DNA of 63,320 nt, the filler included, from Thraustochytrium aureum (taxonomy: Eukaryota): the NCBI GenBank assembly GCA_012862495.1. It is 6 parts of 5 records of this genome, joined end to end, with 100 filler letters (N's around TTAATTAATTAA, not from the genome) between each part and the next. Parts side by side here need not be neighbours in the genome. Positions count along the whole stretch, not along the records: positions 13,650 to 25,444 come from BLSG01000430.1; 5 more parts are not named here. The stretch is one strand, 5' to 3'. The notes beneath the pieces were generated by a model. That model was not told the DNA's origin, ran no database searches, and saw nothing but the letters and a program-made list of their open reading frames with translations. Shown in pieces: positions 1-63,320 of this stretch. Each line of letters opens with the position of its first letter. Within the stretch, counting starts at the first letter, position 1. The translations under genes were made by a program, and so were the position numbers.

Positions 1-1
1 C

Positions 2-695
2 CCCAGAAAGCGGAGCCCCAAACCTCGGGGCACAAGACAGGCGCGACGACTCGGGCGCAGTCGTCTCAAAAGAGACGTCGGCATCCAGGCTTTTCAAAAT
101 GCGCTGCCAAGACACACCATGAAGACAACCTCACTCGACGCCATCCGCGCCGCAGTGCTTGTACGCTGCCGCGTGTACGACGCTCTACGCGCACTACAGC
201 AACCGTCAATTCTTAACGCTCAAGATGGAAGCAAGGATGGCCGAGCAGAGAGCGATCGACACGATGCTGAACTGGGTCACGCACGGAAAGACCCTGCCGC
301 TGGGCATAGGAGACGGGAGCAAGACCACCGGGTTTAAGGGCACCTCGCCCGGAGGACCCACCAAAAAGATCAAACGTCACGCCGTCAAATCCGGCTACGA
401 GCTGGTGCTGGTCAACGAGGCCTACACCTCCAAGCGCTCGGCTTGCTGCCAGGGGTATGACATGAAGGCTATGCAGAGACAGGCTGCCCAACGGGGAAAC
501 CGAAGACATCTATGGACTGCGCATTTGCACAAAATGCGGCAAGACGTGGGACGGGATCTCAGCGCGGCCATCAACATCTTTGACGTCTTCTACAACCAAG
601 TGGTGTTGGGTGAACCCCGTCCGCCGCACCTGAATAAAATACGCGATACCGGGCTTCTGGGAAGGACATGGCATTCGCAACTCATTTTAGGTTGA
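2..695 (+). mobile_element. Fanzor1 (eukaryotic TnpB-like RNA-guided RuvC nuclease), C-terminal half; 5' truncated by window edge, about 3 frameshifts
   Basis: Joining frames gives ...KTTSLDAI...LYAHYSNRQFLTLKMEARMAEQRAIDTMLN...LGIGDGS..GFKGTSPGGPTKKI...LVLVNEAYTSKRSACC...(frame 1, 481-552) EDIYGLRICTKCGKTWD / RDLSAAINI...RPPHL. This shows the Fanzor1-type G-D-x/GP segment, the relocated (D/N)E-x-x-TS glutamate, the Zn ribbon and RuvC-III RDxxAAxNI. Confidence 0.85.
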
Positions 696-781
696 GCCTT
701 CCGCTCGCTTACAATGAGATAGTATTGGGCAATTCGTGTCGTCGTGCCTAAAAGGCCATCCCGGGTTACCCGAATCCACTA
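647..781 (+). ncRNA. Candidate Fanzor omegaRNA scaffold overlapping the ORF 3' end
   Basis: Hand-folded: 15-bp hairpin 681-718 with CUUCC loop; stem UGGGCA 726-731 / UGCCUA 745-750; closing helices CCGGG 649-653 / CCCGG 760-764 and AUGGC 668-672 / GCCAU 755-759. Position matches TnpB/Fanzor omegaRNAs. Confidence 0.6.
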
Positions 782-3060
782 CTAGACCTCCTCGTACACG
801 CGCTTGGCGTCGCCGACGAGCTCGTTCGTGACTGGCCGAAACACGAACGACGGCGACGACACTGCGTTCGAATTCGACCGAGCCGGCCTCTGCTGAGCCC
901 GCGGCGACTGCGGGGACCTCGGGGCCGCGTTCTCCTGAAACGGCGGGCTGCGAGGGCTCGGGGCCTTTCGCGGGGGAAGCGTCGGCGGGCGAAAGAAGGA
1001 GCGAAAGCTCTCCGCCATGCTGTGCTTGGTCGGGCGAGGTGTTATGACGGATTGCGTTGCACGCCCCGCTCGCGGGCGAGGCGTTATGTCTGATTGCTTG
1101 CGCGTTCAGAGCGCGGGGACGACCTTGCGAAACCTGAACAGGACTGTATCTGCTGCCTTGGAGTGCTTCGGCTTCGCTGGCCACCTTTTTAATCCCCTCG
1201 TGGAGGCCATCGCGAAGCCCGCGCTGCAGGCCCTGCTCGTAGCCTTCTTGGATGCCGCGCTCAATGCCGTGGTTCCTCCCCTGCTGCACGCCTTCCACGA
1301 ATCCGCGCTGTATTCCCTGTTGCTTGCCCTCCTCGATTCCTCGCTGGAGGCCCTCGTTGACCCCGTGCTGAAGGCCTTGTTGCAAACCCCGCTCGAGCCC
1401 CTCGCGAATGCCGCGCTCGAGGCCCTCCCTGCGCGCTTCGTCCATCGCGCGCTGCTGCAGCTCCCATGTGTCGGGCGTTGCGACCGGGGCAAACGGCATC
1501 GCCATCACCGGGCTCGGAGGAGGCCCAGACGGTGGGCCATTGCCCTTCCAGCCATGGTCGGGCCCATTCACTGGCAGCGCGGCGACGGCGTACTGGCCCA
1601 CGACCATTTCGCGCCGCCGCTTGGTCACGGTCCCAAGCCACACTGCGAACCACACCAAGGCCAGAACGCCGCCGCCGCCCGCGAGGGCCAGCACCGCGAC
1701 GTCCACGTTGGCGAATAGGCCTTGGCCACTTGCGCCATCCACCGAGCCGGCGACAGCAGTCGTGGTCGGCGATGCGGTGGCGTTTGCGCCAGTGGGCACT
1801 GCAGTGGTCGTGGCAGCGGTCGGGGCCGCTGTCGGGGCGGCGGCGACATCGAGTTCCGCCACCAGCAACGACCCTGGCTCAGTGAGGCCGTCGTGGAAGA
1901 GCACGAGCGCCTTGGAGCCTTGTTCAAGAAACCCGACCCCGACAGTCCCGTACAGGTTGACTTTCTCCGGCGCGTTTGGCATCCCAGTCACCTGCAAAGG
2001 CGCCGCCCAGCCGCTGGCACTGGTCAAGCCTGCGCTCCTTGAATACCACACAGCGTTTGATGGGTTGTCTGTTGATGCCCACGCTGCGACGCAGACGGCT
2101 GCGGTACAGACGACGCCAGGCAGTGCGAGGCCGCCTACTGGTGGCTGGTGCAGCACGGCGAAAGGGGCGAACGAAGCGCCGCCGTCAGAGGAGTGGGCAA
2201 CCTCCATGTAGCTCACGGAGCTCCCCGTGGAAAACTGTCCGCAAACACCACGCACTTCGCGTCCGTCTGGCAAGTGATGTCGGGACGACCCCGCCGCGCA
2301 TTGCCTTCAAGTGCGAGAGTTTGCGGAGACTGTTCGATCGCCGTTGGGGCGGTCCACGAGACCCCCAAGTCCGTGCTGCGCAGAGTGTAGACACGGTCGG
2401 CCGAGGTTCCTGTTGGCGAGCCCACGGCCATGATAGCGCAGGTCGCTCCGCTTGGCGCGCAGGCCACTTTCACAGCCTTGAAGCGGACAGAGTTCACAGA
2501 GACACTCGCAAGAGCCTCTGCCGCCGCCCAAGTCTGCCCGCCGTCTGCGGACCGCGTCAGGTAGAGGATGGCCTCGGTGTCAACAACCACAGTGACAGCC
2601 AAGCATGTGCTTCCAGCGCAAGCCAAGTTGGGTCGCTCCTTTGTCCCGGCCACCGGAAACGGCAGCGCCACTGGCGATGCCCAGCTGCTACCCTGCAAAA
2701 CCAAGGCGTGCAAAGCTAATTGGTCCAGCTGGCGCCACACCATTGTGCACGCAGCCCCAACAATCGAGCTGCGGGNNNNNNNNNNNNNNNNNNNNNNNNN
2801 NNNNNNNNNNNNNNNNNNNNNNNNNNNNNNNNNNNNNNNNNNNNNNNNNNNNNNNNNNNNNNNNNNNNNNNNNNNTCGTTGCCCTCAATTACAGCCACGC
2901 ACTGCCCGCCTGTTCGGCACCCGACTTGCGGCCTGCGCAAGTTGGTCGACGGCGGCGCGGTGATCCTCCCGGCCACTTGAAACGCGTACGCCGCGCCAAG
3001 TCCGTCGACGGCCGCAAGTGCCAGCACGACGGCGGCCCAACACGCCCTCTGCAGCCCCAT
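782..3060 (-). CDS. Signal-peptide, BNR/Asp-box (sialidase-fold-like) single-pass membrane protein with a cytoplasmic GxxxG repeat tail; frameshifted and gapped
   Basis: Signal MGLQRACWAAVVLALAAVDGLGA (ATG 3060); Asp-boxes RSADGGQTW, RSTDLGVSW, HSSDGGASF; TM VAVLALAGGGGVLALVWFAVWL; (GLERGIREG)n tract. The C-terminus is either ORF 782-1018 or read-through to 687. Confidence 0.65.
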
Positions 3061-3917
3061 CGCTCGCCTCGGCCAGTTCGTCTCAACGGCCCGAGCCAGT
3101 CGGACGTTGGACGTTGACGCGAGTCTCTCAATGATCGTGTTCGGGAACTGCCGCAGCCGTGGCACGCTCGCGCATCCGTCACATTGGTTCAATCAAAAGC
3201 GCTGGTTCAAAACTGTGCACCACAGCCCAGGACCGAGTAAAAACTGGGCCGCCCTGGCGCGTTGCAGGCCAAACTTGGGCTCGCGCCCTCGCCCGATGTG
3301 GGACTTGATCACGCCGTAGAGCGCCACCGCGCACACCGAGTCGGTCGCCGAGCACCTACTCCCTCGCCACATGGCCATCCGAATCATTGCACGATCATCG
3401 CTGACCAAATGCGCGGGGCTGCATGGGTTCCAGGAGCCTGCGCGACCCGTCGCACCGCGAGCTTGACCTTTGCGCCAAAACCGCCTGCAGCAGAACAGCT
3501 GGCCACGCCATGCCGCGTCGTGCCGTTCCGAGCGGTGTTGTCCAACATTCCGGGTCGCCTGGCGATGCAAAACACGAAAACACGAGGCTCGGAGTCCCAT
3601 ACCTGGTACGATCTGATCGTTTCGCGCGAGACGATCAGACACTATTGTATCCCGCTGCGGGTGCCCCTTTGTGCAAAGTCAAGAGTTGTAATGGTTGGAT
3701 GCGGACGCAGCTTTGGACGGACGGAGACCTGCAAGGCTGCGTCCGACGCACTGACGCATGGACGCGTTTGACGCGTGCGAAGGGCTGCAGAGCGCGGTGC
3801 CGGCCACGCTGCGTGTCGCGCGTTGATTGATATTGGTCTGTCCAGTCAACGGCAGCTTAGACAACGCTCGGTTGCACACCGGGCTCGGGAGCGTTTGCTG
3901 GGCGCGGGAGCACCGCG

Positions 3918-5317
3918 ATGGCCAAGCGGAAGCGCGACGAAGAGGCTGCGGCGGACGCGGGCGCACAAGGCGTGGCGAGCGATGCCAAGAAGGCCAAGAA
4001 AGACAAGAAGGACAAGAAAGACAAGAAAGACAAGAAGGACAAGAAATCGAAAAAGGCAAAGTCCAGCTCCGCCCCGGAGCAGGAGGTTGTGCTCAAGCCC
4101 AAAAAGGCCAAACCGAGCAACAAAGCTCCGGAGCAGGAGGTCGTGCTCAAGCCAAAGAGCAAAACGAGCAGCATTGCTGCAGAAGAAGAGGTCGTGCCCA
4201 CGCTCAAGCACAAATCGAAAAAGGATCGCGACGAACCCGCAGCCACCACAGAGCCTGCAGCCGACGCGGCACCAATCGAGGAGGCCGAGGCGGCCGCCCG
4301 GCCAGAGCCGAACGAGCATGCCGCACCGGACGCCGACGCTGGAGACGGTGTGACGAATAGCGTCTTCGTCGGCAACCTGTCCTACAAGATCGACGAGGAC
4401 ATCATGTACGAGACCTTCAAAGACTGCGGCACAAATGGGTACGACTCGATCGTGGCCGTCAGGTTCGGCGTCGACGACAACGGCGAGTTTAAGCGCTACG
4501 CGCACGTAGACTTTGACACCCCCGATGCAGCGCGCAACGCTCTGCAGCTCGAGGGGACCCGCGTGCTTGGCAACGAGCTTCGCGTGCAGCTCGCCGCGGG
4601 CAGGCCAACAAAAGGCAAGGCGCCCAAGAAGGGCGGCACCTTCATTAAGCCGCTCAAGCCGGCGGACAACCCAAACTTTGTGGACCGTTGCTGCGTAAAA
4701 ACCTGTCGTACGACATCTCCGAGGAAGTCCTTTTCCAGGCGTTTGAGGACCAAGGCGTCGAGTGCAAGACGGTCAACTGGATCAACGACCGCGAAACGGG
4801 ACAGTTCTACGGGACTACGTTTGTCAGCTTTGCCACCTGCGAGGACGCTGCGTGGGCCGTGGCCTGCTCGGAGGCCGGCATGACTATTCTTGACCGCCAT
4901 GTGAAGGTGGAGTTCTGCCCGCACCGAAACGACAAGCGCAAGGCAGGGCAGACCTCGGCGGCGGCGTCAGCCAGTGGCCACGCCAAACGGACCGACACGG
5001 CTCGCCCACCCTCGGCGAGGCCCGAGGGCGGGACGCGCACTGCGTTCTTTGGGAACCTTGCGTTCGAGATCACGGACGAGCAACTGATTGACTTTTGCAA
5101 GGAGATTGGCGTCCCCAAGAAAATCCGCTGGCTTGAGCACAAGGAAACCAACGAGTTCAAAGGCGCAGGTTTCGCCGACTTTGCTGATCCGGAGACCGTG
5201 GACAAGCTCGTCAAGGCGAAGAACGGCAAAAAGCTCTTGGGCCGCATCGTCCGTGTCGACTACGCCCCAAGCACGAAGCGCGCGACCCCGGCGGCGCCGG
5301 CGCAGGACGCACAGTGA
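3918..5317 (+). CDS. Nucleolin/NSR1-like protein with a K/D-rich N-terminus and three RRMs; frameshift near 4698
   Basis: RNP2/RNP1 motifs VFVGNLSY..KRYAHVDF, (V)KNLSYD..YGTTFVSF and AFFGNLAF..KGAGFADF; KKDKKD repeats. Confidence 0.85.
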
Positions 5318-5688
5318 GCAGGCTGTTCGCCTCTCTTTCGCTTGCGAGCTCTTCGACCATGCCCTCCGGCTGGCCGGGCGGTGGGTTCGGGTTGGGCTCG
5401 CGTCTCGTTCGCGGTCCGTGCCAATCATGGCCGCACTCGCGAAACAACGGCGATTGGCGCTGACACTTCAGTAGAGAACCTACCAGCTAAAGCTAAATCC
5501 CACCGCGAGAGCAGCGACACGGCGGGGCTGATGAATGGATGGCCCAGGCTCAATTGCAACTCGCCGCTCGACGACAAGCCGCGTCGGACTTGCGCCGCCA
5601 CATCCGCCACCTCAAAACCTCCAAACCCCAACGGACACTTGGAAAACAATTACGGTGCGTGCAAGCAGACCAGAGCGCCACGCGTGCG

Positions 5689-5733
5689 AGTCGCGCAAAG
5701 CTTGCAAGTCGCGCAAAGCTTGCAAGTCGCGCA
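5689..5733 (+). repeat. 18-bp tandem repeat (GTCGCGCAAAGCTTGCAA), about 2.5 copies, intergenic
   Basis: Read directly from the sequence. Confidence 0.8.
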
Positions 5734-5847
5734 CTAGCTTGCGCAGGCAGTGGGGAGGGGGCGGTTGCGCCGTGTATCGATTGCGCTGGGCCTGCCGAGA
5801 AGCGCAGGTCCTGAGCGACCGCCACTTTGCGATTTTGGGGCGAAACA

Positions 5848-8521
5848 ATGGCCTCGAGCGCGGCCGAGTCTGTGCTGTTCAACGCCGCGCTGCCAGTGGT
5901 CGCGCCCTGCACACGAGCGCACGTGGTGGTGGCCCATCGCCTCGCAGTACGAGGCGAATTAAATGTGAGGGCGACGATCACCTATTCTGATGGCCACGGC
6001 CAGCGGGCGACGCACGACTTTGACGTGTGGTTTGCCGACAGATCTATCGATGCCGCGGCGGGCCAAGCGCGCGCGCAAGCGCGCGCCATGGAGCTTGCGC
6101 GAGCGATTCGCTTCAGCTTTGTTGGCATCAAGCCAATTCTCTACCTGGATGCGAGCAGCGCGCAAGTGCGCCCAGAACTCATGCTCGTACGCGGGGCAAA
6201 GGTTCAGGTCAGGGTGGGCAGCGGCGCCCTGCCCCTCGGAAAGGTCTCGCGCGTGTGTCTAAATGGCAACGTCAACGTGCACCTGGTGGACGGCTCGAAG
6301 ATGCGAGATGTTGCGNNNNNNNNNNNNNNNNNNNNNNNNNNNNNNNNNNNNNNNNNNNNNNNNNNNNNNNNNNNNNNNNNNNNNNNNNNNNNNNNNNNNN
6401 NNNNNNNNNNNNNNNNNNNNNNNNNNNNNNNNNNNNNNNNNNNNNNNNNNNNNNNNNNNNNNNNNNNNNNNNNNNNNNNNNNNNNNNNNNNNNNNNNNNN
6501 NNNNNNNNNNNNNNNNNNNNNNNNNNNNNNNNNNNNNNNNNNNNNNNNNNNNNNNNNNNNNNNNNNNNNNNNNNNNNNNNNNNNNNNNNNNNNNNNNNNN
6601 NNNNNNNNNNNNNNNNNNNNNNNNNNNNNNNNNNNNNNNNNNNNNNNNNNNNNNNNNNNNNNNNNNNNNNNNNNNNNNNNNNNNNNNNNNNNNNNNNNNN
6701 NNNNNNNNNNNNNNNNNNNNNNNNNNNNNNNNNNNNNNNNNNNNNNNNNNNNNNNNNNNNNNNNNNNNNNNNNNNNNNNNNNNNNNNNNNNNNNNNNNNN
6801 NNNNNNNNNNNNNNNNNNNNNNNNNNNNNNNNNNNNNNNNNNNNNNNNNNNNNNNNNNNNNNNNNNNNNNNNNNNNNNNNNNNNNNNNNNNNNNNNNNNN
6901 NNNNNNNNNNNNNNNNNNNNGACGAGTGCGGTGCGCCTCGCCCAGCAGCAGAGACGACCCTCGTTGTGCCGAGCAAGGCTTATTCGGAGGCGCCAGCGCT
7001 TGCGCACAAGGCGACGAGGCTCTTCCTCCTGGTGCCGGCCTTGCTGCCAACGCGGAGGACCTCAAGAGCAAGATCTCGTCGCAAGAAAGCCGCTCCACGT
7101 CGACAAGCGGAAGCAGCAGTTCTGGGTCGGCATCGAGCGACACGGGGGATAGCAGCTCCGACACAAGCAGCGGAAGCAGTAGCAGCAGCGACAGCGACAG
7201 CGACGACGACGAAGAAGAAGAAGAAGAAGGGGAAACGAGCGACCCGGAAGGCGAAGCTGGCGCGGATGCCGAGAGCTCGTGCGACTCAGCGAGCAGCAGT
7301 GACACAGACTCGCCGCCCCCGCAAGGCTCGACATCGCGGCGATCCTCTACAAATAGCCAGCGCAGTCGGCTCGTCTCGAAACGGGATTCGCAGTCCAGCC
7401 AAACAAGTGCGCTCGAACCAGTTGGATCGCGGAGCTCGCCCGAAGCCGTTGCCGAGGCGATCGGGTCGAGCGGGCAAGCTCGGGTCATGTCGGTCACGTT
7501 CAACTGCTCGCAGAAGATACCAACAGCCGAGGTACTGACGCAACTCTTGCAGCCGCAAGCGCACGACATTTATACTGTCGCGCTTCAGAACCTCGACGCC
7601 AACCCGGTCGAGATGGAAGCCGCGCTCTGCATGGCGCTAGGCGAAGACTACTTGCCGATTCGATACTGCGCAATGCACGGGCTCCACCTCCTCGTCGCCG
7701 TGCACCTCACCCCTCCTGCCACTCGTCGAGCAGGTGGAGAGCGACCAGGTCTCGCTCGGCGTGGCTGTGACCAACCAGGACGACCGTAAGAAGGGGGCCG
7801 TGGCTGTCTCGTTCCGCCTTTGCGACAGGTCGTTTGGTTTGTCAACGCTCACCTGCGCGGGAAGGCGAACAACGTGGCCGCGAGGAACGCCAATTACCAC
7901 GAGATCAATGCGCGGCTCAAGCTGCCCAACGGCAAGCTGCAGACCACTGAGCCGCTGCTGGCGCGATTCGACTTTGCGTTTTGGATGGGCGACCTCAACT
8001 TTCGCGTCGGGATCTCGCCAGACGAGGGCTACGAGCTCTTGGAGAAGCCCGACTTTGAGGCGCTGTGGCGCCACGACCAACTGCTCAACAACAGGAGCGC
8101 CTTTCAGGGCTTCTCTGAGAGCGTTCTCAACTTTCCGCCGACGTTCAAGTACATCGAGGGGAGCGACATGTACAGCGAAAAGTCCTTTCCGTCCTGGACG
8201 GACCGCATCTTGCACAAGACGGACAGCCCATGTGAGGCGCTCGTCTACGATGCATTTGATTTCGCGCGGCAGTCGACGCACAGGCCGGTGTTTGCGGTGC
8301 ACCGGGTCGAGCTGGCCGAGCCCAACCAGATCTGGGACCTCTGGCATGCTCGGCAGGAGCTGCTCTTGCAGCACTCCTCGCCAGGCAGGGCCCAGGCTGG
8401 TAGTCAGCAGTTTGCCCCGGGGGACAGTGCGCTGAGCCTTAGAAAGGGAAAAGACGGAGCTGGCGCGGGCGCGGGCGCGAGCGAAGCAGCGCCGAAGAGC
8501 AAGGCCTGCTCGATCATGTGA
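5848..8521 (+). CDS. Inositol polyphosphate 5-phosphatase-domain (IPPc) protein with Ser/acidic linker; gap and about 2 frameshifts; the part before the gap may be a separate gene
   Basis: VTFNC, DIYTVALQ, KKGAVAV, FVNAHL, FWMGDLNFRV, DQL, FPPTFKY, PSWTDRIL, STHRPVFA. Confidence 0.8.
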
Positions 8522-8711
8522 GCCGCGGGCGAGACGCGCGTCGTCCTCCGTCGATGATCCAAGGCGCCATTGGCTAGCTACGAATGATTTCAAATGTTCA
8601 TGTTGACTACTTGCAAGCTGCCAGCCCTGACAGCACACCTGGCGCCCGGCCGCGAAACACGATACGCCTCTATACATCTGTAGAGAGATTGCGCCGGCTC
8701 CCGCCCGCGGG

Positions 8712-9263
8712 TCAGCTGAGCAGGCCGCGCACCGGCGTCGCGAGGTACGGTATTTTGCCCTGAATGCGCATTCGCCGGTACGCCGAGCGGATGTGCAGCG
8801 GGTGGATCGGCCCCTGGAACGATCCCATCTCCTCGCGCGCAAGCTCGATGAGCTCGCCGGCGAAGATCTTGGCGATGCCCCCCATGGCCACAGCGAGCTC
8901 GTTCGAGATGGTCTTGCTCCCAGACGCGTGGGTCATGAGTTTCTTCACCTTGTTCTTGTCAAAGCAGGACCTCCTGAACGACTCATACCTTTGCATCTGC
9001 TCCTCGCTGAACGTCGTCAGCAGCGCGCTCAGCCGCTGCCTCTCTTCCTCGCCTTCCTCGGCGCGCCGTTTCCCCTCACCGTCCTCCACAAACCTGACCC
9101 TCTTGTGCTCATCCTCGCCGGCCCCGCCAGCCTCCCGCCGCGCCTTCTTCTTCTTCGGCGCCTTGCGCTTCGCGTCGGCGTTGCCCGCGGGCACCGCGGC
9201 CGAGCTCTCGGACAGCCTGCGCTTGCCGCCCTTCGTCCTCCCGGCATCCCCGTCGTCCGACAT
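8712..9263 (-). CDS. TAF11: TFIID subunit 11 (TAFII28 histone fold)
   Basis: FSEEQMQRYESFRRS..KVKKLM..AVAMGGIAKIFAGELIELAR..GPIHPLHIRSAYRR; ATG at 9263. Confidence 0.92.
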   Translation of the reverse strand: MSDDGDAGRTKGGKRRLSESSAAVPAGNADAKRKAPKKKKARREAGGAGEDEHKRVRFVEDGEGKRRAEEGEEERQRLSALLTTFSEEQMQRYESFRRSCFDKNKVKKLMTHASGSKTISNELAVAMGGIAKIFAGELIELAREEMGSFQGPIHPLHIRSAYRRMRIQGKIPYLATPVRGLLS

Positions 9264-9735
9264 GGCGCCGCCGCGCGACGGAGACCGAAACCACGACAGC
9301 ACACTCGCGCGCACAGCAGCCGGCACGCACTCGCGGCGCCAAAATCGCCAAATCGCCCGCCCGCCCACTCGCTTGCGCGNNNNNNNNNNNNNNNNNNNNN
9401 NNNNNNNNNNNNNNNNNNNNNNNNNNNNNNNNNNNNNNNNNNNNNNNNNNNNNNNNNNNNNNNNNNNNNNNNNNNNNNNNNNNNNNNNNNNNNNNNNNNN
9501 NNNNNNNNNNNNNNNNNNNNNNNNNNNNNNNNNNNNNNNNNNNNNNNNNNNNNNNNNNNNNNNNNNNNNNNNNNNNNNNNNNNNNNNNNNNNNNNNNNNN
9601 NNNNNNNNNNNTTCGGTGCGGATCGCGGCATGCCGGGATGGGCGCGGATTTGATAGGCGGCAAGGTGACGCTCGCAAATGTGCTGGTGCTGATGATGGCC
9701 CGGGCTGCAGAGTCCTCACGGCGGCGCAGGCGCTC

Positions 9736-10934
9736 ATGGAGAACGGGACGGTCGTGATCGTGGGCGCGGTGGCTGGCAGCGAGCTCGGCGTGGATTTGAA
9801 GCGGTGGAGGCTCGGCGACAGGTTTTTGGGGGTGCGTATGGTGCCGCCTGGACTCAGGCTCGTGCATTATGATGCTGGCGGCGCGGCGGAGACGCGCGGG
9901 ATGTTTCTGCGGGTCGCCGCTGGCGAGGTCTTGGCACTGCGGTGGGATGCGCAGGTCGAGGCCTTTGTCGCTGTGGAATCTGGCCTGCGCGAGGCGATCG
10001 AGGCCCAAGTGAGGCGGTTCGAGCTGGATGACAGGCTTGGTCCGTACGACGCGTCGGGCCTCGCACAGTGGGATGGGCTGGCTGGGCTCGTCTCCACGGA
10101 GGTTCTCGAGCGGTGCGGGCTAGCCTGCGGCGATGTGATTGCGCAGGACCGGGGGGAGGAAGGTGGTGTGCGGTTTGTGGCGCCGCGGTTTTCGACGCTT
10201 CCGGACGTGCCAGCCCTCGTGCGCAGAGCAAGGAGCGAGGGCCTTGCGCGGCTCGAAGGGAAAAAGTACCTGCTTGACGAGAGAGGGGCGAGGCTCTCCG
10301 CGGCGCAGATCAGCACCCTCAACAGGACCCTTCCGCGCTGGTGGCGCGGATGCTCCAGGAGGACTTTGGCGGCGATCACGCGGTCTTTCTGGGCGAGCTG
10401 CAGCTGGCGTTCGTGGCATTTATGTACCTTGCCTCCATTGAAGGGATGCAGTACTGGAAAGTCGCAACCTCGCTGCTATGTCGCAGCGAGTCTCTGCGCC
10501 AGACGCATCCCCAGCTCATCCGGGGCTTTGCGCACGTTTTTGCTGCTCAATTTGGCGTCCTGCCCCGCGACCTCTTCACAGATGAAATGCTCCAAGACAG
10601 CTTTTTCAGAGAGGCGCTCGCAGATCTGCTTGATTGTAGCGAGGAAAAGGGGACCGTGCCCGCAGGGGTTCGCGACGGGCTCGATGCGCTTCGCGATGCG
10701 ATCGAGCGTCGATGCGGAAGATCTGTCTTGCGGCAGCTATCGATCGCGCAGGTTGATGAAGCGTTTGAAGCGCTGGCCATCCAAAATGCCTGCGCTCGAT
10801 CCAGCGTATGCGGTGAAACTCGGAGTGACGCGGCTGCTGCTGTGGCGGCGGCGCCGAAGCCAGAGCGCCCCGGGCCCGGGCACCAAGCCCGCATGGCCTG
10901 GATGCTGCCTCCCGAAGGCTCGGATGCCCTGTAG
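9736..10934 (+). CDS. AAR2: AAR2 U5 snRNP assembly factor; frameshift near 10330; start uncertain
   Basis: GSELGVDL..FLGVRMVPPG..VHY, LRWD, DDRLGPY, LGELQLAFVAF..QYWK..LLCRS. Divergent from TAF11. Confidence 0.85.
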
Positions 10935-11055
10935 CTTGCAAGTTCTCGAAGAGGCGTTGCTCATGTAAGACAGATGTTCCACCAACTCGGCCGAAGCAAG
11001 AAAGTAAGCAAGTTAGAATGTGCGCAGCGTCTACCTCGACGAGCGCGAGGCGCGA

Positions 11056-12740
11056 TTAGATGTCTTCGGTTGTGACCTTGTCGAGGCGCTCGCTCTTCCG
11101 CCTCGATTCCGCGACGTTTTTCGCCACGGTGGCCTGCGCCCTGGCATAGTCCTTGTCGATCGTAAAGAACATGAGGCCGATCGTGAAGCCGCACAGAATC
11201 CAGCCAATGAGAAACCCGGCCTGGATCCCCGCCGCCCGTGCTGTCTTTTCAGGCTTCTCGTCGAAAAGCGTGAAAAACTTGCTGAGCACAAACACGAGCA
11301 ATCCCTTGCCAAGGTCGTCAAACAGGTTGAGGATACTGAAGGCAGAGCCGCGGACCTCGGGGACCGTGACGTTGACGAGGATCACCTTGGTGGTGTTGCC
11401 CGCAAAGCCGAGGCAAAAGCCGCCTGGGATCACCACGAGCGCCGTGACGAGGAGCGACGAGGTGTCGATCTCCACGTAGAGGGCCATGGGCAGCGCGCCG
11501 AGCGCGGTCATCCCGGCCAAGATGAGCGGGATGAGCCTCTTGCGCTTTTCGAACAGACGATCCGCCATGAAGCCGGCCACAATCGCTCCGACCGTGACGC
11601 CCGCGCCGAAGATGAGGAGAACGATGCCTGTGAGTGCGCGGTCGATGGACTTTTCCTCGGCCAGAAAGTCGCTAAAGTACGTGGCGAAGATGCCCCCTGC
11701 AACAGCGCCGCGGATAATCGAGCGCAAGCAAGCAAGCAAACAAGCAAGCAAGAGTGAAGCGAGCCAGCGAGCGTCAGCGATGCCGTCTGTGGGCCAAAGC
11801 GATCCAGGTGTGGAGCGGGCAAAGCAAGCCAGAACGTACATGGGAGGCTTCCGGGGATGCCCTGCAGAAAAACCAGGACCGCCGTCGGCGTCTTGAGCAG
11901 CTCCTTGAACTGCGACCAAGTAATCTTCTCGTCGTACGGAACAAAGTCCTCAAGCTCCTCCTCCAAGCCGATGAGTGCCTCCTCCTTTTGGCCCCTCGCC
12001 GGCTCGCTCACGGTGGCGAGGAGCAGCGCAACAAGAAAGTAGGCCGGCACAGAGACAATGACGAAGGACACGCGCCAGTTCGACCCGTCTTCGCCAGCTA
12101 CAATCCCGGAGAGGGTTTGGCCAATCCCGGTGCCCGCTCCGATGGCCATCCCCGCTGCGGCGACGGCCTTGCCGCGGTTGCGGATCGTAAACAGGTCGCC
12201 GAAGAGCGAAAACACCAGCGGGACGGCGCCGCCAATGGCGACCCCCGTCATAGCGCGCGTCGCCCAGAGGCCCCAGTACCCGGTGACCCACCAAGTGGCA
12301 AGGCAGGCGGTCTCGCCGATGACGGTCACGACGGCGAGCGTGTTGCGGCGGTTGACAGTGTCAGTGAGGTAGCCGACGACGACGCTCACGAGGCCGCCGA
12401 GCATGAAAAAAGCCAGCGTGATGTCCCCGCCTAGCTTTTGGTCGCGCATCGTGGCGTTCACCTTGGTCACGTTGGTCTTGAGCTTTTCGTCGTACACCAT
12501 GATTGGGTCGCCGTTCGCGTCGAACTCGAGAAACCCAAACTCGCGCGCCACTGGTGTCAGCACTGGGCTCAGCAGGTTTTGGTCCGCGTTGAGCACGAGC
12601 ATGAGCCCCACGATCAGCGCCGTCAAGTACCAGGATTTGCGCAGCTTCACGCAGCCCACCTTCATCCACTCGTCCACCGCAGCTTCGGGCGCGTCATCGA
12701 GCACATCCGTGCCCTCCGGCCCTTTCTGCGCCGTGGCCAT
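11056..12740 (-). CDS. MFS transporter (spinster-like), two exons (12740-11840 and 11696-11056)
   Basis: ADQNLLSPVL, motif A GYLTDTVNRR and GFMADRL, LFGDLF..RGKA, PEVRGSAF. Splicing restores GSLP-W-GIFATY. Confidence 0.9.
11697..11839 (-). other. Spliceosomal GT-AG intron (143 nt) in the MFS gene
   Basis: GTACGT...TTGCAG on the minus strand; contains a TTGC microsatellite; removal joins the two frames. Confidence 0.88.
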
Positions 12741-13593
12741 CCCCGAGCGCCGCGAGCTCAACCCCGACCTTGCCCGTCATCCTCGCAGCGCTTGCAGCTG
12801 CCCTCGAGAGCCTTTCGGCCGCGTCCGGCCGCCGTTACGACGAGTTCACGTGGCCGCGAGTCTCCGATCGCGTGAAGCCAACGACTCGAAACCGAAACTC
12901 GCTGCTGGAGCGAGGGAAGCTGACGCGCGACGCCGCAGCTCGCTTGACGCACCGTGCTTGCCAGCGCCGCGTCCTCGCGTGTTTGGCAACTGCTTGCCTG
13001 CAGACGCAAGTGACGAGAAGCGAAGGGTGTGGAGTAGACATCAATGAACTGCGCCTTACTTCTACAGGGAGCAAGTACTTCCTGATGGCGCTGCGGCGGT
13101 GCAAAATTCAGAGCTCGAACCACTCTTGTGCGTCCGACGACTTGACAAAACCCGCAAACCCTCACTTCCGTCCCGGGCTCCAGTCCGCGCGGCACTCCGT
13201 CTCAAGCCCCCCAGCGTTCACGTCACATGGTACCTGTCGTCACGTGGGCCGTTTATTGGCGAGGAGGCTACGCGTATGAGAAAAAGGTTCCGGTGCCGAG
13301 TGATTGGTGAGGTGTGGGCCGTGCGGGCTGGGCCCGTAGAGAATGGATGTGCTGATATTTTGGTCAGGGCGGTGTGCGAGGAGGGAGGGAGCGCGCTCTC
13401 GAGAGCGCGGCGGCGGCAGACGCCGATCGCAGTGGCGCGCGGCGTGCGGAAGGCCCGTGCGGGCCTCGCACGCGTTGGGTTTGGTTTGCTAGCGGGCGCG
13501 TTCGGGGAACGCTGCTCGGCGGCTCGGGGATGGGCGGCGATTTTGGTCCNNNNNNNNNNNNNNNNNNNNNNNNNNNNNNNNNNNNNNNNNNNN

Positions 13594-13605
13594 TTAATTA
13601 ATTAA
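13594..13605. other. Artificial scaffold linker TTAATTAATTAA flanked by Ns (also 25489-25500, 32371-32382, 49333-49344, 59922-59933)
   Basis: Identical six-frame-stop palindrome embedded in short N runs five times. Confidence 0.97.
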
Positions 13606-13746
13606 NNNNNNNNNNNNNNNNNNNNNNNNNNNNNNNNNNNNNNNNNNNNGTCCCGACGCGCTGAAGCAAATATGCGGTAAGCTCCAAGAAAATTGGGACA
13701 TAGTCCTTGGACCTTTCGATGATTGCCCCACAGTTGAAATGATAGA

Positions 13747-16700
13747 TCAATTCGACATCCAGCGCGCGTCTTCTGTTGCTTGCGCTGAGCGGAACAACAT
13801 ACCAACGACGTTGTGGCCGAGCCCCAGAACCCTTAATGACAAGCTCCCAAGGGTTATCTTCCGTATTTGGAGCGGGGGAGACGCTGGGAGAGGCATTGGG
13901 ATGACATCTCCAGTATCAGATCCAACGTCAGGTTCAGGAAAGATGCGGTTCACCTCCGCCACGGCAGCTTCCAACTTTTGATCGATCGCATCTTGAGCTG
14001 TGCGGGTAGCACAAACACTAGCAGCCCACCTTACGATTGTGCGAACAACGTGGATTGTCCTTTCTCTGACAAAAGCAAATTGCCTGTCCTGGTCGGCAGC
14101 CAAGTCAAACTCCAGAGCGAGAAGGTTGCTTGTCTTGAATCTGAGTCTTTGTTGCGCTGATTCGTCGCTTTCTTCTCTGACCCTCGCGTACATTTCGATT
14201 GCAGGCGTTCGTCGGCCCTCGTTGTTGAAGGCAGTCGAGACGGCGGCGAGGTTCCCGATTCGGTGCATCCACCCGGCAAGAGCCACCCTGGGATGGATGT
14301 GATCGACTTGAACGGCTTTGTCTTGGTGTGGGATGCAAAAGTGGGCCAAACCCCTTTGCGACCTGTACTCGGTCTCCCATCGAAACGCACCTTCATAAAC
14401 CCAAAGGACAAGCAAAATTCTCGTTCGAACTTTCCGAGTCCCATACCTGAGCCGGGCAATAGCCGCTGCAAGTCGCCGGACACTCTCAGCAGCAAAAAGT
14501 CTATTGCGGAGCTCTTGCATGCGGTCGTCAGCGTCGGCTTGTCGATTCTGCCGATTCTCGAATTCTTGGTGGAAAAGGGTGACAAAGTTGCTTTCGTCCA
14601 CCAACGCGTCTGAGATGTGGCATATGAGCAGAAACCGCACGAGTGTCACCTGTGTAGCGAACATTCTTCCAGTGGCTGCTACAGGATCCAAAATACGGAG
14701 AATGTCGTGCATCCAGCCCGCGCTAGGCAAGATGTGGAAAACTGAGCACAGCGAACGCAGCTCTTGCAGGTCACGCCTGAAGCTTTGTGCATTCTCAGGT
14801 TCGCTGGNNNNNNNNNNNNNNNNNNNNNNNNNNNNNNNNNNNNNNNNNNNNNNNNNNNNNNNNNNNNNNNNNNNNNNNNNNNNNNNNNNNNNNNNNNNNN
14901 NNNNNNNNNNNNNNNNNNNNNNNNNNNNNNNNNNNNNNNNNNNNNNNNNNNNNNNNNNNNNNNNNNNNNNNNNNNNNNNNNNNNNNNNNNNNNNNNNNNN
15001 NNNNNNNNNNNNNNNNACGGGGATTGCTATTGTGCGCGACGCGCTCGATGATATCCAAAAGGTAGACGTCTTCGAACTTGTGAAACCAAAAGCTTGAGCC
15101 TACCTCCTTCTTGAAGAATTCCAACGACTCTTGCCCCCCGGAGCTCAAAAAATATGGCATGCACTCCTCGGCACGGAGTCGCGATTGCTGTGGCACACCG
15201 GGTAGCACGCTCAATCGAGCAGCGTTGCCGCCCGCTCGCACGCTTTCCCAGAAACGTCTGTGCTCAAGATGCAACTCAACTAAGGCCTGTACAAGCGTGT
15301 CGGCCTCGTTTCTCTCAGCTCGGGTGGGTGACCTTGACCACAATTGGAACGCGCGAACGAACAGATCGAAGGGGGAGAAAAACGTTGGCATGTTGCAGTT
15401 GTGTCGCATGAAAAGACCCATTGCACCGACCTCCTCGGACGCCCACGCGACCGCGTACCCTATATTCCACAAGGCGGCCATGGCTGTCTGCAGATTCTCT
15501 CTCATTTGTAGCAGAACCATTGCAATGATCATAATGTCATTCAAGTTTGCTGCCTCGCCAGTTGGCAGCATCGCTCCCCGCCGTGTTGCGGAGCACACGT
15601 TGTCCAGCACATCCCAACCCTCCGGTGAAATGTTTGCGTCTTGAATTGCAGAAAGGCTACGCCACAGCTCCTCTGCGATCGCCTTGAAGTTGACGAATGT
15701 TTGTTGGTTGTGGTTGGTTGCGAGTGGCTGAACTGTTTCTCTTGCGGCCCTTGAAACTGTGTTGGTGACTAGCTGGAGGCCGTGGTTGTAGGTATCGAGC
15801 TCCTCGTCGCCTTCTCGTCGAAGGAGCGGCTGCTCCTGCTCCCCGTCGTGCCACAGCTCAGGTTCGTGCTCCTGAAGCTTGCTCAAGTCTGGTCCAAGAA
15901 CAGCCGATAAGAGCTGAACGCGCTGTGTGTACACGTCGTTTGGTTGGTATGCGACGCCTCCGTCCAAATCGTTGCCGAGATTCCCTAGTGCACTCACGAA
16001 GTTATGGCGGGCCTGGCCGATTCCTCTACGCCTCTCCATAGCTCTTCTGTATTGCCCTTCTAGGTGACAAATGGTTTCAAGCCTGTCGCTTGCGCTCTCC
16101 AACAATGTTTGAGCTCGCTCCTGGGGCATGTCACTTGTGATCTCCGCGACGCGTCCAAGAAACTCCACAATGCGCGCTGTGTAACCAGTAACGAGATGCA
16201 GTCGTTGTTCGTCCATCCGAAGTGCACTAAGTCTGTTGATGTCGTGGATTGCGTCCTCACGTGTGAGTGCGCAGAAGTCTCTCCACCTCTCGTAGGACCT
16301 CTGCAGCATGTCATCCGGTTCTTGCTGGGCAGTGAGTAACCACTCACGGATCATAGGGCTTTGCAGCCTGTTCTTGAGATCGTTTACACTCTCGACGACG
16401 ACGGAATCGACAAATGCGCACGCCAAGAGGCTCAGGTAGGCAGTTGTGATGCGACCCTGACCGTCGAGGACAGAGATTGGCCAATCGCTTTGCCTAGCTC
16501 TGGCAGCTCTTGTGATTCCTCTCTGCTGCCTTGGAGCAAAGAGATAGAGCAAGCCGTGTTGGAGTCGGTTTGCCTCCTGTGCGCGCTCTTCCGTAGGATC
16601 GAACCCCAAAATGCCAAGCTCCAGCAAGAGACCATGAGCAAAGTTCGCAGCGTGCTCTGGCGCCCAGGAGTATGCGCGCTGTATCCCGTGAATCCACAAG

Positions 16701-16792
16701 GGAGAGTTCCTGCCGATGTTGGAGTGGACTGCATTCGTCGTCCAGCTCAACAGATCTTTCAGCGTCGTTGATCGTACCTCTCCATTGGCCAT
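13747..16792 (-). CDS. GmrSD-family modification-dependent nuclease: DUF262 (ParB-like) with a large insertion plus C-terminal DUF1524 HNH; about 1000 aa across an N gap
   Basis: DUF262 motifs IHGIQRAYSW, VLDGQGRITT and LFMRHN..SPFDL; HNH VDHIHP..HRIGNLAAVSTAFNN. Both frames are open right up to the gap (..SEPENAQSFRRDLQELR..). Confidence 0.78.
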
Positions 16793-17886
16793 GATTGTGC
16801 GTGAAATGCCAAGCTGGGGCTTAGCAGTGTCGAGATGAGTTTGTGGTTGGACTTGCCGTTTGTGAGGTTGCTCGCGGTGGGTCGGCTCTTCTTCGTTGCT
16901 GGTCGAGTGCCTGTACGCGTGCTTGCCTTCGTTGCTTGCTTCGACTTGCTTGCTTCCTCTCGCTTCGGTCCCTCAATCTATTGGGGGATTGCTTATCCCA
17001 GGGAGACTGCTCGCGATGTCAACAAATGCATCTGCGCAACTTCGGAGAGAATCCAACCGCTCAGTCAAAGTCCCAACTCCGCGCGCCGATGCGAATGGAT
17101 TTGGCATCACAACTTCGGTGCGTTGGATTCCGTTTCCAGCGCGGCAAATAGACTGCACCTTCGCGACGCGGCAGCTGCAGNNNNNNNNNNNNNNNNNNNN
17201 NNNNNNNNNNNNNNNNNNNNNNNNNNNNNNNNNNNNNNNNNNNNNNNNNNNNNNNNNNNNNNNNNNNNNNNNNNNNNNNNNNNNNNNNNNNNNNNNNNNN
17301 NNNNNNNTTTGCTTGGCCAGAGCACTGGCACTGTCCAGATGGTCGGCGCGGGCCAATGTCGGCGCGTCGGTTGCAGCGAATCCCCGACTCGGCGCGGCAC
17401 GCGCCCGAGGAAGCCAAGCAACCGAACTCCGAAGTGTCGCCCGCCGCGGGAAGCCTTGGCCGAACGTGAATCACTGCGGCCAATGAATCAGTCCCGAAGC
17501 ACAAGTGTGGTCACTGCTCATGCGACTCAGAGAAAGAGAGTACCGGTAAGTAACCCCAACGGGCAGGGAGGGGTACAGATTAGGTACTGTCGCTTTTGAG
17601 CCACTCCAGATGTCGGTTGCCTCGGTAAATCCTGGAGACATCTGGTGCGTTGAGCGCATTCGCTGTTGCTCGTCGATTCTCTGTGAGGTAGGTAGGTGAG
17701 TGTCAAAAAAGCGTCTCGAAACGGCTTTGACAATCGCGTCTCGAAACGGCTGGAAGCTCGCCGCGGAGTTTAGACCGGCGGGAAACAACTTGGTGCTATC
17801 GCTACGAAAGCGAGTCGCCCATTCCGCGGCAACGTTTGCAGCGCGGATCAAACCAAGCTTGCGCAGAGATCGAGCCTATACGCGCG

Positions 17887-20800
17887 ATGCAACTTTCCCA
17901 TGCAGTTCTGAAACAGGCCGAAGACTTGCTGGACCATCCTGAGGCGATTGAGAGGCAAGCAGCAGCTTGCTCATCGAGCGGGCGACGTGACAGCACCTTC
18001 GCAAGTATGTCGGCCGGGTTGAGTATTAGCGCGTCACTTCTAGGGCATTATTTTTCCGTCAAATGCGACAAGTACCTGTGGCGAGCTGCTCGGGGCCATC
18101 GCCGCAACGAGTACCAGGAAATTCCAGCGAGGCAGATTGCGCAAACGAAACGCGGCGATGACTTTGAGACCGCCAAGATATCCATGCTTGATGGAGGGGA
18201 TCTCCGCCATATCCCAGGCGACTCGAACGACCTGACCGAGGTTCTCGACGGCGCGGAAGGACCGTTTGTGATGTCGCAAGCAAAGATTGAATTATATCCC
18301 GCAAGCGCCTGGCAACGAAGCGAGCCACCCAAGTGGCTCAGGCGGCTGGAGGAATGCGGGGCGCGAATGAGTATTTGCAAGCCAGACTTTATATTCGTGG
18401 ACAAAGTTGAAGGGGGGGGCTTGGAGATTTTGGTTGTTGACGCCAAGTCAAGCTCTCGCGCTAAGCTTAGTCACCTTGTTCAGGTAGCCATTTACATGGA
18501 GCTGCTTGAAGCGTTCATGGCGATGGTGGGCCTGAACGATCAGCGTTCTGAGGAATTCAAGATTACGGTCTCGATGTGGGGTGGCGTATGGATTCCCAAG
18601 GCAGGAGGCCACCAAGTCAAGCTGAATGGACGCCAATGGTCTATCGACGACGGGCCCGACCTGTTTGACCTAACGCACTTGCGTGAACAACTTCGCATTT
18701 TCCTTGAAGACGAGTTGCCTGCAATCTTAGGGAAAGAGAGTCAGGAGCTGTTAGATTGGAGTATAGAGTCACATTGCGCCACATGCCTGTACAGGGACGA
18801 CTGCTATACAAGGGCGGTATCGGACTCGACCGTGTCCCGACTCGCAGCTGTCCCACGGGTCAAGCCTTCGGACCGGGAATGGCTGCTCAGGCAACTTGAC
18901 GACACTGGCGGAGCAATAGTCGCAGGTGACATTCCTGTCGACAAGCTCCTTAGAGTTGCTGCGCAGGTTGAGGGCGCACCCGTCGACCGTGCCCGATTGC
19001 TCCGTATTCTATCTGCAGAGGGACTCGAGGCGTCAAACGGAGCTGTCCTTAAGGTTTCGGGTCATGATGGTGAACAGGCCTTGGGAATAGCTATCAAGCC
19101 GTCAAGGAGCAGCATAGACTTCCCGCGAATGGAAGATATCGCTGTGGTTCTCAGCTTAGTTGGCGACCCGACTACGCTACCACCACGACTGGCCATGTGG
19201 AACGTGGAGCAGGTGGAATGTAATGTCACCGGGCCAACTTGTGCCGCAACCGCGACGAGCTTCATTGTCTCAAACGACTGCAAGAACTTTGGTGAATGCG
19301 CTCGTGCGCTCGTATGCTGCTTGCATGAGTTGATGTGCGTTCTTGATGAGAAGGTTCCGCGGCGCAAAGTTGCTTTCATGGTCTACAGCGCAAATGAACA
19401 AGCGCTCCTTACAAGTGTGCTGCTTGGTATTGCGCTGGCAGACGAGGACTCTGAGGCAGATGTAGGCCTTGCCAAGGCGGCGATGGCTGTATTAGCCACC
19501 TTGGGAGGCGGTTCTGAGTGCATGGACATGAAGGCGTGCGTCAAAAAGCTCTTTCACGACGACGCAGTCAGACCCAAAACGACAGACTTTCGTCAAGCTG
19601 GTCGAGAAGAATATGAAAGGATTATCCCCGCCGCGTATCGTCGCGCTTTTGAGGCCTCCAGCAAAAGTCACGTATTTGGCAACGGGAAGGTTATGGTAAA
19701 ACCTATGCGATTGGCCTTGTACAAATGGTCGCTTCTCGTATACCTCGAGCGCGAGGTTTCAACGGAGGAGTTTGTAACTGCGTGCCAGCAGTCCAGCGGG
19801 TGCGAATTTGAGGCCCTTGCCCGAGCAAAGGAGAAGAACGATGGTCGTGAACGCAAAGCCAAACTAGAAAACTACTTCCGGCCCCGCTTAGCTGTGGTGG
19901 AGCTCTTCGTTCAGCGCCACTTTGTATTGCGAGCCCCTGGCCCATGCAAGCTCAACGATTTAGCGAGGCTTGCGGACTGTTGCCCCAACACCTCGCTGGA
20001 CGATGATAGCCTTTTCCAGTGTTGGGTCAAACTGGGCCAAGATTCGATTGCTGCGCGACTTCGAGAACGATCGCTGTGTTTGCTCAAAGTGGTCGCTTTC
20101 CTTCGAAATACACTGACGAGTGGGCAAGCGGAGAACATGCCCTTTGAGGCTCGCCCATACCTTGTCTTCGACGCAGCTGAATTTTTTGTGAGCACCACAA
20201 CTTCGCTGCAAAGTCCTCACCTTACGCGTCTTCTCTTTATCGCACAGCACGAGGTGCTCTCTGGAATTAATGCACATCGCACCGAGCGGGCTCATCTTCC
20301 CCTGCAAGACTTGCTACTTATGGGCAAGGGAAAAGCCGCAGCACTCGAAAGAACAAATGCCACGCAAAAGGCTGACAAGGCGATGGCAAACTGCTCTCTG
20401 CTTGAGTTTAGGCTGCTTGACGGGAGTGAAAACGCCCAACTCGAGGTCGAGAACAACGAGTACCTGTTCTCGTACATCCTTGTGCTCGATGATGCCGTTG
20501 GGCGGCACGATGCGCGGACATTTCCAGACTACACGCGAATGGATGACCTGAACCCGGTCTTCTCTGGCCGAGTTGGCGGGCCGGCCCTGGCCAAGGTGAC
20601 CGAAGTTAACGGAGGCAAGGTGACTCTCAGTGTGCTGTCAAGCGATTGCGCTACCTTCCTCAACGCTGGCGTGAGAGCATTGCTGTATCGGCGTTACGTC
20701 AATTTGAGGCTGTTCCAGCGTGAGGTCGACGCGCTTAAACGCCACTCTCGCAACCAACCGACGCTATTTGCTGAGCTCCTTGCCAACCCGGCAGTGGCAA

Positions 20801-23018
20801 GCGTCTGGAAGCCGCTGCGCATGCCCCCTGACGACCTGCGAGGGGCAAATATTCAAGCCAAAATCGAGCGTGCCAAGGCGCGCTGGAATTTGAGCGTCTC
20901 TCAACGCGAAGCTCTGACGATGTGCACAAGCCGTCATCTTGTCAACGTTTGGGGCCCGCCTGGATCTGGCAAGACGTACTTCCTTGGGTGTCTTGTATGT
21001 CTCCTCCTGGAGTGCTTCAAGGATTCGCAATTTCGTGTACTCGTTTGTAGTTCGACAAACTCGGCTGTCGCGACANNNNNNNNNNNNNNNNNNNNNNNNN
21101 NNNNNNNNNNNNNNNNNNNNNNNNNNNNNNNNNNNNNNNNNNNNNNNNNNNNNNNNNNNNNNNNNNNNNNNNNNNNNNNNNNNNNNNNNNNNNNNNNNNN
21201 NNNNNNNNNNNNNNNNNNNNNNAAACAACCGAAGGAGTGGAAGCAGGCGTGTACCGATTCGGATACGCCAAAGTGGACGGCTGTGTGAAGGCCGAGAACT
21301 TTTCCTTCCCCAAAGGCCAACTTTGCTCAGTCATCGGAAGCACCCCTTGGCAGCTTGCAAAGCAAAGGAATCTCACCGCGACGGCAGAAACTATGCATGG
21401 ACCTTTCGACGTCGTCATAATCGATGAGGCTTCTCAAATGCGGATTGGTGCCGCTTCAATTCCGCTTCGGTTTTTGAAGCTCGACGGGCGACTCATCCTA
21501 GCGGGCGACCACCTTCAACTGCCCCCCATTGTCAAGGCCGAATATCCCGCTCCGCCACCTGGACATCTCAATCTCACTGGCTCTATCCTCGACTGCCTCC
21601 TTCGCGAACAGTCTGCAGCTCCTCTGTCCCCATTTACGAAGGGGCATGTAGGACCTGGTGTGAGTCCAGAAGCAAGGAAGTCGCGAGTGGCCAAGCTGTG
21701 CAACAACTTCCGAATGAACAAAGCTCTTGCTGCCTTCACGCAGCTGACTTACGGGACCGACTATGAGGCCATGGGGATCAACGCGTGCCGGCGTCTTCCA
21801 GTAGCAAGTCTGGACGACCCCTCGATGTGCGGCACCGATCTTCTCAACCCGCACAAATCGTTCGTTGCCTTTCAAATGCCGGAGGTCGACGATGGGACGA
21901 CAGTAGAGGAGATGGCCAGCAACGAGGCGGTTGAGGTGTGCCGCATCGTCGAGGATCTTTTCTGCAGGTGGTGCGGCCAAGACCCGGTAACCAATGAGCT
22001 CTTCATCGTGTCACCCCACCATGTCCAGCGAATCGCAATCCGTGCCGCTCTCAGGGCAAGCAAGGTCAAAAAAGTTCGGGATGCAGAGCCTCTTCTGTTC
22101 GTTGACACCGCAGAAAAGGCTCAAGGCAAGACCGCAGACTGTGTTATCCTGTGCTACGGCATCACAACGCGGTCAAGGCTAGAGGAGGACGCCGCTTTCT
22201 TGTTTACTCTTCCAAGGCTCAACGTGGGGCTTTCTCGTGCACGTTGCAAGACGATTCTGATCTATGGCAAGCCCATTGTGAAGGCCAAGCCCCACATCTT
22301 TTCCAATCCAGGAGTGCTGCAAGGATTTCGCCTGTTCAAGCACGCACTCCATTTTGCGGGTTTGAAAGACCCAACGTTTTCCCAGGAGGAAGAAGGCACC
22401 GCGAACGCAAGCCCATTTGAAGCGTCGCTGGAACTCTTACGAAACATGTCGCTCGATTCCACAGCCGGAGGGGCTGGGAAGGTGGATTCTGGAAACGCCC
22501 TTGCGACCAAAACTGAGTCGCCGCCGGTTTCAGGTCAACTGGTGCTTGGAGAGAGCAAAATCTTAAACTCGCAGACAACGCGAGACGGTACGGAGACTCT
22601 GGCAGAATCGGTAGCACACAGAAGTTCTCGAGACAGCGAAGCTACAACGATCCCACAAGTAGAGACGCACTTCAAGAACGAAGGGTCCCATTCTCAGGAC
22701 ACACTGCACGGCACCGGAGACCCGCAATTGGAGTTCGAGAAGAAAAGTGAGACAGTGCAAAAGGCCGCAAGCGACGACTCCACGCTCGCACAAGACAATA
22801 AATCGGCGTGTATCGTTGGCATTCCCAACAGCGATATTGAGCGAACAACTCATCGCCGTGCGCCAGAGATCCCAAGACAGCAAGTGGAATACAGGTCGCA
22901 TGACGTGATCGACCTCACTGAGGAAGATGAATCCACGATTGACCTCAGTGTCACGGAAGCGTCAACATCTGCAAGCTTCAAACGACCTCTTTCTTCAGGC
23001 GAGCACCACACAGCTTAA
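17887..23018 (+). CDS. PD-(D/E)xK Cas4/RecB-like 4Fe-4S nuclease fused to a Dna2/Upf1-type SF1B helicase (AAA_11/AAA_12); N gap; start 17887 or 18007
   Basis: ISASLLGHYFSVKCDKY (Cys1), KPD..VVDAK..HLVQVAIY, CATCLYRDDC; WGPPGSGKT, STNSAV, IIDEASQ, LAGDHLQLPP, NFRM, TAEKAQG, RLNVGLSRAR. Confidence 0.88.
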
Positions 23019-24568
23019 AAACGCACCTTCTGAAAGCAGCCAAGTTCGCGGCGGGCCTTCACGGTGGGCCTGCACTACGGCCAGTCACGCTTCAACTTGG
23101 CTTTCTCAAGGCCTTGACCCGTGCAATCGCGATGTGAGTATGTGGAAATCAAGCCAGGTCGACACGCGATCGTCCCATGAGTCGCGTGTAATGGCCTGCT
23201 TGTCGCGTGGCTCATAGACGTGGGTTTGGCCGCATGGCAAGCGCTTCGTTTTCACAGCAAGCGGCAGGCCCCAGCTGATAAACATGGGCTCTGCACACTG
23301 ACTCACGGACAGACCGCGACATCGACTCGNNNNNNNNNNNNNNNNNNNNNNNNNNNNNNNNNNNNNNNNNNNNNNNNNNNNNNNNNNNNNNNNNNNNNNN
23401 NNNNNNNNNNNNNNNNNNNNNNNNNNNNNNNNNNNNNNNNNNNNNNNNNNNNNNNNNNNNNNNNNNNNNNNNNNNNNNNNNNNNNNNNNNNNNNNNNNNN
23501 NNNNNNNNNNNNNNNNNNNNNNNNNNNNNNNNNNNNNNNNNNNNNNNNNNNNNNNNNNNNNNNNNNNNNNNNNNNNNNNNNNNNNNNNNNNNNNNNNNNN
23601 NNNNNNNNNNNNNNNNNNNNNNNNNNNNNNNNNNNNNNNNNNNNNNNNNNNNNNNNNCTTTTTCTGCAAGGGTACTCTACTAGTACATGTGTCGGCGCCA
23701 CCATTTGCGGGGCTGAGGCAAACAATAAGTGCGATGACGTCTTAGGACTGGACTGCTTCCAAGAACGCACATCATGCGGACCCGGCCGGCACAAATGTGC
23801 AGTGCTGCAACTCTTGGCGTCGCTTTCTATGGCCGCCTTTCAACTTCCGACAGAATGCTTGCGCGCTGCGTGGATTGGTTCACTCTACCTACACACTGGA
23901 GCGCGATGCAAAAGTTGAGTGCGCGACGACTTCACATGCAGCAGGCCACAGCGGAGCCACGGCGTTGCAGGCTCAGAGGTACTTGCGGCCATGCTACTCG
24001 AGATGCTATCGCGGTTGGGGCGCGCCGACGACGATGGATCCCATTCGAGGACATCGGCAGCAGGTCCAAAAAGCCCAGCAAGGATGGGTCAACCGACACT
24101 CCGGTTGACTACCCCCAACGGGCTTGGCGCAGAAAGGCATTGTCCGTACGCCACAGACAGGAGGAATCAGTCGCGGTCCTCCTCGCAGCCAAGTGCAGTC
24201 CGGTAGACGGCACCGAGATAGATCCGTCGCCACAGGGCGACGAGGAGTTGGATCATCCGCTGAGCGCGCAGCCCTGGAATCAGGCTTCCAACCATTTGCT
24301 TCGCCTTCGAGCCGACCTTCGCGCGATGCATCCACGGCACGATTTGAAGTTGCTTTTCCGACACGTGCGGTAGTCTCGGAGCAGCCCGCGAGCACTCGGA
24401 GAGCGGGCGAGATGCCCGTCCGTTACTCGACTAAACACTCGGCCTCCTGCGCTGCGCGGGCGCCCTGCTTGGTCTCCAGGGCGCTCTCGCTCGTACTGCC
24501 GTGCAGCTTGTGTGCGCCGCAGCACGGCGAAAGGGGCCTGTGGTTCTGTTCGGTTCCCAGCCTGCTCC

Positions 24569-25444
24569 TCAGCTGTCGCTACATTTCGCCAGATACTCGC
24601 AGGTTCCAACATGCTCGAGGGTGTGGGGGTGGGGATTGGAGCGGCAGATCGGAGAGAAAGGAAGCCGGACCGGGTTGTGACCGCCTGGGACGCTACCATC
24701 CGAGCTGGCCACAAAGAGCGTAAGGCCCCGCACGTCACCGTTTGCGCTTGATCCGCCAATGGAATATGAATGCATCGCAACGGCGATGTTGGTTTTTGAA
24801 ACTATCGCGACAGCGCTGCCTGTCTCTCTGAGCTTAATGCGAGTTGCAGCCGTCCAGGCTTTGTCCTCCATTTTGTATACCTGAACTTGAGATCCCTTGT
24901 TGAAGAGAAACGCAGCCAGCCCTTTCCCAATTGCAAGACGGCCTGTCGTTGGAAGATGCCCATTATCCCTTTTAGCATTTGGCAGAGTAGCGACGGGATC
25001 CGCGGAGAGTTTCACCTCGACCTTCTCAATCGATGAAGCGACCCACGTGAACTGGAGATCTAGGCTCAGGCATTCGTTCACCTTCTTCTTCTTGCCACGA
25101 CTGACCACCACAACGCCTGTACCACTTGTCGCCGTTCCCTCTCCTTCTTGTTGTTGGAGCTTGACGAAGCGGAAGGATCTTCCATTGTCCAAGTCGACCA
25201 TTTCAGGGTCAGTCTGGGCGCTACAATGCGCGGCGCGCCCGCTGTAGTACACATAACTCCATGAAAGGGTTTTTCCAGATTTGCCTGGAACAAATGCCAG
25301 CGCGACCATGCCGCCATCCTCATGGTAAAATGTGTTGACATTCGTGCCGTCGTAGATACAATTGGAAGCCACAATGGCTGCTGAGACATCGTCGCTTCGG
25401 ACGCCGCCACAAAGCTGGAGTTGATCGAGCGTCTGCGTCAGGTA
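24569..25444 (-). CDS. Hypothetical beta-rich protein fragment, possibly 5' truncated by the scaffold end
   Basis: 267-aa open frame of alternating beta-strand-like segments; no recognisable motif. Confidence 0.35.
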   Translation of the reverse strand, partial: YLTQTLDQLQLCGGVRSDDVSAAIVASNCIYDGTNVNTFYHEDGGMVALAFVPGKSGKTLSWSYVYYSGRAAHCSAQTDPEMVDLDNGRSFRFVKLQQQEGEGTATSGTGVVVVSRGKKKKVNECLSLDLQFTWVASSIEKVEVKLSADPVATLPNAKRDNGHLPTTGRLAIGKGLAAFLFNKGSQVQVYKMEDKAWTAATRIKLRETGSAVAIVSKTNIAVAMHSYSIGGSSANGDVRGLTLFVASSDGSVPGGHNPVRLPFSPICRSNPHPHTLEHVGTCEYLAKCSDS

Positions 25445-25544
25445 NNNNNNNNNNNNNNNNNNNNNNNNNNNNNNNNNNNNNNNNNNNNTTAATTAATTAA
25501 NNNNNNNNNNNNNNNNNNNNNNNNNNNNNNNNNNNNNNNNNNNN

Positions 25545-26681
25545 AAACAGTCTCTGGCATCACTTCGATGTTCGCAACAAGCCTCTCCGGCTTGCGCGTT
25601 GTTGCGTTCAAGTTGTGTCCAAAGCCCGTGGCTCCGGCCACGCTCCGGCTTGCGCGCTGTTGCGCTGAAGGGCAGGCTGACCCAGTTCGGAGTGCGACGC
25701 GCGCTCTGGATGTCCGTATCGATGCGTAGAGTAGCACAATGCTGGTAGGCAGGGCACGCCTCGTTCTGGCTGGAGACAAGTAGACCATCAAGTACTCTAG
25801 AGTACAGTGGGTACTTCGTGTACAGCATGGTATGGGCAGGGAGTCGACAACCAAAAACAAGGTTCACGAGATGGAAAGTTGGCCTCGCCGTCGATGACAC
25901 GGGTAGAGTACCACGAGGAAACATTGTTCGAAAGCCGGCATCTCGTTTCTCCAGTTGCTCATGAAAACAAACCGCGCTCCGAGTCGGCGAAGGCAAAACT
26001 GCTCGGGAGCTGGCTGCGTACGTTAATACGGAGGCGGATCAGGACGACCCGTCGGGAGCCCACCGTATCCGAGTCTACAGATCCCTGCGCGTCGGTTCCT
26101 CCCAGACCTCGATACTGCTTTCTGCGCTGCGTCACTTCAAATGTTCCATCCGAGTTGTCTCACAAAATCGATCATGTTGACCGCCGTACGCAAGGGACAT
26201 AGGTTCGTTACGGAGATACCCGCACGGGGGTATTTGGCGAGTATATTGTGCAAGAGCTGTTTAAAAGGGAAATTATTGAATATGAAAATAACCCACGGGA
26301 TAGCTACTTAAAATACAGGCAGGCTCTGCTTTGGTGTCGCTTGGCTCAGCGGCGCGTTTTTCGGTCGGGAAACCACCAGACACGATCCGGTCAATTGTGT
26401 ACGGCGACAAGTCCGTCTTGAGGGCGCAGTGCCAGTGGGGTATTCATTCTAACTCATCAGCGAGTTGCTACTTTCATCGATTGATTGTGGCATCTCCGTG
26501 CCCAGATCGGGAGGGCCACTGCCGAGCCCTCGAACGCAGCCCTCGAACGCAGCCCTGTTATCGATACCAAATGGAGAGCGGGGCCAGCAGAGACCTTACG
26601 CCGCGCGGTGCGACCGCAACGAGGGCGAGCGCTGAGCGACGCGTGAAAAGAGAAAACGCTGCTTGGCGTGCAGGAGCATGG
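25545..26681 (+). repeat. Left copy of a diverged ~1.1-1.4 kb inverted repeat (partner 30936-32326)
   Basis: Collinear reverse-complement blocks: 25660-25780/32062-32200, 25930-26095/31620-31797, 26254-26303/31314-31363, 26500-26645/30957-31123. Both copies end in GCAGGAGCATG. Confidence 0.9.
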
Positions 26682-26701
26682 NNNNNNNNNNNNNNNNNNN
26701 N

Positions 26702-29700
26702 AAACCAGCTTGAGTTGGGCAGGCGTCGGCTCTGGCTCCAGCTCGTGAGCTGCGAACGAGTCCTCCGGGCCGAGGTCCAGCCTGATGGACGAGTCGGGGC
26801 CTTCATGGCGCTGCTTGCCGCTGCCCGTCGCCGCGGCGGACTCGGGCAAAGGCAATGGCGGTGCTGGCGTCTTTTCAGCTACCTGGGAGTCAAAGACCGC
26901 CTGGTCCACCCCGTGCGACCCTGCGCGCTCCAGCTTTTTCGACGAGCCTTGGATGTTGGGGCCCTGGGAGTACTCTTTGTTATCTTCCGATGCGACAGCC
27001 GGGTTTCGTGCGGCGGGGGGCGCGATCCCTGTTTGCTCCCCTTGTCCGTGGCCTCTTCCCAAATGCGGATTGAAACGAAGCAGGTCGCCTCGAGAACGGC
27101 GAGCGCGACAGCTAAGCGGCGGATTTTCATGACAGCCTGCTCGTCCCTGCCGTCTTCAGGCGCGAAGACGCTCGTGGCAACCCCGAGGGCTAAAAGCAGG
27201 CCCAGCGACACCTCTGCAAAAACCTGATCGCTGTTGCTCAGGTAAGGGTGGCGCTTGATGAGAAGCACGAGAGAGAGGGCCACAACGAGCATGAAAACCG
27301 GCTGGGCGGCTGCGCTGATCTCGCGGTGCAGGAGGATGAAGAGCGAGGTGAGCAGGAGCTTGCGCACCAGCTCGAGACACTCGAACCAGTAGTTGTCGGT
27401 TGTGTAGTCGCAGCAAAGAAAGTGCGCTGCGACCACGACGACGCTCTTCTCGTGGTCCTCGTTTTCGGCCCCGATCCGGACCCTCGTGTGGGCGTTGCGT
27501 GCATCGCCGGGCTTGCTCACCTCTGGCGATGTCGAAGGAAAGCTGGACGCTGTGCCACTCTGAGCCGCGCTGCCTGCCTGGCACTTCTTTTTATCTTGCA
27601 CGTGGTACATGGTCGCGAAAGCCAAAAACGCCGCCACGACGCCGACTGGGTAAAGGATGATCATGGCGCCCGCATATATCCGCCACGCGCTGCTGGCGCC
27701 CTCATCCCCGTCGTAGTAGTCGATATCCGGCGACACGGCGAGCACCGTGCGCACAGCTTGGTCATCTTGCCAGTCCAAGTGAAGGTCGTCGGTGAGGTAG
27801 ACTCGAAAGATAGCCGCGCTCACGCCGGGGTAGATGAAGAAGAGGATATGGAGGGAGATCCACAGCGCGTTGGCCTTTGAGCGGTTCAATCTTGCAGGCA
27901 GCANNNNNNNNNNNNNNNNNNNNNNNNNNNNNNNNNNNNNNNNNNNNNNNNNNNNNNNNNNNNNNNNNNNNNNNNNNNNNNNNNNNNNNNNNNNNNNNNN
28001 NNNNNNNNNNNNNNNNNNNNNNNNNNNNNNNNNNNNNNNNNNNNNNNNNNNNNNNNNNNNNNNNNNNNNNNNNNNNNNNNNNNNNNNNNNNNNNNNNNNN
28101 NNNNNNNNNNNNNNNNNNNNNNNNNNNNNNNNNNNNNNGGATGCGGATCACCGCGAGCGCGGCAAGCATGCACGCCAAGCACGCGAGCGGCGCCACCGTG
28201 TAGAGGAAGACATAATGATAGTACCCAACCTCAAAGTAGCAGTTCACCTCCAGTAGACGGAGGAAAGCCGCAATGTCGAGATTTAGCACGACCGCCAATG
28301 GGCCCTCTGCAGGGCGCCGCTCAATCCCTGCGGGGTTTGACATCGTAAGCACGTACTGGAAGAGGACCTGAAAGAATCCGATCAAGATCTTGAACTTGGC
28401 GCCCGTGAAAATGCGCGAAAGGGCGGCCGAAAGGTGAACACGGCGGCGCATTATAGGTCCTACGCCATTCTTGAGCTTGGAGCACGCGGCAGCGTATGCT
28501 CTTGCAACGGCGCCCCGGGCCCCGCAACCAGTACATGCTTTGGATCCGCTCCAGCTGTGAGCCGGTGCTGGCCTCTGTACATTTCTCACCTTGCGCCTCG
28601 GTGCGCGAGCGGCGCATAGCAGCGCAAGTGCCGGCAGGACAACGCAAACACCAGCGCAGACCCCAAACAACACGAAGCGGAACTTGTCGGCGGCGCTCTG
28701 TTCGGTATCGCAAAGTCGACTGCGATTGGCACACGACGTCAGACAGAAAGCCCCGGGACCTCGATGCACCGCTCTTGCGTTGCGCGCGCCAACTTACCAC
28801 CCGTCGTTCCCCATGGCATACTTTTCCTCGCAACGGAGGCAGAACGTGCCTATGTGCTTGTCCTTGCAGTAGGCGTCGACGTTGGCAAGCTTGATGGTCC
28901 CAGGAGCGACGCCGACGCAAAAGCCAGGAGGCGAGCACGGACGGATGTCTGTGGAGTCGAACGCCGGGCGCCAAAACCCAGGCTTGATTCCGACTGTTTG
29001 CACAGTGAGCCCGTCCGCAGAGCAATTCGCGCCGCCAAACCCCGAGCACGCTTGAGCGTCCGGACCAACTTTGAACTGGCCCCGCATTGGGAGGCAGGCG
29101 CCTGGACCTACCGCGCCACGGGCCGACGTATGCAGAAAAGGCTCTGGGCAAGGCGAGCACGTCGCGACGCCGTTGCTCTCGAGTGATCCGAATTTGCCCA
29201 GCTCGCACACTTCGCACTCGTCTGCCGAGTTCATGGCTGACCCAAGGGCGCATTCCGGCACAGTCGTCACAAAAACGGGCTCTGAAAAGTTGCCCACTCC
29301 AGCCGACGTTTCCGCGCGGACTTGGAAAGCATAGGTTGTATTCGCCTCGAGCCTGGAAAACCCGGTAGACAGCGACGTCCGCGTCAGATTTTCCTCGTAC
29401 TGGCGGCCAGCTCCGACCAAGCGAGCCGCAAAGCCAACAACAGCGCCGCGCGAGGGCGAGGGCTCTCGCCAGGCAAACGAAGCCGTATAGCGCGTTACCA
29501 CGCCATGCATAACGTCTGTAATTTGCAGTGGCTTGTCGTCAAACGTGGCCATCGAAGCCGCCGGAGTGTAGGGACCAAAGAATGCACGTGCGTGGAAAGA
29601 AACACCGCCCTTGGCGTCGTGCACCTCCTGTGCGTACTGCACGTGGGCAGCTCTAACGTCAATCCTGTACTCGTGCGCAATCTTGAGATCGGATACCGTC

Positions 29701-30938
29701 ACTTTGTACTGTGAGGTTGTGCTTTTCTGGGGGGGCAAGAGGCAGCAGTCGTAGCGGGCTGGCCCATCACTCTCCTGGATCCTGACTTGAAACCCGATGG
29801 CAAACTTGAAAACGGAATCGAAAGGGGGCTCAGCGAAGGTGATCTGGCTGTGCCACGCGTGTGCGGAGCACGGAAAGCACCCTTGCACGCCACGGTTTAT
29901 TCTTCGTAAATTCAATGAATCGCTCAAAGCGCTCGCCAGGTCTACTTGAGATATTCTTGCATCAACTTGATCCAGGGCTGCCATGCTCCAGCCGAGCTCA
30001 AGCGCTGAAGACGTGAGGCCACTCACGGTGAGGTTGCGAGGTGCCCAGCACGGCGCGAACGGGTTGCTTGCGCTTGCAGCGCCGACTGCGACGAGCTGCT
30101 CCGCGAACCCGGTGTCCCCGTTGCACACCGTTTGCTGCGGCTCGCTCATGTACACCGTCATACTGTTCGAAAACCACTGGCTGACAACGCACTCGCAGCG
30201 CCACGGGTTGTTGTGGAGAGAAATGCCTCCAAAGGAAAACCTGGTCACACCGCCCTCGACTATGGGCTTGGAGAAAAGTTCGGCGGTCCCAGCAGGAAGC
30301 GCCGCGAGCGAGTTATTGTGCAGGATGAGACTCGTCAGCTTTTTCAGCTGGGCTAAGCCGTCGCCCACCTCGCGCAGCCCGTTTCCGGGAGCCGTGATGG
30401 ATTGGAGCTTGCGTCCTACTTTTTTCACTGGCAAGATGTTGAGCGATGTGAGTCGGTTGAAACTGACGTCCACGTGCGTCAAGCTTGGCAGCTTCCAGAG
30501 TTCGGAAGGAAGCCCGCTGAGCCCGGCGCCGACGATTTCCAGTCTCTCCAGCGACCCCATTCTGCTGATTGACGCAGGGATTATGTTGCCCGAGAAACCG
30601 AGAAGCTGGCGCAGACACGCGAGCGAAGTGACTGAGGTGATCTTGCCGATCTTCCCCGAGCAGTCCTCGTCCAGCGCTTGCGCGGTTCGCCCGAGCAGTG
30701 CAACGCATGCTGCCAGTGCGGCAATCAGCCTCAGCANNNNNNNNNNNNNNNNNNNNNNNNNNNNNNNNNNNNNNNNNNNNNNNNNNNNNNNNNNNNNNNN
30801 NNNNNNNNNNNNNNNNNNNNNNNNNNNNNNNNNNNNNNNNNNNNNNNNNNNNNNNNNNNNNNNNNNNNNNNNNNNNNNNNNNNNNNNNNNNNNNNNNNNN
30901 NNNNNNNNNNNNNNNNNNNNNNNNNNNNNNNNNNTCAT
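26702..30938 (-). CDS. Receptor-like protein: signal peptide, LRRs + LRR-CT, two FN3 domains, Cys-rich GCC2/GCC3-like repeats and a multi-pass TM region; gaps and frameshifts
   Basis: LTHVDVSFNRLTSL, LTSLILHNNSLAALP, LHNNPWRCEC; WAPRNLTVS, LEANTTYAFQVRAETSAGVGNFS; CEVCELGKF, CxPCP; KFKILIGFFQV, YWFECLELVRKLLLT, HPY. Confidence 0.82.
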
Positions 30939-32326
30939 GCTCCTGCACGCCAAGCACGCGTCGCTCAGCGCTCGCCCTCGTTGCGGTTACAGCAGCGGCG
31001 ATGCGGAAGCTCGTACCGCGCGGCGTAAGGTCTCTGCTGGCCCCGCTCTCCATTTGGTATCGATAACAGGGCTGCGTTCGAGGGCTGCGTTCGAGGGCTC
31101 GGCAGTGGCCCTCCCGATCTGGGCTCGGAAGAGGTTTGTGTTTTTGTAAAAACGAATACCCCACTGGCAGCACGGGCAGGTTTGGCGCTGCCCTCAAACA
31201 TGGTCTTGCACGCTGCGCAGCGCCAGGGAGGATCCTCCTTGGCTGCGCAGGACCAAAAACGGACACGCAACGGCAGGCGACACCAAAGCAGAGTCTACCT
31301 GCACTATCCCAAACTATCCCGTGGGCCATTTCCATGTTCGATAATTCCCCTGTTAAGCAGCCCGTGCGGATCCTACTCGCTTATTACCCCCGTGCGGGTC
31401 CCTCCTTGTGAGATTGCGCGCGGCCATCATGACGTGCGTGCTGTGATGTGAGATGCTGGAACATCGGAAGTGCCATCAAGGACAGCGCTGGGCAGGCAGG
31501 CACTTTGCTCCTGACGTTGGGCACTTTGCTTTTGAGGTCACCCCTCCCGTCTTTCAGCGCGTAGAGTAACAACAACCCACCCAAATGGAGCACATCAAGG
31601 ACAGGGAGGGCCCGACTTGCAGCGCTCTGCAGACTCGCCGAAGGTGTGCTCCCGGCAGGCCGTCCTGATCCGCCTCCGTATCGGTACTTACGTGCCCACC
31701 TCCAGCCTGCAGCCAGCTCTCCCGAGCAGTTTGGCGATCGCCGCCTCGGCGCTCGGTTGGTTTCAAGAGCAGCTGGAAAGAAACGACGCCGGCTTCCAAT
31801 CAAGCAAGCAAGCGAGAGCACTTGGCAATGCTTTCCTGTGGCGCGTGCTGAGGCTTGCTTGCGCGGTGAAGGCCCTGCGGAGCTCTGTGAGATCACGGAA
31901 GCAGACTTGGACACGGCGTGCAGCCCATCGCCGGCGCAGGACAGACAACGCTACATCTCGTGCACATCTTTTCGTTGGCTCCCTGTGCATCGCAGGGTGT
32001 ACCGTGTGGAGTACGTGATGGTGGAAGGAGAACTTACTTGCCGAGGGAAAGAGCGGTCGGTCGGTCTCCAGCCAGAACGAGGCGCGCTCTGCTCTGCCTC
32101 CCTCCCAGCATTGTGCCGCGCTACGTACTCTACGCATCGATACGGACATCCAGCGCGCGCGTCGCACTCCGCACGGAGTCAGCCTGCCCTTCAGCGCGCG
32201 CAAGCCGGAGCGGGGGCGGGGCGGGCACGGGCTTTTGGACGCACTTGAAGCCGGAGAGCCACGGGCTTCGGACACGGCTTGCTTTGCTATGGCGAGAGAT
32301 CATTGACGCGACGCCAGAGGCTGTTG
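30936..32326 (-). repeat. Right copy of the inverted repeat, corresponding to the upstream/promoter region of the LRR receptor gene
   Basis: Reverse complement aligns with 25545-26681 and ends at the receptor ATG. Confidence 0.88.
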
Positions 32327-32426
32327 NNNNNNNNNNNNNNNNNNNNNNNNNNNNNNNNNNNNNNNNNNNNTTAATTAATTAANNNNNNNNNNNNNNNNNN
32401 NNNNNNNNNNNNNNNNNNNNNNNNNN

Positions 32427-32703
32427 CGCTCGTCCTTTGCGCCTCGTGCAAGTTGACCATGTTGAAGCGTGGAGTTGTCATGGGCGCTGCTGGTGCGGAC
32501 GCGGAGTGCACGAGGGGGCGCATCTCGCCTGCGAACGGCATTGACGTGTCTTCTACAGCCTCGCCGTTTGAGGGGGCGTTTGGGAGCGCCGCCGCCGCTG
32601 CCGCCGATGCGCCGATGCCGACGGCGACGTCCGCGTCGCCGGCGACCGTGTCCTCGCTCATCTTCCGGCGCTTTCCTGGCTCGTCATCTTCCGCAGCGAG
32701 CAT
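32427..32703 (-). CDS. 5' fragment of an unknown, probably nuclear, protein truncated by the scaffold end
   Basis: MLAAEDDEPGKRRKMSED.. with an NLS-like KRRK; GC3-rich; runs into Ns. Confidence 0.4.
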
Positions 32704-33082
32704 CGCCTCGCCTCTCCAGAGGCCTCCGCAGTACCCCGCCCCTGTCCCGTCGCTGCCTAGCTATGTACCCGACGCGCCGTGGCCGCCTTGCAGCCGGCGC
32801 CTAGCAGCCCTTTCGGCGCCTCCCTGCGGTTCCACTTTCTCCACTCGCGCCACGGCCGCCCGCCCGCACCACCCGCCAGCAGCCCAAACGCACGCACGGA
32901 CGCACGGGCGCACGCCCGGCACGTACGAGCTAACGAGCGCCCGGCCCGCTTCCAACGCCCGAGCGAGCGCCGCCTCAAGCAAGCACGCACCGCCGCGGCC
33001 TTCCTCCGTTCTTGCTCGTCAACGTCCCCCAGCCAAAACACCACGCCAAAACCCACCAGACCAACGCGGCCTGCGCTCCTCG

Positions 33083-33154
33083 CGCTGCTGCTGCTGCTGC
33101 TGCTGCTGCCCTGGCCTCGATAAGGGCCTGCCTGCCTGCCTGCCTGCCTGCCTG
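33083..33154. repeat. Microsatellites (CTG)n and (CCTG)n; similar (GCTG/CTGG)n, (GCAA)n and (GCGA)n tracts at 33356-33384, 33787-33829, 47554-47633, 60366-60395 and (GCT)n at 50821-50880
   Basis: Read directly from the sequence. Confidence 0.9.
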
Positions 33155-33910
33155 CTCCTCTCTCGCCTTCAGCTTGTTCTGTGTAGTTTGCGACGCTCCC
33201 TGAGGAAACACCGAGGGCGCGCGGCCCGGGCTAGGTGCAGCAGCACGGGCATGGATAGCGAGGTGGCAGGCGACTGCCTGCGGGCGGGCTGCGGGCCCGA
33301 ATGGACGCGCGCGCGCTGCGCCGGTTGCGCTGGTTGGCTTTTGCTTGTGGAGGTCCTGGCTGGCTGGCTGGCTGGCTGGCTGGCTCGAGTGACGTCCGAG
33401 CGCGCTGCTCTGCTCGGCGCGTGGTTTGCGCTCGCAGCGGAAAGGTTGGTGGTGGCTGCGGTATGTAAGGTGTAGAGTATCGCACGTGGCGTTCGATCGT
33501 GCTCGTCACGTTGGTGGGCATTGTGACGTAAGGTGTGTGGAGGGCGTCAGCGGGGTGGGGCGAGTGATTGAGCTGGACCTTCGTCGCTTTGGGGTGGATT
33601 TGTGACGTGGTTTGGGGCGGAGTGACGTGGCCTGGGGATTGTGGTGACGTGGTGCGGCGGTCGGATGCCGTGGCCAGCCAACAAAGGCGCTGGCGTAAGT
33701 CGCGGTGGGATTCGAAGCGCGTTGGTGCTGTGGGCGGCAGACAGACCTGTTGAGCGCGAAGCAGAGTGGTCGGCTTGGCGCCAGGCAGCAAGCAAGCAAG
33801 CAAGCAAGCGAGCGAGCGAGCGAGCGAGCGGCTAGGCAGCTCGGCAGGCGCCGCGTCGGCGAGGCGAGCAGGTCCAGGCGCACAACGCAAAAGGTTGACG
33901 CACGGGCAGG

Positions 33911-35663
33911 ATGTGCGGGATTCTGGGCCTGCTCCTGGCGGACACGAACGCGCACTGCCGGCAAGAGCTGTTTGATGGCCTCACTGTGCTGCAGCACCGT
34001 GGACAGGATGCCGCCGGCANNNNNNNNNNNNNNNNNNNNNNNNNNNNNNNNNNNNNNNNNNNNNNNNNNNNNNNNNNNNNNNNNNNNNNNNNNNNNNNNN
34101 NNNNNNNNNNNNNNNNNNNNNNNNNNNNNNNNNNNNNNNNNNNNNNNNNNNNNNNNNNNNNCGCCGGAATCGCCCACTGCAGGTACCCGAGTAAGTTTGG
34201 ACGGTGCACCGTTGATTTGCTTGCGCGCTCGGGCTTGATTGCCGCCGCCAATGCCCCCGACGCGGACCGCTGACGTTGGCTGCCTCTGCCGGAACGCAGC
34301 TGCCGGAACCAGCTCGATGGACGAGGCCCAGCCCATGTACAACAACTACCCGTGCGGGCTCGCGTTGGCGCACAACGGCAACCTAACGAACAACGACGAG
34401 CTGCAGCAACACGTCCGAGGGCTCCACAGGCACTTGAACACGCAGAGCGACTCTGAAGCCCTGCTGAACGTGATGGCCGAGGAGCTGCGCAACGAGCTGG
34501 ACAACCGCACCGGGGATCGGTCCAACAAGCTGGAGCCAGAGATCATCTTTGAGGCGGTCAAGCGCACGATGAAGCTGTGCAAGGGCGGCTACGCGTGCGT
34601 TATGCTGATCCACGATGTGGGTGTGTTGGCATTCCGCGATCCTCACGGCATCCGGCCGTGCGTGATCGGCCGCCGCAACTCGCGCACCCTTGCCGGCGGC
34701 ATCGACTACGTGTTCTCGAGCGAGTCGGTGGCCTCTGACACGCTCGGCTTTGAGCTGCTGCGCGACGTCAAGCCTGGCGAATGCATCTTGGCGATCCCGA
34801 TGGTGCCGGGCAAGCCGCGCTCCGACGAGGGCCTCCTGTGCCGCCAGCTCGTAGGCGACGGCGACAAGGTGGTCCCCTGCCTGTTCGAGTATGTCTACTT
34901 TTCGCGGCCCGACTCGGTCATGAACGGCGTCTCGGTGTACGAGTCGCGCCTGCGCATGGGCGAAAAGCTCGCCGACAAGGTGCGTCGCGAGCACCCGGAC
35001 GAGCAGATTGACGTGGTCATTCCCATCCCCGACACGAGCCGCGTTAGCGCGCTCGCGTGCGCCAACCGCCTTGGCCTCCCGTATCGCGAGGCCTTCATCA
35101 AGAACCGCTACATTGGGCGGACGTTTATCATGCCCGAGCAGACCGTGCGCCGCAAGAACGTGCGCCTCAAGCTCAACACGGTCAAGGCCGAGTTTGAGGG
35201 CCGCAACGTGCTCCTCGTCGACGACTCGATCGTGCGCGGGACGACTTCGATGGAGCTCGTCAGCATGGCTCGCGAGGCTGGCGCGAAGAAGGTTTTCTTT
35301 TCCTCGGCTGCGCCAGAAATCCGGTACCCCAACGTGTATGGCATCGACCTGCCTTCCTCCAAGGAGCTCGTGGCTCACGACCGCACGGTGCCGGAAATCG
35401 CAAAGCGCATCGGGTGCGACTGGGTGCTCTTCCAAGATCTCCCCGACCTCGAGGACGCTGTGCGCTCGCTCAACCCGACGCTCGAGAGCTTTGAGACGTC
35501 GACGTTCACGGGCACCTACATCACTGGCGACGTGGATAAGACATACTTTGAGTCGCTCGAAAACCTGCGCAGCAACGATGCAAAGGTCCGCCGCGAGAAC
35601 AGCGTCCGCCACGACCCCATTGCCCTCGACCATATCAGCAGCACGATTTCACAACCGAACTGA
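33911..35663 (+). CDS. purF: Amidophosphoribosyltransferase (glutamine PRPP amidotransferase), with intron 34191-34299 and an N gap
   Basis: N-terminal MCGILG, LQHRGQDAAG, HCRYPTAG after splicing, AHNGNL, RDPHGIRP, CLFEYVYFSRPDS, LLVDDSIVRGTT, YGIDLP. Confidence 0.97.
34191..34299 (+). other. GT-AG intron (109 nt) in the amidophosphoribosyltransferase gene
   Basis: GTAAGT donor, GCTGAC branch-like site near 34269, CGCAG acceptor; removal restores YP-T-AG. Confidence 0.92.
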
Positions 35664-36005
35664 TCGACGTTTGCCGGCGCGACTGCCGCACCGCACGGGG
35701 GGCCGCAGACCACTCGCGCGCGCGAGTGCGCCCGCGCGCAAGTGCAACTAGGGGGCTCGTGGCTCGGGCCGCGCGGCCTCGTCCGCGCGCCTTTGCCCTG
35801 TAAAAGCTCTGTGTTGCAGCAAGAGCCTAGCCTAAAACTGCCTTTCTCCATCTACTTGTGGAACAAGCCGCCGCCCAAATCCTTCCGATGCGCGGCGCCG
35901 CCGATTCCTTGCAGGGCTCGAGAAGGAGCCAAGCACAGGCGCACTTGATCCGCGCGGTTGCCTGTTCGACCCTGAAGGCTCATCAAATTGACAACCCACA
36001 TGGGC

Positions 36006-36093
36006 CATCATCATCATCATTCATCATCATCATCATCATCATTCATCATCATCGTCATCATCATCGTCGTCATCGTCATCGTCATCATCACAT
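36006..36093. repeat. (CAT/CGT)n microsatellite between convergent genes
   Basis: Read directly from the sequence. Confidence 0.9.
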
Positions 36094-36280
36094 CCACGGC
36101 TTTTAACAGCCGTGGCTCGCCGGGACGTCCCGAATGGCTCCCCATCGCGGTTCCAGCGGGCTCGGTTCGTCGCAAGCAGACCGACTCCAAGAGAAAACAA
36201 ATCAACACCAACAGAATTATCGAAATTAGGTCGTCGGTAGGTCGCTCAGCCCACCGCTTGGCGCCCTCGCTTGTAGCCCA

Positions 36281-36367
36281 ACGCACGCGGGTTTTAGTTT
36301 CAGAGTCCGAGGCTCTCCGCGCTGGTCGCGCGAGATTTCGCCTCGGCCCGTCATTGTCCCCGTCGCG
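36281..36367 (-). promoter_or_regulatory. Eukaryotic type II SECIS element in a 3' UTR
   Basis: Minus strand: ATGAC-GGGCCGAGGC-GAAA-TCTCGCGC GACCA GCGCGGAGA-GCCTCGGACTC-TGAA. Shows the AUGA/GA core, a ~10-bp helix II, unpaired AAA, an apical mini-stem and lower helix CGCGACGGGG/CCCGCGTGCG. Confidence 0.88.
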
Positions 36368-36407
36368 AGCCGAGCCGCGTCGCAAAAGGCAAGGATCGAG
36401 CGAGCCC

Positions 36408-37166
36408 CTAGAGCTTGGCAGCCCCGACCTCGGCGGCCTCCGCAGAGTGGCCTGGCTTGCCCTCGCTCGCCAGGTCGGCGGCGCTCTCAGCCGGCCGGCC
36501 AGCGAGCGCGTCCGTGGCAGCCTTGATGGCGTCCCAGTCCAGGCGCGGGTAGCCAGGGCTCGTCTCGAGAAGCGCATAGGCGGGTTCTTTGGCCCCATGC
36601 CCGAGCAGGACAAGGCCGCCCTGCATCCATTGGTCTCCGGCATTGTTCTTCCGGCCAGGGCGGCCGGGAACCCAGCCCTTCGAAAGCACGAGAGGGAAAA
36701 ACTTGGCAAAGCCTACCCAGTTCTCCCACCGGCGGAGCTTAAGCGTGTTGGTCGCGCCGCGATGGCAGCCAAGCGCGAGGTGGGTCTTGCCCGACTCGTC
36801 GCACACAAAGGCGGGCCGCTCGCTCTCGTCGCCTTCCTGCTCGAACAGGCCCACGTTTGCGGCCTTGACCCGCGCAATCTCCACGCTCCCAGTACCGAGG
36901 AACACGACGCGGGTCTGTTGTGCCAGCCACGGCCTGGCCAGTACTTCCCGCATCCGCTCCTCGCACATGTTTCACGCGAAGTGTCGCAGCATGACGACCA
37001 CGAGCGCCTTGTCGCCGGCAACCTCCCGCAGCGTCGTCCTGCTGCCCGACCTCACCTCGCGCACTGCGCAGTCCAGCGCGAGCTGCATATCGCCGCGCTT
37101 GCCCATCCTCGCCCACGCCGATTCGAGCACTTCAAACCAGCTCTGGACCGCTCGCTCGCCGGTCGT
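36408..37166 (-). CDS. Peroxiredoxin-like 2 / SelU (AhpC-TSA_2) selenoprotein, UGA-Sec at 36972-36974; 5' end in the gap
   Basis: ORFs 36972-37850 and 36408-36968 are in frame: LVVVMLRHFA-U-NMC-EE matches the LRHFxCxxC motif. Also VVFLGTG, VCDE..HLALG and GDQWMQGG; SECIS downstream. Confidence 0.88.
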
Positions 37167-38084
37167 NNNNNNNNNNNNNNNNNNNNNNNNNNNNNNNNNN
37201 NNNNNNNNNNNNNNNNNNNNNNNNNNNNNNNNNNNNNNNNNNNNNNNNNNNNNNNNNNNNNNNNNNNNNNNNNNNNNNNNNNNNNNNNNNNNNNNNNNNN
37301 NNNNNNNNNNNNNNNNNNNNNNNNNNNNNNNNNNNNNNNNNNNNNNNNNNNNNNNNNNNNNNNNNNNNNNNNNNNNNNNNNNNNNNNNNNNNNNNNNNNN
37401 NNNNNNNNNNNNNNNNNNNNNNNNNNNNNNNNNNNNNNNNNNNNNNNNNNNNNNNNNNNNNNNNNNNNNNNNNNNNNNNNNNNNNNNNNNNNNNNNNNNN
37501 NNNNNNNNNNNNNNNNNNNNNNNNNNNNNNNNNNNNNNNNNNNNNNNNNNNNNNNNNNNNNNNNNNNNNNNNNNNNNNNNNNNNNNNNNNNNNNNNNNNN
37601 NNNNNNNNNNNNNNNNNNNNNNNNNNNNNNNNNNNNNNNNNNNNNNNNNNNNNNNNNNNNNNNNNNNNNNNNNNNNNNNNNNNNNNNNNNNNNNNNNNNN
37701 NNNNNNNNNNNNNNNNNNNNNNNNNNNNNNNNNNNNNNNNNNNNNNNNNNNNNNNNNNNNNNNNNNNNNNNNNNNNNNNNNNNNNNNNNNNNNNNNNNNN
37801 NNAAGTACTGACTGACTGACTGACACCCTGTTGTGCTGCTCGCACGTCAACGCACGAACTCGCGCACGACTCTCGGCGTGCCTCAGGACGGCGGACTCGG
37901 AACGCAGAGCCAGAACTGAGCGCCTGCTCAGGTGCCGCAGCGCGCGCAGCTCGGCGGCGGACGGCCGCGACGGCGTGGCCTCGCGGCAGCAGCCCGAACG
38001 TCCGCTTCAGCGAAACGTCTTGGGCAAGGTGCTGGCTGACAAGACCCGCCGGGCAGGCTGGCAGTGAGCCAGGACCTGGCAGCT

Positions 38085-39834
38085 ATGTCGCTTACAGGGC
38101 TCGTGGACACAGTGCGACGCAAGACTGGCTTTGGCTCAGCGCTGACGCGCAAGGGCAGCGCCACGAGGCGCGGCAAGAAAGTCGCCGCGTTCGGCCGGGC
38201 GGCAAAAGGCAGTGGCAGCAGCGACTTTGCCGGCTTTGTGGCTCGTCCGAGCTCAGGGCACAGGAGGCGGACACCAGCGCAAGCAGCGAACGCGAAATCG
38301 TCGTTCTGCGACTTTCGGGGCGTCTCGGTGAGCTGGCTGGTCGACTTCCAACAGAGGCTCGAGAGCGGCGAGGTCGCCGGCGGCGTCGAGCTCGTGCAGC
38401 TTGTGGAGGACAGCCGCGCACATGGCGGGCATACTGGCTCTGCGAGTGTCTTCCTCGCCTCCGGGACAACCGCGCAGCTGGTCAACGAAGTGGGGGCAAC
38501 TGGGGAAATGGATCTCCTCGTGCCAACGCTGGGCCGCGTTGTGGTTGAAGCGAGAAAGGTGCGCTACAAGGACCGCACTGCCTGGACCACAGAGGATATT
38601 TGCGAGTTTGTTGTCAAGGCCGACGAGCAAGTCTGGAGCGAAGGTCTGCTTTACAACCAAGTCATCGAGCAAGAGTGCAGGACCAGAGTGGGCGCCCCTC
38701 ACAAAGGCGCCTTCGTGTGCCAAGCGCGCCGAACGGTCTTCGCCGAACTCGTGCGCGCGCTCGTGGAGCACTTCTCCGCGGGCACGGAAGCGAACCCGCG
38801 GCCGTGTCTCAACCAAGAGTTTGTGTGGATCGACGTCTTTGGCGCCAACCAGCGCACGATGCCACGCTCAGCGACGCAAATGTCGGGACCGAATCGCGAA
38901 ATGTACGAGTTGGAGAGGACTGCGCTGGAGCGGATGGTCGGCGCAGAGCTCCACACCGCAGTGGCAAAGTTCGACTCGTGCTTGGTGTTCTTCGAGGATT
39001 GGCGAAATCCAACGCCTCTGACCCGCGAGTGGTGCCTCTGGGAACTCTTCGGCCGGGTCTCTCTTGGCGGCACGGATTCAGAGAGTGGCCTGCAGCCGGC
39101 GTTTCATGTAATCATGACTCCCGAAGTGCACCAAGATTTTGTGGAGAACGGCATGCTGGGCAGGGGCGCTTTCAAGCGGACGGCCGAGGCGGTCGCGCGC
39201 GTGGACATCCGGTCCTCGCGCTGCTCAAACTCCGATGACAAGTGGTTTATTCACCAGGAAGTGTCTCGCAACATCCCGGGCTCGTTCCTGACGATTAACG
39301 CCAAGGTCGGGACGCACCTCAAGCTCTGGCTCGCGCAAGAGGCCGTGGCGGCCTTGGACCGAATGCGGCCCGACCACGCCCCCAAGGCGGACTCGCGCTC
39401 GTCGGACATCGATGCCAGCAAGCGCTTCGCTCAACTGCTGCACGACACGGGACTCCTGCTTGCGACCCAGCGCAAACTTGACCGTGCGGTAGAGGTCCTG
39501 CGCGAGTGCGTCGAGGCGCGAAAGGCCTTGTACGGTCCACGCTCGCTCGTCGTCGGCGACACGCTTCGCGATCTAGCCTCGGCCTTGGGCGACCACGGAG
39601 CCGGAGACGAAGCCCTCGAGGCTCTCGAGGACTCGCTCGATATTCGCCAGAAAATCGTCGGCCCGGACGACCCGTCGCTGATCGAAACCTTGGTGTGCAT
39701 CGGGGCGCTGCTCAAGAACCGCAAGGGCAAGCAGGCTCGTGCCGCTGCAAGGGACATGCTGGAGCACGCGCTGCAGATTGCTGATCGCGCTGGCAAACGG
39801 CCCCTTCGCATACGGCCACTCGTCGGGCTTGGCG
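38085..39834 (+). CDS. HET/TIR-like domain plus kinesin-light-chain-type TPR repeat protein; 3' end in the gap
   Basis: GVSVSWL, TTEDICEFVVK, FVCQA..F.ELV.AL, VWIDVFGANQ, WRNPTPLTREWCLWE; 42-aa TPRs (LRECVEARKALYGPRS, LEDSLDIRQKIVGPDDP). Confidence 0.75.
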
Positions 39835-40543
39835 ANNNNNNNNNNNNNNNNNNNNNNNNNNNNNNNNNNNNNNNNNNNNNNNNNNNNNNNNNNNNNNNNN
39901 NNNNNNNNNNNNNNNNNNNNNNNNNNNNNNNNNNNNNNNNNNNNNNNNNNNNNNNNNNNNNNNNNNNNNNNNNNNNNNNNNNNNNNNNNNNNNNNNNNNN
40001 NNNNNNNNNNNNNNNNNNNNNNNNNNNNNNNNNNNNNNNNNNNNNNNNNNNNNNNNNNNNNNNNNNNNNNNNNNNNNNNNNNNNNNNNNNNNNNNNNNNN
40101 NNNNNNNNNNNNNNNNNNNNNNNNNNNNNNNNNNNNNNNNNNNNNNNNNNNNNNNNNNNNNNNNNNNNNNNNNNNNNNNNNNNNNNNNNNNNNNNNNNNN
40201 NNNNNNNNNNNNNNNNNNNNNNNNNNNNNNNNNNNNNNNNNNNNNNNNNNNNNNNNNNNNNNNNNNNNNNNNNNNNNNNNNNNNNNNNNNNNNNNNNNNN
40301 NNNNNNNNNNNNNNNNNNNNNNNNNNNNNNNNNNNNNNNNNNNNNNNNNNNNNNNNNNNNNNNNNNNNNNNNNNNNNNNNNNNNNNNNNNNNNNNNNNNN
40401 NNNNNNNNNNNNNNNNNNNNNNNNNNNNNNNNNNNNNNNNNNNNNNNNNNNNNNNNNNNNNNNNNNNNNNNNNNNNNNNNNNNNNNNNNNNNNNNNNNNN
40501 NNNNNNNNNNNNNNNNNNAGGAGCTCACTCGCGCGCTCGCGTG

Positions 40544-42769
40544 ATGGACCAACAGCGGTATGGGTTGAGCAAGGTCGCGCTCGTCGCGCTCGTTGCCTTT
40601 GCAGCAGGCACGTTTGTCGGGAGCGCGTTTTGGGAAAGGGGAAGGTTTGGCGAGGCCGAGAGCGAGGAGTGCTTTTGCCCAGACTCCGTGATTGCTGCCC
40701 CGCCCGCGGTCAACCCGACAATTTGGCCAGCGGCTGAAGCTACACCTGAAGCAAATGCTCGCGCCTCAACCCACAGTGAAGACGCGAGTGCAGCTGCCGA
40801 GCCTGCTCCGTGCACGGCTGCCGAACCTGCTCCGTGTGTAGCCGCCGAGCCTGCTCCATGTATAGCCGCCGAACCTGCCCCGTGCGCAGCCGCAAATGCC
40901 ACCCACATGTCGGCCAAGGAAGCAGTGGGGGTCCGAGATACTGGCACTGGCCAAGCGTTCTTGGGTGGCGACGCTGCGTGGTTCAAAGTGCTTGGCATGT
41001 CCAGCGACTTCGGCCCCTTACGCGACTTTGCAGGGATTCGTTCGATGCGCGAGACAAGGATCGTCACTGGGAACACAGATCGCCTGCACCAAATGCTTGA
41101 GCACCTTTCAAGTGGCAAAGACTGCCTGACGTTTGTCATGGTTGGGGGCAGCATCACTTACGGTCGCAATGTAGGCGGGGTCAAAAGCTCGAAAGTGTAC
41201 CATGCAAGACTCAAAGCATATCTGGACCGTCGGTTCCCTTGCGACGGCGCTGCAGGGCACGCCATCCGGGTCCTCGCGTTGGGCGGCTCCAGTAGTGCGT
41301 ACCTCGAAAAGAACATCGGCCAATATCTACGCGAGATCGGAGGCCGCTGCGATGCTATCGTCGTAGAGTACAACGTCAATGATGGCTTTATGGGGCTCCC
41401 ACCGGGCTGGACCAGGCACACAGCTGCCGCGGTGGCGACAGAACGGGTGATTCGCAAGCTCCTCAGATTTCGCCCGACGGACAAGGCGGGTGGGCCTCTG
41501 CCCCCCCCTGCCATCATCTACCTTGAGATGTCTTGGCTGCTCAAACGCCTCATACAAAACCGCGAAGGCTCCGCATTCAAACAAGGCGTGGACGAGGCCA
41601 CTTCACAGGCCTTCCCTGGGTTGACAAGCCATGTTCCCGTGACGGCCTTCTACGGGATACCAACGATTTCCATCACGGAGCCGTTCGTGCGAATGGCAAT
41701 CGCCCGAAACTCGAAAGCGTACCTCAAAGGCAACCGGTTTTCGACAAATGCGCTCTTCACGGACCCGTGCTGCCACCCACGCCCACCAATGCACGCCTTT
41801 GCTGCCGCGGCCCTCGCATACAACTTTGAGGAGGAACTCGCGCTCATGCATGCTCAAGCAACCGGCCTCGTCGGCGCACCTGTGCCGGAAGCGAGGGACT
41901 TTTCGTTGCTTGACCCGCCCGAGCTCCCTGGCCGATTCCGTATCCCCGAGCAGGAGGATCTCGAGTCGATTGTCGAGCCTGCGACGCTCAACTTTGCCCG
42001 CGAGCAACCGCCCAAGGCCATCCTCGGCGATTCGCAGTCAACGGGGTTTTCTTGGTACGCAGACTCGCGCAACAAGACTGGTTTCATCGCGACGACGCGG
42101 GGGTCCTATGTTCGGTTCGACGTCCGCCTTGACCCAGAAGATATAAGCCGCGCTCGCGTGGAGGTTGGCTTTTTACGGAGCTTTGAAAAGGTCTCGGCTG
42201 CCGTTCTCTGGATCACGTCCAGCGACAGCGACTCTTTCCAACAGTCCCGAACAGCGTGTCACAGAATCTCACACTCGGGGGGCTTCTGTCAAGGGTGGCG
42301 CTGCGATGTGGGTTGGATCCAGAAAACGTACGGGGCGCGCTCGGGCCACTGGGGCAGTCTCAACTCCTCGACGAATTTCGGACGCTTGCTCAGAAAGCTG
42401 ATCGTAGGCAGCAATGGCCTGCTTGACTTGAAAAAGTTGGGGCCCACTTCAACTTGGAAAGCTTCGGACAAGAGAACAGACCCGTTCGCCGTTGTTGAGG
42501 AGGAGGTTCCCACAGCGCACTCTGTATCGATCATTGACGCTCTCGAGAGGTCGCCGTATGATCGCGTCTCTATCGTTTCTGACCGATCTTTTTCGCTCAA
42601 GGGTCAAGCCGGAGATAGCTTTTCTGTGCACTTGTGCGTGCTCCCATTCGGTTGGGACACCGACCTCGCCATTGCAAACAGCACCGTGCAGACCCCAGAG
42701 GAGGGGGACTCCAAGTTCAAGTTGGTGTATCTCGCCGCTTACCATGCTCAGCATGTCAACGGCGCTTGA
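40544..42769 (+). CDS. Type II membrane SGNH/GDSL-hydrolase-fold protein (CAP64-like) with AAEPAPC repeats
   Basis: N-terminal anchor VALVALVAFAAGTFVG; blocks VGGSITYG, ALGGSSS, VEYNVND, DPCCHP. Confidence 0.72.
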   Translation: MDQQRYGLSKVALVALVAFAAGTFVGSAFWERGRFGEAESEECFCPDSVIAAPPAVNPTIWPAAEATPEANARASTHSEDASAAAEPAPCTAAEPAPCVAAEPAPCIAAEPAPCAAANATHMSAKEAVGVRDTGTGQAFLGGDAAWFKVLGMSSDFGPLRDFAGIRSMRETRIVTGNTDRLHQMLEHLSSGKDCLTFVMVGGSITYGRNVGGVKSSKVYHARLKAYLDRRFPCDGAAGHAIRVLALGGSSSAYLEKNIGQYLREIGGRCDAIVVEYNVNDGFMGLPPGWTRHTAAAVATERVIRKLLRFRPTDKAGGPLPPPAIIYLEMSWLLKRLIQNREGSAFKQGVDEATSQAFPGLTSHVPVTAFYGIPTISITEPFVRMAIARNSKAYLKGNRFSTNALFTDPCCHPRPPMHAFAAAALAYNFEEELALMHAQATGLVGAPVPEARDFSLLDPPELPGRFRIPEQEDLESIVEPATLNFAREQPPKAILGDSQSTGFSWYADSRNKTGFIATTRGSYVRFDVRLDPEDISRARVEVGFLRSFEKVSAAVLWITSSDSDSFQQSRTACHRISHSGGFCQGWRCDVGWIQKTYGARSGHWGSLNSSTNFGRLLRKLIVGSNGLLDLKKLGPTSTWKASDKRTDPFAVVEEEVPTAHSVSIIDALERSPYDRVSIVSDRSFSLKGQAGDSFSVHLCVLPFGWDTDLAIANSTVQTPEEGDSKFKLVYLAAYHAQHVNGA
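40790..40890 (+). repeat. 24-bp coding tandem repeat x4 (xAAEPAPC)
   Basis: GCNGCCGARCCTGCNCCRTGY units seen directly. Confidence 0.85.
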
Positions 42770-43230
42770 TCTCGATCTGCTCCACGCAGCTCCAACTGTC
42801 GAGCAAGACCTGGACCAATCCTTTGTCGATTGTGGAGGACCATGATCCACGTTTTTCTGTGAGCATTTTGCGACCGATATCCACGTGCAACGGCAAGCCT
42901 CGGGCGGGTGCACTCAGGCAGAGCAGATGGGCCGAAGGTGCGCGGTCGAGTGAGCAAGCGCACGCGCACGCTCTTCTGATCACCAAGGCGACCCAGGAAC
43001 ACTTTTACGGCACTTCTAATCTCATAAATCAGCAAATCTTCAAGAACGCTTAGTTGTACTACCCAGGCCAGGTCCCCGACTCGTCTCCATCCTGGCTTGG
43101 GGCACGTGCGTACTCTGTAGGGCACCGAGCCGTCGCGACGCGGATCGGCGCTGCGCAGGTCTTGGCGAGAGGGATTGGGTGCTGGATCCTGCATCGTTCT
43201 GCTACGCTGCATGTCACGACGTCCGACGAC

Positions 43231-46200
43231 CTAGGGTTCCAGTTGCGCAGCCATGCGCTGGCTGTCGGCCAGGAGCTTCTTCACGCGATGGCGCGTCGAC
43301 GACGGAAGTTTACTAGCTAGCGCGACGAGAACCGCCATAGACTCGCAGGCCGCGGCACGAGCTAAATCGCCAAGGGCGCCGCCCTGCGCGAGCCACCACT
43401 CGACGAGCGCCGGGCGCCCACTGTGCACAGCAGCCTCCAAGAAGCGCAACGCTTCTTCACGCGTGCGCGGCGCCAAAGCCGGGTTTCGCATCGCGAGGTC
43501 GAGCTTGTCAACAGTGACGAGCAGCCAAATGTCGACGTCGCCCAGCAAGCCCATCAAATCAATCCACTCTTCGCTTGGCAAGCTGCGGAGGACGATTTCC
43601 ATGAGCGCAATATCCTGCATGAAGAGGAACGGCATCGCTTTGGCGAATGTCGAAGGCTCAAAGCGTTTCCCCGAGTTGAGAAGCATGCCACCGAGTCCTC
43701 CACGCCATTGAGGATGGCAGTAAGCAACGCGTTGTCTGTTGCGCCAAATCGAGGATCCGCCAGAAAGAGCGCCAACACATCCGGGAGAAGCGACGCTTGG
43801 GACACGACAAGGTCGCCATCCAAGTCGACAATTTCAGCAGGGCAATAGTCCAGAAGAAGGCGCGTCATTTCGACAGAGCGTGTCGCCCACATGAAATAGA
43901 TGGGAAACACGTGGAATCGATCATCCTCGAACAGCCGGCGCACGACCTCCACATGCCCGGCGTGAATGGCGACGCGTGGGCACTCCCAGAAAACAGGGTC
44001 GCGCAAGGCTACAATGGGCGTCTCCTCGTGGTCCGCGTTGTGCCCTTGAGCCTTGCCCTTGCGCATGCAAGCAAAGCACAGGTCAAAGTCAAAGCAGCTG
44101 CTGCACTTGTACCGCGTCCCGTCGATGAGCTCGTCGCACGAGTTGCATGTAGCTTCGTGCTCGCCGTCGGAGCGCACGCGGATCCAGCCCTCGTTCTGGA
44201 GGAACATTTCAACGAACTCGACGTTGCCCGCCTTGCAAGCCGACCAGAACGCGTCGTTATTCGGATTCCACGGCTCAACGCCAGGGTATTCCAAAAGAGC
44301 GCGTGCCAGCGGCAGGTTCTTGTGGTAGATTGCATCGCCAAGGTATGACGCCTGCCGCTGACGGAGGTGCCGCGACACAGAGCGCTTGGCTGCCTTGGCG
44401 AGGTCAACTTTGCGCGCCGCGAGGAGCTCAAGCAAGCGGTCGTTGTTCTTGGCCTCGTTGAACAGGAGGTCGAATTCTTTGCTCTCGTCTGCGATCCCGA
44501 AAGAGCTGCACAAGGCGTAAAAGAGCTCCGAATTGTGAGCTCGTTCCGCCACGGTGGCCGCCTGCGCTTCGGTGAGCCCGAGGAGGTCAGGTGAGGCCTT
44601 GAGAACAGGAAGCGCGCTGTCGCGATCCTCACGACAGGCCCACAGGAAAAACGGCTGCATCACCCAGGACGGGGTCACGTCGCACGCCCTTAGAATCCTT
44701 TCGATCGTGGCGGCTTTCCAAACGCCGCGAAACAGCGTCACCAACAGGACTTGCCGAACGGATACGGAAGGCTCTGGCGGGAAGTAGGCTCCAAGGGCCC
44801 CCGATTTCACAAACGATTCGACAGCAGTAGCGAACAGCTCGAACGTGGTCGCTCGGTCGTCCCCGGTCTGCGCGCCATCGGCGGCTAGTTCTCCGTCAGC
44901 CCCTTGCTCAAGAACACCGTCACCTCCGGCGTCGGCCTGGTCGATCGAGATTGCAACACTGCCCTGGGCAAGTTCCGATTTGCCTGCAGCCGGCAAGGAA
45001 GCCCGAACGCTGGCTCGCTGCGCCCTCGACGCGACACGTGGCAGGGGCTTTGACGGTTTGCACAATAGGCGCTGAAGCAGCGAGGGGCGCGGCCGCAGCA
45101 CGGAGGGCCGCTTCGGCGCCGTGCTTGCACTGAGCGAGCGCAGCGAGCGCCCAAGCGAGCTGATGGACTTGGCAAGCTTTTGCCCTACTGCCGGGTCGTC
45201 CTCTACGCTGGCCTTGGCGAGCGCCTTCGGAACCGAGTCGACCAATTTTGACATGGACGACTCGCCTTCGCCGGCGCGCTCGGCGCTGCCCAAGTGAAGG
45301 AACTCGATGCTCTCTTCAAGTGCGAGATACATTGCGCTGTTAGCGATCTTGAGCATGGGAAAGCCGCGGACATCCTCGGGGAGGCTGGCCCAGTCGCTGG
45401 CAAGCGCGCACGACTCGCAGAGGTCGAAAGAGGTGTAGTGAAAGGTGAGCTCGGCGATACTCTTGTATCGCGGGCCGACGATTGGGACAGTGTGGCACAT
45501 GTCGCATCCGAGGCGCCGGTGTTTTCCTTTTCCAGGGGGCCTCGTGCCTCCGTGGCGAGCCAGAGGTTGCACATCGCCCTGCTGTTGCTCGCGATGGCAG
45601 CGGCAAGAGTAAATCGTGCATACTCGCGGATCGGGGCGCTGCGCAAAAGAAACTCAACCATCTCAAGGCTCGCACGCTTGACGGCGGCATCCAAGGTCTG
45701 CTGTGCGCGAAACCCGAGGTCGAAGCCTACTTGCTCACTGAGGTACCTGAGGAGATCCAGGTGGCCGCTGGCCGCCACAATTTCAAACACGCCGCGCTCG
45801 TCCGACGCACGCTGAGCGATCTCCTCGAACACCTGCCCGACGATGCCGAACGCTTGGCCGCCGACTTGCGTGCTGTCCAGCGAAACGTGCGAGGCGGTGG
45901 CCGAGACGCTACCGCTCGAATCTGACCGCATCGTCCTACCGCGGGCTGATGCTGGCGCATCCTCGTGCGGCTGCTCCTCCACGCCGCCCTGCTTGAGGCG
46001 GCTCGTGGAGATACTGGCGCGGAGCGAAGCTGCGCCGCGCCGGCGAATCATGCTCTCTCGGGCGCCCGCGTCCTCGCTACCGCCGTCCTCGCTGGCAGCG
46101 CCAACCTCGTCCAGAGTGGCACGGTGGTGGCTGGGCCGGGTCGAGGTGTCCTGACTTGACAGGTCGCTGTTCTGCCGTATGCGGCCAGCCTTGCGCACCA

Positions 46201-46722
46201 GCCTAGCGACCTGGGATCTTGTCAGGGACGCGAAGAAGACGCGGGCAGTACTGACGCTACCACCTTTGCAGAGGGCGTGGAGGATCTCCTCGGCGACTGT
46301 GATGGTTTTGGTCACCCCGCGCTCCGAGAGATCGATGTTGCCGATCTTCATGCGGAGGTCGCGCTTTCTCCACAGCCGTCGCGCAGCCGTTNNNNNNNNN
46401 NNNNNNNNNNNNNNNNNNNNNNNNNNNNNNNNNNNNNNNNNNNNNNNNNNNNNNNNNNNNNNNNNNNNNNNNNNNNNNNNNNNNNNNNNNCATCTGCGAG
46501 GAGCACGCGTAGGGCTTCGTCTTTGCTTTTTCGCGCAGCCATGCAGGCGCAGAAAAGCACAAGCTCGCCGTCCGGGTCTTCGAAGGCTTTGTCTGCAAGC
46601 ACGGCTTTGACGCCGCCCCCGTCATTCGCCTTGCTCCGGTTCAAGAGCGTCTCCGCACGCGAGGGCCCTTGGCCGCGCCACCATCCCAGGTTGAACCCAG
46701 CGGACTTGGGCGGCACGTTCAT
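43231..46722 (-). CDS. Ankyrin-repeat protein with two ZZ-type zinc fingers; several frameshifts and a gap; possible upstream exon near 46965-47117
   Basis: CDMC..PIVGPRYKS..FDLCESC and CNSCDELIDGTRYKCSSCFDFDLCFAC..H..H; ankyrin-like AASGHLDLLRYL, ACKAGNVEFVEMFL, AIHAGHVEVVRRL. Confidence 0.75.
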
Positions 46723-47554
46723 CGTGGGACGTGGGGCTCGCCGCGCGCCACGTTGGCTGTGCCGCTAGAGTGGCGCCAGGCGCGACCGCGTTTCGTTTGC
46801 TCGCCTTTGACGCCTCTGGCGCTTTTGGCGCCTGTCGCCCTCCGGCTCGCAGGCGGATCGGGCTTGGCTCTGCTGGGAGATTGTCGCGCTATGTGCCTGA
46901 ACGCCGCCGCCGTTTTTGTGCTCTGCTCGGGAGAGCACTTGCAGTTGAGTTAGTCGAGCACTTACCTACCGCCAAGACCTTGCGGCTTGTCGACGAGGCC
47001 CTGCAAAGCGCTGGACCGGCAGGCGAAGGCCTGTGCGAGCGTCACGGCCGATCCCGTGGTCAAGTGATCAACAGGCTTGCGCTGGCAGGCGGAGGCTTGG
47101 CTCGCTCGGTCCATCATCAAACCAAGAGTCGAACGCACACAAATGCGGTGGACGCTCCGAGGCACAAAGCCCCGCTGCTCGCAGCCTGCTCGCTCCCGCT
47201 CACGCCAGTGCTCGAGCAGTGTGCAGAATCGGCCGGACGAGCGAGCCGCCCTCTCGCTGGCGAAAGCGCGACGACTCGGACGGCGTCGTGTGGGTCCTCT
47301 TCGCCGCGAGCGCACAACGCGGTGCGTTCAAAGCACGATGCTCGCCCCCTCGTTGGGCCAGAATCACGGCAGATGGACGACGATGATCATCACGATCCGA
47401 GTGATCAGCCTGGCTTTGATCGACTCGGTGAGTTTGTGTCTGGCCGTGACCTCCTTGCCGTGACCTCCTTGCCGTGACAGCGGGGCTGGCAACTCGACGC
47501 AGGAACCTCCCTGACCGGGCGCTTCGCACGTCGACTCGGAGGGATCGTTTGGCA

Positions 47555-47605
<51 letters not shown>

Positions 47606-47995
47606 GCTGGCAGGCAGGCTGGCAGGCAGGCAGGTGCCACAAAGTCCTGATGGCACAAAACCACTCCGAACATAGAACGATTCCGTGCATTTGCGGACGG
47701 GGCGTCAACGAGGCGAGAGCAACGAGAGCAACCGTGGCGCAGAGCAAAGCAGAAGCTCACGCGGGTTGCGGCGCATGTGCGTCAAAGTCCACAGTGCACC
47801 ACGAGAGTTCCTATGCATCTTGCTCACGCATCAGGCAAGTCGGACAGCAGTCGGAGGGCCACGATGGCCGTTACGGAATTGCAATGATGATCATCATGAG
47901 AAAATCATGAGAAACATTTGGCCAGCAAGCAAAGCAGCCCAGGATGCACCGCGCCAGGACCGGCAGGCAGGCAGGCAGGCAGGCAGCCCGTGGTG

Positions 47996-49075
47996 ATGGC
48001 GTCAAGGCCAGGTGTGGATTTCGAGCAAGCTCTGCTTGCACAGCGAGATCGACTCGCTGCGCTAGGCGTTCTGGGGGTGGAGGCACAAGGGCCATCGATG
48101 GGCAAGGAGGCCACACCATGCGACGCGAATGTCAGGAGGATTCTGCATTGGATTGCTGCGTATGAAGCGGTCGTCAAGGAACAGGGCGAGAGCGCTCAAA
48201 GCTCTGTGGCTGGCGAAGACGCGACGGAACAGAGCGCTCCGGTCGAGACCCGCGACTGGGACTCCCACGTCCAAATCTGGAGGCCGGATACCCAAACCAG
48301 TTGCGCGCTCACAGGGAATGACAGCCAACCAAACCCTCCTTGCAGACCTGCAGAACCCTCTTCAACGCCCGTGACGGAAGAGGTGGAGGTCGAAGCAAGC
48401 AACGGCCCGCCCATCTCTGTCGCATCTCTTGCAGCTCCGCTAAGCCCAGGTGACGAAGCGCAGAGCTCCGTTCGCGTTGCCAGCCGGGGCACAAGTGATT
48501 TAGAGTGCAAGGCAAGCTCATCAGAGGCTAGTGCAGAGGCTTCCTGCGGGCGCGAGTCTGCAATCGGCTCCCAGACGGATCAGGGAGGGGCCGCAGCAAG
48601 TGACGACGCTCTCGCCGAAGATGTGGCTTCTGATTCTGCGCATGACTCGGAATCGGAATCCGACTCCCTCCCCGCGCTTTTGTCGCCTACCGCGGAGTTC
48701 GTCGAGAGCGACCGATGGGCCAGTGCGTCACACGATAGGCACGATCCCTTTCGCCAACCAAATCGAGAGTCTGCGAGCAGAGGTGTTGCACAAACGCTTG
48801 GTTCCGATGTTCGCAACTCGAGCGACCTCGGCGTCTCGGAGTCTGAAGAGTCCAATGTGCAGAGATTTTTGAAGACGGCTCCAAAGCCAGCCGTCGCCGC
48901 CCAAGCGCGCGAGCGGCCCAGTCTAGCCATTCACGGCGACCTCGATTTTGATGGGCTTTCGTCGTCCTCCTCATCAAGCGCCTCCTCGCTGCCTTCGCTC
49001 CCATCGGATGCTGAAGAGGAGGAGGCGTTTCTGGCCCACTTGGTCGACGGAGACAGCTTAGTGCTGTCTCCGTGA
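47996..49075 (+). CDS. Hypothetical Ser/Glu-rich, largely disordered protein
   Basis: 359-codon open frame with a short helical N-terminal part; no recognisable domain. Confidence 0.5.
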   Translation: MASRPGVDFEQALLAQRDRLAALGVLGVEAQGPSMGKEATPCDANVRRILHWIAAYEAVVKEQGESAQSSVAGEDATEQSAPVETRDWDSHVQIWRPDTQTSCALTGNDSQPNPPCRPAEPSSTPVTEEVEVEASNGPPISVASLAAPLSPGDEAQSSVRVASRGTSDLECKASSSEASAEASCGRESAIGSQTDQGGAAASDDALAEDVASDSAHDSESESDSLPALLSPTAEFVESDRWASASHDRHDPFRQPNRESASRGVAQTLGSDVRNSSDLGVSESEESNVQRFLKTAPKPAVAAQARERPSLAIHGDLDFDGLSSSSSSSASSLPSLPSDAEEEEAFLAHLVDGDSLVLSP

Positions 49076-49487
49076 CGCCTGACGTCGAGAGTTGAGCCCT
49101 GGGCTGCCGATTGGAACTGGCGTAGCTGTTGGAACTTGAAATGGTCGACAAGGTCGTCTGTCAGACCCAAATTGAGAGGAGGCCCCGGGGCGGTGAGGTG
49201 GTGCCATCGGAGGGCAATCATCCGCCAAGCCCAGCATCATCTGCTTATGATGGCTTGGGCTCAGGCGCTGCGGGGCCAAACTGTGCGGNNNNNNNNNNNN
49301 NNNNNNNNNNNNNNNNNNNNNNNNNNNNNNNNTTAATTAATTAANNNNNNNNNNNNNNNNNNNNNNNNNNNNNNNNNNNNNNNNNNNNCGGGCGTTGTCG
49401 CAAACAAGCGCGTGCGGCTTGGTATGATTGATTCCCGCTTCAGCACAAGCAGCAAATCGAATTTGTTATTCTGCGCAAGCTTGCTTG

Positions 49488-50818
49488 TCACGCTCTGGCG
49501 GTCGCACTCCAAGCCTGCTCGGAGGCGCCGTGCGCGAGAGAGTACGCAACTGCCTCAACCTGGGGCTGGCCCGGGCGCAGGCGCCACTCGAGCGAGGGCG
49601 CGTACATGGCCAGCTCGTCCTGCGTATAGGGCGGATAGAGCGGTAGTCCATACTCGCGGAGCGACTTCATCTCGCGGTGCACGGCGCGCACAACGGTGCC
49701 CTGGTCCCTGCCCGACTCCACTTCGCGGTCTGCACAGCACAGCGGCTTGACGTTCCTCTCGCTAAAGCTCTTGATCTTGTCTCTCCAGTTAGCCCAGTGC
49801 AGCAACCCGTACATTGGCGGTGTTTGGCCCGACTTTAGCGGAATCACGCCTTGGCACTCCAAGCGTTCGAGGATGTCTTGCAAAGGCTCTTTTTCAAGGG
49901 TGAGGCGCCATCCCAGGTAGAGCCGCAACATGTCGAAGGACGCCTTGTCCGTGACAGTTTCTTGCAGGATGTGCTCGTGAAACACGAGGATGTGGCCCGG
50001 CGGGACGGTCACCTTTTGGCTTCTCTGGCCGAGCATCTCTTGCTCTGCTGGGTCGCAAACTGGCTCAAACCCGCTGTGCACAGATGGGCCAACCTCTTTG
50101 TGCGAGCCAGGCACGCAAGAGAATACCTGCCCTTCCAGGTCGAGGTTGCACCAGCCGCCATTGATCTTGTCGAGCTTTTTTGCCAAAGGCACTGCGTCGC
50201 GATGCCACGACTCGGGCGAGGGCGAAATCCCTTTGCGGCGAAACATGAGCCTGTCGATGAGCTGCTCGAGCCGCCAGGGCTCCCCTTCGGCGGACGGCGA
50301 AAGCAAGGAGCAGATCTTGCGAAATAGCGGCAGCAGGTGGGCCATTGCGTGCTCGCGGAGCTTCCGAACGGATGGGCAGTGGAACGACGCCGGGTTGCCC
50401 AGGGCCGCGAAACCGCCGAGAACAAAGTCCGTGGCGCCCGGCTTAAACTCTGGAAAGCCTTGGATATCTCTCATGATCTCTGCACGAAACGCTTCCAGCC
50501 GGGGTGGAGTTAGCCACGCCACCGGCACGCACACAAACCCATTCGTCTCAAGGTCAACGACCGCCTGTTCCACGTCAAAGCCTGCGTCCGCTGAAAGCAT
50601 CAACAAGCCCGCGGCGCCGCTATGCGAGCTCTGGCCAGCGACTTCCGCGGGCACTCTTCGCGGCGCACCTTCGTCTCCAACCTGGCTCGGCCGACCTGCT
50701 GGCTTGCACCTCTTTGGCGGCGAGGGCGGCGCATCGTCCGCGTTCACCTCCCGCTTGACGCCTCTGGCCTCTTCGCCAGCCGGGCAGCGCACTCCGCAAC
50801 GCGTGTTCGCCTCCGCCA

Positions 50819-50819
<1 letters not shown>
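49488..50819 (-). CDS. 2-oxoglutarate/Fe(II) dioxygenase (PhyH-like double-stranded beta-helix fold)
   Basis: LETNGFVCVP, LGGFAALGNPASFH, ESWHRD (HxD), GGWCNLD..FSCVPGSH, VPPGHILVF, RLYLGW. Confidence 0.78.
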
Positions 50820-50880
<61 letters not shown>

Positions 50881-51242
50881 NNNNNNNNNNNNNNNNNNNN
50901 NNNNNNNNNNNNNNNNNNNNNNNNNNNNNNNNNNNNNNNNNNNNNNNNNNNNNNNNNNNNNNNNNNNNNNNNNNNNNNNNNNNNNNNNNNNNNNNNNNNN
51001 NNNNNNNNNNNNNNNNNNNNNNNNNNNNNNNNNNNNNNNNNNNNNNNNNNNNNNNNNNNNNNNNNNNNNNNNNNNNNNNNNNNNNNNNNNNNNNNNNNNN
51101 NNNNNNNNNNNNNNNNNNNNNNNNNNNNNNNNNNNNNNNNNNNNNNNNNNNNNNNNNNNNNNNNNNNNNNNNNNNNNNNNNNNNNNNNNNNNNNNNNNNN
51201 NNNNNNNNNNNNNNNNNNNNNNNNNNNNNNNNNNNNNNNNNN

Positions 51243-54200
51243 GAATTGGTAGGTTTTTGGATTTTTTTGTGGTTGTTTTGTCTTTTTGTTTGTTGTCAGG
51301 CCAGGCGCTGCGGCAGGCTGGTCTCGGTGAAGGGTTGCTGGGCTTGGCTGGCTGCCTTTGGCCGCCGACGTTGGCTTTGCGCGCCTCCAGCTTCGCCCCC
51401 CCGCCGATTTGGCAACGCCGCCTCTGGCCAAGTGTGCCACATGGGCGCCTCGCGGCTGCCTTTGGCCGCCGAGGCGGGACCTCCATAATCGCTTGGGGCC
51501 TACTTTTTGCGCTTTTTAGGGCTGGGCGGCTGCGGCGGGCCGCTTCCGCGTTTATCCTTGGGCTTAACGCCTTTGCGCTTGTCTTTCGGCTTTCGCGCGC
51601 GCGCTTGTCAGTGGGCTTTTCCCGCTGAGCGCCGTGCTCTGCGCAAAATCTGCGAAACTTTTCTTCGCGGAGGCGATCACAACCGACTTGCTTGCACGTT
51701 TGGCCCACGTTGCACATCCCGCAGTACTCGAGGCCGCGCCGCGCTTCCTTTGTTGTGCAGCCGAGCTCGTTGGCAGACGGCGTTTTGGCCGGGCAGTTGG
51801 CAATCGTGCATGTTCCCGAGCATTTGCACTTGTGCGCAAGGCACACGCCTTGCGCCCCGTCGATCGGGGGCGCTCCACACAGCCTGTCCTTGGATATAAG
51901 GCCAGAGCAATGCAGAGGAAAGTGCCGCACGCAAAACGACGACTTGTTGCGGCGTGCCTCCGCACATCCTTCGACCGCACAACCCGGTGTTCCGACGCGG
52001 AAAGGCCCTTGAGGGCTCAAAGCCCGGTCGCCCGGAGGGGACGAGGGAGTGGGCTCTGGGCGCTCTAGATCTGCGGACTGTTCGGGGCTACTGCTAGGCT
52101 CTTCAACGGCCATGCGCACGTCTTGTTCGGCGGTGGGTTGGCGCTCAGTGGCGTGGTTGCGCGCCGGGACTTGTTCGGCGTTGGGTTGGCGCTCAGCGTT
52201 TGGGCGCTCAGTGGAGTAGTCGCGCGCCGTGAGCGCCCAAACGCTGAAACGCCCCACGCGCTTGGGCGCCCCCGTCAAATCTTGCCCCGAAAAGACTCTG
52301 ACCACAGAACGGGCGCTCTCCGTGTCGACCGTTTGAGCGACAACTAGGCACTCGACCGCTCGGCCTGCGCCCTTCAAGGCGCCGAGCACCTGATCGGCGA
52401 AAACATTCGCGTAGAAGCTTTGATAGTGCTCCACGCAGATAACCGCCTTGGTGGCGTTGGGCAAGAATTGAAACGCGGCGAGCTCCTTGGCGCCCCAGAG
52501 CGACATTTCGCTGCCGACACTTTGACAGCTGCAGAGGTTGGCTAAGTGGATGACGCTGACCGACTCTGGTTCGCCAAAGCTGTTCGCGCGTAGCCATTCC
52601 TGCAGCAGCGCCTCGGTCTTGGGTTTTGGCGGCTTGAGGTTCTTCTTGTTGTGGTAGAAACGGTTCGCCTTGAGGACGACCAGGCCAGCCTCGTCCACGA
52701 GGTGGTTGAACTCGATGTCTTCCCAGAACGTCTTGACGGGGTAGTAGACGCGCTTGTCGACCGTGGCGCGCACATTGAGGTACAGGAACGAGTAGACCGA
52801 GTAGGACACCATAAAGGGTGACTTTGGGGCCACGCGCGACCCCGAGGGGTCGCGCCGGATACCGATCAGGCCGTACTTGTCGACGCTCCCGCCGATCACG
52901 TCGAGCGGCTCTGTAGCGGCAGAGCCTTCAACTGGCCGCGGCACTTTTGGACCCCGAATCGGGTCCCCTGGCCTCATGCGGCGACAGGTCGGGCGCTCTC
53001 GAGCTGCATTTGTCACCGACGTGGCGCTGGGGTCGCCAAGCTCTCGCTGCTGGACGATGGCCTCGATCGGCCCCATGACGTCGGAGAAGTGGCACGCTTC
53101 AGGCGCGCTCGGCGACGCGCCACAGGCCGCGGCGACCTCGGGACGGCGAAAGCAAGCAAATACGTTGTCGTCCAGGACCCAGACCCAGTGCAAGCCCAGG
53201 GCGCACGCCGCGCGCTGGACAAAGTGCCGTGCGAACCCGATGCCGCCTTTCTGGGCTGTGAGGACGCTGCCAGGCCAGCCAGCCACGCCCTTGGGGCTCG
53301 GGAGGAGTGTCGGGCATGCCGATCACGACGTGCACAGCGCCAAACCGTTCTACGTAGCCGTCAAACTCGGCTCCCTTGCGCACGACAAGCGCAACGACGC
53401 GTTTGTGGCGCTCGTGCTGGGGAATACTCCGCGTGTAGTCGAGCAGCGCGGTGCCGCTGCGGTTGTACGAGGGCACAAAGATCCACTGGACGCGCTTGCC
53501 CGCGTCAGAGAGCTCGACGCGCTTTGCGTGGCGCTTGAACAAGTCCGCTTCGAGCCGGCCTGCTCCGCTGCTGCCGTACAAGCCTCGCACCGGCACGCTC
53601 AGCGCGACCTTGGTAGTTTCGAGGGGCGCGGGCAGGCTGAGCTCATCCCGAAAGCGCCGCCTTCCCTCTGAAAAGTCCAGGAGGAGGGCCTGCGAGGCCG
53701 GCCTCGCAGCGATTTTGCACGCCGCGCTGACGGCCTTGGCGGTATTATTGCCTTCGCTCCGCCTCCGCCGTGCACGTCGGTGGCGTTGGCCTCGCGCACA
53801 GTATCGAACAAGGTCTCCTGAACATGGGCTGCTGCTGCCTCCAAGACCAGCTCTTTCGCCCTGCCCTTCTTGGCGCCGTCCGCAGTTGTCGAGTTGGCCC
53901 TGAGCTTTGCTGCCAGGTCCTTGAGGCTCTCGACGGCGCCGGCAAGCGCGCCGCTCCCCAAGACGAGCTTAAGGCGGCCGTCAAAGTTGATGCACCGCTC
54001 TAGTACTTGTTCCAGTCCATCCACCACGTTGGCCTTGTGGCCCGCGAAAGGCGGCCGCGCAGTTTCGCACTGGTCTTTCAAAGCCTTGACCTTGGCTCGC
54101 CCGACTTCGGAGAGCAGGAACTCGCCCTCAAGGCCGAGCAAGTACTGGTTCGCAAACAGTTGAAGCCACTTGTTGGGGAGCGCGTGGCACGCGGCAAAGA

Positions 54201-57200
54201 GAGCGCGGAGCCGCTGCTGCAAGACCCGCTCGTGGTACTTGCCCTCAACGGGCTTGTCATAAGCAAGCCTCAGCGCCGCCTGCTTGGAGCAGACGAGGTC
54301 CTCCCAGCACGGCAAAACCCACTGCGCCAGGTCGACTCGAGCGAGCGGCGCTGCCAGGGGCGGCAGCTCGGGACGCTTGCTTCCACCGCGTCCTTGAGCA
54401 GGTAGAGAAAGTACAAATAGGTCCCTGTCTTGCCCTGCTGGCACTGCGCTTTGAGCAAAAGCCGGCGCGAGAGGGTCTCGGGCTCTTTGTCGCTCTGGTC
54501 GTAGTGCGGTTTGCGCTTGGCGGTCGTCTTTGCGACCGCCTCGCCATCGATGGACTTGGTCGTCATCCCGATGTCGTAATTTTCGCGATAAGCCGAGAGG
54601 CCGTGAAGGGGATTGTCCACAACGCCGTCCTCCGAGACCTTGACCTTTTTGGACTTCCCGACCCACTTGAGGTAGTCGTCCACCGTCGAGCCGCCGCCCA
54701 GGCAGTCCACGAGGTTGATCCGCCCCTGGGCGTCGAGGTACTTGATCTTGACCGCGTCCATCAGCATGTTGTACGACTCGGGCCGGAGAAGCACGGACGG
54801 GAGGGCGCGCTCGTACTTGGCCACGGTCCATTCCCCGGCTGCAGCGGTTTCATACTCGGCGACGTGTTCGAGCAGCTTGGCACGCAGCTGAGGGAGCGCG
54901 TCGGCGTGGAAAGCAATCTTGTCGTCCGGGGACTTGACCACGACGCTCCGGCCCTTGGAAAAGTGCTCTGCGAGCCTGTGGTCTCTGTCGCTCAGGAACT
55001 GGCCCACATCGTCGGCAAGCGGTCGGCCTTTGGTCCTTTGAAACGACACGGCCCCGTCCTTCGCGAGCCTGGGGTATCGGCACACGCGGCCAAACTCTTG
55101 GCAAAACGTGGAAAACGTGGGCGAGGACCGAAGGCGCAGGTCGAGGAAGCGAAACGAAGCAGGAAACGTGTCCCCCATCCGGCCCTTCTCGCAAAGGATC
55201 ACGATGCAGGGCAAGTTGTGCAGGTCCTCGTATTTTGCGGCCATCTGCGGCCGCCGCGGCTTGCAGATCCCCGGTTCGCCCGTGTTGCCTTGCATCTCGC
55301 CAAAGACGCGCATCTCCTCTTCGTAGGCGCGCATGACGCGATGCTCGACAGTCTCCGCGTCCTCGCCGGGGGAGCCGGGGTCTCGCAAGTCTGCCCGCAG
55401 TGCCCACGGCTCGAGTTGCCTCAAGATGCTGGACGATGCTCGCTCGTTGCCCCCCGTGCCGTCACCGCCATGGTCTCCGATGATGCTGAGCAGGTTGCGC
55501 CATTTTTGGGCTCGCTTTGCCCAGATGCAGATGGGACGAGCCAGCCCAGGCCGAGCTTTTTCTGAGCTTGCCGCAAAGCGTCCTGGACCGACATGTTTTC
55601 GTCCTTCTCGTAAACGCGCGTCACGCACATGTCGCCCGTGCGCCGCTCAGCGTCGACGTCAAAGAGGTGGTGCAGGATCCGGTCCGTTTCGGTAAACCAG
55701 GTGCTCGGCTCGGTCGCGGCCAGAGCGGCGTTGTCTGCGATGCAGCCTTTGAGCTTTTCCTTGATGACGTAGGTCCAAGCCTGCTTTAGCGTTGGAGTGG
55801 AATGGCAAGCGTTGCGACCAGTGCCGGTGCGGTCCGAGTCATTCTCTTCGATTTCGCGAATCGCTTCCTTTTCGATTTCTTCGCACGCGCGGAGGATGAC
55901 GTGCTGAACCGATCCGCGCTCGATGCCCTTCAAGAGCTTGAATGAGCCGACCTGCTTTCGAGGGTCGTCCTTGCACTCGAGCTCGAGGCGCTCCGCGATG
56001 CCGAGCGCCTGCGCAAACGCCTCGAGCCACTGCTTGGTTCCTGCGTACGCTTCGAGGTCGCTGTCTGAGAGGCCAGAGTGGAGGTCGTTTCGGAGGACCT
56101 CTTTGCCGAGCTTGTTGAGATTGTCCTTGTCGACGCGGTAGAACGCCAGGAACGCCATCGAGATGAGGTACTCGACGAGGAGAAAGTGCCCGTTGAACAG
56201 CGGCGTGGACTCGGAGTACTTGGAGACGCGACATGCTTCGCTTCTCCGTTTGGGCGCTTTGCGCTTGCCAAACTTTGATTCATACTCGCCAAGGAGCGTC
56301 GCGAAAGGCACGTCGACGCGGACGNNNNNNNNNNNNNNNNNNNNNNNNNNNNNNNNNNNNNNNNNNNNNNNNNNNNNNNNNNNNNNNNNNNNNNNNNNNN
56401 NNNNNNNNNNNNNNNNNNNNNNNNNNNNNNNNNNNNNNNNNNNNNNNNNNNNNNNNNNNNNNNNNNNNNNNNNNNNNNNNNNNNNNNNNNNNNNNNNNNN
56501 NNNNNNNNNNNNNNNNNNNNNNNNNNNNNNNNNNNNNNNNNNNNNNNNNNNNNNNNNNNNNNNNNNNNNNNNNNNNNNNNNNNNNNNNNNNNNNNNNNNN
56601 NNNNNNNNNNNNNNNNNNNNNNNNNNNNNNNNNNNNNNNNNNNNNNNNNNNNNNNNNNNNNNNNNNNNNNNNNNNNNNNNNNNNNNNNNNNNNNNNNNNN
56701 NNNNNNNNNNNNNNNNNNNNNNNNNNNNNNNNNNNNNNNNNNNNNNNNNNNNNNNNNNNNNNNNNNNNNNNNNNNNNNNNNNNNNNNNNNNNNNNNNNNN
56801 NNNNNNNNNNNNNNNNNNNNNNNNNNNNNNNNNNNNNNNNNNNNNNNNNNNNNNNNNNNNNNNGCCGCGGACGCCAATGGACCTCTCGACGCCCTTGTCG
56901 TCGTAAAACCTAAAGTCGCCCACACCCGAGGGCACGCCCCAGGTCGCAGTCTCCACATAGTACTCCATGGAGCGGTACAGCGTGGCCTTGGTGTCCCACA
57001 CGACCACGTTGTCCATCGGAACGCGCGATCGCCTCGAAAGGCAGTTTTGCGGCGTCGCGCTACCAGCATGCTCAACACATTGGGCCTGCGAATCAGTTCG
57101 ACGTCGTTCAGCAACTTGTCGTGCGCGCCGTCCTTGGTCGGCGCGTGGTGACACTCGTCGGCGATGACAACGACCAAGGTCCGCGCTCGCTGGGCCTCCG

Positions 57201-58680
57201 AGCGGACCGTCGCCATCACACCTTGCGTTGCATCGTCGTAGTGAAACTTTAAGACAACGCCGCCGTTGAGCTGGGCGCCGCGGACCCGGTCGGCTGTCTG
57301 CGACTGCAAGCTGTTAAAGTTGGGCGTCAGGATGACGAAAGACACGCGGTCAAACTTGCCGCGCAGCTTTTGCGCCGTGTCCCAGACGAGGTCGCTCTTC
57401 GCGCGTTCGGCAAGACTGCCGCTCTCGCCGAGCGCTTCGGCGCCGAGGAGCGCCCGCGCGGCCTTGAGAAACAATTCCTGGGCGATTCCCTGCTGCTCTG
57501 GGTGGGCAAAGTCCACGCGAGGCGGCGCCTGGAGCTCGGTGCTGGGCGCCGCGCCTAGCGGCGCCGCTGCGGGAATGAGTGTCTTCATCTCCAGTTTTAC
57601 GTGGCGGCGCACGACCACGCCACCCTCGGCGGCCGTGTCTTGTTCGTCCAGCGGAGTAATCTTTGCAATCTCCACCGTCTCGTAGTTGAACTCTTTTATC
57701 TTTTGCTCGAGGGCGTTCTTGAGCCACTCGTACTGCTCCCTTTCCACGCTTTTCTTCCGCACTTGGCCTTGCTCTGCCAAAATCTTTCCCCAATCGTTGT
57801 GCGCTTGAATGAAATTCACCGGGATCTCGTCTTGAATGAAATCCTCCGCGTTCTCGCCTTCGGCGCCCTCCTTGTCTCTGCTGGGCAGGAAAACGGAAAA
57901 GACAACGGTGATTGGCCGGAACTCGGGCTCGAGGTCTTCCTCCTCAGGGTCGTCGTCCGCCGCTCGCTCCTCTTTTGTCGTGGCGATGGCCTCCCAGACA
58001 GCGGCGCGGTCCGCTCTACTGGGAACAACGAGCAGGGCCCGTGTGTGGCCCTCGCCGCGAGAGATGGCGACAAACATGGTCCCCTTCTCGAGGGCGCTGG
58101 AGAGGTTGGCAGCACCTGTAGCAACGGCATCTGGGTTGTCCTCATCGTCCTCCTGGTCGCTCATATGCGTCGCTCGAGCGTTGTTCCACCCGAACTTTCT
58201 GTCCAGGTTGGCGATCTGCTCGAAGTGGTTGTCCGCGGAAATCGCCTGCTCGAGCGGCCCCCGCCCTCTGTTTTGCAGCACCAGCTCAAACTCGCTCGCG
58301 GCCTCGCGACCCGGCTCTTTGGCGGCCCCTGGCGCTCGGACAAACACCCTGACGTCGTCGCTGCCCCTGGGCAGCGCGGCCGTCGCCAGCGCGAGCGCAG
58401 CGCCGTCAAGCCGCACGAACGACTTGTGCCCAACCAGCGGCTTTGTCTCCCGCAGCCGGGTCACGTCCGCGCCAGTAATCTGCTGGCCGCCGACCGAGCA
58501 CTGCTCGAGCACGTCGCCGAGCAGCGCGACCGAGTCGGGCTCGACGCGTCCCTCGGCGAACGGAAACAGATCGAACAGCTTCCTGCGCGCCTCCTCGAGC
58601 TGCAGATCCGCGCCGACGGCCTTGCCCGTCGTCATAACCAGCACCACCGGGCGGCCGCCGCTGCCTGCGCCCGCCTCCAT
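51243..58680 (-). CDS. GREB1-like multidomain protein: possible GHKL-like N-terminus, circularly permuted SF2 helicase, TET/JBP-associated glycosyltransferase (TAGT) and CxxxxC..CxxH Zn fingers; about 5 frameshifts and a gap; no stop before the 3' gap
   Basis: Motif order: IADECHH, SATP, LPCIVILCEKGRMGDTFP..DLR..QEFGRVCRY, then Walker A LLLKAQCQQGKTGTYL. TAGT: IFVPSYNR, VVR..EF..Y, GIGFAR, WVLDDN, LYLN, EDIEF. Confidence 0.8.
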
Positions 58681-60364
58681 CGCGCTCGCTCCAACGCCAG
58701 CTCTTCCCTTGGCTGCCCCTCCGAGTCCTTCGCTGCTCGCCTCGGCCGCTGCAGTCTCGTTCGCTCTCGCGTTCGGTGTCTGCAGCACAGGCAGATCATT
58801 CAGATTCAGAAAACCCACCTTCAGATCCACAACTGCCAAATCAATCTTGACCTCAAAGTGACGAGTACTCCACAGCCGCAATAGCGCTGCGTTGAGGAGT
58901 GAGTATACTGCACTGCAGAGTCCTCACAAGCCGCGACAGCTCGAACCTCCTCGATGACAGCGGAGATTGAATCCGCACGAAGAAGCACGGCATGGACAGC
59001 CAGCCAGCAGAGAGGAGAGTACTCGAGTACTCCACGGACAACAGGAGGACAACGCTCGTGCCGCTCTGTGCTGGGAGAGCGCAACCCTTGGCTTTCGTTT
59101 CGAGACGGGAGAACAGTGGAAGGGTTCCTTTGCCGCAGGCGGCGTGAGAGGCGGGGTGCACACCCGTTCTCTTGAGCGATTTCAGGGGAACACAATGAGA
59201 AACGCCGCTGACTGAGAGAAGGAGGGGACACAGCGGCAATCACTCAGCCTCTGGTGCATCAGCGGCGCGAACAGGACACCAGCACCACGAGCAGGACGAC
59301 GAAGAGGTTGGTCGGGTTGGATGCACGCCAAGCGCGCCGCCCTGGATGGCGCCGCTGTGGCAGACCGAGGGTGGCGAGTGCCCGCGAAAGTGGGGGTCGT
59401 CAGCCAACACGGCCAGGGCCTGGTCGCTGGGCACCGCCTCGAGCTGCGGGACGCGCTTCGCTCAACCAGTGTACCTGGCCTGCGCCTCCTCGAAGCCGGA
59501 AGCTCCAGCTTTTCGCAAGGCCAGCAGCCGCACTCCGTCAGCATCTCGTCCACTGCCTCCGACCCCTTCACGAACAAGGGCGCGGATCTTTGAAATCGGC
59601 CCCACTTGGCCGACCTTCGAAATTGAGCAGGAGATGGATTCTAATTGAAACTCCATCTAATCGTAACAGTTCCACCCAGGAACACCTCAATCCGGTCGAC
59701 TATCGCCGACGGCAGTCCGCTTCTCTGACCGAAAATATGCATCATACGACGTCTCTGTCGAACCTGGTGCTCTATCACCCCGGCCAGCAGGCCAGCTCCT
59801 GTATTGCCGATGCTGTTGTTCGAAAGACTGTTGTAGTTGTTATTGTTGTCGTTCGATGATGGCGATTGTGGGGCGAGNNNNNNNNNNNNNNNNNNNNNNN
59901 NNNNNNNNNNNNNNNNNNNNNTTAATTAATTAANNNNNNNNNNNNNNNNNNNNNNNNNNNNNNNNNNNNNNNNNNNNGTCCGCTGTTTCGTTTTCGAGCC
60001 AACCTAACCCAGCGGATTTGACCCGCTGTTTAATAGGAGCGCAAGGTGAGCGTCCGCTGTTTCGCGCTGAAGCCGGAGAGCAGGCTGCCCCGCAGTCTCG
60101 CGAGAGGGCCGGCTGCCCCGCTCGGGGAATCCCGCCGGCATCCGCGGCCAGGACACCGCGCAGGCCACTTGAATCGCACGCTCGAGATAGAGACCGGACG
60201 CAGCGCGGGCCGGGATGCGACTGGAATCGGTCGAGCGTTTTTTGTCGCTTCGAGCCACGTGCTTGCTCATTGCGTGTGCTTGTGGTGCTGTGGTGACGCG
60301 AAGCGGCCCAGCCGGGCTGACCCCTGCCAGACCCCGAACTGGTGCGCGCGAGACCTGCATCGGG

Positions 60365-60396
<32 letters not shown>

Positions 60397-60450
60397 TGAT
60401 ACTGGCAAAGGCGCGCTTGGACTCGCTTCGACAGGCGGAGGGCAGCCAGG

Positions 60451-62937
60451 ATGGGGTTTCTGGAGGTCGGAAGCCCCATGGACTGGCAGGATACCGACGA
60501 GTATCACCGCGTGCTCGAGTACGTGCTCGAGCACGGGGTCAACCAGTTCCTGCAGGTCTACGCCAAGGTGAAGGACAGGAAGAACGACGTGCTGCTGTGG
60601 GGCGACGAACTGGAGTTTCACGTGTTTCGCACCATGGAGGACGGCTCCGTAAAACTGAGCCTAAACGCGCACGAGCTGCTGGCCAAGCTGCAGGCCGAGG
60701 ACGACGAGATGGCCCGAAAGGGCGAGGAGGTTAAGGCCACGTGGCACCCAGAGTACGGCGCGTGGATGATCGAGGCTACGCCGTACGGCCCCTACGGCGG
60801 GTTCTCGCACGACCTGCGCAACGTCGAGCCCAGCCTGCGATACCGGCGCCGGCGCATCGTGGACGCCTTGGGCCCGAACGAGGGCCTGAGCTCGCTGGTG
60901 GCCTGGCCGCTGATGGGCGTCGGGGATTTTTGCGTTCCCGCCGGCCTCAAGACCCACGGACACGCCGCGGACTCGCTGTTCTTGCCAGACGAGGTGATCA
61001 ACCCGCACCCGCGCTTCGCAACGCTGACGCGCAATATCCGGCGCCGGCGCGGCAAGAAGGTTGACATCCGGCTCCCGCTGTTCAAGGACAAAAAACACCG
61101 GGGGCGGAGGGCTCGGCCAGCGCGGCGCAGTTCACGGTCAAGTCGGCCGACAACTGCGGCCAGGAAGAGGTGGGCGAGATCTACATGGACGCCATGGGGT
61201 TCGGCATGGGCTGCTGCTGCCTGCAGGTGACCTTCCAGGCCCGAGACCTGGACGAGTCGCGAACGCTGTACGACCAGCTGGCCATGCTCTGCCCCATCTT
61301 CATGGCCCTGACCGCTGGCGCCCCGGTTTTCAAGGGCCTGCTCGCCGACACGGACGTGCGCTGGGCAGTGATTGCGCNNNNNNNNNNNNNNNNNNNNNNN
61401 NNNNNNNNNNNNNNNNNNNNNNNNNNNNNNNNNNNNNNNNNNNNNNNNNNNNNNNNNNNNNNNNNNNNNNNNNNNNNNNNNNNNNNNNNNNNNNNNNNNN
61501 NNNNNNNNNNNNNNNNNNNNNNNNNNNNNNNNNNNNNNNNNNNNNNNNNNNNNNNNNNNNNNNNNNNNNNNNNNNNNNNNNNNNNNNNNNNNNNNNNNNN
61601 NNNNNNNNNNNNNNNNNNNNNNNNNNNNNNNNNNNNNNNNNNNNNNGGGGTTGCGGACAAACCCATCACGATGCCCGGCGCCTCTGCGCCGCAGCGCGGG
61701 AGCCACCCCATCTCCAAGAGCAGGTACGACTCGATCGACAGTTTCATTAGCACCTCGGCCAAGCTGCGCCCCGAGTACAACGACGGTGCCATGGAGCTCA
61801 ACGAGGAGGCTTTGCGCCGCCTCTTGGAGGCTGGAATCGACGAGCGGCTCGCGCGACACATCGCCCACTTGTTCGTGCGCGATCCGCTGGTGATCTTCAG
61901 CGAGCGCGTCAACCAAGTTGATGACACCGAGTCCACCGAGCACTTTGAAAACATCCAGTCAACCAACTGGCAGACGATGCGCTGGAAGCCTCCCGGGCTG
62001 GACGTCAAGACTGGCTGGCGCGTCGAGTTTCGCTCAATGGAGAAGCAGCTCACAGACTTTGAGGACGCCGCTTTCATCACCATCGTGGTGCTCCTCACGC
62101 GCGTCATCCTCTTCTTCGACCTCAACCTCTATGTGCCCATCTCCAAGGTTGACGAGAACATGCGCCGCGCGCATTCCCGCAACGCGGTGCTCAAGCAGAC
62201 GTTTTTCTTCCGCAAGGCGCTCTTCGTGCTCCAGGCGCAGTGCGAGCCTGGCGAGGCTGCAGCAGCGGCTGCTGCTGCGGCGGCGGCGGCGGCGGCGGCT
62301 GCTGAAGTGCAAGCTGGCGACGCGGCCCAGCCGGGGCCGGTGGGAGGACGAGTACGAAGAGATGACGATTGCTGACATTCTCACCGGGCGCGGCGACGAC
62401 TTTCCCGGCCTCTTCCCGCTGATACACGCCTACTTGGACATTGTGCAGGCCGACAACGAGACCGTCGACACGGTCAACGAGTACATGGACTTTATTGTGG
62501 CGCGCGCCACCGGCGAGCTCCCCACGCCCGCGACCTGGATGCGCCAGTACATCGCCCAGCACCCGGACTACAAGCACGACTCGGTAGTCTCGACCAAGAT
62601 AGCCTCGGACCTCGTTCGCCACTGCGAGAAGATCTCGAATGGCGAGGTGCACGAGCCAGCCTTGCTGGGCGAGAACCGGGTCGCGCCGCTCCGCGACGAC
62701 TCTGGGCCTGGGCGCCACAAGGTGGCGCAGCCAATCGCCAAGAAGCGCTTGCGCGGCGCCTCGTTCCACGAGGAGATCGAGACAGACAGCCGCTTTCTGT
62801 ACCGGTGCAGCCTCGTGCGCTCGCTGGTGGCCAAGTACAAGAACATGCCGTCCAGCAAGCACAATCTCGTCAACAAGGGCTTTGAGAGCACGCCGGCCTA
62901 CCTCGAGCTCTCGGCCGCCAAGGTCGCCCTGAACTAG
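60451..62937 (+). CDS. GSH1: Glutamate--cysteine ligase catalytic subunit (eukaryotic type); gap and frameshifts near 61095 and 62290
   Basis: [89 protein letters not shown]. Confidence 0.97.
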
Positions 62938-63320
62938 CTAGTCCCAACACCGAGTTGCGCGCCGGGCTCGCCCTCCGCGCATAGCTACTCTAGGTCTACG
63001 TACTCCTTTGAACGCAACGCTTCTTTCGAGCACACCAACCAGCCAGCCACCGCTCAGCGGCGTGCCCTTGCCGGTGCCCCGCGACTCACTCGCCGGCCAA
63101 CACGATCGCCAGTCGACGAAGGCGCGCCCGGCCTTCGCGGCCTTCGCAGTCGTCGGGGACGGCACCTCCAACTTGCTCCAAGGCTCTCTCTGCCCACCAG
63201 GTTGACGCAGGCCAAGCCCTTCGCGGGTGGCTCGCACAGGCCCGCAACGCAACAGTTGCGAGGAGCACACTGTGCCCGTGCGCAGGGAGAGGCGGCCCGG
63301 GGGCGCCGTGAGCTGAGAGG

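Follow-up and report, generated by a model that had tools for sequence, protein, structure and literature searches.

A partial and likely catalytically dead gene copy, probably of a novel Fanzor1 subfamily, in Thraustochytrium aureum

Reading frames broken by frameshifts at the edge of a draft-genome sequence raise the question of whether a nuclease gene is intact and hidden by assembly errors or has truly been disrupted. Such a locus opens the window, the 63,320-nucleotide stretch of Thraustochytrium aureum DNA analyzed here, in which the original prediction placed the C-terminal half of a Fanzor1 nuclease in three frames from base 2. The Fanzor1 identity and the stitching of frames stood, but the homology begins only at base 64-65, matching residue 433 of P0001 (644 aa), one of the three closest proteins, and what lies at 65-695 on the plus strand, stitched across three frameshifts and ending with a stop codon at 693-695, is the C-terminal third of the gene. 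With an X at each of the three breaks, the stitched piece contains no stop, shares 69.7% identity with P0001 over 208 columns, and covers P0001 residues 433-640, or 33% of that protein. A profile of eight full-length relatives matched three window frames (E values of 9.7e-74, 2.3e-10, and 2.7e-7), with no other above-threshold match among the window's 1,564 six-frame segments. The lack of any TnpB or Fanzor HMM match had been named as grounds for abandoning the assignment; in addition to this family profile, Pfam PF07282 scored 30.1 bits against a cut-off of 26.3 on the long frame +3 segment. Elsewhere in the window, neither the Fanzor gene nor its right end was found a second time. The features identified are listed in Table 1.

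Table 1. Features identified at the left edge of the window
Feature	Position	Strand	Description
Piece of unrelated multi-copy repeat	1-63		Extends beyond the left end of the window; outside Fanzor coding sequence
Junction	64-73	+	10 bases common to the repeat and the Fanzor gene
Fanzor1 piece 1	65 to about 182-187	+	Frame +2; P0001 433-473, helices after RuvC-I; tblastn 66%
Fanzor1 piece 2	183-487	+	Frame +3; RuvC-II Glu (417-419) and zinc-finger CC half (444-449)
Fanzor1 piece 3	about 488-552	+	Frame +1; CxxC half (526-537); tblastn 81% to P0001 575-595
Fanzor1 piece 4	552-695	+	Frame +3; RuvC-III Arg-Asp, tail, and stop
Candidate omega-RNA core	633-680	+	48 bases, about 98% alike in contigs of runs X4 and X7 with unrelated left flanks
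Element right side, candidate omega-RNA 3' part	681-781	+	Right end probably at about 770-781
Convergent host gene, BNR-repeat protein	782-2775	-	Likely membrane span; frameshifted; likely end VYEEV-stop at 782-787

The motifs reported for the locus were recovered. One half of the zinc finger, IYGLRICTKCGKTWD, lies at 508-552 in frame +1, apart from the rest as had been described, and both catalytic residues named at the outset are present in frame +3: NEAYTS (414-431) holds the alternative RuvC-II Glu, and RDLSAA (552-569) begins with the RuvC-III Arg-Asp (552-557). RuvC-I, REC, and WED are not encoded in the window at this locus, and no single frame there holds a complete D-E-D triad together with REC and WED.

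Protists and giant viruses are known to carry Fanzor1. To place the locus, eight full-length relatives of 606-657 aa were identified with the frame +3 segment among 793 candidates. A sequence search of the PDB with P0001 alone returned nothing, and a 22-sequence profile ranked PpFz1, SpuFz1, and GtFz1 at the top (E values of 9.8e-15 to 2.1e-12), with TnpB at 0.08. The AlphaFold model of P0001 (pLDDT of 69) gave seven Foldseek matches at E ≤ 0.001, all of them SpuFz1, GtFz1, or PpFz1 chains (TM scores of 0.51-0.55, E ≤ 2.2e-10, 13-16% identity), and no Fanzor2 chain was among the matches listed. By predicted fold and profile, the P0001-P0008 family is thus assigned to Fanzor1. A search of cluster representatives yielded 2,470 proteins at E ≤ 0.001, 150 of which were listed, and motifs were counted in the 116 of 165 family proteins with lengths of 560-850 aa. 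All 116 have the RuvC-I Asp and the alternative RuvC-II Glu, and 115 have the RuvC-III Asp. At RuvC-I, DPG predominates (n = 89), followed by DVG (n = 15), DPN (n = 6), DKG (n = 4), and DTG (n = 2), and the closest proteins carry DVG; DPG at this Asp is described as nearly exclusive to Fanzors in the available text of PMC10711439. The alternative Glu sits about six residues before the zinc finger in the family and in the window copy alike. The TDG motif of the WED domain, a region outside the window copy, is present in the family as T in 109, D in 55 or N in 60, and G in 112 of the 116 proteins. The zinc finger of the window copy has TS, four Cys, and RD, with the spacing xxCC...CxxC that is shared by 45 of the 116 relatives; the fingerprint given in the accessible part of PMC3627910 is [TS][TS]-x-x-C4 followed by RD. 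A FastTree phylogeny, rooted at the midpoint, groups most of the xxCC proteins in a single clade (support of 0.99), and most DVG proteins form a subclade (0.999) nested among DPG proteins. Look-alikes in the Atlas are eukaryotic and nucleocytovirus proteins. One relative, P0066, is 1,740 aa long with its Fanzor1 region at 1155-1722, a possible fusion to a transposase or another domain.

To evaluate the frameshifts, contigs of public sequencing runs were aligned to the locus. Runs X1, X6, and X8 are from one sample, whose independence from the assembly is only suggested by contigs that lack its indels; X2 comes from a different study than X1, and an RNA origin of X2 and X3 is a guess only. The window has one surplus base at 487 and has lost one base behind 551, and near-identical contigs of X1 and X2 lack the former and contain the latter. 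The X1 contig covers 302-672 with one mismatch at a depth of 5.1 (host depth of 2.6-3.9). At about 182, relatives approximately 91-96% identical stay open, with two extra bases in the C run behind 182; this indel was judged against these relatives only, as no near-identical contig reaches it. All three indels lie in C runs, and further window indels were seen against the same runs at 759, 1119, and 2759. The Pfam domains of AAR2, an RRM protein, and glutamate-cysteine ligase in the window are likewise split over frames, with base runs visible by eye at the shift points, in agreement with the earlier remark that essential genes here are frameshifted too. Because near-identical contigs show neither the indel at 487 nor that at 551 and housekeeping genes are also affected, these two are assembly errors, as had been suspected, and the indel at 182 is likely one as well.

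Contigs of the public runs also point to a break at base 64 that is probably genuine. In no frame did bases 1-63 match any of the 165 family proteins. The RuvC-I Asp, residue 383 of P0001, would be expected 50 codons upstream of base 65, a position taken up by the repeat; in X1 and X6, a relative with 96% identity over 64-331 runs on upstream in frame, and the window differs there. Loss of the RuvC-I Asp abolishes cleavage in a Fanzor2, according to the text available for PMC10530073. Bases 1-65 are covered by several differing X1 contigs at depths of 3-7, one of which goes on into other sequence past 65, identifying the left-hand segment as a multi-copy repeat. One X1 repeat contig is identical to the window over 33-73 and then diverges, and the uninterrupted Fanzor relative matches from 64; thus, 64-73 is common to the repeat and the gene, and we infer a join through 10 bases of microhomology. 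Within the window, repeat part 41-64 has just one weak 24-base match elsewhere, at 47266. The fold of 1-65 was not above shuffles, and a 7-bp hairpin at 45-65 was therefore not counted as evidence. An X8 contig (167 bases, depth of 2) crosses the junction, aligning to 1-122 with one mismatch and no gap and reaching 63 bases to the left and 49 to the right of the shared 10-mer, and this agreement indicates that the break is probably real, although this shallow contig is the sole one bridging it; in X1 and X6, no contig bridged the junction by 31 bases on each side. The proposal that the element could be intact was therefore not supported for this copy, as coding ends upstream at base 64 at another repeat. 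With only P0001 433-640 encoded and the junction bridged, the locus was classed as a fragment rather than a nuclease, and with its front end fused to an unrelated repeat it likely cannot cut DNA.

The 96% relative is an X1 contig of 1,181 bases with a depth of 38, about ten times the host depth in that run, a figure that is not a copy number. Its identity to the window is 96% over 64-331 and 86% over 302-605, where the alignment stops; the drop could reflect a mosaic origin from different subfamilies or be produced by the way contigs were built. Among 62 conserved columns, the window departs from the family in three, a rate only slightly higher than in the closest relatives (0-1 of about 40) and lower than in distant relatives (7 of 46 and 9 of 48). 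The family-invariant residues K484 and H582 are both altered in the window copy and retained in the high-depth relative, and H582Y is also carried by the near-identical X1 contig. Contigs of X2 and X3 represent a copy of 98% identity that has lost another 35 bases, and in X2 a 5-base deletion is added. When the window was compared with the high-depth relative, 22 of 39 listed differences fell at third codon positions (p = 0.0025; one X4-only row was dropped from the 40 listed, and 24 more differences lie outside the tally), implying that both copies descend from genes under selection. The window copy is probably a partial, likely catalytically dead member of a novel Fanzor1 subfamily, close relatives of which may be intact. 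A search for proteins of near length returned three distant fragments, and the high-depth relative was not among them.

Most probably, what survives here is the 3' third of a Fanzor1 gene, fused at base 64 with a repeat that has no relation to it, and this is likely a catalytically dead and decaying mobile-element copy. A Fanzor-only element of about 2.3-2.4 kb, a size taken from contigs of the three closest relatives, would have inserted just behind the stop of the host gene; a later deletion or rearrangement via the 10-base microhomology would have fused its 3' third to another repeat, after which selection on the copy would have relaxed. By analogy with SpuFz1, as far as the text available for PMC10432273 describes it, full-length family members would sit alone in their elements, and intact members would use an omega-RNA made from the right end, with its guide drawn from the flank, to cut alleles lacking the element adjacent to a TAM. 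The window copy, with its left two thirds lost, could at most supply an omega-RNA in trans. The same text lists 19 of 42 SpuFz1 loci as full length and 23 as not, and partial copies are thus usual, in keeping with truncation here. An X1 contig at host depth bridges 650-1051, showing that the insertion beside the stop of the convergent gene exists in that sample too.

Such a contribution in trans might be the reason for the remnant's persistence: it could have been kept as an omega-RNA donor, like the SpuFz1 ghosts, targeting the element-free allele at the 3' end of the host gene. The segment shared between the window and X4/X7 contigs with unrelated left flanks has the pattern expected if related elements, or elements lacking an ORF, shared an omega-RNA core; X1 likewise contains the right side and the insertion site, and ghost omega-RNAs function with SpuFz1 (PMC10432273, from the part available). 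We regard this as unlikely, as neither 633-680 (z of -0.86) nor pieces of 633-790 (z of -0.55 to -1.66) folded above shuffles, Rfam gave no match, and the alignment of the high-depth relative ends at 605, so that its omega-RNA differs. With these folding and Rfam results the omega-RNA is a lead only. The shared segment opens exactly with AATAAA (633-638), a polyadenylation-type signal within the gene's last codons, and by eye the loose end of the X4/X7 contigs past 680 resembles window 742-770. A Helitron-like hairpin before CTAG near 762-786 was discounted, as folds of the right side were not above shuffles. A broader proposal, equally speculative, is that thraustochytrids harbor an active, unreported Fanzor1 subfamily (DVG, xxCC) of about ten near-identical copies, in which broken or ORF-less copies share the 48-base omega-RNA core and guide in trans, the target at this locus being the 3' end of the host gene.

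It is similarly improbable, and compatible with truncation of a mobile element, that the high-depth relative resides on a co-occurring large DNA virus and that the window copy is a virus-delivered remnant. The nearest Atlas clusters are half or more viral, with Nucleocytoviricota commonest, relatives P0156 and P0008 lie on contigs of 229 kb and 95 kb, and persistent nucleocytoviruses in thraustochytrids are described in the accessible text of 10.64898/2026.07.28.741200. Against a viral carrier, protein scans of viral contigs gave no relative, the flanks are host genes, and the three closest proteins, P0001-P0003, are on lone contigs of 2,386, 2,337, and 2,341 bases.

That the repeat instead interrupts a full-length gene with its 5' part outside the window, perhaps being spliced out as an intron (CAG at 58-60), is very unlikely. 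The repeat is multi-copy and an AG stands four bases ahead of the homology start, but repeat copies match on to 65-73, beyond this AG, making the junction look like the interior of the repeat rather than its end; by eye, the window has one more base after the AG than the relative does, and an unspliced insertion would still leave the gene dead. An intact element in which every break including the junction is an assembly artefact, as in the original prediction, is highly unlikely even though two of the three indels are shown to be errors, gaps and frameshifts occur throughout the assembly, the locus is at the window edge amid repeats, and an uninterrupted relative exists, because the X8 contig carries the identical junction, family-invariant residues are altered, and the overlap at the junction, at 10 bases, is too short for a misjoin by the usual assemblers.

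Compared with SpuFz1 (8GKH), GtFz1 (9CER), and PpFz1 (9CF0), the family resembles them in the predicted fold of P0001, its length, the T-D/N-G motif, the alternative RuvC-II Glu, the W-x-R-D of RuvC-III, and a single open frame on a 2.3- to 2.4-kb contig. It differs in its low identity (13-16%), in DVG replacing DPG at RuvC-I of the nearest relatives, and in replacement of the first zinc-finger Cys (xxCC...CxxC), and the window copy has the last third only. As with the partial Fz loci and ghost Spu-1 of Spizellomyces punctatus in the available portion of PMC10432273, broken copies keep the right end beside full-length members; unlike the loci and elements described there, the window copy keeps a third of the gene, its left end is swapped for another repeat, and the omega-RNA is a candidate. 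The alternative Glu and the PF07282 zinc-finger domain are shared with Fanzor2 and IS607 TnpB, from which the family differs by its greater length (606-657 aa) and Fanzor1 fold. Membership in the latter group was rejected on this length and on the Foldseek and profile results, and no serine recombinase was seen in the window.

No related loci were found in viral contigs (protein and DNA-pattern scans), metagenome contigs (protein scans), or prokaryote genomes; two metagenome loci from a DNA-pattern scan were rejected as chance 20-mers in bacterial DNA. A search of freely accessible full texts returned no report of Fanzor or TnpB in thraustochytrids. In all but one file of the supplements to PMC10530073, PMC10711439, and PMC10432273, whose tables may give accessions in place of names, none of six lineage names occurred. 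A Replitron paper naming both Fanzor and labyrinthul- draws no link between them in the text accessible, and the available part of a 2026 preprint on thraustochytrid viruses contains no TnpB or transposon term. Taken alone, the locus is an unremarkable disrupted transposon copy within a draft rich in errors; its value is as a pointer to a Fanzor1 subfamily of thraustochytrids, a transformable and industrially grown group, that has diverged to 13-16% identity with the members of solved structure. The full-length P0001-P0003 could go straight into TAM screens, and with a tractable native host the role that Fanzors play in their own genomes would become testable.

The remainder of the window provides context. 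For its purF, the named protein that matches best is from Hondaea fermentalgiana (76% identity), suggesting a thraustochytrid host. Against an X2 contig, the convergent BNR gene shows an indel at 1119 and a loose end at 1098; its protein contains, at 1200-1420 (minus strand), tandem G-x-x-x-G repeats scoring as Yae1_N, in the tail behind the likely membrane span. Five artificial linkers of the form N44-TTAATTAATTAA-N44 were identified (13550-13649, 25445-25544, 32327-32426, 49289-49388, and 59878-59977); these join separate gappy scaffolds, and gene order across them is thus meaningless. Facing scaffold ends at 25580-26700 and 30915-32200 share long inverted segments, 74-98% alike, which are two alleles or paralogs of the 5' part of a gene for an LRR/fibronectin-like membrane protein and were probably assembled twice. 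An intron-free block at 14795-16972 (minus strand) and 17731-23018 (plus strand) has a GC content of 46-55%, compared with 61%, and includes a long frame without assigned identity; by eye, it also holds a nuclease and a superfamily-1 helicase gene (Walker GPPGSGKT, DEASQ), and a foreign or mobile origin of the block (14795-23018) is possible. One or more very long frameshifted frames at 50620-58923 (minus strand) contain helicase-like motifs (DECHH) and a Cys-rich stretch, and the adjoining dioxygenase-like frame at 49488-50880 has, by eye, the look of a giant-virus gene.

Follow-up and report, generated by a model that had tools for sequence, protein, structure and literature searches.

Two divergent genes of prokaryotic defence families, a GmrSD-like gene and a Cas4-like nuclease-helicase gene, on a scaffold that probably belongs to the protist Thraustochytrium aureum

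Single-chain GmrSD proteins, exemplified by BrxU and Eco94GmrSD, are described in the available parts of two papers (PMC8565348, PMC4619093) as chains of 550 to 700 aa that carry N-terminal QR and DGQxR motifs and a C-terminal D-H-N-N HNH motif with DHIxP. Their NTPase motif, DGQQR, is nearly 100% conserved, and the Q101A substitution in BrxU, as reported in the accessible portion of PMC8565348, abolishes restriction and DNA cleavage and reduces NTP hydrolysis. Homologues have been listed in Coccomyxa subellipsoidea and Thalassiosira oceanica, with 3 eukaryotes among 613 genomes; the available part of that survey mentions no helicase partner for these genes (PMC4619093). A search of titles and abstract beginnings, with subscription papers outside its scope, returned neither a functional eukaryotic GmrSD nor a functional study of the nuclease-helicase family discussed below, and no literature joining TM0106 with nuclease and helicase was found.

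Dna2 consists of a nuclease joined to a helicase and is not known to carry a DEDD-fold insert; its 5' to 3' motor threads single-stranded DNA through the nuclease. Cas4-like nucleases are also combined with SF1 helicases in the UvrD-Cas4 fusions, which adjoin type III restriction-modification or Dcm genes and have a UvrD-type 3'-5' helicase, as far as the accessible text of PMC5704561 describes them. A further, uncharacterised prokaryotic family, TM0106-like and automatically named "bifunctional RecB family nuclease/DEAD-DEAH box helicase," has the same overall architecture as the helicase gene described here.

The window analysed, 63,320 nucleotides of T. aureum DNA (assembly GCA_012862495.1, filler included), contains one scaffold, referred to as scaffold B (BLSG01000430.1), with two long, divergent genes placed head to head: G on the minus strand (16792 to 13747) and H on the plus strand (~17884 to 23018), their ATG codons (16792 and 17887) 1.09 kb apart. 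The features are as follows.

13650..25444, no strand: scaffold B; GC 0.554, low codon bias, dinucleotide signature like the host's
13747..14805, minus: C part of G, 352 aa; DUF1524-type HNH motif, weak scores
14224-14256, minus: GNL...N of G, HNH motif, C part
14290-14304, minus: DHxxP of G, HNH motif, C part
14808..15016, no strand: N run in G, 209 N; frame changes across it
15017..16792, minus: N part of G, 592 aa; divergent DUF262/GmrS domain, long helical region between motifs
15398-15412, minus: candidate FxxxN of G, without statistical support
16451-16465, minus: DGQGR of G, N part
16664-16681, minus: QRxYxW of G, N part
16793..17482, no strand: divergent G-H intergenic region with a 127-N run; possible shared promoter
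17483..17545, plus: first exon predicted for H, with 21 codons and a basic end
17546..17841, plus: predicted phase-0 GT-AG intron of H, 296 nt
17842..21075, plus: N part of H; nuclease, DEDD fold, beta-barrel, helicase Q motif, Walker A
18058-18804, plus: Cas4-like PD-(D/E)xK nuclease of H, four Fe-S cysteines
from ~19130, plus: degenerate DEDD/RNase H fold of H in the N part, followed by the beta-barrel
20953-20976, plus: Walker A of H, in the N part with the Q motif
21076..21222, no strand: N run in H, 147 N; frame changes across it
21225..22390, plus: SF1B helicase motifs II-VI of H (AAA_11/AAA_12), all intact
22391..23018, plus: low-complexity tail of H, ~200 aa, missing in prokaryotic and chytrid relatives
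22905-22931, plus: SIM-like pattern VIDLT with an acidic run, in the tail of H
24569..25444, minus: third ORF, running off the scaffold end; equally low GC3, weak beta-propeller-like match

Because the N runs have unlike frames on either side, the sequence does not directly show G and H to be continuous. PurF, a gene on another scaffold of the window, has 76% identity to Hondaea and marks the host as a thraustochytrid; an N run within it, taken as a control, is ~33 nt longer than predicted from seven of eight homologues, so the lengths of such runs look like estimates, and what is missing from G and H would roughly suit two single genes. The four sequenced parts of the two genes hold more than 2,600 codons free of stops. 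Scaffold B has a GC content of 0.554 against 0.598-0.651 in the other five scaffolds, and its six coding stretches have a GC3 of 0.55-0.62, compared with 0.66-0.86 for 13 coding stretches elsewhere; GC4 is 0.51-0.56, i.e., near-neutral codon use. Its dinucleotide delta* is 34-46 relative to scaffolds A, C, D, and F and 71 relative to E, and since the remaining scaffolds differ from one another by 32-64, scaffold B is host-like in this respect. Its intergenic spaces are long (1.1 and 1.5 kb), its repeats are short and chance-like, and the weak beta-propeller ORF is the only candidate for a host gene in its 11.8 kb. What the original prediction had observed is therefore partly confirmed: the two long divergent genes ~1.1 kb apart and the lower GC and GC3 stand, but each gene is cut by an N run, the dinucleotide signature does not set the scaffold apart, and the absence of evident introns is doubtful, given the candidate at the 5' end of H.

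By its sequence, H is a full-length member of the prokaryotic family named above, which also occurs in chytrid fungi. A profile of 62 prokaryotic proteins matches it along its length (183 and 216 bits), collinearly through the nuclease, middle, and helicase regions. The nuclease residues E-PD-DxK-QxxxY, the four Fe-S cysteines, and helicase motifs Q and I-VI are all complete, as in the prokaryotic proteins, and the prediction for H is an active nuclease-helicase powered by ATP. The AlphaFold model of its N part (pLDDT 74, pTM 0.76) aligns with Cas4 (Z 11.8, rmsd 3.8, 200 aligned) and with DEDD folds (Z 11.7, rmsd 3.1, 171 aligned). The TM0106 family model TIGR03491 gives H 15.8 bits and two bacterial relatives 54.7 and 57.4, under a curated cutoff of 97.45. 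With the UvrD-Cas4 fusions (PMC5704561, accessible text) H shares the combination of a Cas4-like nuclease with an SF1 helicase and, for its family, methylase-containing defence contexts; however, its helicase is of the Upf1/Dna2 type and its nuclease precedes the helicase, whereas in the UvrD-Cas4 example (the L021 neighbour) the nuclease follows it.

Compared with the prokaryotic nuclease-helicases, H has no adjoining methyltransferase among the ORFs scanned and adds a predicted intron and a SIM tail. The donor of the intron is the single GTAAGT on the plus strand of scaffold B, and the intron of the host PurF gene has the same donor; a clear branch site is absent. H has 267 residues beyond motif VI, where none of 34 prokaryotic loci exceeds 87, and the SIM pattern arises in only 30 of 20,000 shuffles of the tail. 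Judged from this pattern, the tail is a eukaryote-type feature, and H likely acts in the nucleus.

Identity between H and any prokaryotic protein found is at most 29-31%. Word-limited searches returned at least three homologues, a number that is not evidence against other thraustochytrids having one. In trees, H sits on a long branch together with a chytrid homologue (SH-aLRT 96-97), but this is a meeting of long branches to which outgroups attach as well, so neither the donor nor the direction of transfer can be read from it. A DNA methyltransferase adjoins the prokaryotic relatives in 31 of 50 loci, though in none of the 9 loci of the subclade nearest H; no methyltransferase was seen beside H among the scanned ORFs of scaffold B, where 582 N lie between or after the genes and the view stops at the scaffold ends. 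Other neighbours of the family include McrBC, McrB-N, BREX, AbiE, and GmrSD genes. Around these relatives, GmrSD-like genes are some ten times as frequent as expected, with 4 strong loci in 1.12 Mb instead of 0.34 (p 4e-4, against a background of only five genomes). As a separate observation, an operon of a methyltransferase and a Cas4-like nuclease-SF1B helicase is present in many bacterial phyla and is a candidate restriction-modification system.

Gene G appears, from its motifs and profile scores, to encode a very diverged, GmrSD-derived nuclease of the restriction type whose activity is only predicted. Pfam GmrSD_N scores 18.8 bits (E 0.0019, below the gathering score of 33.2), and language-model features point to GmrSD_N at 0.92. 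The QR motif of its DUF262 region scores 7.5 bits, which none of 2,000 shuffles matched (hhalign probability 75.9); the DUF1524 motif, DHIHP...GNL...N, scores 5.1 bits (0/2000 shuffles) with a weak hhalign probability of 1.7, and Pfam GmrSD_C does not match the C part. The single-sequence model made for a test of the ParB/Srx fold reached a pLDDT of only 36.8. Among 1.84 billion protein representatives, a sequence search found no relative of the N part at E<=0.001, and neither plasmids nor PDB sequences matched either part.

The single-chain layout and the order of motifs resemble those of BrxU and Eco94GmrSD (PMC8565348, PMC4619093, available parts), but G is ~1,000 aa long and has a eukaryotic setting. 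The distance from DGQxR to the candidate FxxxN is 351 residues rather than 79-148, that candidate (residue 461) having been picked by eye, without HMM or hhalign support; residue claims for G leave out MAFFT alignments A3-A5, in which its later motifs are misplaced. The NTPase motif reads DGQGR and not DGQQR, with Gly in place of the second Gln. Bacterial ORFs had DGQQR in 31 of 34 cases, no motif in 3, and DGQGR in none. A DGQGR pattern search gave no viral matches and at least 121 metagenomic stretches, and none of 103 motif-bearing frames was a GmrSD gene; among the metagenome matches listed, 32 frames exceeded 5 bits, all of them short (66-207 aa). The energy (NTP) switch of G is therefore likely altered, broken or rewired, and since the changed Gln is essential in BrxU, the proposed modification-sensing role of G is weakened. 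The Coccomyxa and Thalassiosira genes, likened to G by their description (PMC4619093, available part), also belong to unicellular eukaryotes. The original domain calls are supported, and so is the prokaryotic defence-island ancestry of both families; as a whole, the earlier interpretation is partly supported.

A conserved two-gene system of G and H finds no support in prokaryotes, where the two gene types were next to each other in none of the 81 loci examined. Nothing found shows them acting as one system, although a joint antiviral module is possible, and it is unlikely that two defence-derived genes became direct neighbours by pure chance. The enrichment of GmrSD genes near relatives of H makes co-transfer from one island possible. 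Tentatively, G and H could be a co-regulated antiviral pair, in which G recognises and nicks foreign, perhaps modified, viral DNA and H loads at the nick and degrades it, both from a shared divergent promoter. The head-to-head layout and equally low GC3, the defence-island habit of both families, the HNH residues retained in G, and the persistent mirusviruses and skiaviruses of thraustochytrids (skiaviruses have a DAM methylase among their core genes) speak for such a pair; the missing adjacency in prokaryotes, the altered NTPase motif of G, and the grouping of H with a methyltransferase-free subclade count against it, and no further eukaryotic example of the pair came up in searches of narrow eukaryotic reach. 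Its most specific form, a nuclear restriction-like system built by a eukaryote from two bacterial defence components, in which a GmrSD-type sensor-nickase that has been rewired and a Cas4-like nuclease-helicase recruited by SUMO, co-expressed from one divergent promoter, restrain persistent mirusvirus or skiavirus DNA, is slightly more speculative still.

Scaffold B might instead be a piece of a large DNA virus, whether endogenous or episomal, or of some other mobile element that carries G and H as cargo. Its lower GC and codon bias, the reported gene exchange between thraustochytrids and viruses, and the presence of the nuclease and an RNase H-like fold in giant-virus proteins (10-11% identity) fit this improbable reading, but the 11.8 kb contain neither a viral hallmark gene nor terminal repeats, and within this stretch the endogenous viral element originally proposed is not supported. 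Moreover, H has no match in phages or IMG/VR (where mirusviruses may be under-represented), PHROGs yielded only generic helicase and Cas4 hits besides a single weak match to an unknown family, the 548 viral DGQQR stretches include no relative of G, and the long intergenic gaps, intron candidate, and SIM tail are not what a viral origin would favour. A candidate giant-virus seed (L146) had a single relative and did not match G. Decay of one or both genes into pseudogenes, with real frameshifts over the N runs, would agree with the frame changes, the near-neutral codon use, and the extreme divergence and DGQGR of G; the long stop-free parts, the full catalytic set of H, and the inexact control run make it rather more improbable. 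Bacterial contamination is very unlikely: the gene families are of prokaryotic type and the scaffold, low in GC, shows no physical link to host genes, but its dinucleotides are host-like, identity to any prokaryote found does not exceed 31%, H clusters with chytrid proteins, and the SIM tail, splice-donor candidate, and intergenic spaces of 1.1 and 1.5 kb speak against such a source. Least credible of all, H could be the host Dna2 orthologue. Like Dna2 (PDB 5EAN, 5EAX), it carries an SF1B helicase preceded by an Fe-S PD-(D/E)xK nuclease, and the two proteins likely share a working principle; Dna2 is the top PDB match of the helicase profile, also by Foldseek (E 6e-5, TM 0.15, 11% identity), and one chytrid homologue is automatically named "Tripartite DNA replication factor." However, the match is confined to the helicase, H has a DEDD-fold insert of ~350 aa and a patchy distribution, phmmer with its N part finds no Dna2, and the match of H to the prokaryotic family runs through its entire length; the distinction from host Dna2 is upheld.

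G and H are best read as old, domesticated defence-derived genes. In full, the preferred account, to which we give about an even chance, is that they are long-resident nuclear thraustochytrid genes from prokaryotic defence families, probably acquired separately and lying in a region of low codon bias, with H predicted to be active and the NTP switch of G likely broken or rewired. On this account of long-resident genes, the SIM tail would recruit H to SUMO-marked DNA in the nucleus, where its SF1B motor, moving 5' to 3', would thread single-stranded DNA through the Fe-S nuclease and so destroy foreign or aberrant DNA, with the degenerate DEDD fold as a DNA-binding spacer. G may bind or nick DNA without a BrxU-type cycle of nucleotide hydrolysis, or be inactive, and the two genes may be adjacent because lineage-specific conflict genes tend to cluster, not because either one requires the other.

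The novelty of these genes is lessened by the eukaryotic GmrSD homologues already in print (PMC4619093) and by the chytrid homologues of H. Still, DNA immunity of the restriction type is essentially prokaryotic, and how protists limit persistent large DNA viruses is an open question. H offers an enzyme that is tractable and looks intact, from a group of protists that can be cultivated, and the bacterial methyltransferase and nuclease-helicase operon is a directly testable restriction-modification candidate. G, in turn, would show what becomes of a GmrSD scaffold after its NTP switch has been altered.

The window is made up of six scaffolds with spacers between them. The control host gene PurF, located on another scaffold than the genes studied here, has Hondaea fermentalgiana as its best named match (76%) and contains a GT-AG intron, so the host is a thraustochytrid. 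Scaffold B (13650-25444), which carries genes G and H, has no physical link to the genes of the PurF scaffold. Its lower GC content and weaker GC3 bias, originally judged by eye, were measured at 0.554 (vs. 0.598 to 0.651 for the other scaffolds) and 0.55 to 0.62 (vs. 0.66 to 0.86 in 13 coding stretches elsewhere); its dinucleotide signature lies inside the host range in 4 of 5 comparisons. The features of the window are as follows.

16792 to 13747, minus strand: gene G, GmrSD-like DUF262-HNH gene, split by 209 N
∼17884 to 23018, plus strand: gene H, Cas4-like nuclease/DEDD-fold/SF1B helicase gene, split by 147 N
17711 to 17751: exact 16-bp direct repeat, 25 bp apart, within the predicted intron of H
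24569 to 25444, minus strand: ORF open at the scaffold end, weakly matching designed beta-propellers (E 9e-5), with no match in Pfam and PHROGs
690 to 2273, minus strand: ORF with three Yae1_N-like repeats
50620 to 58881, minus strand: GREB1-like gene on a different scaffold, with cpSF2-GREB1 matches (68.7 and 37.5 bits) and a TAGT glycosyltransferase match (27.2 bits; cutoff, 27.5)

The divergent arrangement of G and H was confirmed, with a spacing of 1.09 kb. Each gene contains one N run, with different reading frames on either side. The control run in PurF is ∼33 nt longer than predicted from 7 of 8 homologues; therefore, N runs appear to have been sized by estimation. What is missing from each gene would roughly fit a single gene of ∼1,000 aa (G) or ∼1,700 aa (H), the run in H implying ∼81 residues vs. 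43 to 74 in its family.

Library matches of G are weak (GmrSD_N in Pfam, 18.8 bits, under the cutoff; SspE, E 3e-4), and the ESM Atlas links it to GmrSD_N clusters (0.92). Profiles of bacterial and phage GmrSD genes recover three of its motifs in the expected order (QR, then DGQxR, then HNH), all of them scoring higher than any of 2000 shuffles, and do not recover the FxxxN motif. As wholes, the profiles score 14.6 and 9.9 bits, the latter barely exceeding the best shuffle (9.8). No relative of the N part of G turned up among 1.84 billion representatives. G reads DGQGR where DGQQR, described as nearly 100% conserved in PMC4619093, would be expected. The altered residue occupies the position of Q101 in the fused type IV enzyme BrxU, where, according to PMC8565348, the Q101A mutation eliminates both restriction and DNA cleavage and lowers NTP hydrolysis; the BrxU nuclease residues D474 and H475, described in the same paper, are kept in G. 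With DGQGR at a BrxU-essential position, G is, judging by its motifs, a GmrSD descendant that fails one defining feature of the family. Eukaryotic homologues have precedents: PMC4619093 mentions GmrSD homologues in three eukaryotes, naming Coccomyxa and Thalassiosira oceanica. For its DUF1524 group, PMC5714182 gives 263 sequences in the last column, which, to judge by the remaining rows, counts eukaryotes. Separately, a 640-kb viral contig encodes a DUF262 protein (L146:1102-3690, minus strand) that is rich in AT-hook-like GRPKGS repeats and shows no obvious HNH motif; its one relative (82%) is on a 676-kb contig.

Gene H contains the Pfam domains AAA_11 and AAA_12. The homologues found first were a pair of Chytriomyces proteins and a third, unnamed protein; scanning genomes with the alignment of these three yielded at least 594 pattern matches, at least 390 of them confirmed. 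The best 80 loci among the matches listed, a set biased towards the bacterial seed P0004, come from methanogenic archaea and a wide range of bacterial phyla. A profile made from 62 full-length prokaryotic proteins aligns collinearly with H (N part, 183 bits; C part, 216), whereas the matches of TM0106-like, IGHMBP2, and Dna2-like controls lie largely within the helicase. The domain calls of the original prediction hold for both genes. Both H and the chytrid protein have all of the nuclease residues, the four cysteines of the Fe-S type, and every helicase motif (Q and I to VI). In the predicted structure of the N part (pLDDT 74.2, pTM 0.76), residues 15 to 295 match Cas4 (Z 11.8) and residues 390 to 733 match DEDD exonucleases (Z 11.7). 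The first strand of this DEDD domain keeps one acidic residue at a place where the majority of prokaryotic members carry two polar or acidic residues, so the domain is probably inactive. Among solved proteins, Dna2 comes closest, and H is predicted to share its working plan; however, sequence likeness is confined to the helicase, and H as the host Dna2 orthologue was rejected.

PADLOC model PDLC02895 (DpdJ), at its positions ∼40 to 500, scores up to 265 bits on helicases of this family, which suggests that DpdJ is fused with such helicases in some genomes. At L018:7547-13780 (plus strand), inositol-monophosphatase and ADP-ribosylglycohydrolase domains are fused ahead of the H relative, and McrBC adjoins.

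Past motif VI, H has 267 residues; in the 34 prokaryotic loci with a motif-pattern match, this tail is at most 87 residues long (median, 72), and P0004 has 99. The H tail contains VIDLT followed by acids, a SUMO-interacting consensus; 30 of 20000 shuffled tails contain it, as does 1 of 81 prokaryotic members among the matches listed. The gene had been thought to lack evident introns; the only GTAAGT on the plus strand of scaffold B comes after a 21-codon frame opened by ATG and shares its phase with an acceptor leading into the H frame, giving a predicted 5' intron that lacks a clear branch site. In trees of 72, 39, and 27 to 28 rows (the later ones without near-duplicates and outgroups), H groups with the chytrid protein (SH-aLRT 96 to 97), also under a mixture model; when only one of the two is included, it attaches to the stem of a single prokaryotic subclade. 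Because both branches are long and outgroups join the tree there too, this position may be the family root, and no donor or direction is claimed.

Among the matches listed, 61 loci were full length and 50, with both flanks of at least 1.5 kb, were evaluable. A DNA methyltransferase gene lies within 600 bp in 31 of these 50 (one count, L034, is doubtful). The 15 seeds were taken from the same loci and identified with Pfam, NCBIfam, or PADLOC. Loci with such a gene include L011, L012, L015, L019, L027, L044, L046, L057, L062, L072, L076, and others, with the helicase gene near 10000 to 14200 in most. The abutting methyltransferases are of several classes (Dam-like, N6/N4, DUF1156-like) from many phyla. 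The combination is a candidate restriction-modification system, of which a literature search found no description; UvrD-Cas4 fusions, noted in PMC5704561, also adjoin methylases but differ from H in helicase class. At L057:14669-15607 (minus strand), an aGPT-Pplase3/ADDT DNA-modification gene adjoins the H relative and methylase. In the subclade nearest H, methyltransferases were found in 0 of 9 evaluable loci, and neighbors are of repair type or mixed (HhH-GPD with UvdE, UvrD, RecQ, HEPN-MNT). Methanomicrobial loci L049, L050, and L054 have an HhH-GPD glycosylase downstream, with UvdE too in L049, a repair-type context.

The defense ancestry originally proposed for both families holds. Further neighbors of H relatives, scanned in overlapping sets of 123, 23, 40, and 30 out of 267 neighbors, include BREX, type III R-M, McrBC, AbiE, Tn7, and WYL genes. 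GmrSD-like genes occur in the fetched flanking sequence at 5 of 81 loci among the matches listed (4 strong, 1 weak), ∼10 times a rough background from five genomes. In none of these 81 prokaryotic loci is such a gene directly adjacent to the H relative, which leaves the predicted two-gene system unsupported among them. Both families reside in islands, and the sampled loci do not keep the pair together as a unit. A joint antiviral module of G and H would be important if true, and we consider it unlikely. Thraustochytrid viruses and host-virus gene exchange are reported in bioRxiv 10.64898/2026.07.28.741200. The suggested viral element found no support in 548 viral DGQQR stretches, none related to G.

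The most likely reading, in which we place evenly balanced confidence, is that G and H are old conflict genes that have been domesticated and lie in a variable region of the thraustochytrid genome. H would be a predicted-intact nuclease-helicase, probably nuclear, and G a GmrSD derivative whose switch is altered. TAGT glycosyltransferases are predicted to glycosylate DNA bases; if the GREB1-like gene does so, the host could bear marks of the kind read by GmrSD enzymes.

Follow-up and report, generated by a model that had tools for sequence, protein, structure and literature searches.

What does it mean that, in the protist Thraustochytrium aureum, a gene for a GREB1-like helicase-glycosyltransferase stands next to a gene for a 2OG-Fe(II) dioxygenase? 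The initial annotation of this locus took the pair for a candidate pathway that first hydroxylates and then glycosylates DNA or RNA, in the manner of base J. The reading we prefer, with a probability of about 0.72, is that the first gene encodes a likely active GREB1-like motor-glycosyltransferase, that the second encodes an unrelated, ligand-substituted PhyH-fold dioxygenase, and that the two are neighbours by chance. Namely, the pairing is rare in relatives and the dioxygenase is without its predicted iron-binding histidine, and the proposed partnership is therefore likely one of position only. The window, i.e., the whole stretch of DNA analysed here (63,320 nucleotides), consists of scaffolds strung together with TTAATTAATTAA linkers, with N gaps inside the scaffolds. 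The two genes are co-oriented on scaffold E, as annotated, and are laid out as follows:

49389-59877: scaffold E, bounded by TTAATTAATTAA linkers, with two minus-strand genes
51244..58680, minus strand: GREB1-like gene with a permuted SF2 ATPase, a TAGT GT-A domain and a Cys/His-rich tail (from Pfam and collinearity with Hondaea)
57145..57162, minus strand: Walker B, ADECHH (motif alignment)
57044..57061, minus strand: SF2 motif III, SATPQN, directly after frame break 1 (~57062)
56325..56863, no strand: 539-N gap in the GREB1-like gene, with profile order kept across it
53304..55503, minus strand: frame breaks 2-5 (at 55502/3, 54369, 53761 and 53304), absent from related runs
55077..55190, minus strand: SF2 motifs V (EKGRMGD) and VI (QEFGRVCR, with the arginine finger; motif alignment)
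54423..54440, minus strand: Walker A, QQGKTG, C-terminal in the permuted SF2 module
52708..53473, minus strand: TAGT motifs PSYNR (53473-53459), DDN (53172-53164) and EDIEF (52722-52708), from the homologue alignment
51634..51981, minus strand: two CxxxGC-x10/11-CxxH repeats in the tail, without a Pfam match
50821..51242, no strand: scaffold gap and CAG repeat between the genes (362 N at 50881-51242, 60 nt of CAG at 50821-50880)
49488..50819, minus strand: PhyH-fold 2OG-Fe(II) dioxygenase gene, 443 aa (from homologues, model and fold search)

In the draft assembly, the GREB1-like gene is spread over six reading-frame pieces, one of them split by a gap, running from 58680 to approximately 51250. 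Four consecutive pieces match the Pfam family cpSF2-GREB1 (PF20692) in profile order (E-values of 6.5e-19, 0.0068, 6.4e-06 and 1.6e-40 for profile spans 29-147, 151-184, 214-329 and 335-493), and the last two pieces match TAGT (PF20691) with E-values of 0.006 and 2e-06, the second match clearing the cut-off (28.3 vs 27.5 bits); one piece has no Pfam match. The description of this gene as a GREB1-like fusion of SF2 and TAGT is borne out by these two Pfam families, and its estimated length of some 2400 codons also holds up well, as 2296 residues can be read through and the 539-N gap accounts for about 180 codons more. All in all, we arrive at approximately 2450 codons, with an inferred start ATG at 58680 in a frame that is open from 58923, and with an uncertain 3' end. 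Segments of the gene are 29-62% identical to the Hondaea proteins P0085 and P0086 in collinear order, and P0085 likewise carries both the SF2 and the TAGT domain.

Are the frame breaks a property of the gene or of the draft? Four sequencing runs from two studies (X1-X4), of which X2-X4 may be RNA, were aligned to 51243-56324, a stretch that holds breaks 2-5. The breaks at 53761 and 54369 are absent in X1-X4, the one at 55502/3 is absent in X1 (+1) and in X2-X4 (-2), and the one at 53304 is absent in X2-X4, with X1 lacking coverage there. Because they are absent from the related runs, breaks 2-5 are assembly errors. Break 1, in turn, falls inside a motif that Hondaea P0086 has uninterrupted. 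What is more, three other genes of the window, for glutamate-cysteine ligase, AAR2 and an MFS transporter, each shift frame internally, and the draft therefore carries scattered one-base errors. Judging by the run alignment of breaks 2-5 and by the collinear P0085, the SF2 and TAGT domains are joined in one continuous open reading frame. The X2 and X4 contigs extend 1069 and 1958 letters, respectively, beyond the lower edge of the 539-N gap.

A homologue search with one piece of the gene returned 18 proteins of 659-2000 aa, comprising two Hondaea 'GREB1-like' proteins, proteins from Ectocarpus, Trebouxia and Physarum, metagenomic proteins and four vertebrate GREB1L rows. The nearest named members are GBG35110.1 and GBG34092.1 of Hondaea fermentalgiana, which are already annotated as 'GREB1-like protein'. 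With P0106 added to the set, Walker A (QxGKT) is found in 19 of 19 alignment rows. The window protein has also retained Walker B (DE-C/A-H; DDCH in P0086), SAT and GRxxR, as have most of the non-vertebrate rows that cover them. The four vertebrate rows, on the other hand, are altered in Walker B (HDNSH or HDNAH), motif III (SSF) and motif VI (QEVGLACC). In the window protein, Walker A, Walker B and motifs III, V and VI are all intact, where SATPQN, EKGRMGD and QEFGRVCR stand for III, V and VI, respectively. Walker B lies N-terminal to Walker A because the SF2 module is permuted. The R...DD...ED motifs of the TAGT domain align with those of the homologues, and the positions originally given for PSYNR, DDNV (53172-53161), EDIEF and, in the dioxygenase, WHRD (50207-50196) are all correct. 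Judging by these motifs, the SF2 motor of the window protein is likely active and ATP-driven. The Cys/His repeats of the tail are possible zinc fingers.

In this respect, the comparison with GREB1 and GREB1L (PF20692 + PF20691) is instructive. The window gene has the same domain order, the same permuted Walker A and the same R...DD...ED arrangement in TAGT, but it differs from vertebrate GREB1 in that it has Walker B and motifs III and VI intact, in that it has an added Cys/His-rich tail, and in that none of the vertebrate N-terminal GREB1 domains was seen in the Pfam search. The helicase module of vertebrate GREB1 is described as catalytically inactive in the accessible portions of two papers (PMC7968844, PMC6163654); with its ATPase motifs in place, the window protein does not appear to be of that inactive type. 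In other words, the ATPase motifs missing from vertebrate GREB1 survive in GREB1-like proteins outside the vertebrates, and a culturable thraustochytrid is therefore a suitable organism for finding the substrate of the ancestral GREB1 motor-glycosyltransferase.

As for this substrate, a low-confidence model of the homologue P0096 (overall pLDDT of 58, from 18 sequences) gives fold matches to the GT-A enzymes RmlT, TarP and TarS, with LH3 also among its GT-A matches, and to the SF2 DNA translocase HsdR (E ~1e-4). Such matches fit, rather than show, an ATP-driven nucleic-acid enzyme. According to the mechanism we favour, the permuted SF2 ATPase would engage nucleic acid and the TAGT domain would add a sugar to it, the acceptor presumably being a hydroxyl on the nucleic acid that would be supplied by something other than the neighbouring dioxygenase, for instance by a TET/JBP enzyme encoded elsewhere in the genome. 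That said, we put the odds of a nucleic-acid acceptor, as opposed to a protein one such as human GREB1 has, only slightly above even.

The sequence of the dioxygenase itself has no Pfam match, Tet_JBP included. There are 84 relatives of comparable length (28-49% identity), and a profile search brings up 1151 clusters at E<=1e-30, which makes for a large and mostly giant-virus family, and a very large one among those viruses. PhyH (PF05721) matches 36 of the 69 aligned family members at E<=0.1 and Tet_JBP none of the 69, while an hhalign comparison of the profile with one viral TET gives a probability of 0.08%. The first match in the Atlas (0.96) is a viral cluster in which 18% of the members carry PhyH, and the nearest viral model is A0A481YSB5 of Marseillevirus LCMAC101 (E 2e-34, 32% identity). 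The structural model (pLDDT 93.9) is most similar to YbiU (Z 16.4, rmsd 3.7, 263 aligned), GIG2 (Z 15.8) and small-molecule hydroxylases, with the proline hydroxylase H11 at Z 14.5, the prolyl hydroxylases PHD2/PhyA at Z ~12 and AlkB-type rows at Z 9.7 and 9.0. No TET/JBP structure is among the matches listed for the model, which does not exclude one; the profile found nothing under E 1 among PDB sequences, and PHROGs, PADLOC and NCBIfam added nothing. The view that the dioxygenase is PhyH-like and not of the TET/JBP type thus agrees with the Pfam matches of its family, with hhalign and with the fold searches, and the protein is without detectable sequence likeness to TET/JBP. With the PhyH-like dioxygenases (PF05721; YbiU, GIG2) its family has in common the DSBH fold, HxD and the Arg of the last core strand, and it forms an unnamed PhyH-like subfamily with conserved motifs of its own and a C-terminal extension. 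PhyH is counted among the NCLDV oxygenases, with no substrate given in the accessible part of that work (PMC10598087).

Two sites are of particular interest for the activity of this enzyme:

50196..50207, minus strand: HxD motif, W205-H206-R207-D208 (family alignment)
49962..49964, minus strand: Gln286 (CAA) at the distal-His column of the family (family alignment and runs)

While the annotated HxD motif is indeed present, the window copy has Gln at the family's distal His. Namely, 309 of 311 family domains carry His in this column, which, judging by its conservation and strand position, is predicted to provide the third iron ligand; the HxD...H triad is incomplete, with H206 and D208 present and Gln286 in the distal place. 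R299 in the last core strand, Arg in 309 of 311 family domains, is presumably the 2OG-binding Arg. The Gln286 codon is the same in the X1, X2 and X3 contigs, whose 3, 1 and 8 differences all lie elsewhere, and with three runs in agreement it is therefore not an assembly error. X1 and X3 also contain an approximately 82%-identical paralogue, whose alignment ends at the third base of this codon. As the gene departs from the family at 2 of 54 conserved columns, which is the family median, it is not generally decayed. In TauD, a His-to-Gln change at the same ligand reportedly left the enzyme largely active, and by analogy, Gln286 may weaken rather than abolish the activity of the window copy.

As with the GREB1-like protein, the dioxygenase finds its nearest relatives in Hondaea fermentalgiana, in keeping with a thraustochytrid host. 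The window copy falls in a clade of six domains together with both Hondaea domains, P0122 and two other proteins (SH-aLRT 97 in a quick tree of 33 rows; 0.99 in a FastTree of 311 rows), and a predicted metal ligand is lost in three of the six. The MMETSP0961 transcript in the P0122 cluster, whose printed taxon id points to a fungus, we take to be from Aurantiochytrium limacinum. A His-to-Gln change shared with the degenerate first Hondaea domain was considered and rejected; there is a five-residue deletion at that place, and this domain groups with the second domain of its own protein. Given the grouping with the Hondaea and P0122 domains, the gene is likely an old resident of this protist group. 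Taken together, the dioxygenase gene is likely a long-standing thraustochytrid gene of giant-virus affinity that was duplicated in this lineage, the copy seen here being weakened or altered. The fusion partners of its family are mixed and include an Ulp1 peptidase (L077), a haspin kinase (P0123), zf-MYND, HNH (under the cut-off) and an AlkB-type domain, the last fused to one family member (L098) and encoded beside another (L079).

How close are the two genes to each other? The dioxygenase gene had been placed directly downstream of the GREB1-like gene; the order is as stated, but the two are separated by the 362-N gap, edged by the CAG repeat. It is unlikely, in our estimate, that the scaffolder falsely joined two contigs at this microsatellite. 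The 60-nt repeat at the gap edge is the longest CAG run in the window, and no aligned X1-X5 contig bridges the gap, each alignment covering one side only. This missing bridge is weak evidence, however, because the aligned stretches left the gap out, and all three gaps that we tested for gene continuity prove to be correct joins:

61378-61646: gap joined correctly, by continuity of glutamate-cysteine ligase
21076-21222: gap joined correctly, by continuity of an SF1 helicase
56325-56863: gap joined correctly, by continuity of the GREB1-like gene

Based on these three, the adjacency of the two genes is probably real. Could they even be a single gene, fused through the gap? The GREB1-like frame runs into the gap without a stop, and no stop interrupts the dioxygenase frame from 51515 across the Ns, but we regard such a fusion as highly improbable. 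The A-rich sequence leading into the gap has a non-coding look, the X2-X4 contigs part from the window sequence below 51547, and one low-depth X1 contig, with two bases fewer at 51358, would end the GREB1-like gene at a TGA at 51298-51296. Moreover, no such fusion was found among the relatives searched, since the TAGT profile finds nothing better than E 0.96 in 239 dioxygenase-family proteins and the dioxygenase profile nothing better than E 0.46 in 36 GREB1-like proteins. TAGT is absent from 61 long dioxygenase-family members as well.

If the two genes worked together, one could expect them to stay together elsewhere. The initial annotation proposed that their adjacency be sought in other protists and giant viruses, and its absence counted against the pathway; our evidence comes from viral and metagenome neighbourhoods and, on the eukaryotic side, from contig assignment in Hondaea. 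We analysed all 76 candidate viral loci and the best 80 of 410 confirmed metagenome loci, 156 in total, which form 87 groups at 85% identity; flanks on both sides reach 2 kb in 50 and 5 kb in 32. TAGT, searched for with a profile, with an iterated profile and with a motif scan that recovered 9 of 12 positive controls, was found near the dioxygenase family in one group out of 87, a locus denoted L138. Across the same 156 loci (for the metagenome, again the best 80 of 410), tblastn with the 18 GREB1-like homologues gave no match and tblastn with window segments gave one weak, short match, in L118 (E 7.6e-4). This match, to motif III, has no Pfam support and looks like chance, as does a motif-scan match in L005, reversed sequences giving 3 matches against 5 forward. 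Among the 69 largest clusters, no neighbour family within 1.5 kb recurs in more than three groups, antisense shadow ORFs aside. Among the 20 dioxygenase-bearing virus records searched, of 50 viral loci, one has a TAGT (1 of 10 near-complete records); three have a TET, and the lone TAGT-bearing record is one of those three. In Hondaea, which has both gene families, the dioxygenase GBG30819 is on a 475-kb contig, and the GREB1-like proteins GBG34092 and GBG35110 are on contigs of 108 kb and 9.4 kb, respectively, as found by a search that returned proteins of up to 2000 aa and that a third, longer one would escape. Conserved adjacency is, in short, not what these neighbourhoods display. Several further blanks show little: GREB1-type SF2 patterns were confirmed in 0 of 41 viral_contigs stretches and 0 of 40 GTDB stretches, and a TAGT DNA pattern had 0 viral matches. 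PF20692 was found in 0 of 20 virus records, with no positive control responding, and the L138 TAGT as a query in 0 of 3 stretches and 0 of 20 records, the latter without a positive control.

The one exception deserves a closer description. L138 is a giant-virus-type contig with a TAGT gene, a RAMA-domain gene and an intact dioxygenase of the same family within 1.3 kb, in the order TAGT, RAMA and then, on the other strand, the dioxygenase, beside an RNA polymerase subunit. Its TAGT has an Atlas match of 0.96 and a profile E-value of 3.8e-05, against a best of 0.24 on reversed sequences, while the RAMA domain (E 1.7e-07) is under the cut-off. As Pfam TAGT misses L138, divergent TAGTs can be missed. 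The tree distance of its dioxygenase from the window copy is 2.06, compared with 1.15 for Hondaea.

What, then, becomes of a base-J-like mark made without TET/JBP, in which the PhyH-like enzyme would hydroxylate a DNA or RNA base and the GREB1-like motor-transferase would glycosylate it? The co-orientation of the two neighbours, the intact TAGT and ATPase motifs, the HsdR-like fold of P0096, the independent cluster in L138 and the AlkB-type domains of L098 and L079 all speak for it. Against it are the rarity of linkage (1 of 87 groups, with metagenome loci the best 80 of 410; among 20 virus records a single one, itself TET-bearing), the different contigs in Hondaea, the distal Gln, and the fact that the L138 dioxygenase is no near relative of the window copy. 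In addition, the grouping of the dioxygenase with small-molecule or protein hydroxylases had been named as an argument against the pathway, and the best folds are largely of this kind, namely PhyH/Gig2-like proteins and small-molecule hydroxylases. All things considered, we judge this pathway to be quite unlikely, and we are just as doubtful of a wider version in which giant-virus-derived PhyH-fold dioxygenases would prime bases for TAGT, with L138 as a viral version of the thraustochytrid GREB1-like module. If the pairing proved true, DNA hypermodification would gain a second oxygenase family, and stramenopiles would join the organisms with base-J-like chemistry. A pair acting on protein, with the dioxygenase hydroxylating a residue and the GREB1-like enzyme glycosylating it, as LH3 does on collagen, seems to us a shade more improbable still. 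Human GREB1 has been shown to O-GlcNAcylate a protein, ER-alpha (accessible part of PMC7968844), members of the dioxygenase family are fused to Ulp1 peptidase and haspin kinase, and LH3 appears among the P0096 matches. In such a pair, however, the SF2 motor would lack an obvious function, PHD2/PhyA score a Z of ~12 as compared with ~16 for PhyH-like proteins, and the missing linkage and the distal Gln count here as well. Chance neighbourhood of a GREB1-like motor-glycosyltransferase and an unrelated dioxygenase is the reading we retain, and the locus adds one more case of a GREB1-like gene in a protist, here next to a dioxygenase of uncharacterised function. What is left standing, from sequence, is the GREB1-like glycosyltransferase with its likely ATP-driven motor and a single giant-virus contig with TAGT, RAMA and a PhyH-fold dioxygenase.

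Known systems of this general kind, i.e., base J (JBP1/2 + JGT) and the 5mYOX systems of phages and giant viruses (TET + GT-A), likewise have a TAGT-family GT-A beside a 2OG-Fe(II) dioxygenase. The window differs from them in that its dioxygenase has the PhyH fold, its linkage is not conserved, its glycosyltransferase is fused to an SF2 motor and has the motif DDN instead of DDD, and scaffold E is without a methyltransferase neighbour. TET + GT-A clusters with the motif R...DDD...ED are described in the accessible part of bioRxiv 10.1101/2023.12.21.572611, and viral TET is the subject of bioRxiv 10.64898/2026.10.09.758095, as far as its accessible part goes. The accessible parts of PMC12344493 and PMC7824862 contain nothing on a PhyH-TAGT pairing, and a literature search whose scope left out most subscription papers found in the accessible texts neither such a pairing nor base glycosylation in thraustochytrids. 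6mA has been detected in A. limacinum by nanopore sequencing, according to the accessible part of PMC12695648, which gives BioStudies S-BSST1363 as the entry for its A. limacinum data. Finally, an endogenous-virus origin of scaffold E is not favoured, its GC content (0.59-0.65) being host-like and its GC3 (0.75-0.82, with 0.66 in the tail) slightly below that of housekeeping genes (0.81-0.90).

The window dioxygenase is a member of a very large, unnamed PhyH-fold family, which comprises 1151 clusters at E<=1e-30 and is frequent in giant viruses (viral and metagenome loci L001-L156; homologous proteins P0001-P0084 and P0107-P0244). Family members are also found fused to other domains, namely:

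L077: Ulp1 peptidase, with two dioxygenase domains
P0123: haspin kinase
L098: AlkB-type domain
L005: zf-MYND
P0033: macrodomain, so named by the source

In the clade of this family that contains the thraustochytrid sequences, a predicted metal ligand is gone in three of the six domains, and this loss suggests a repeated drift toward pseudo-enzymes. The changes are:

window 49962-49964: His-to-Gln at the predicted metal ligand
Hondaea protein P0107, domain 1: HxD absent
P0011: HxD absent

In the related sequencing runs X1 and X3, we observed a second copy of the dioxygenase gene, about 82% identical over window 49605-50279.

On the giant-virus-type contig L138 (2-4750), the gene for a TAGT protein of 799 aa lies with a RAMA-domain gene and a dioxygenase-family member, itself intact, within 1.3 kb, adjoined by RNA polymerase subunit 2; this trio is the only case among the 87 locus groups. 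The giant-virus bin G011 (L157, L158) has a canonical TAGT on contig C8 and TET on contig C1, together with a member of this PhyH-fold dioxygenase family; in the virus records G013 and G016 TET is present and TAGT was not detected.

The tail of the GREB1-like protein contains CxxxGC...CxxH repeats (window 51634-51981) which are possible zinc fingers; no Pfam match to them was found at E 0.01.

The scaffold at 13650-25444, which has no link to the GREB1-like/dioxygenase finding, is lower in GC (about 0.55; GC3 about 0.6) and was possibly acquired horizontally. It carries:

15017-16972: weak GmrSD_N/SspE-like gene (E 0.002, under the cut-off)
17731-23015: large SF1 helicase, similar to defence-system helicases

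Finally, one-base errors are numerous in the draft assembly, as seen from housekeeping genes that switch frame. Frame shifts inside a single gene occur in:

60400-62937: glutamate-cysteine ligase
9613-10965: AAR2
11059-12776: MFS transporter
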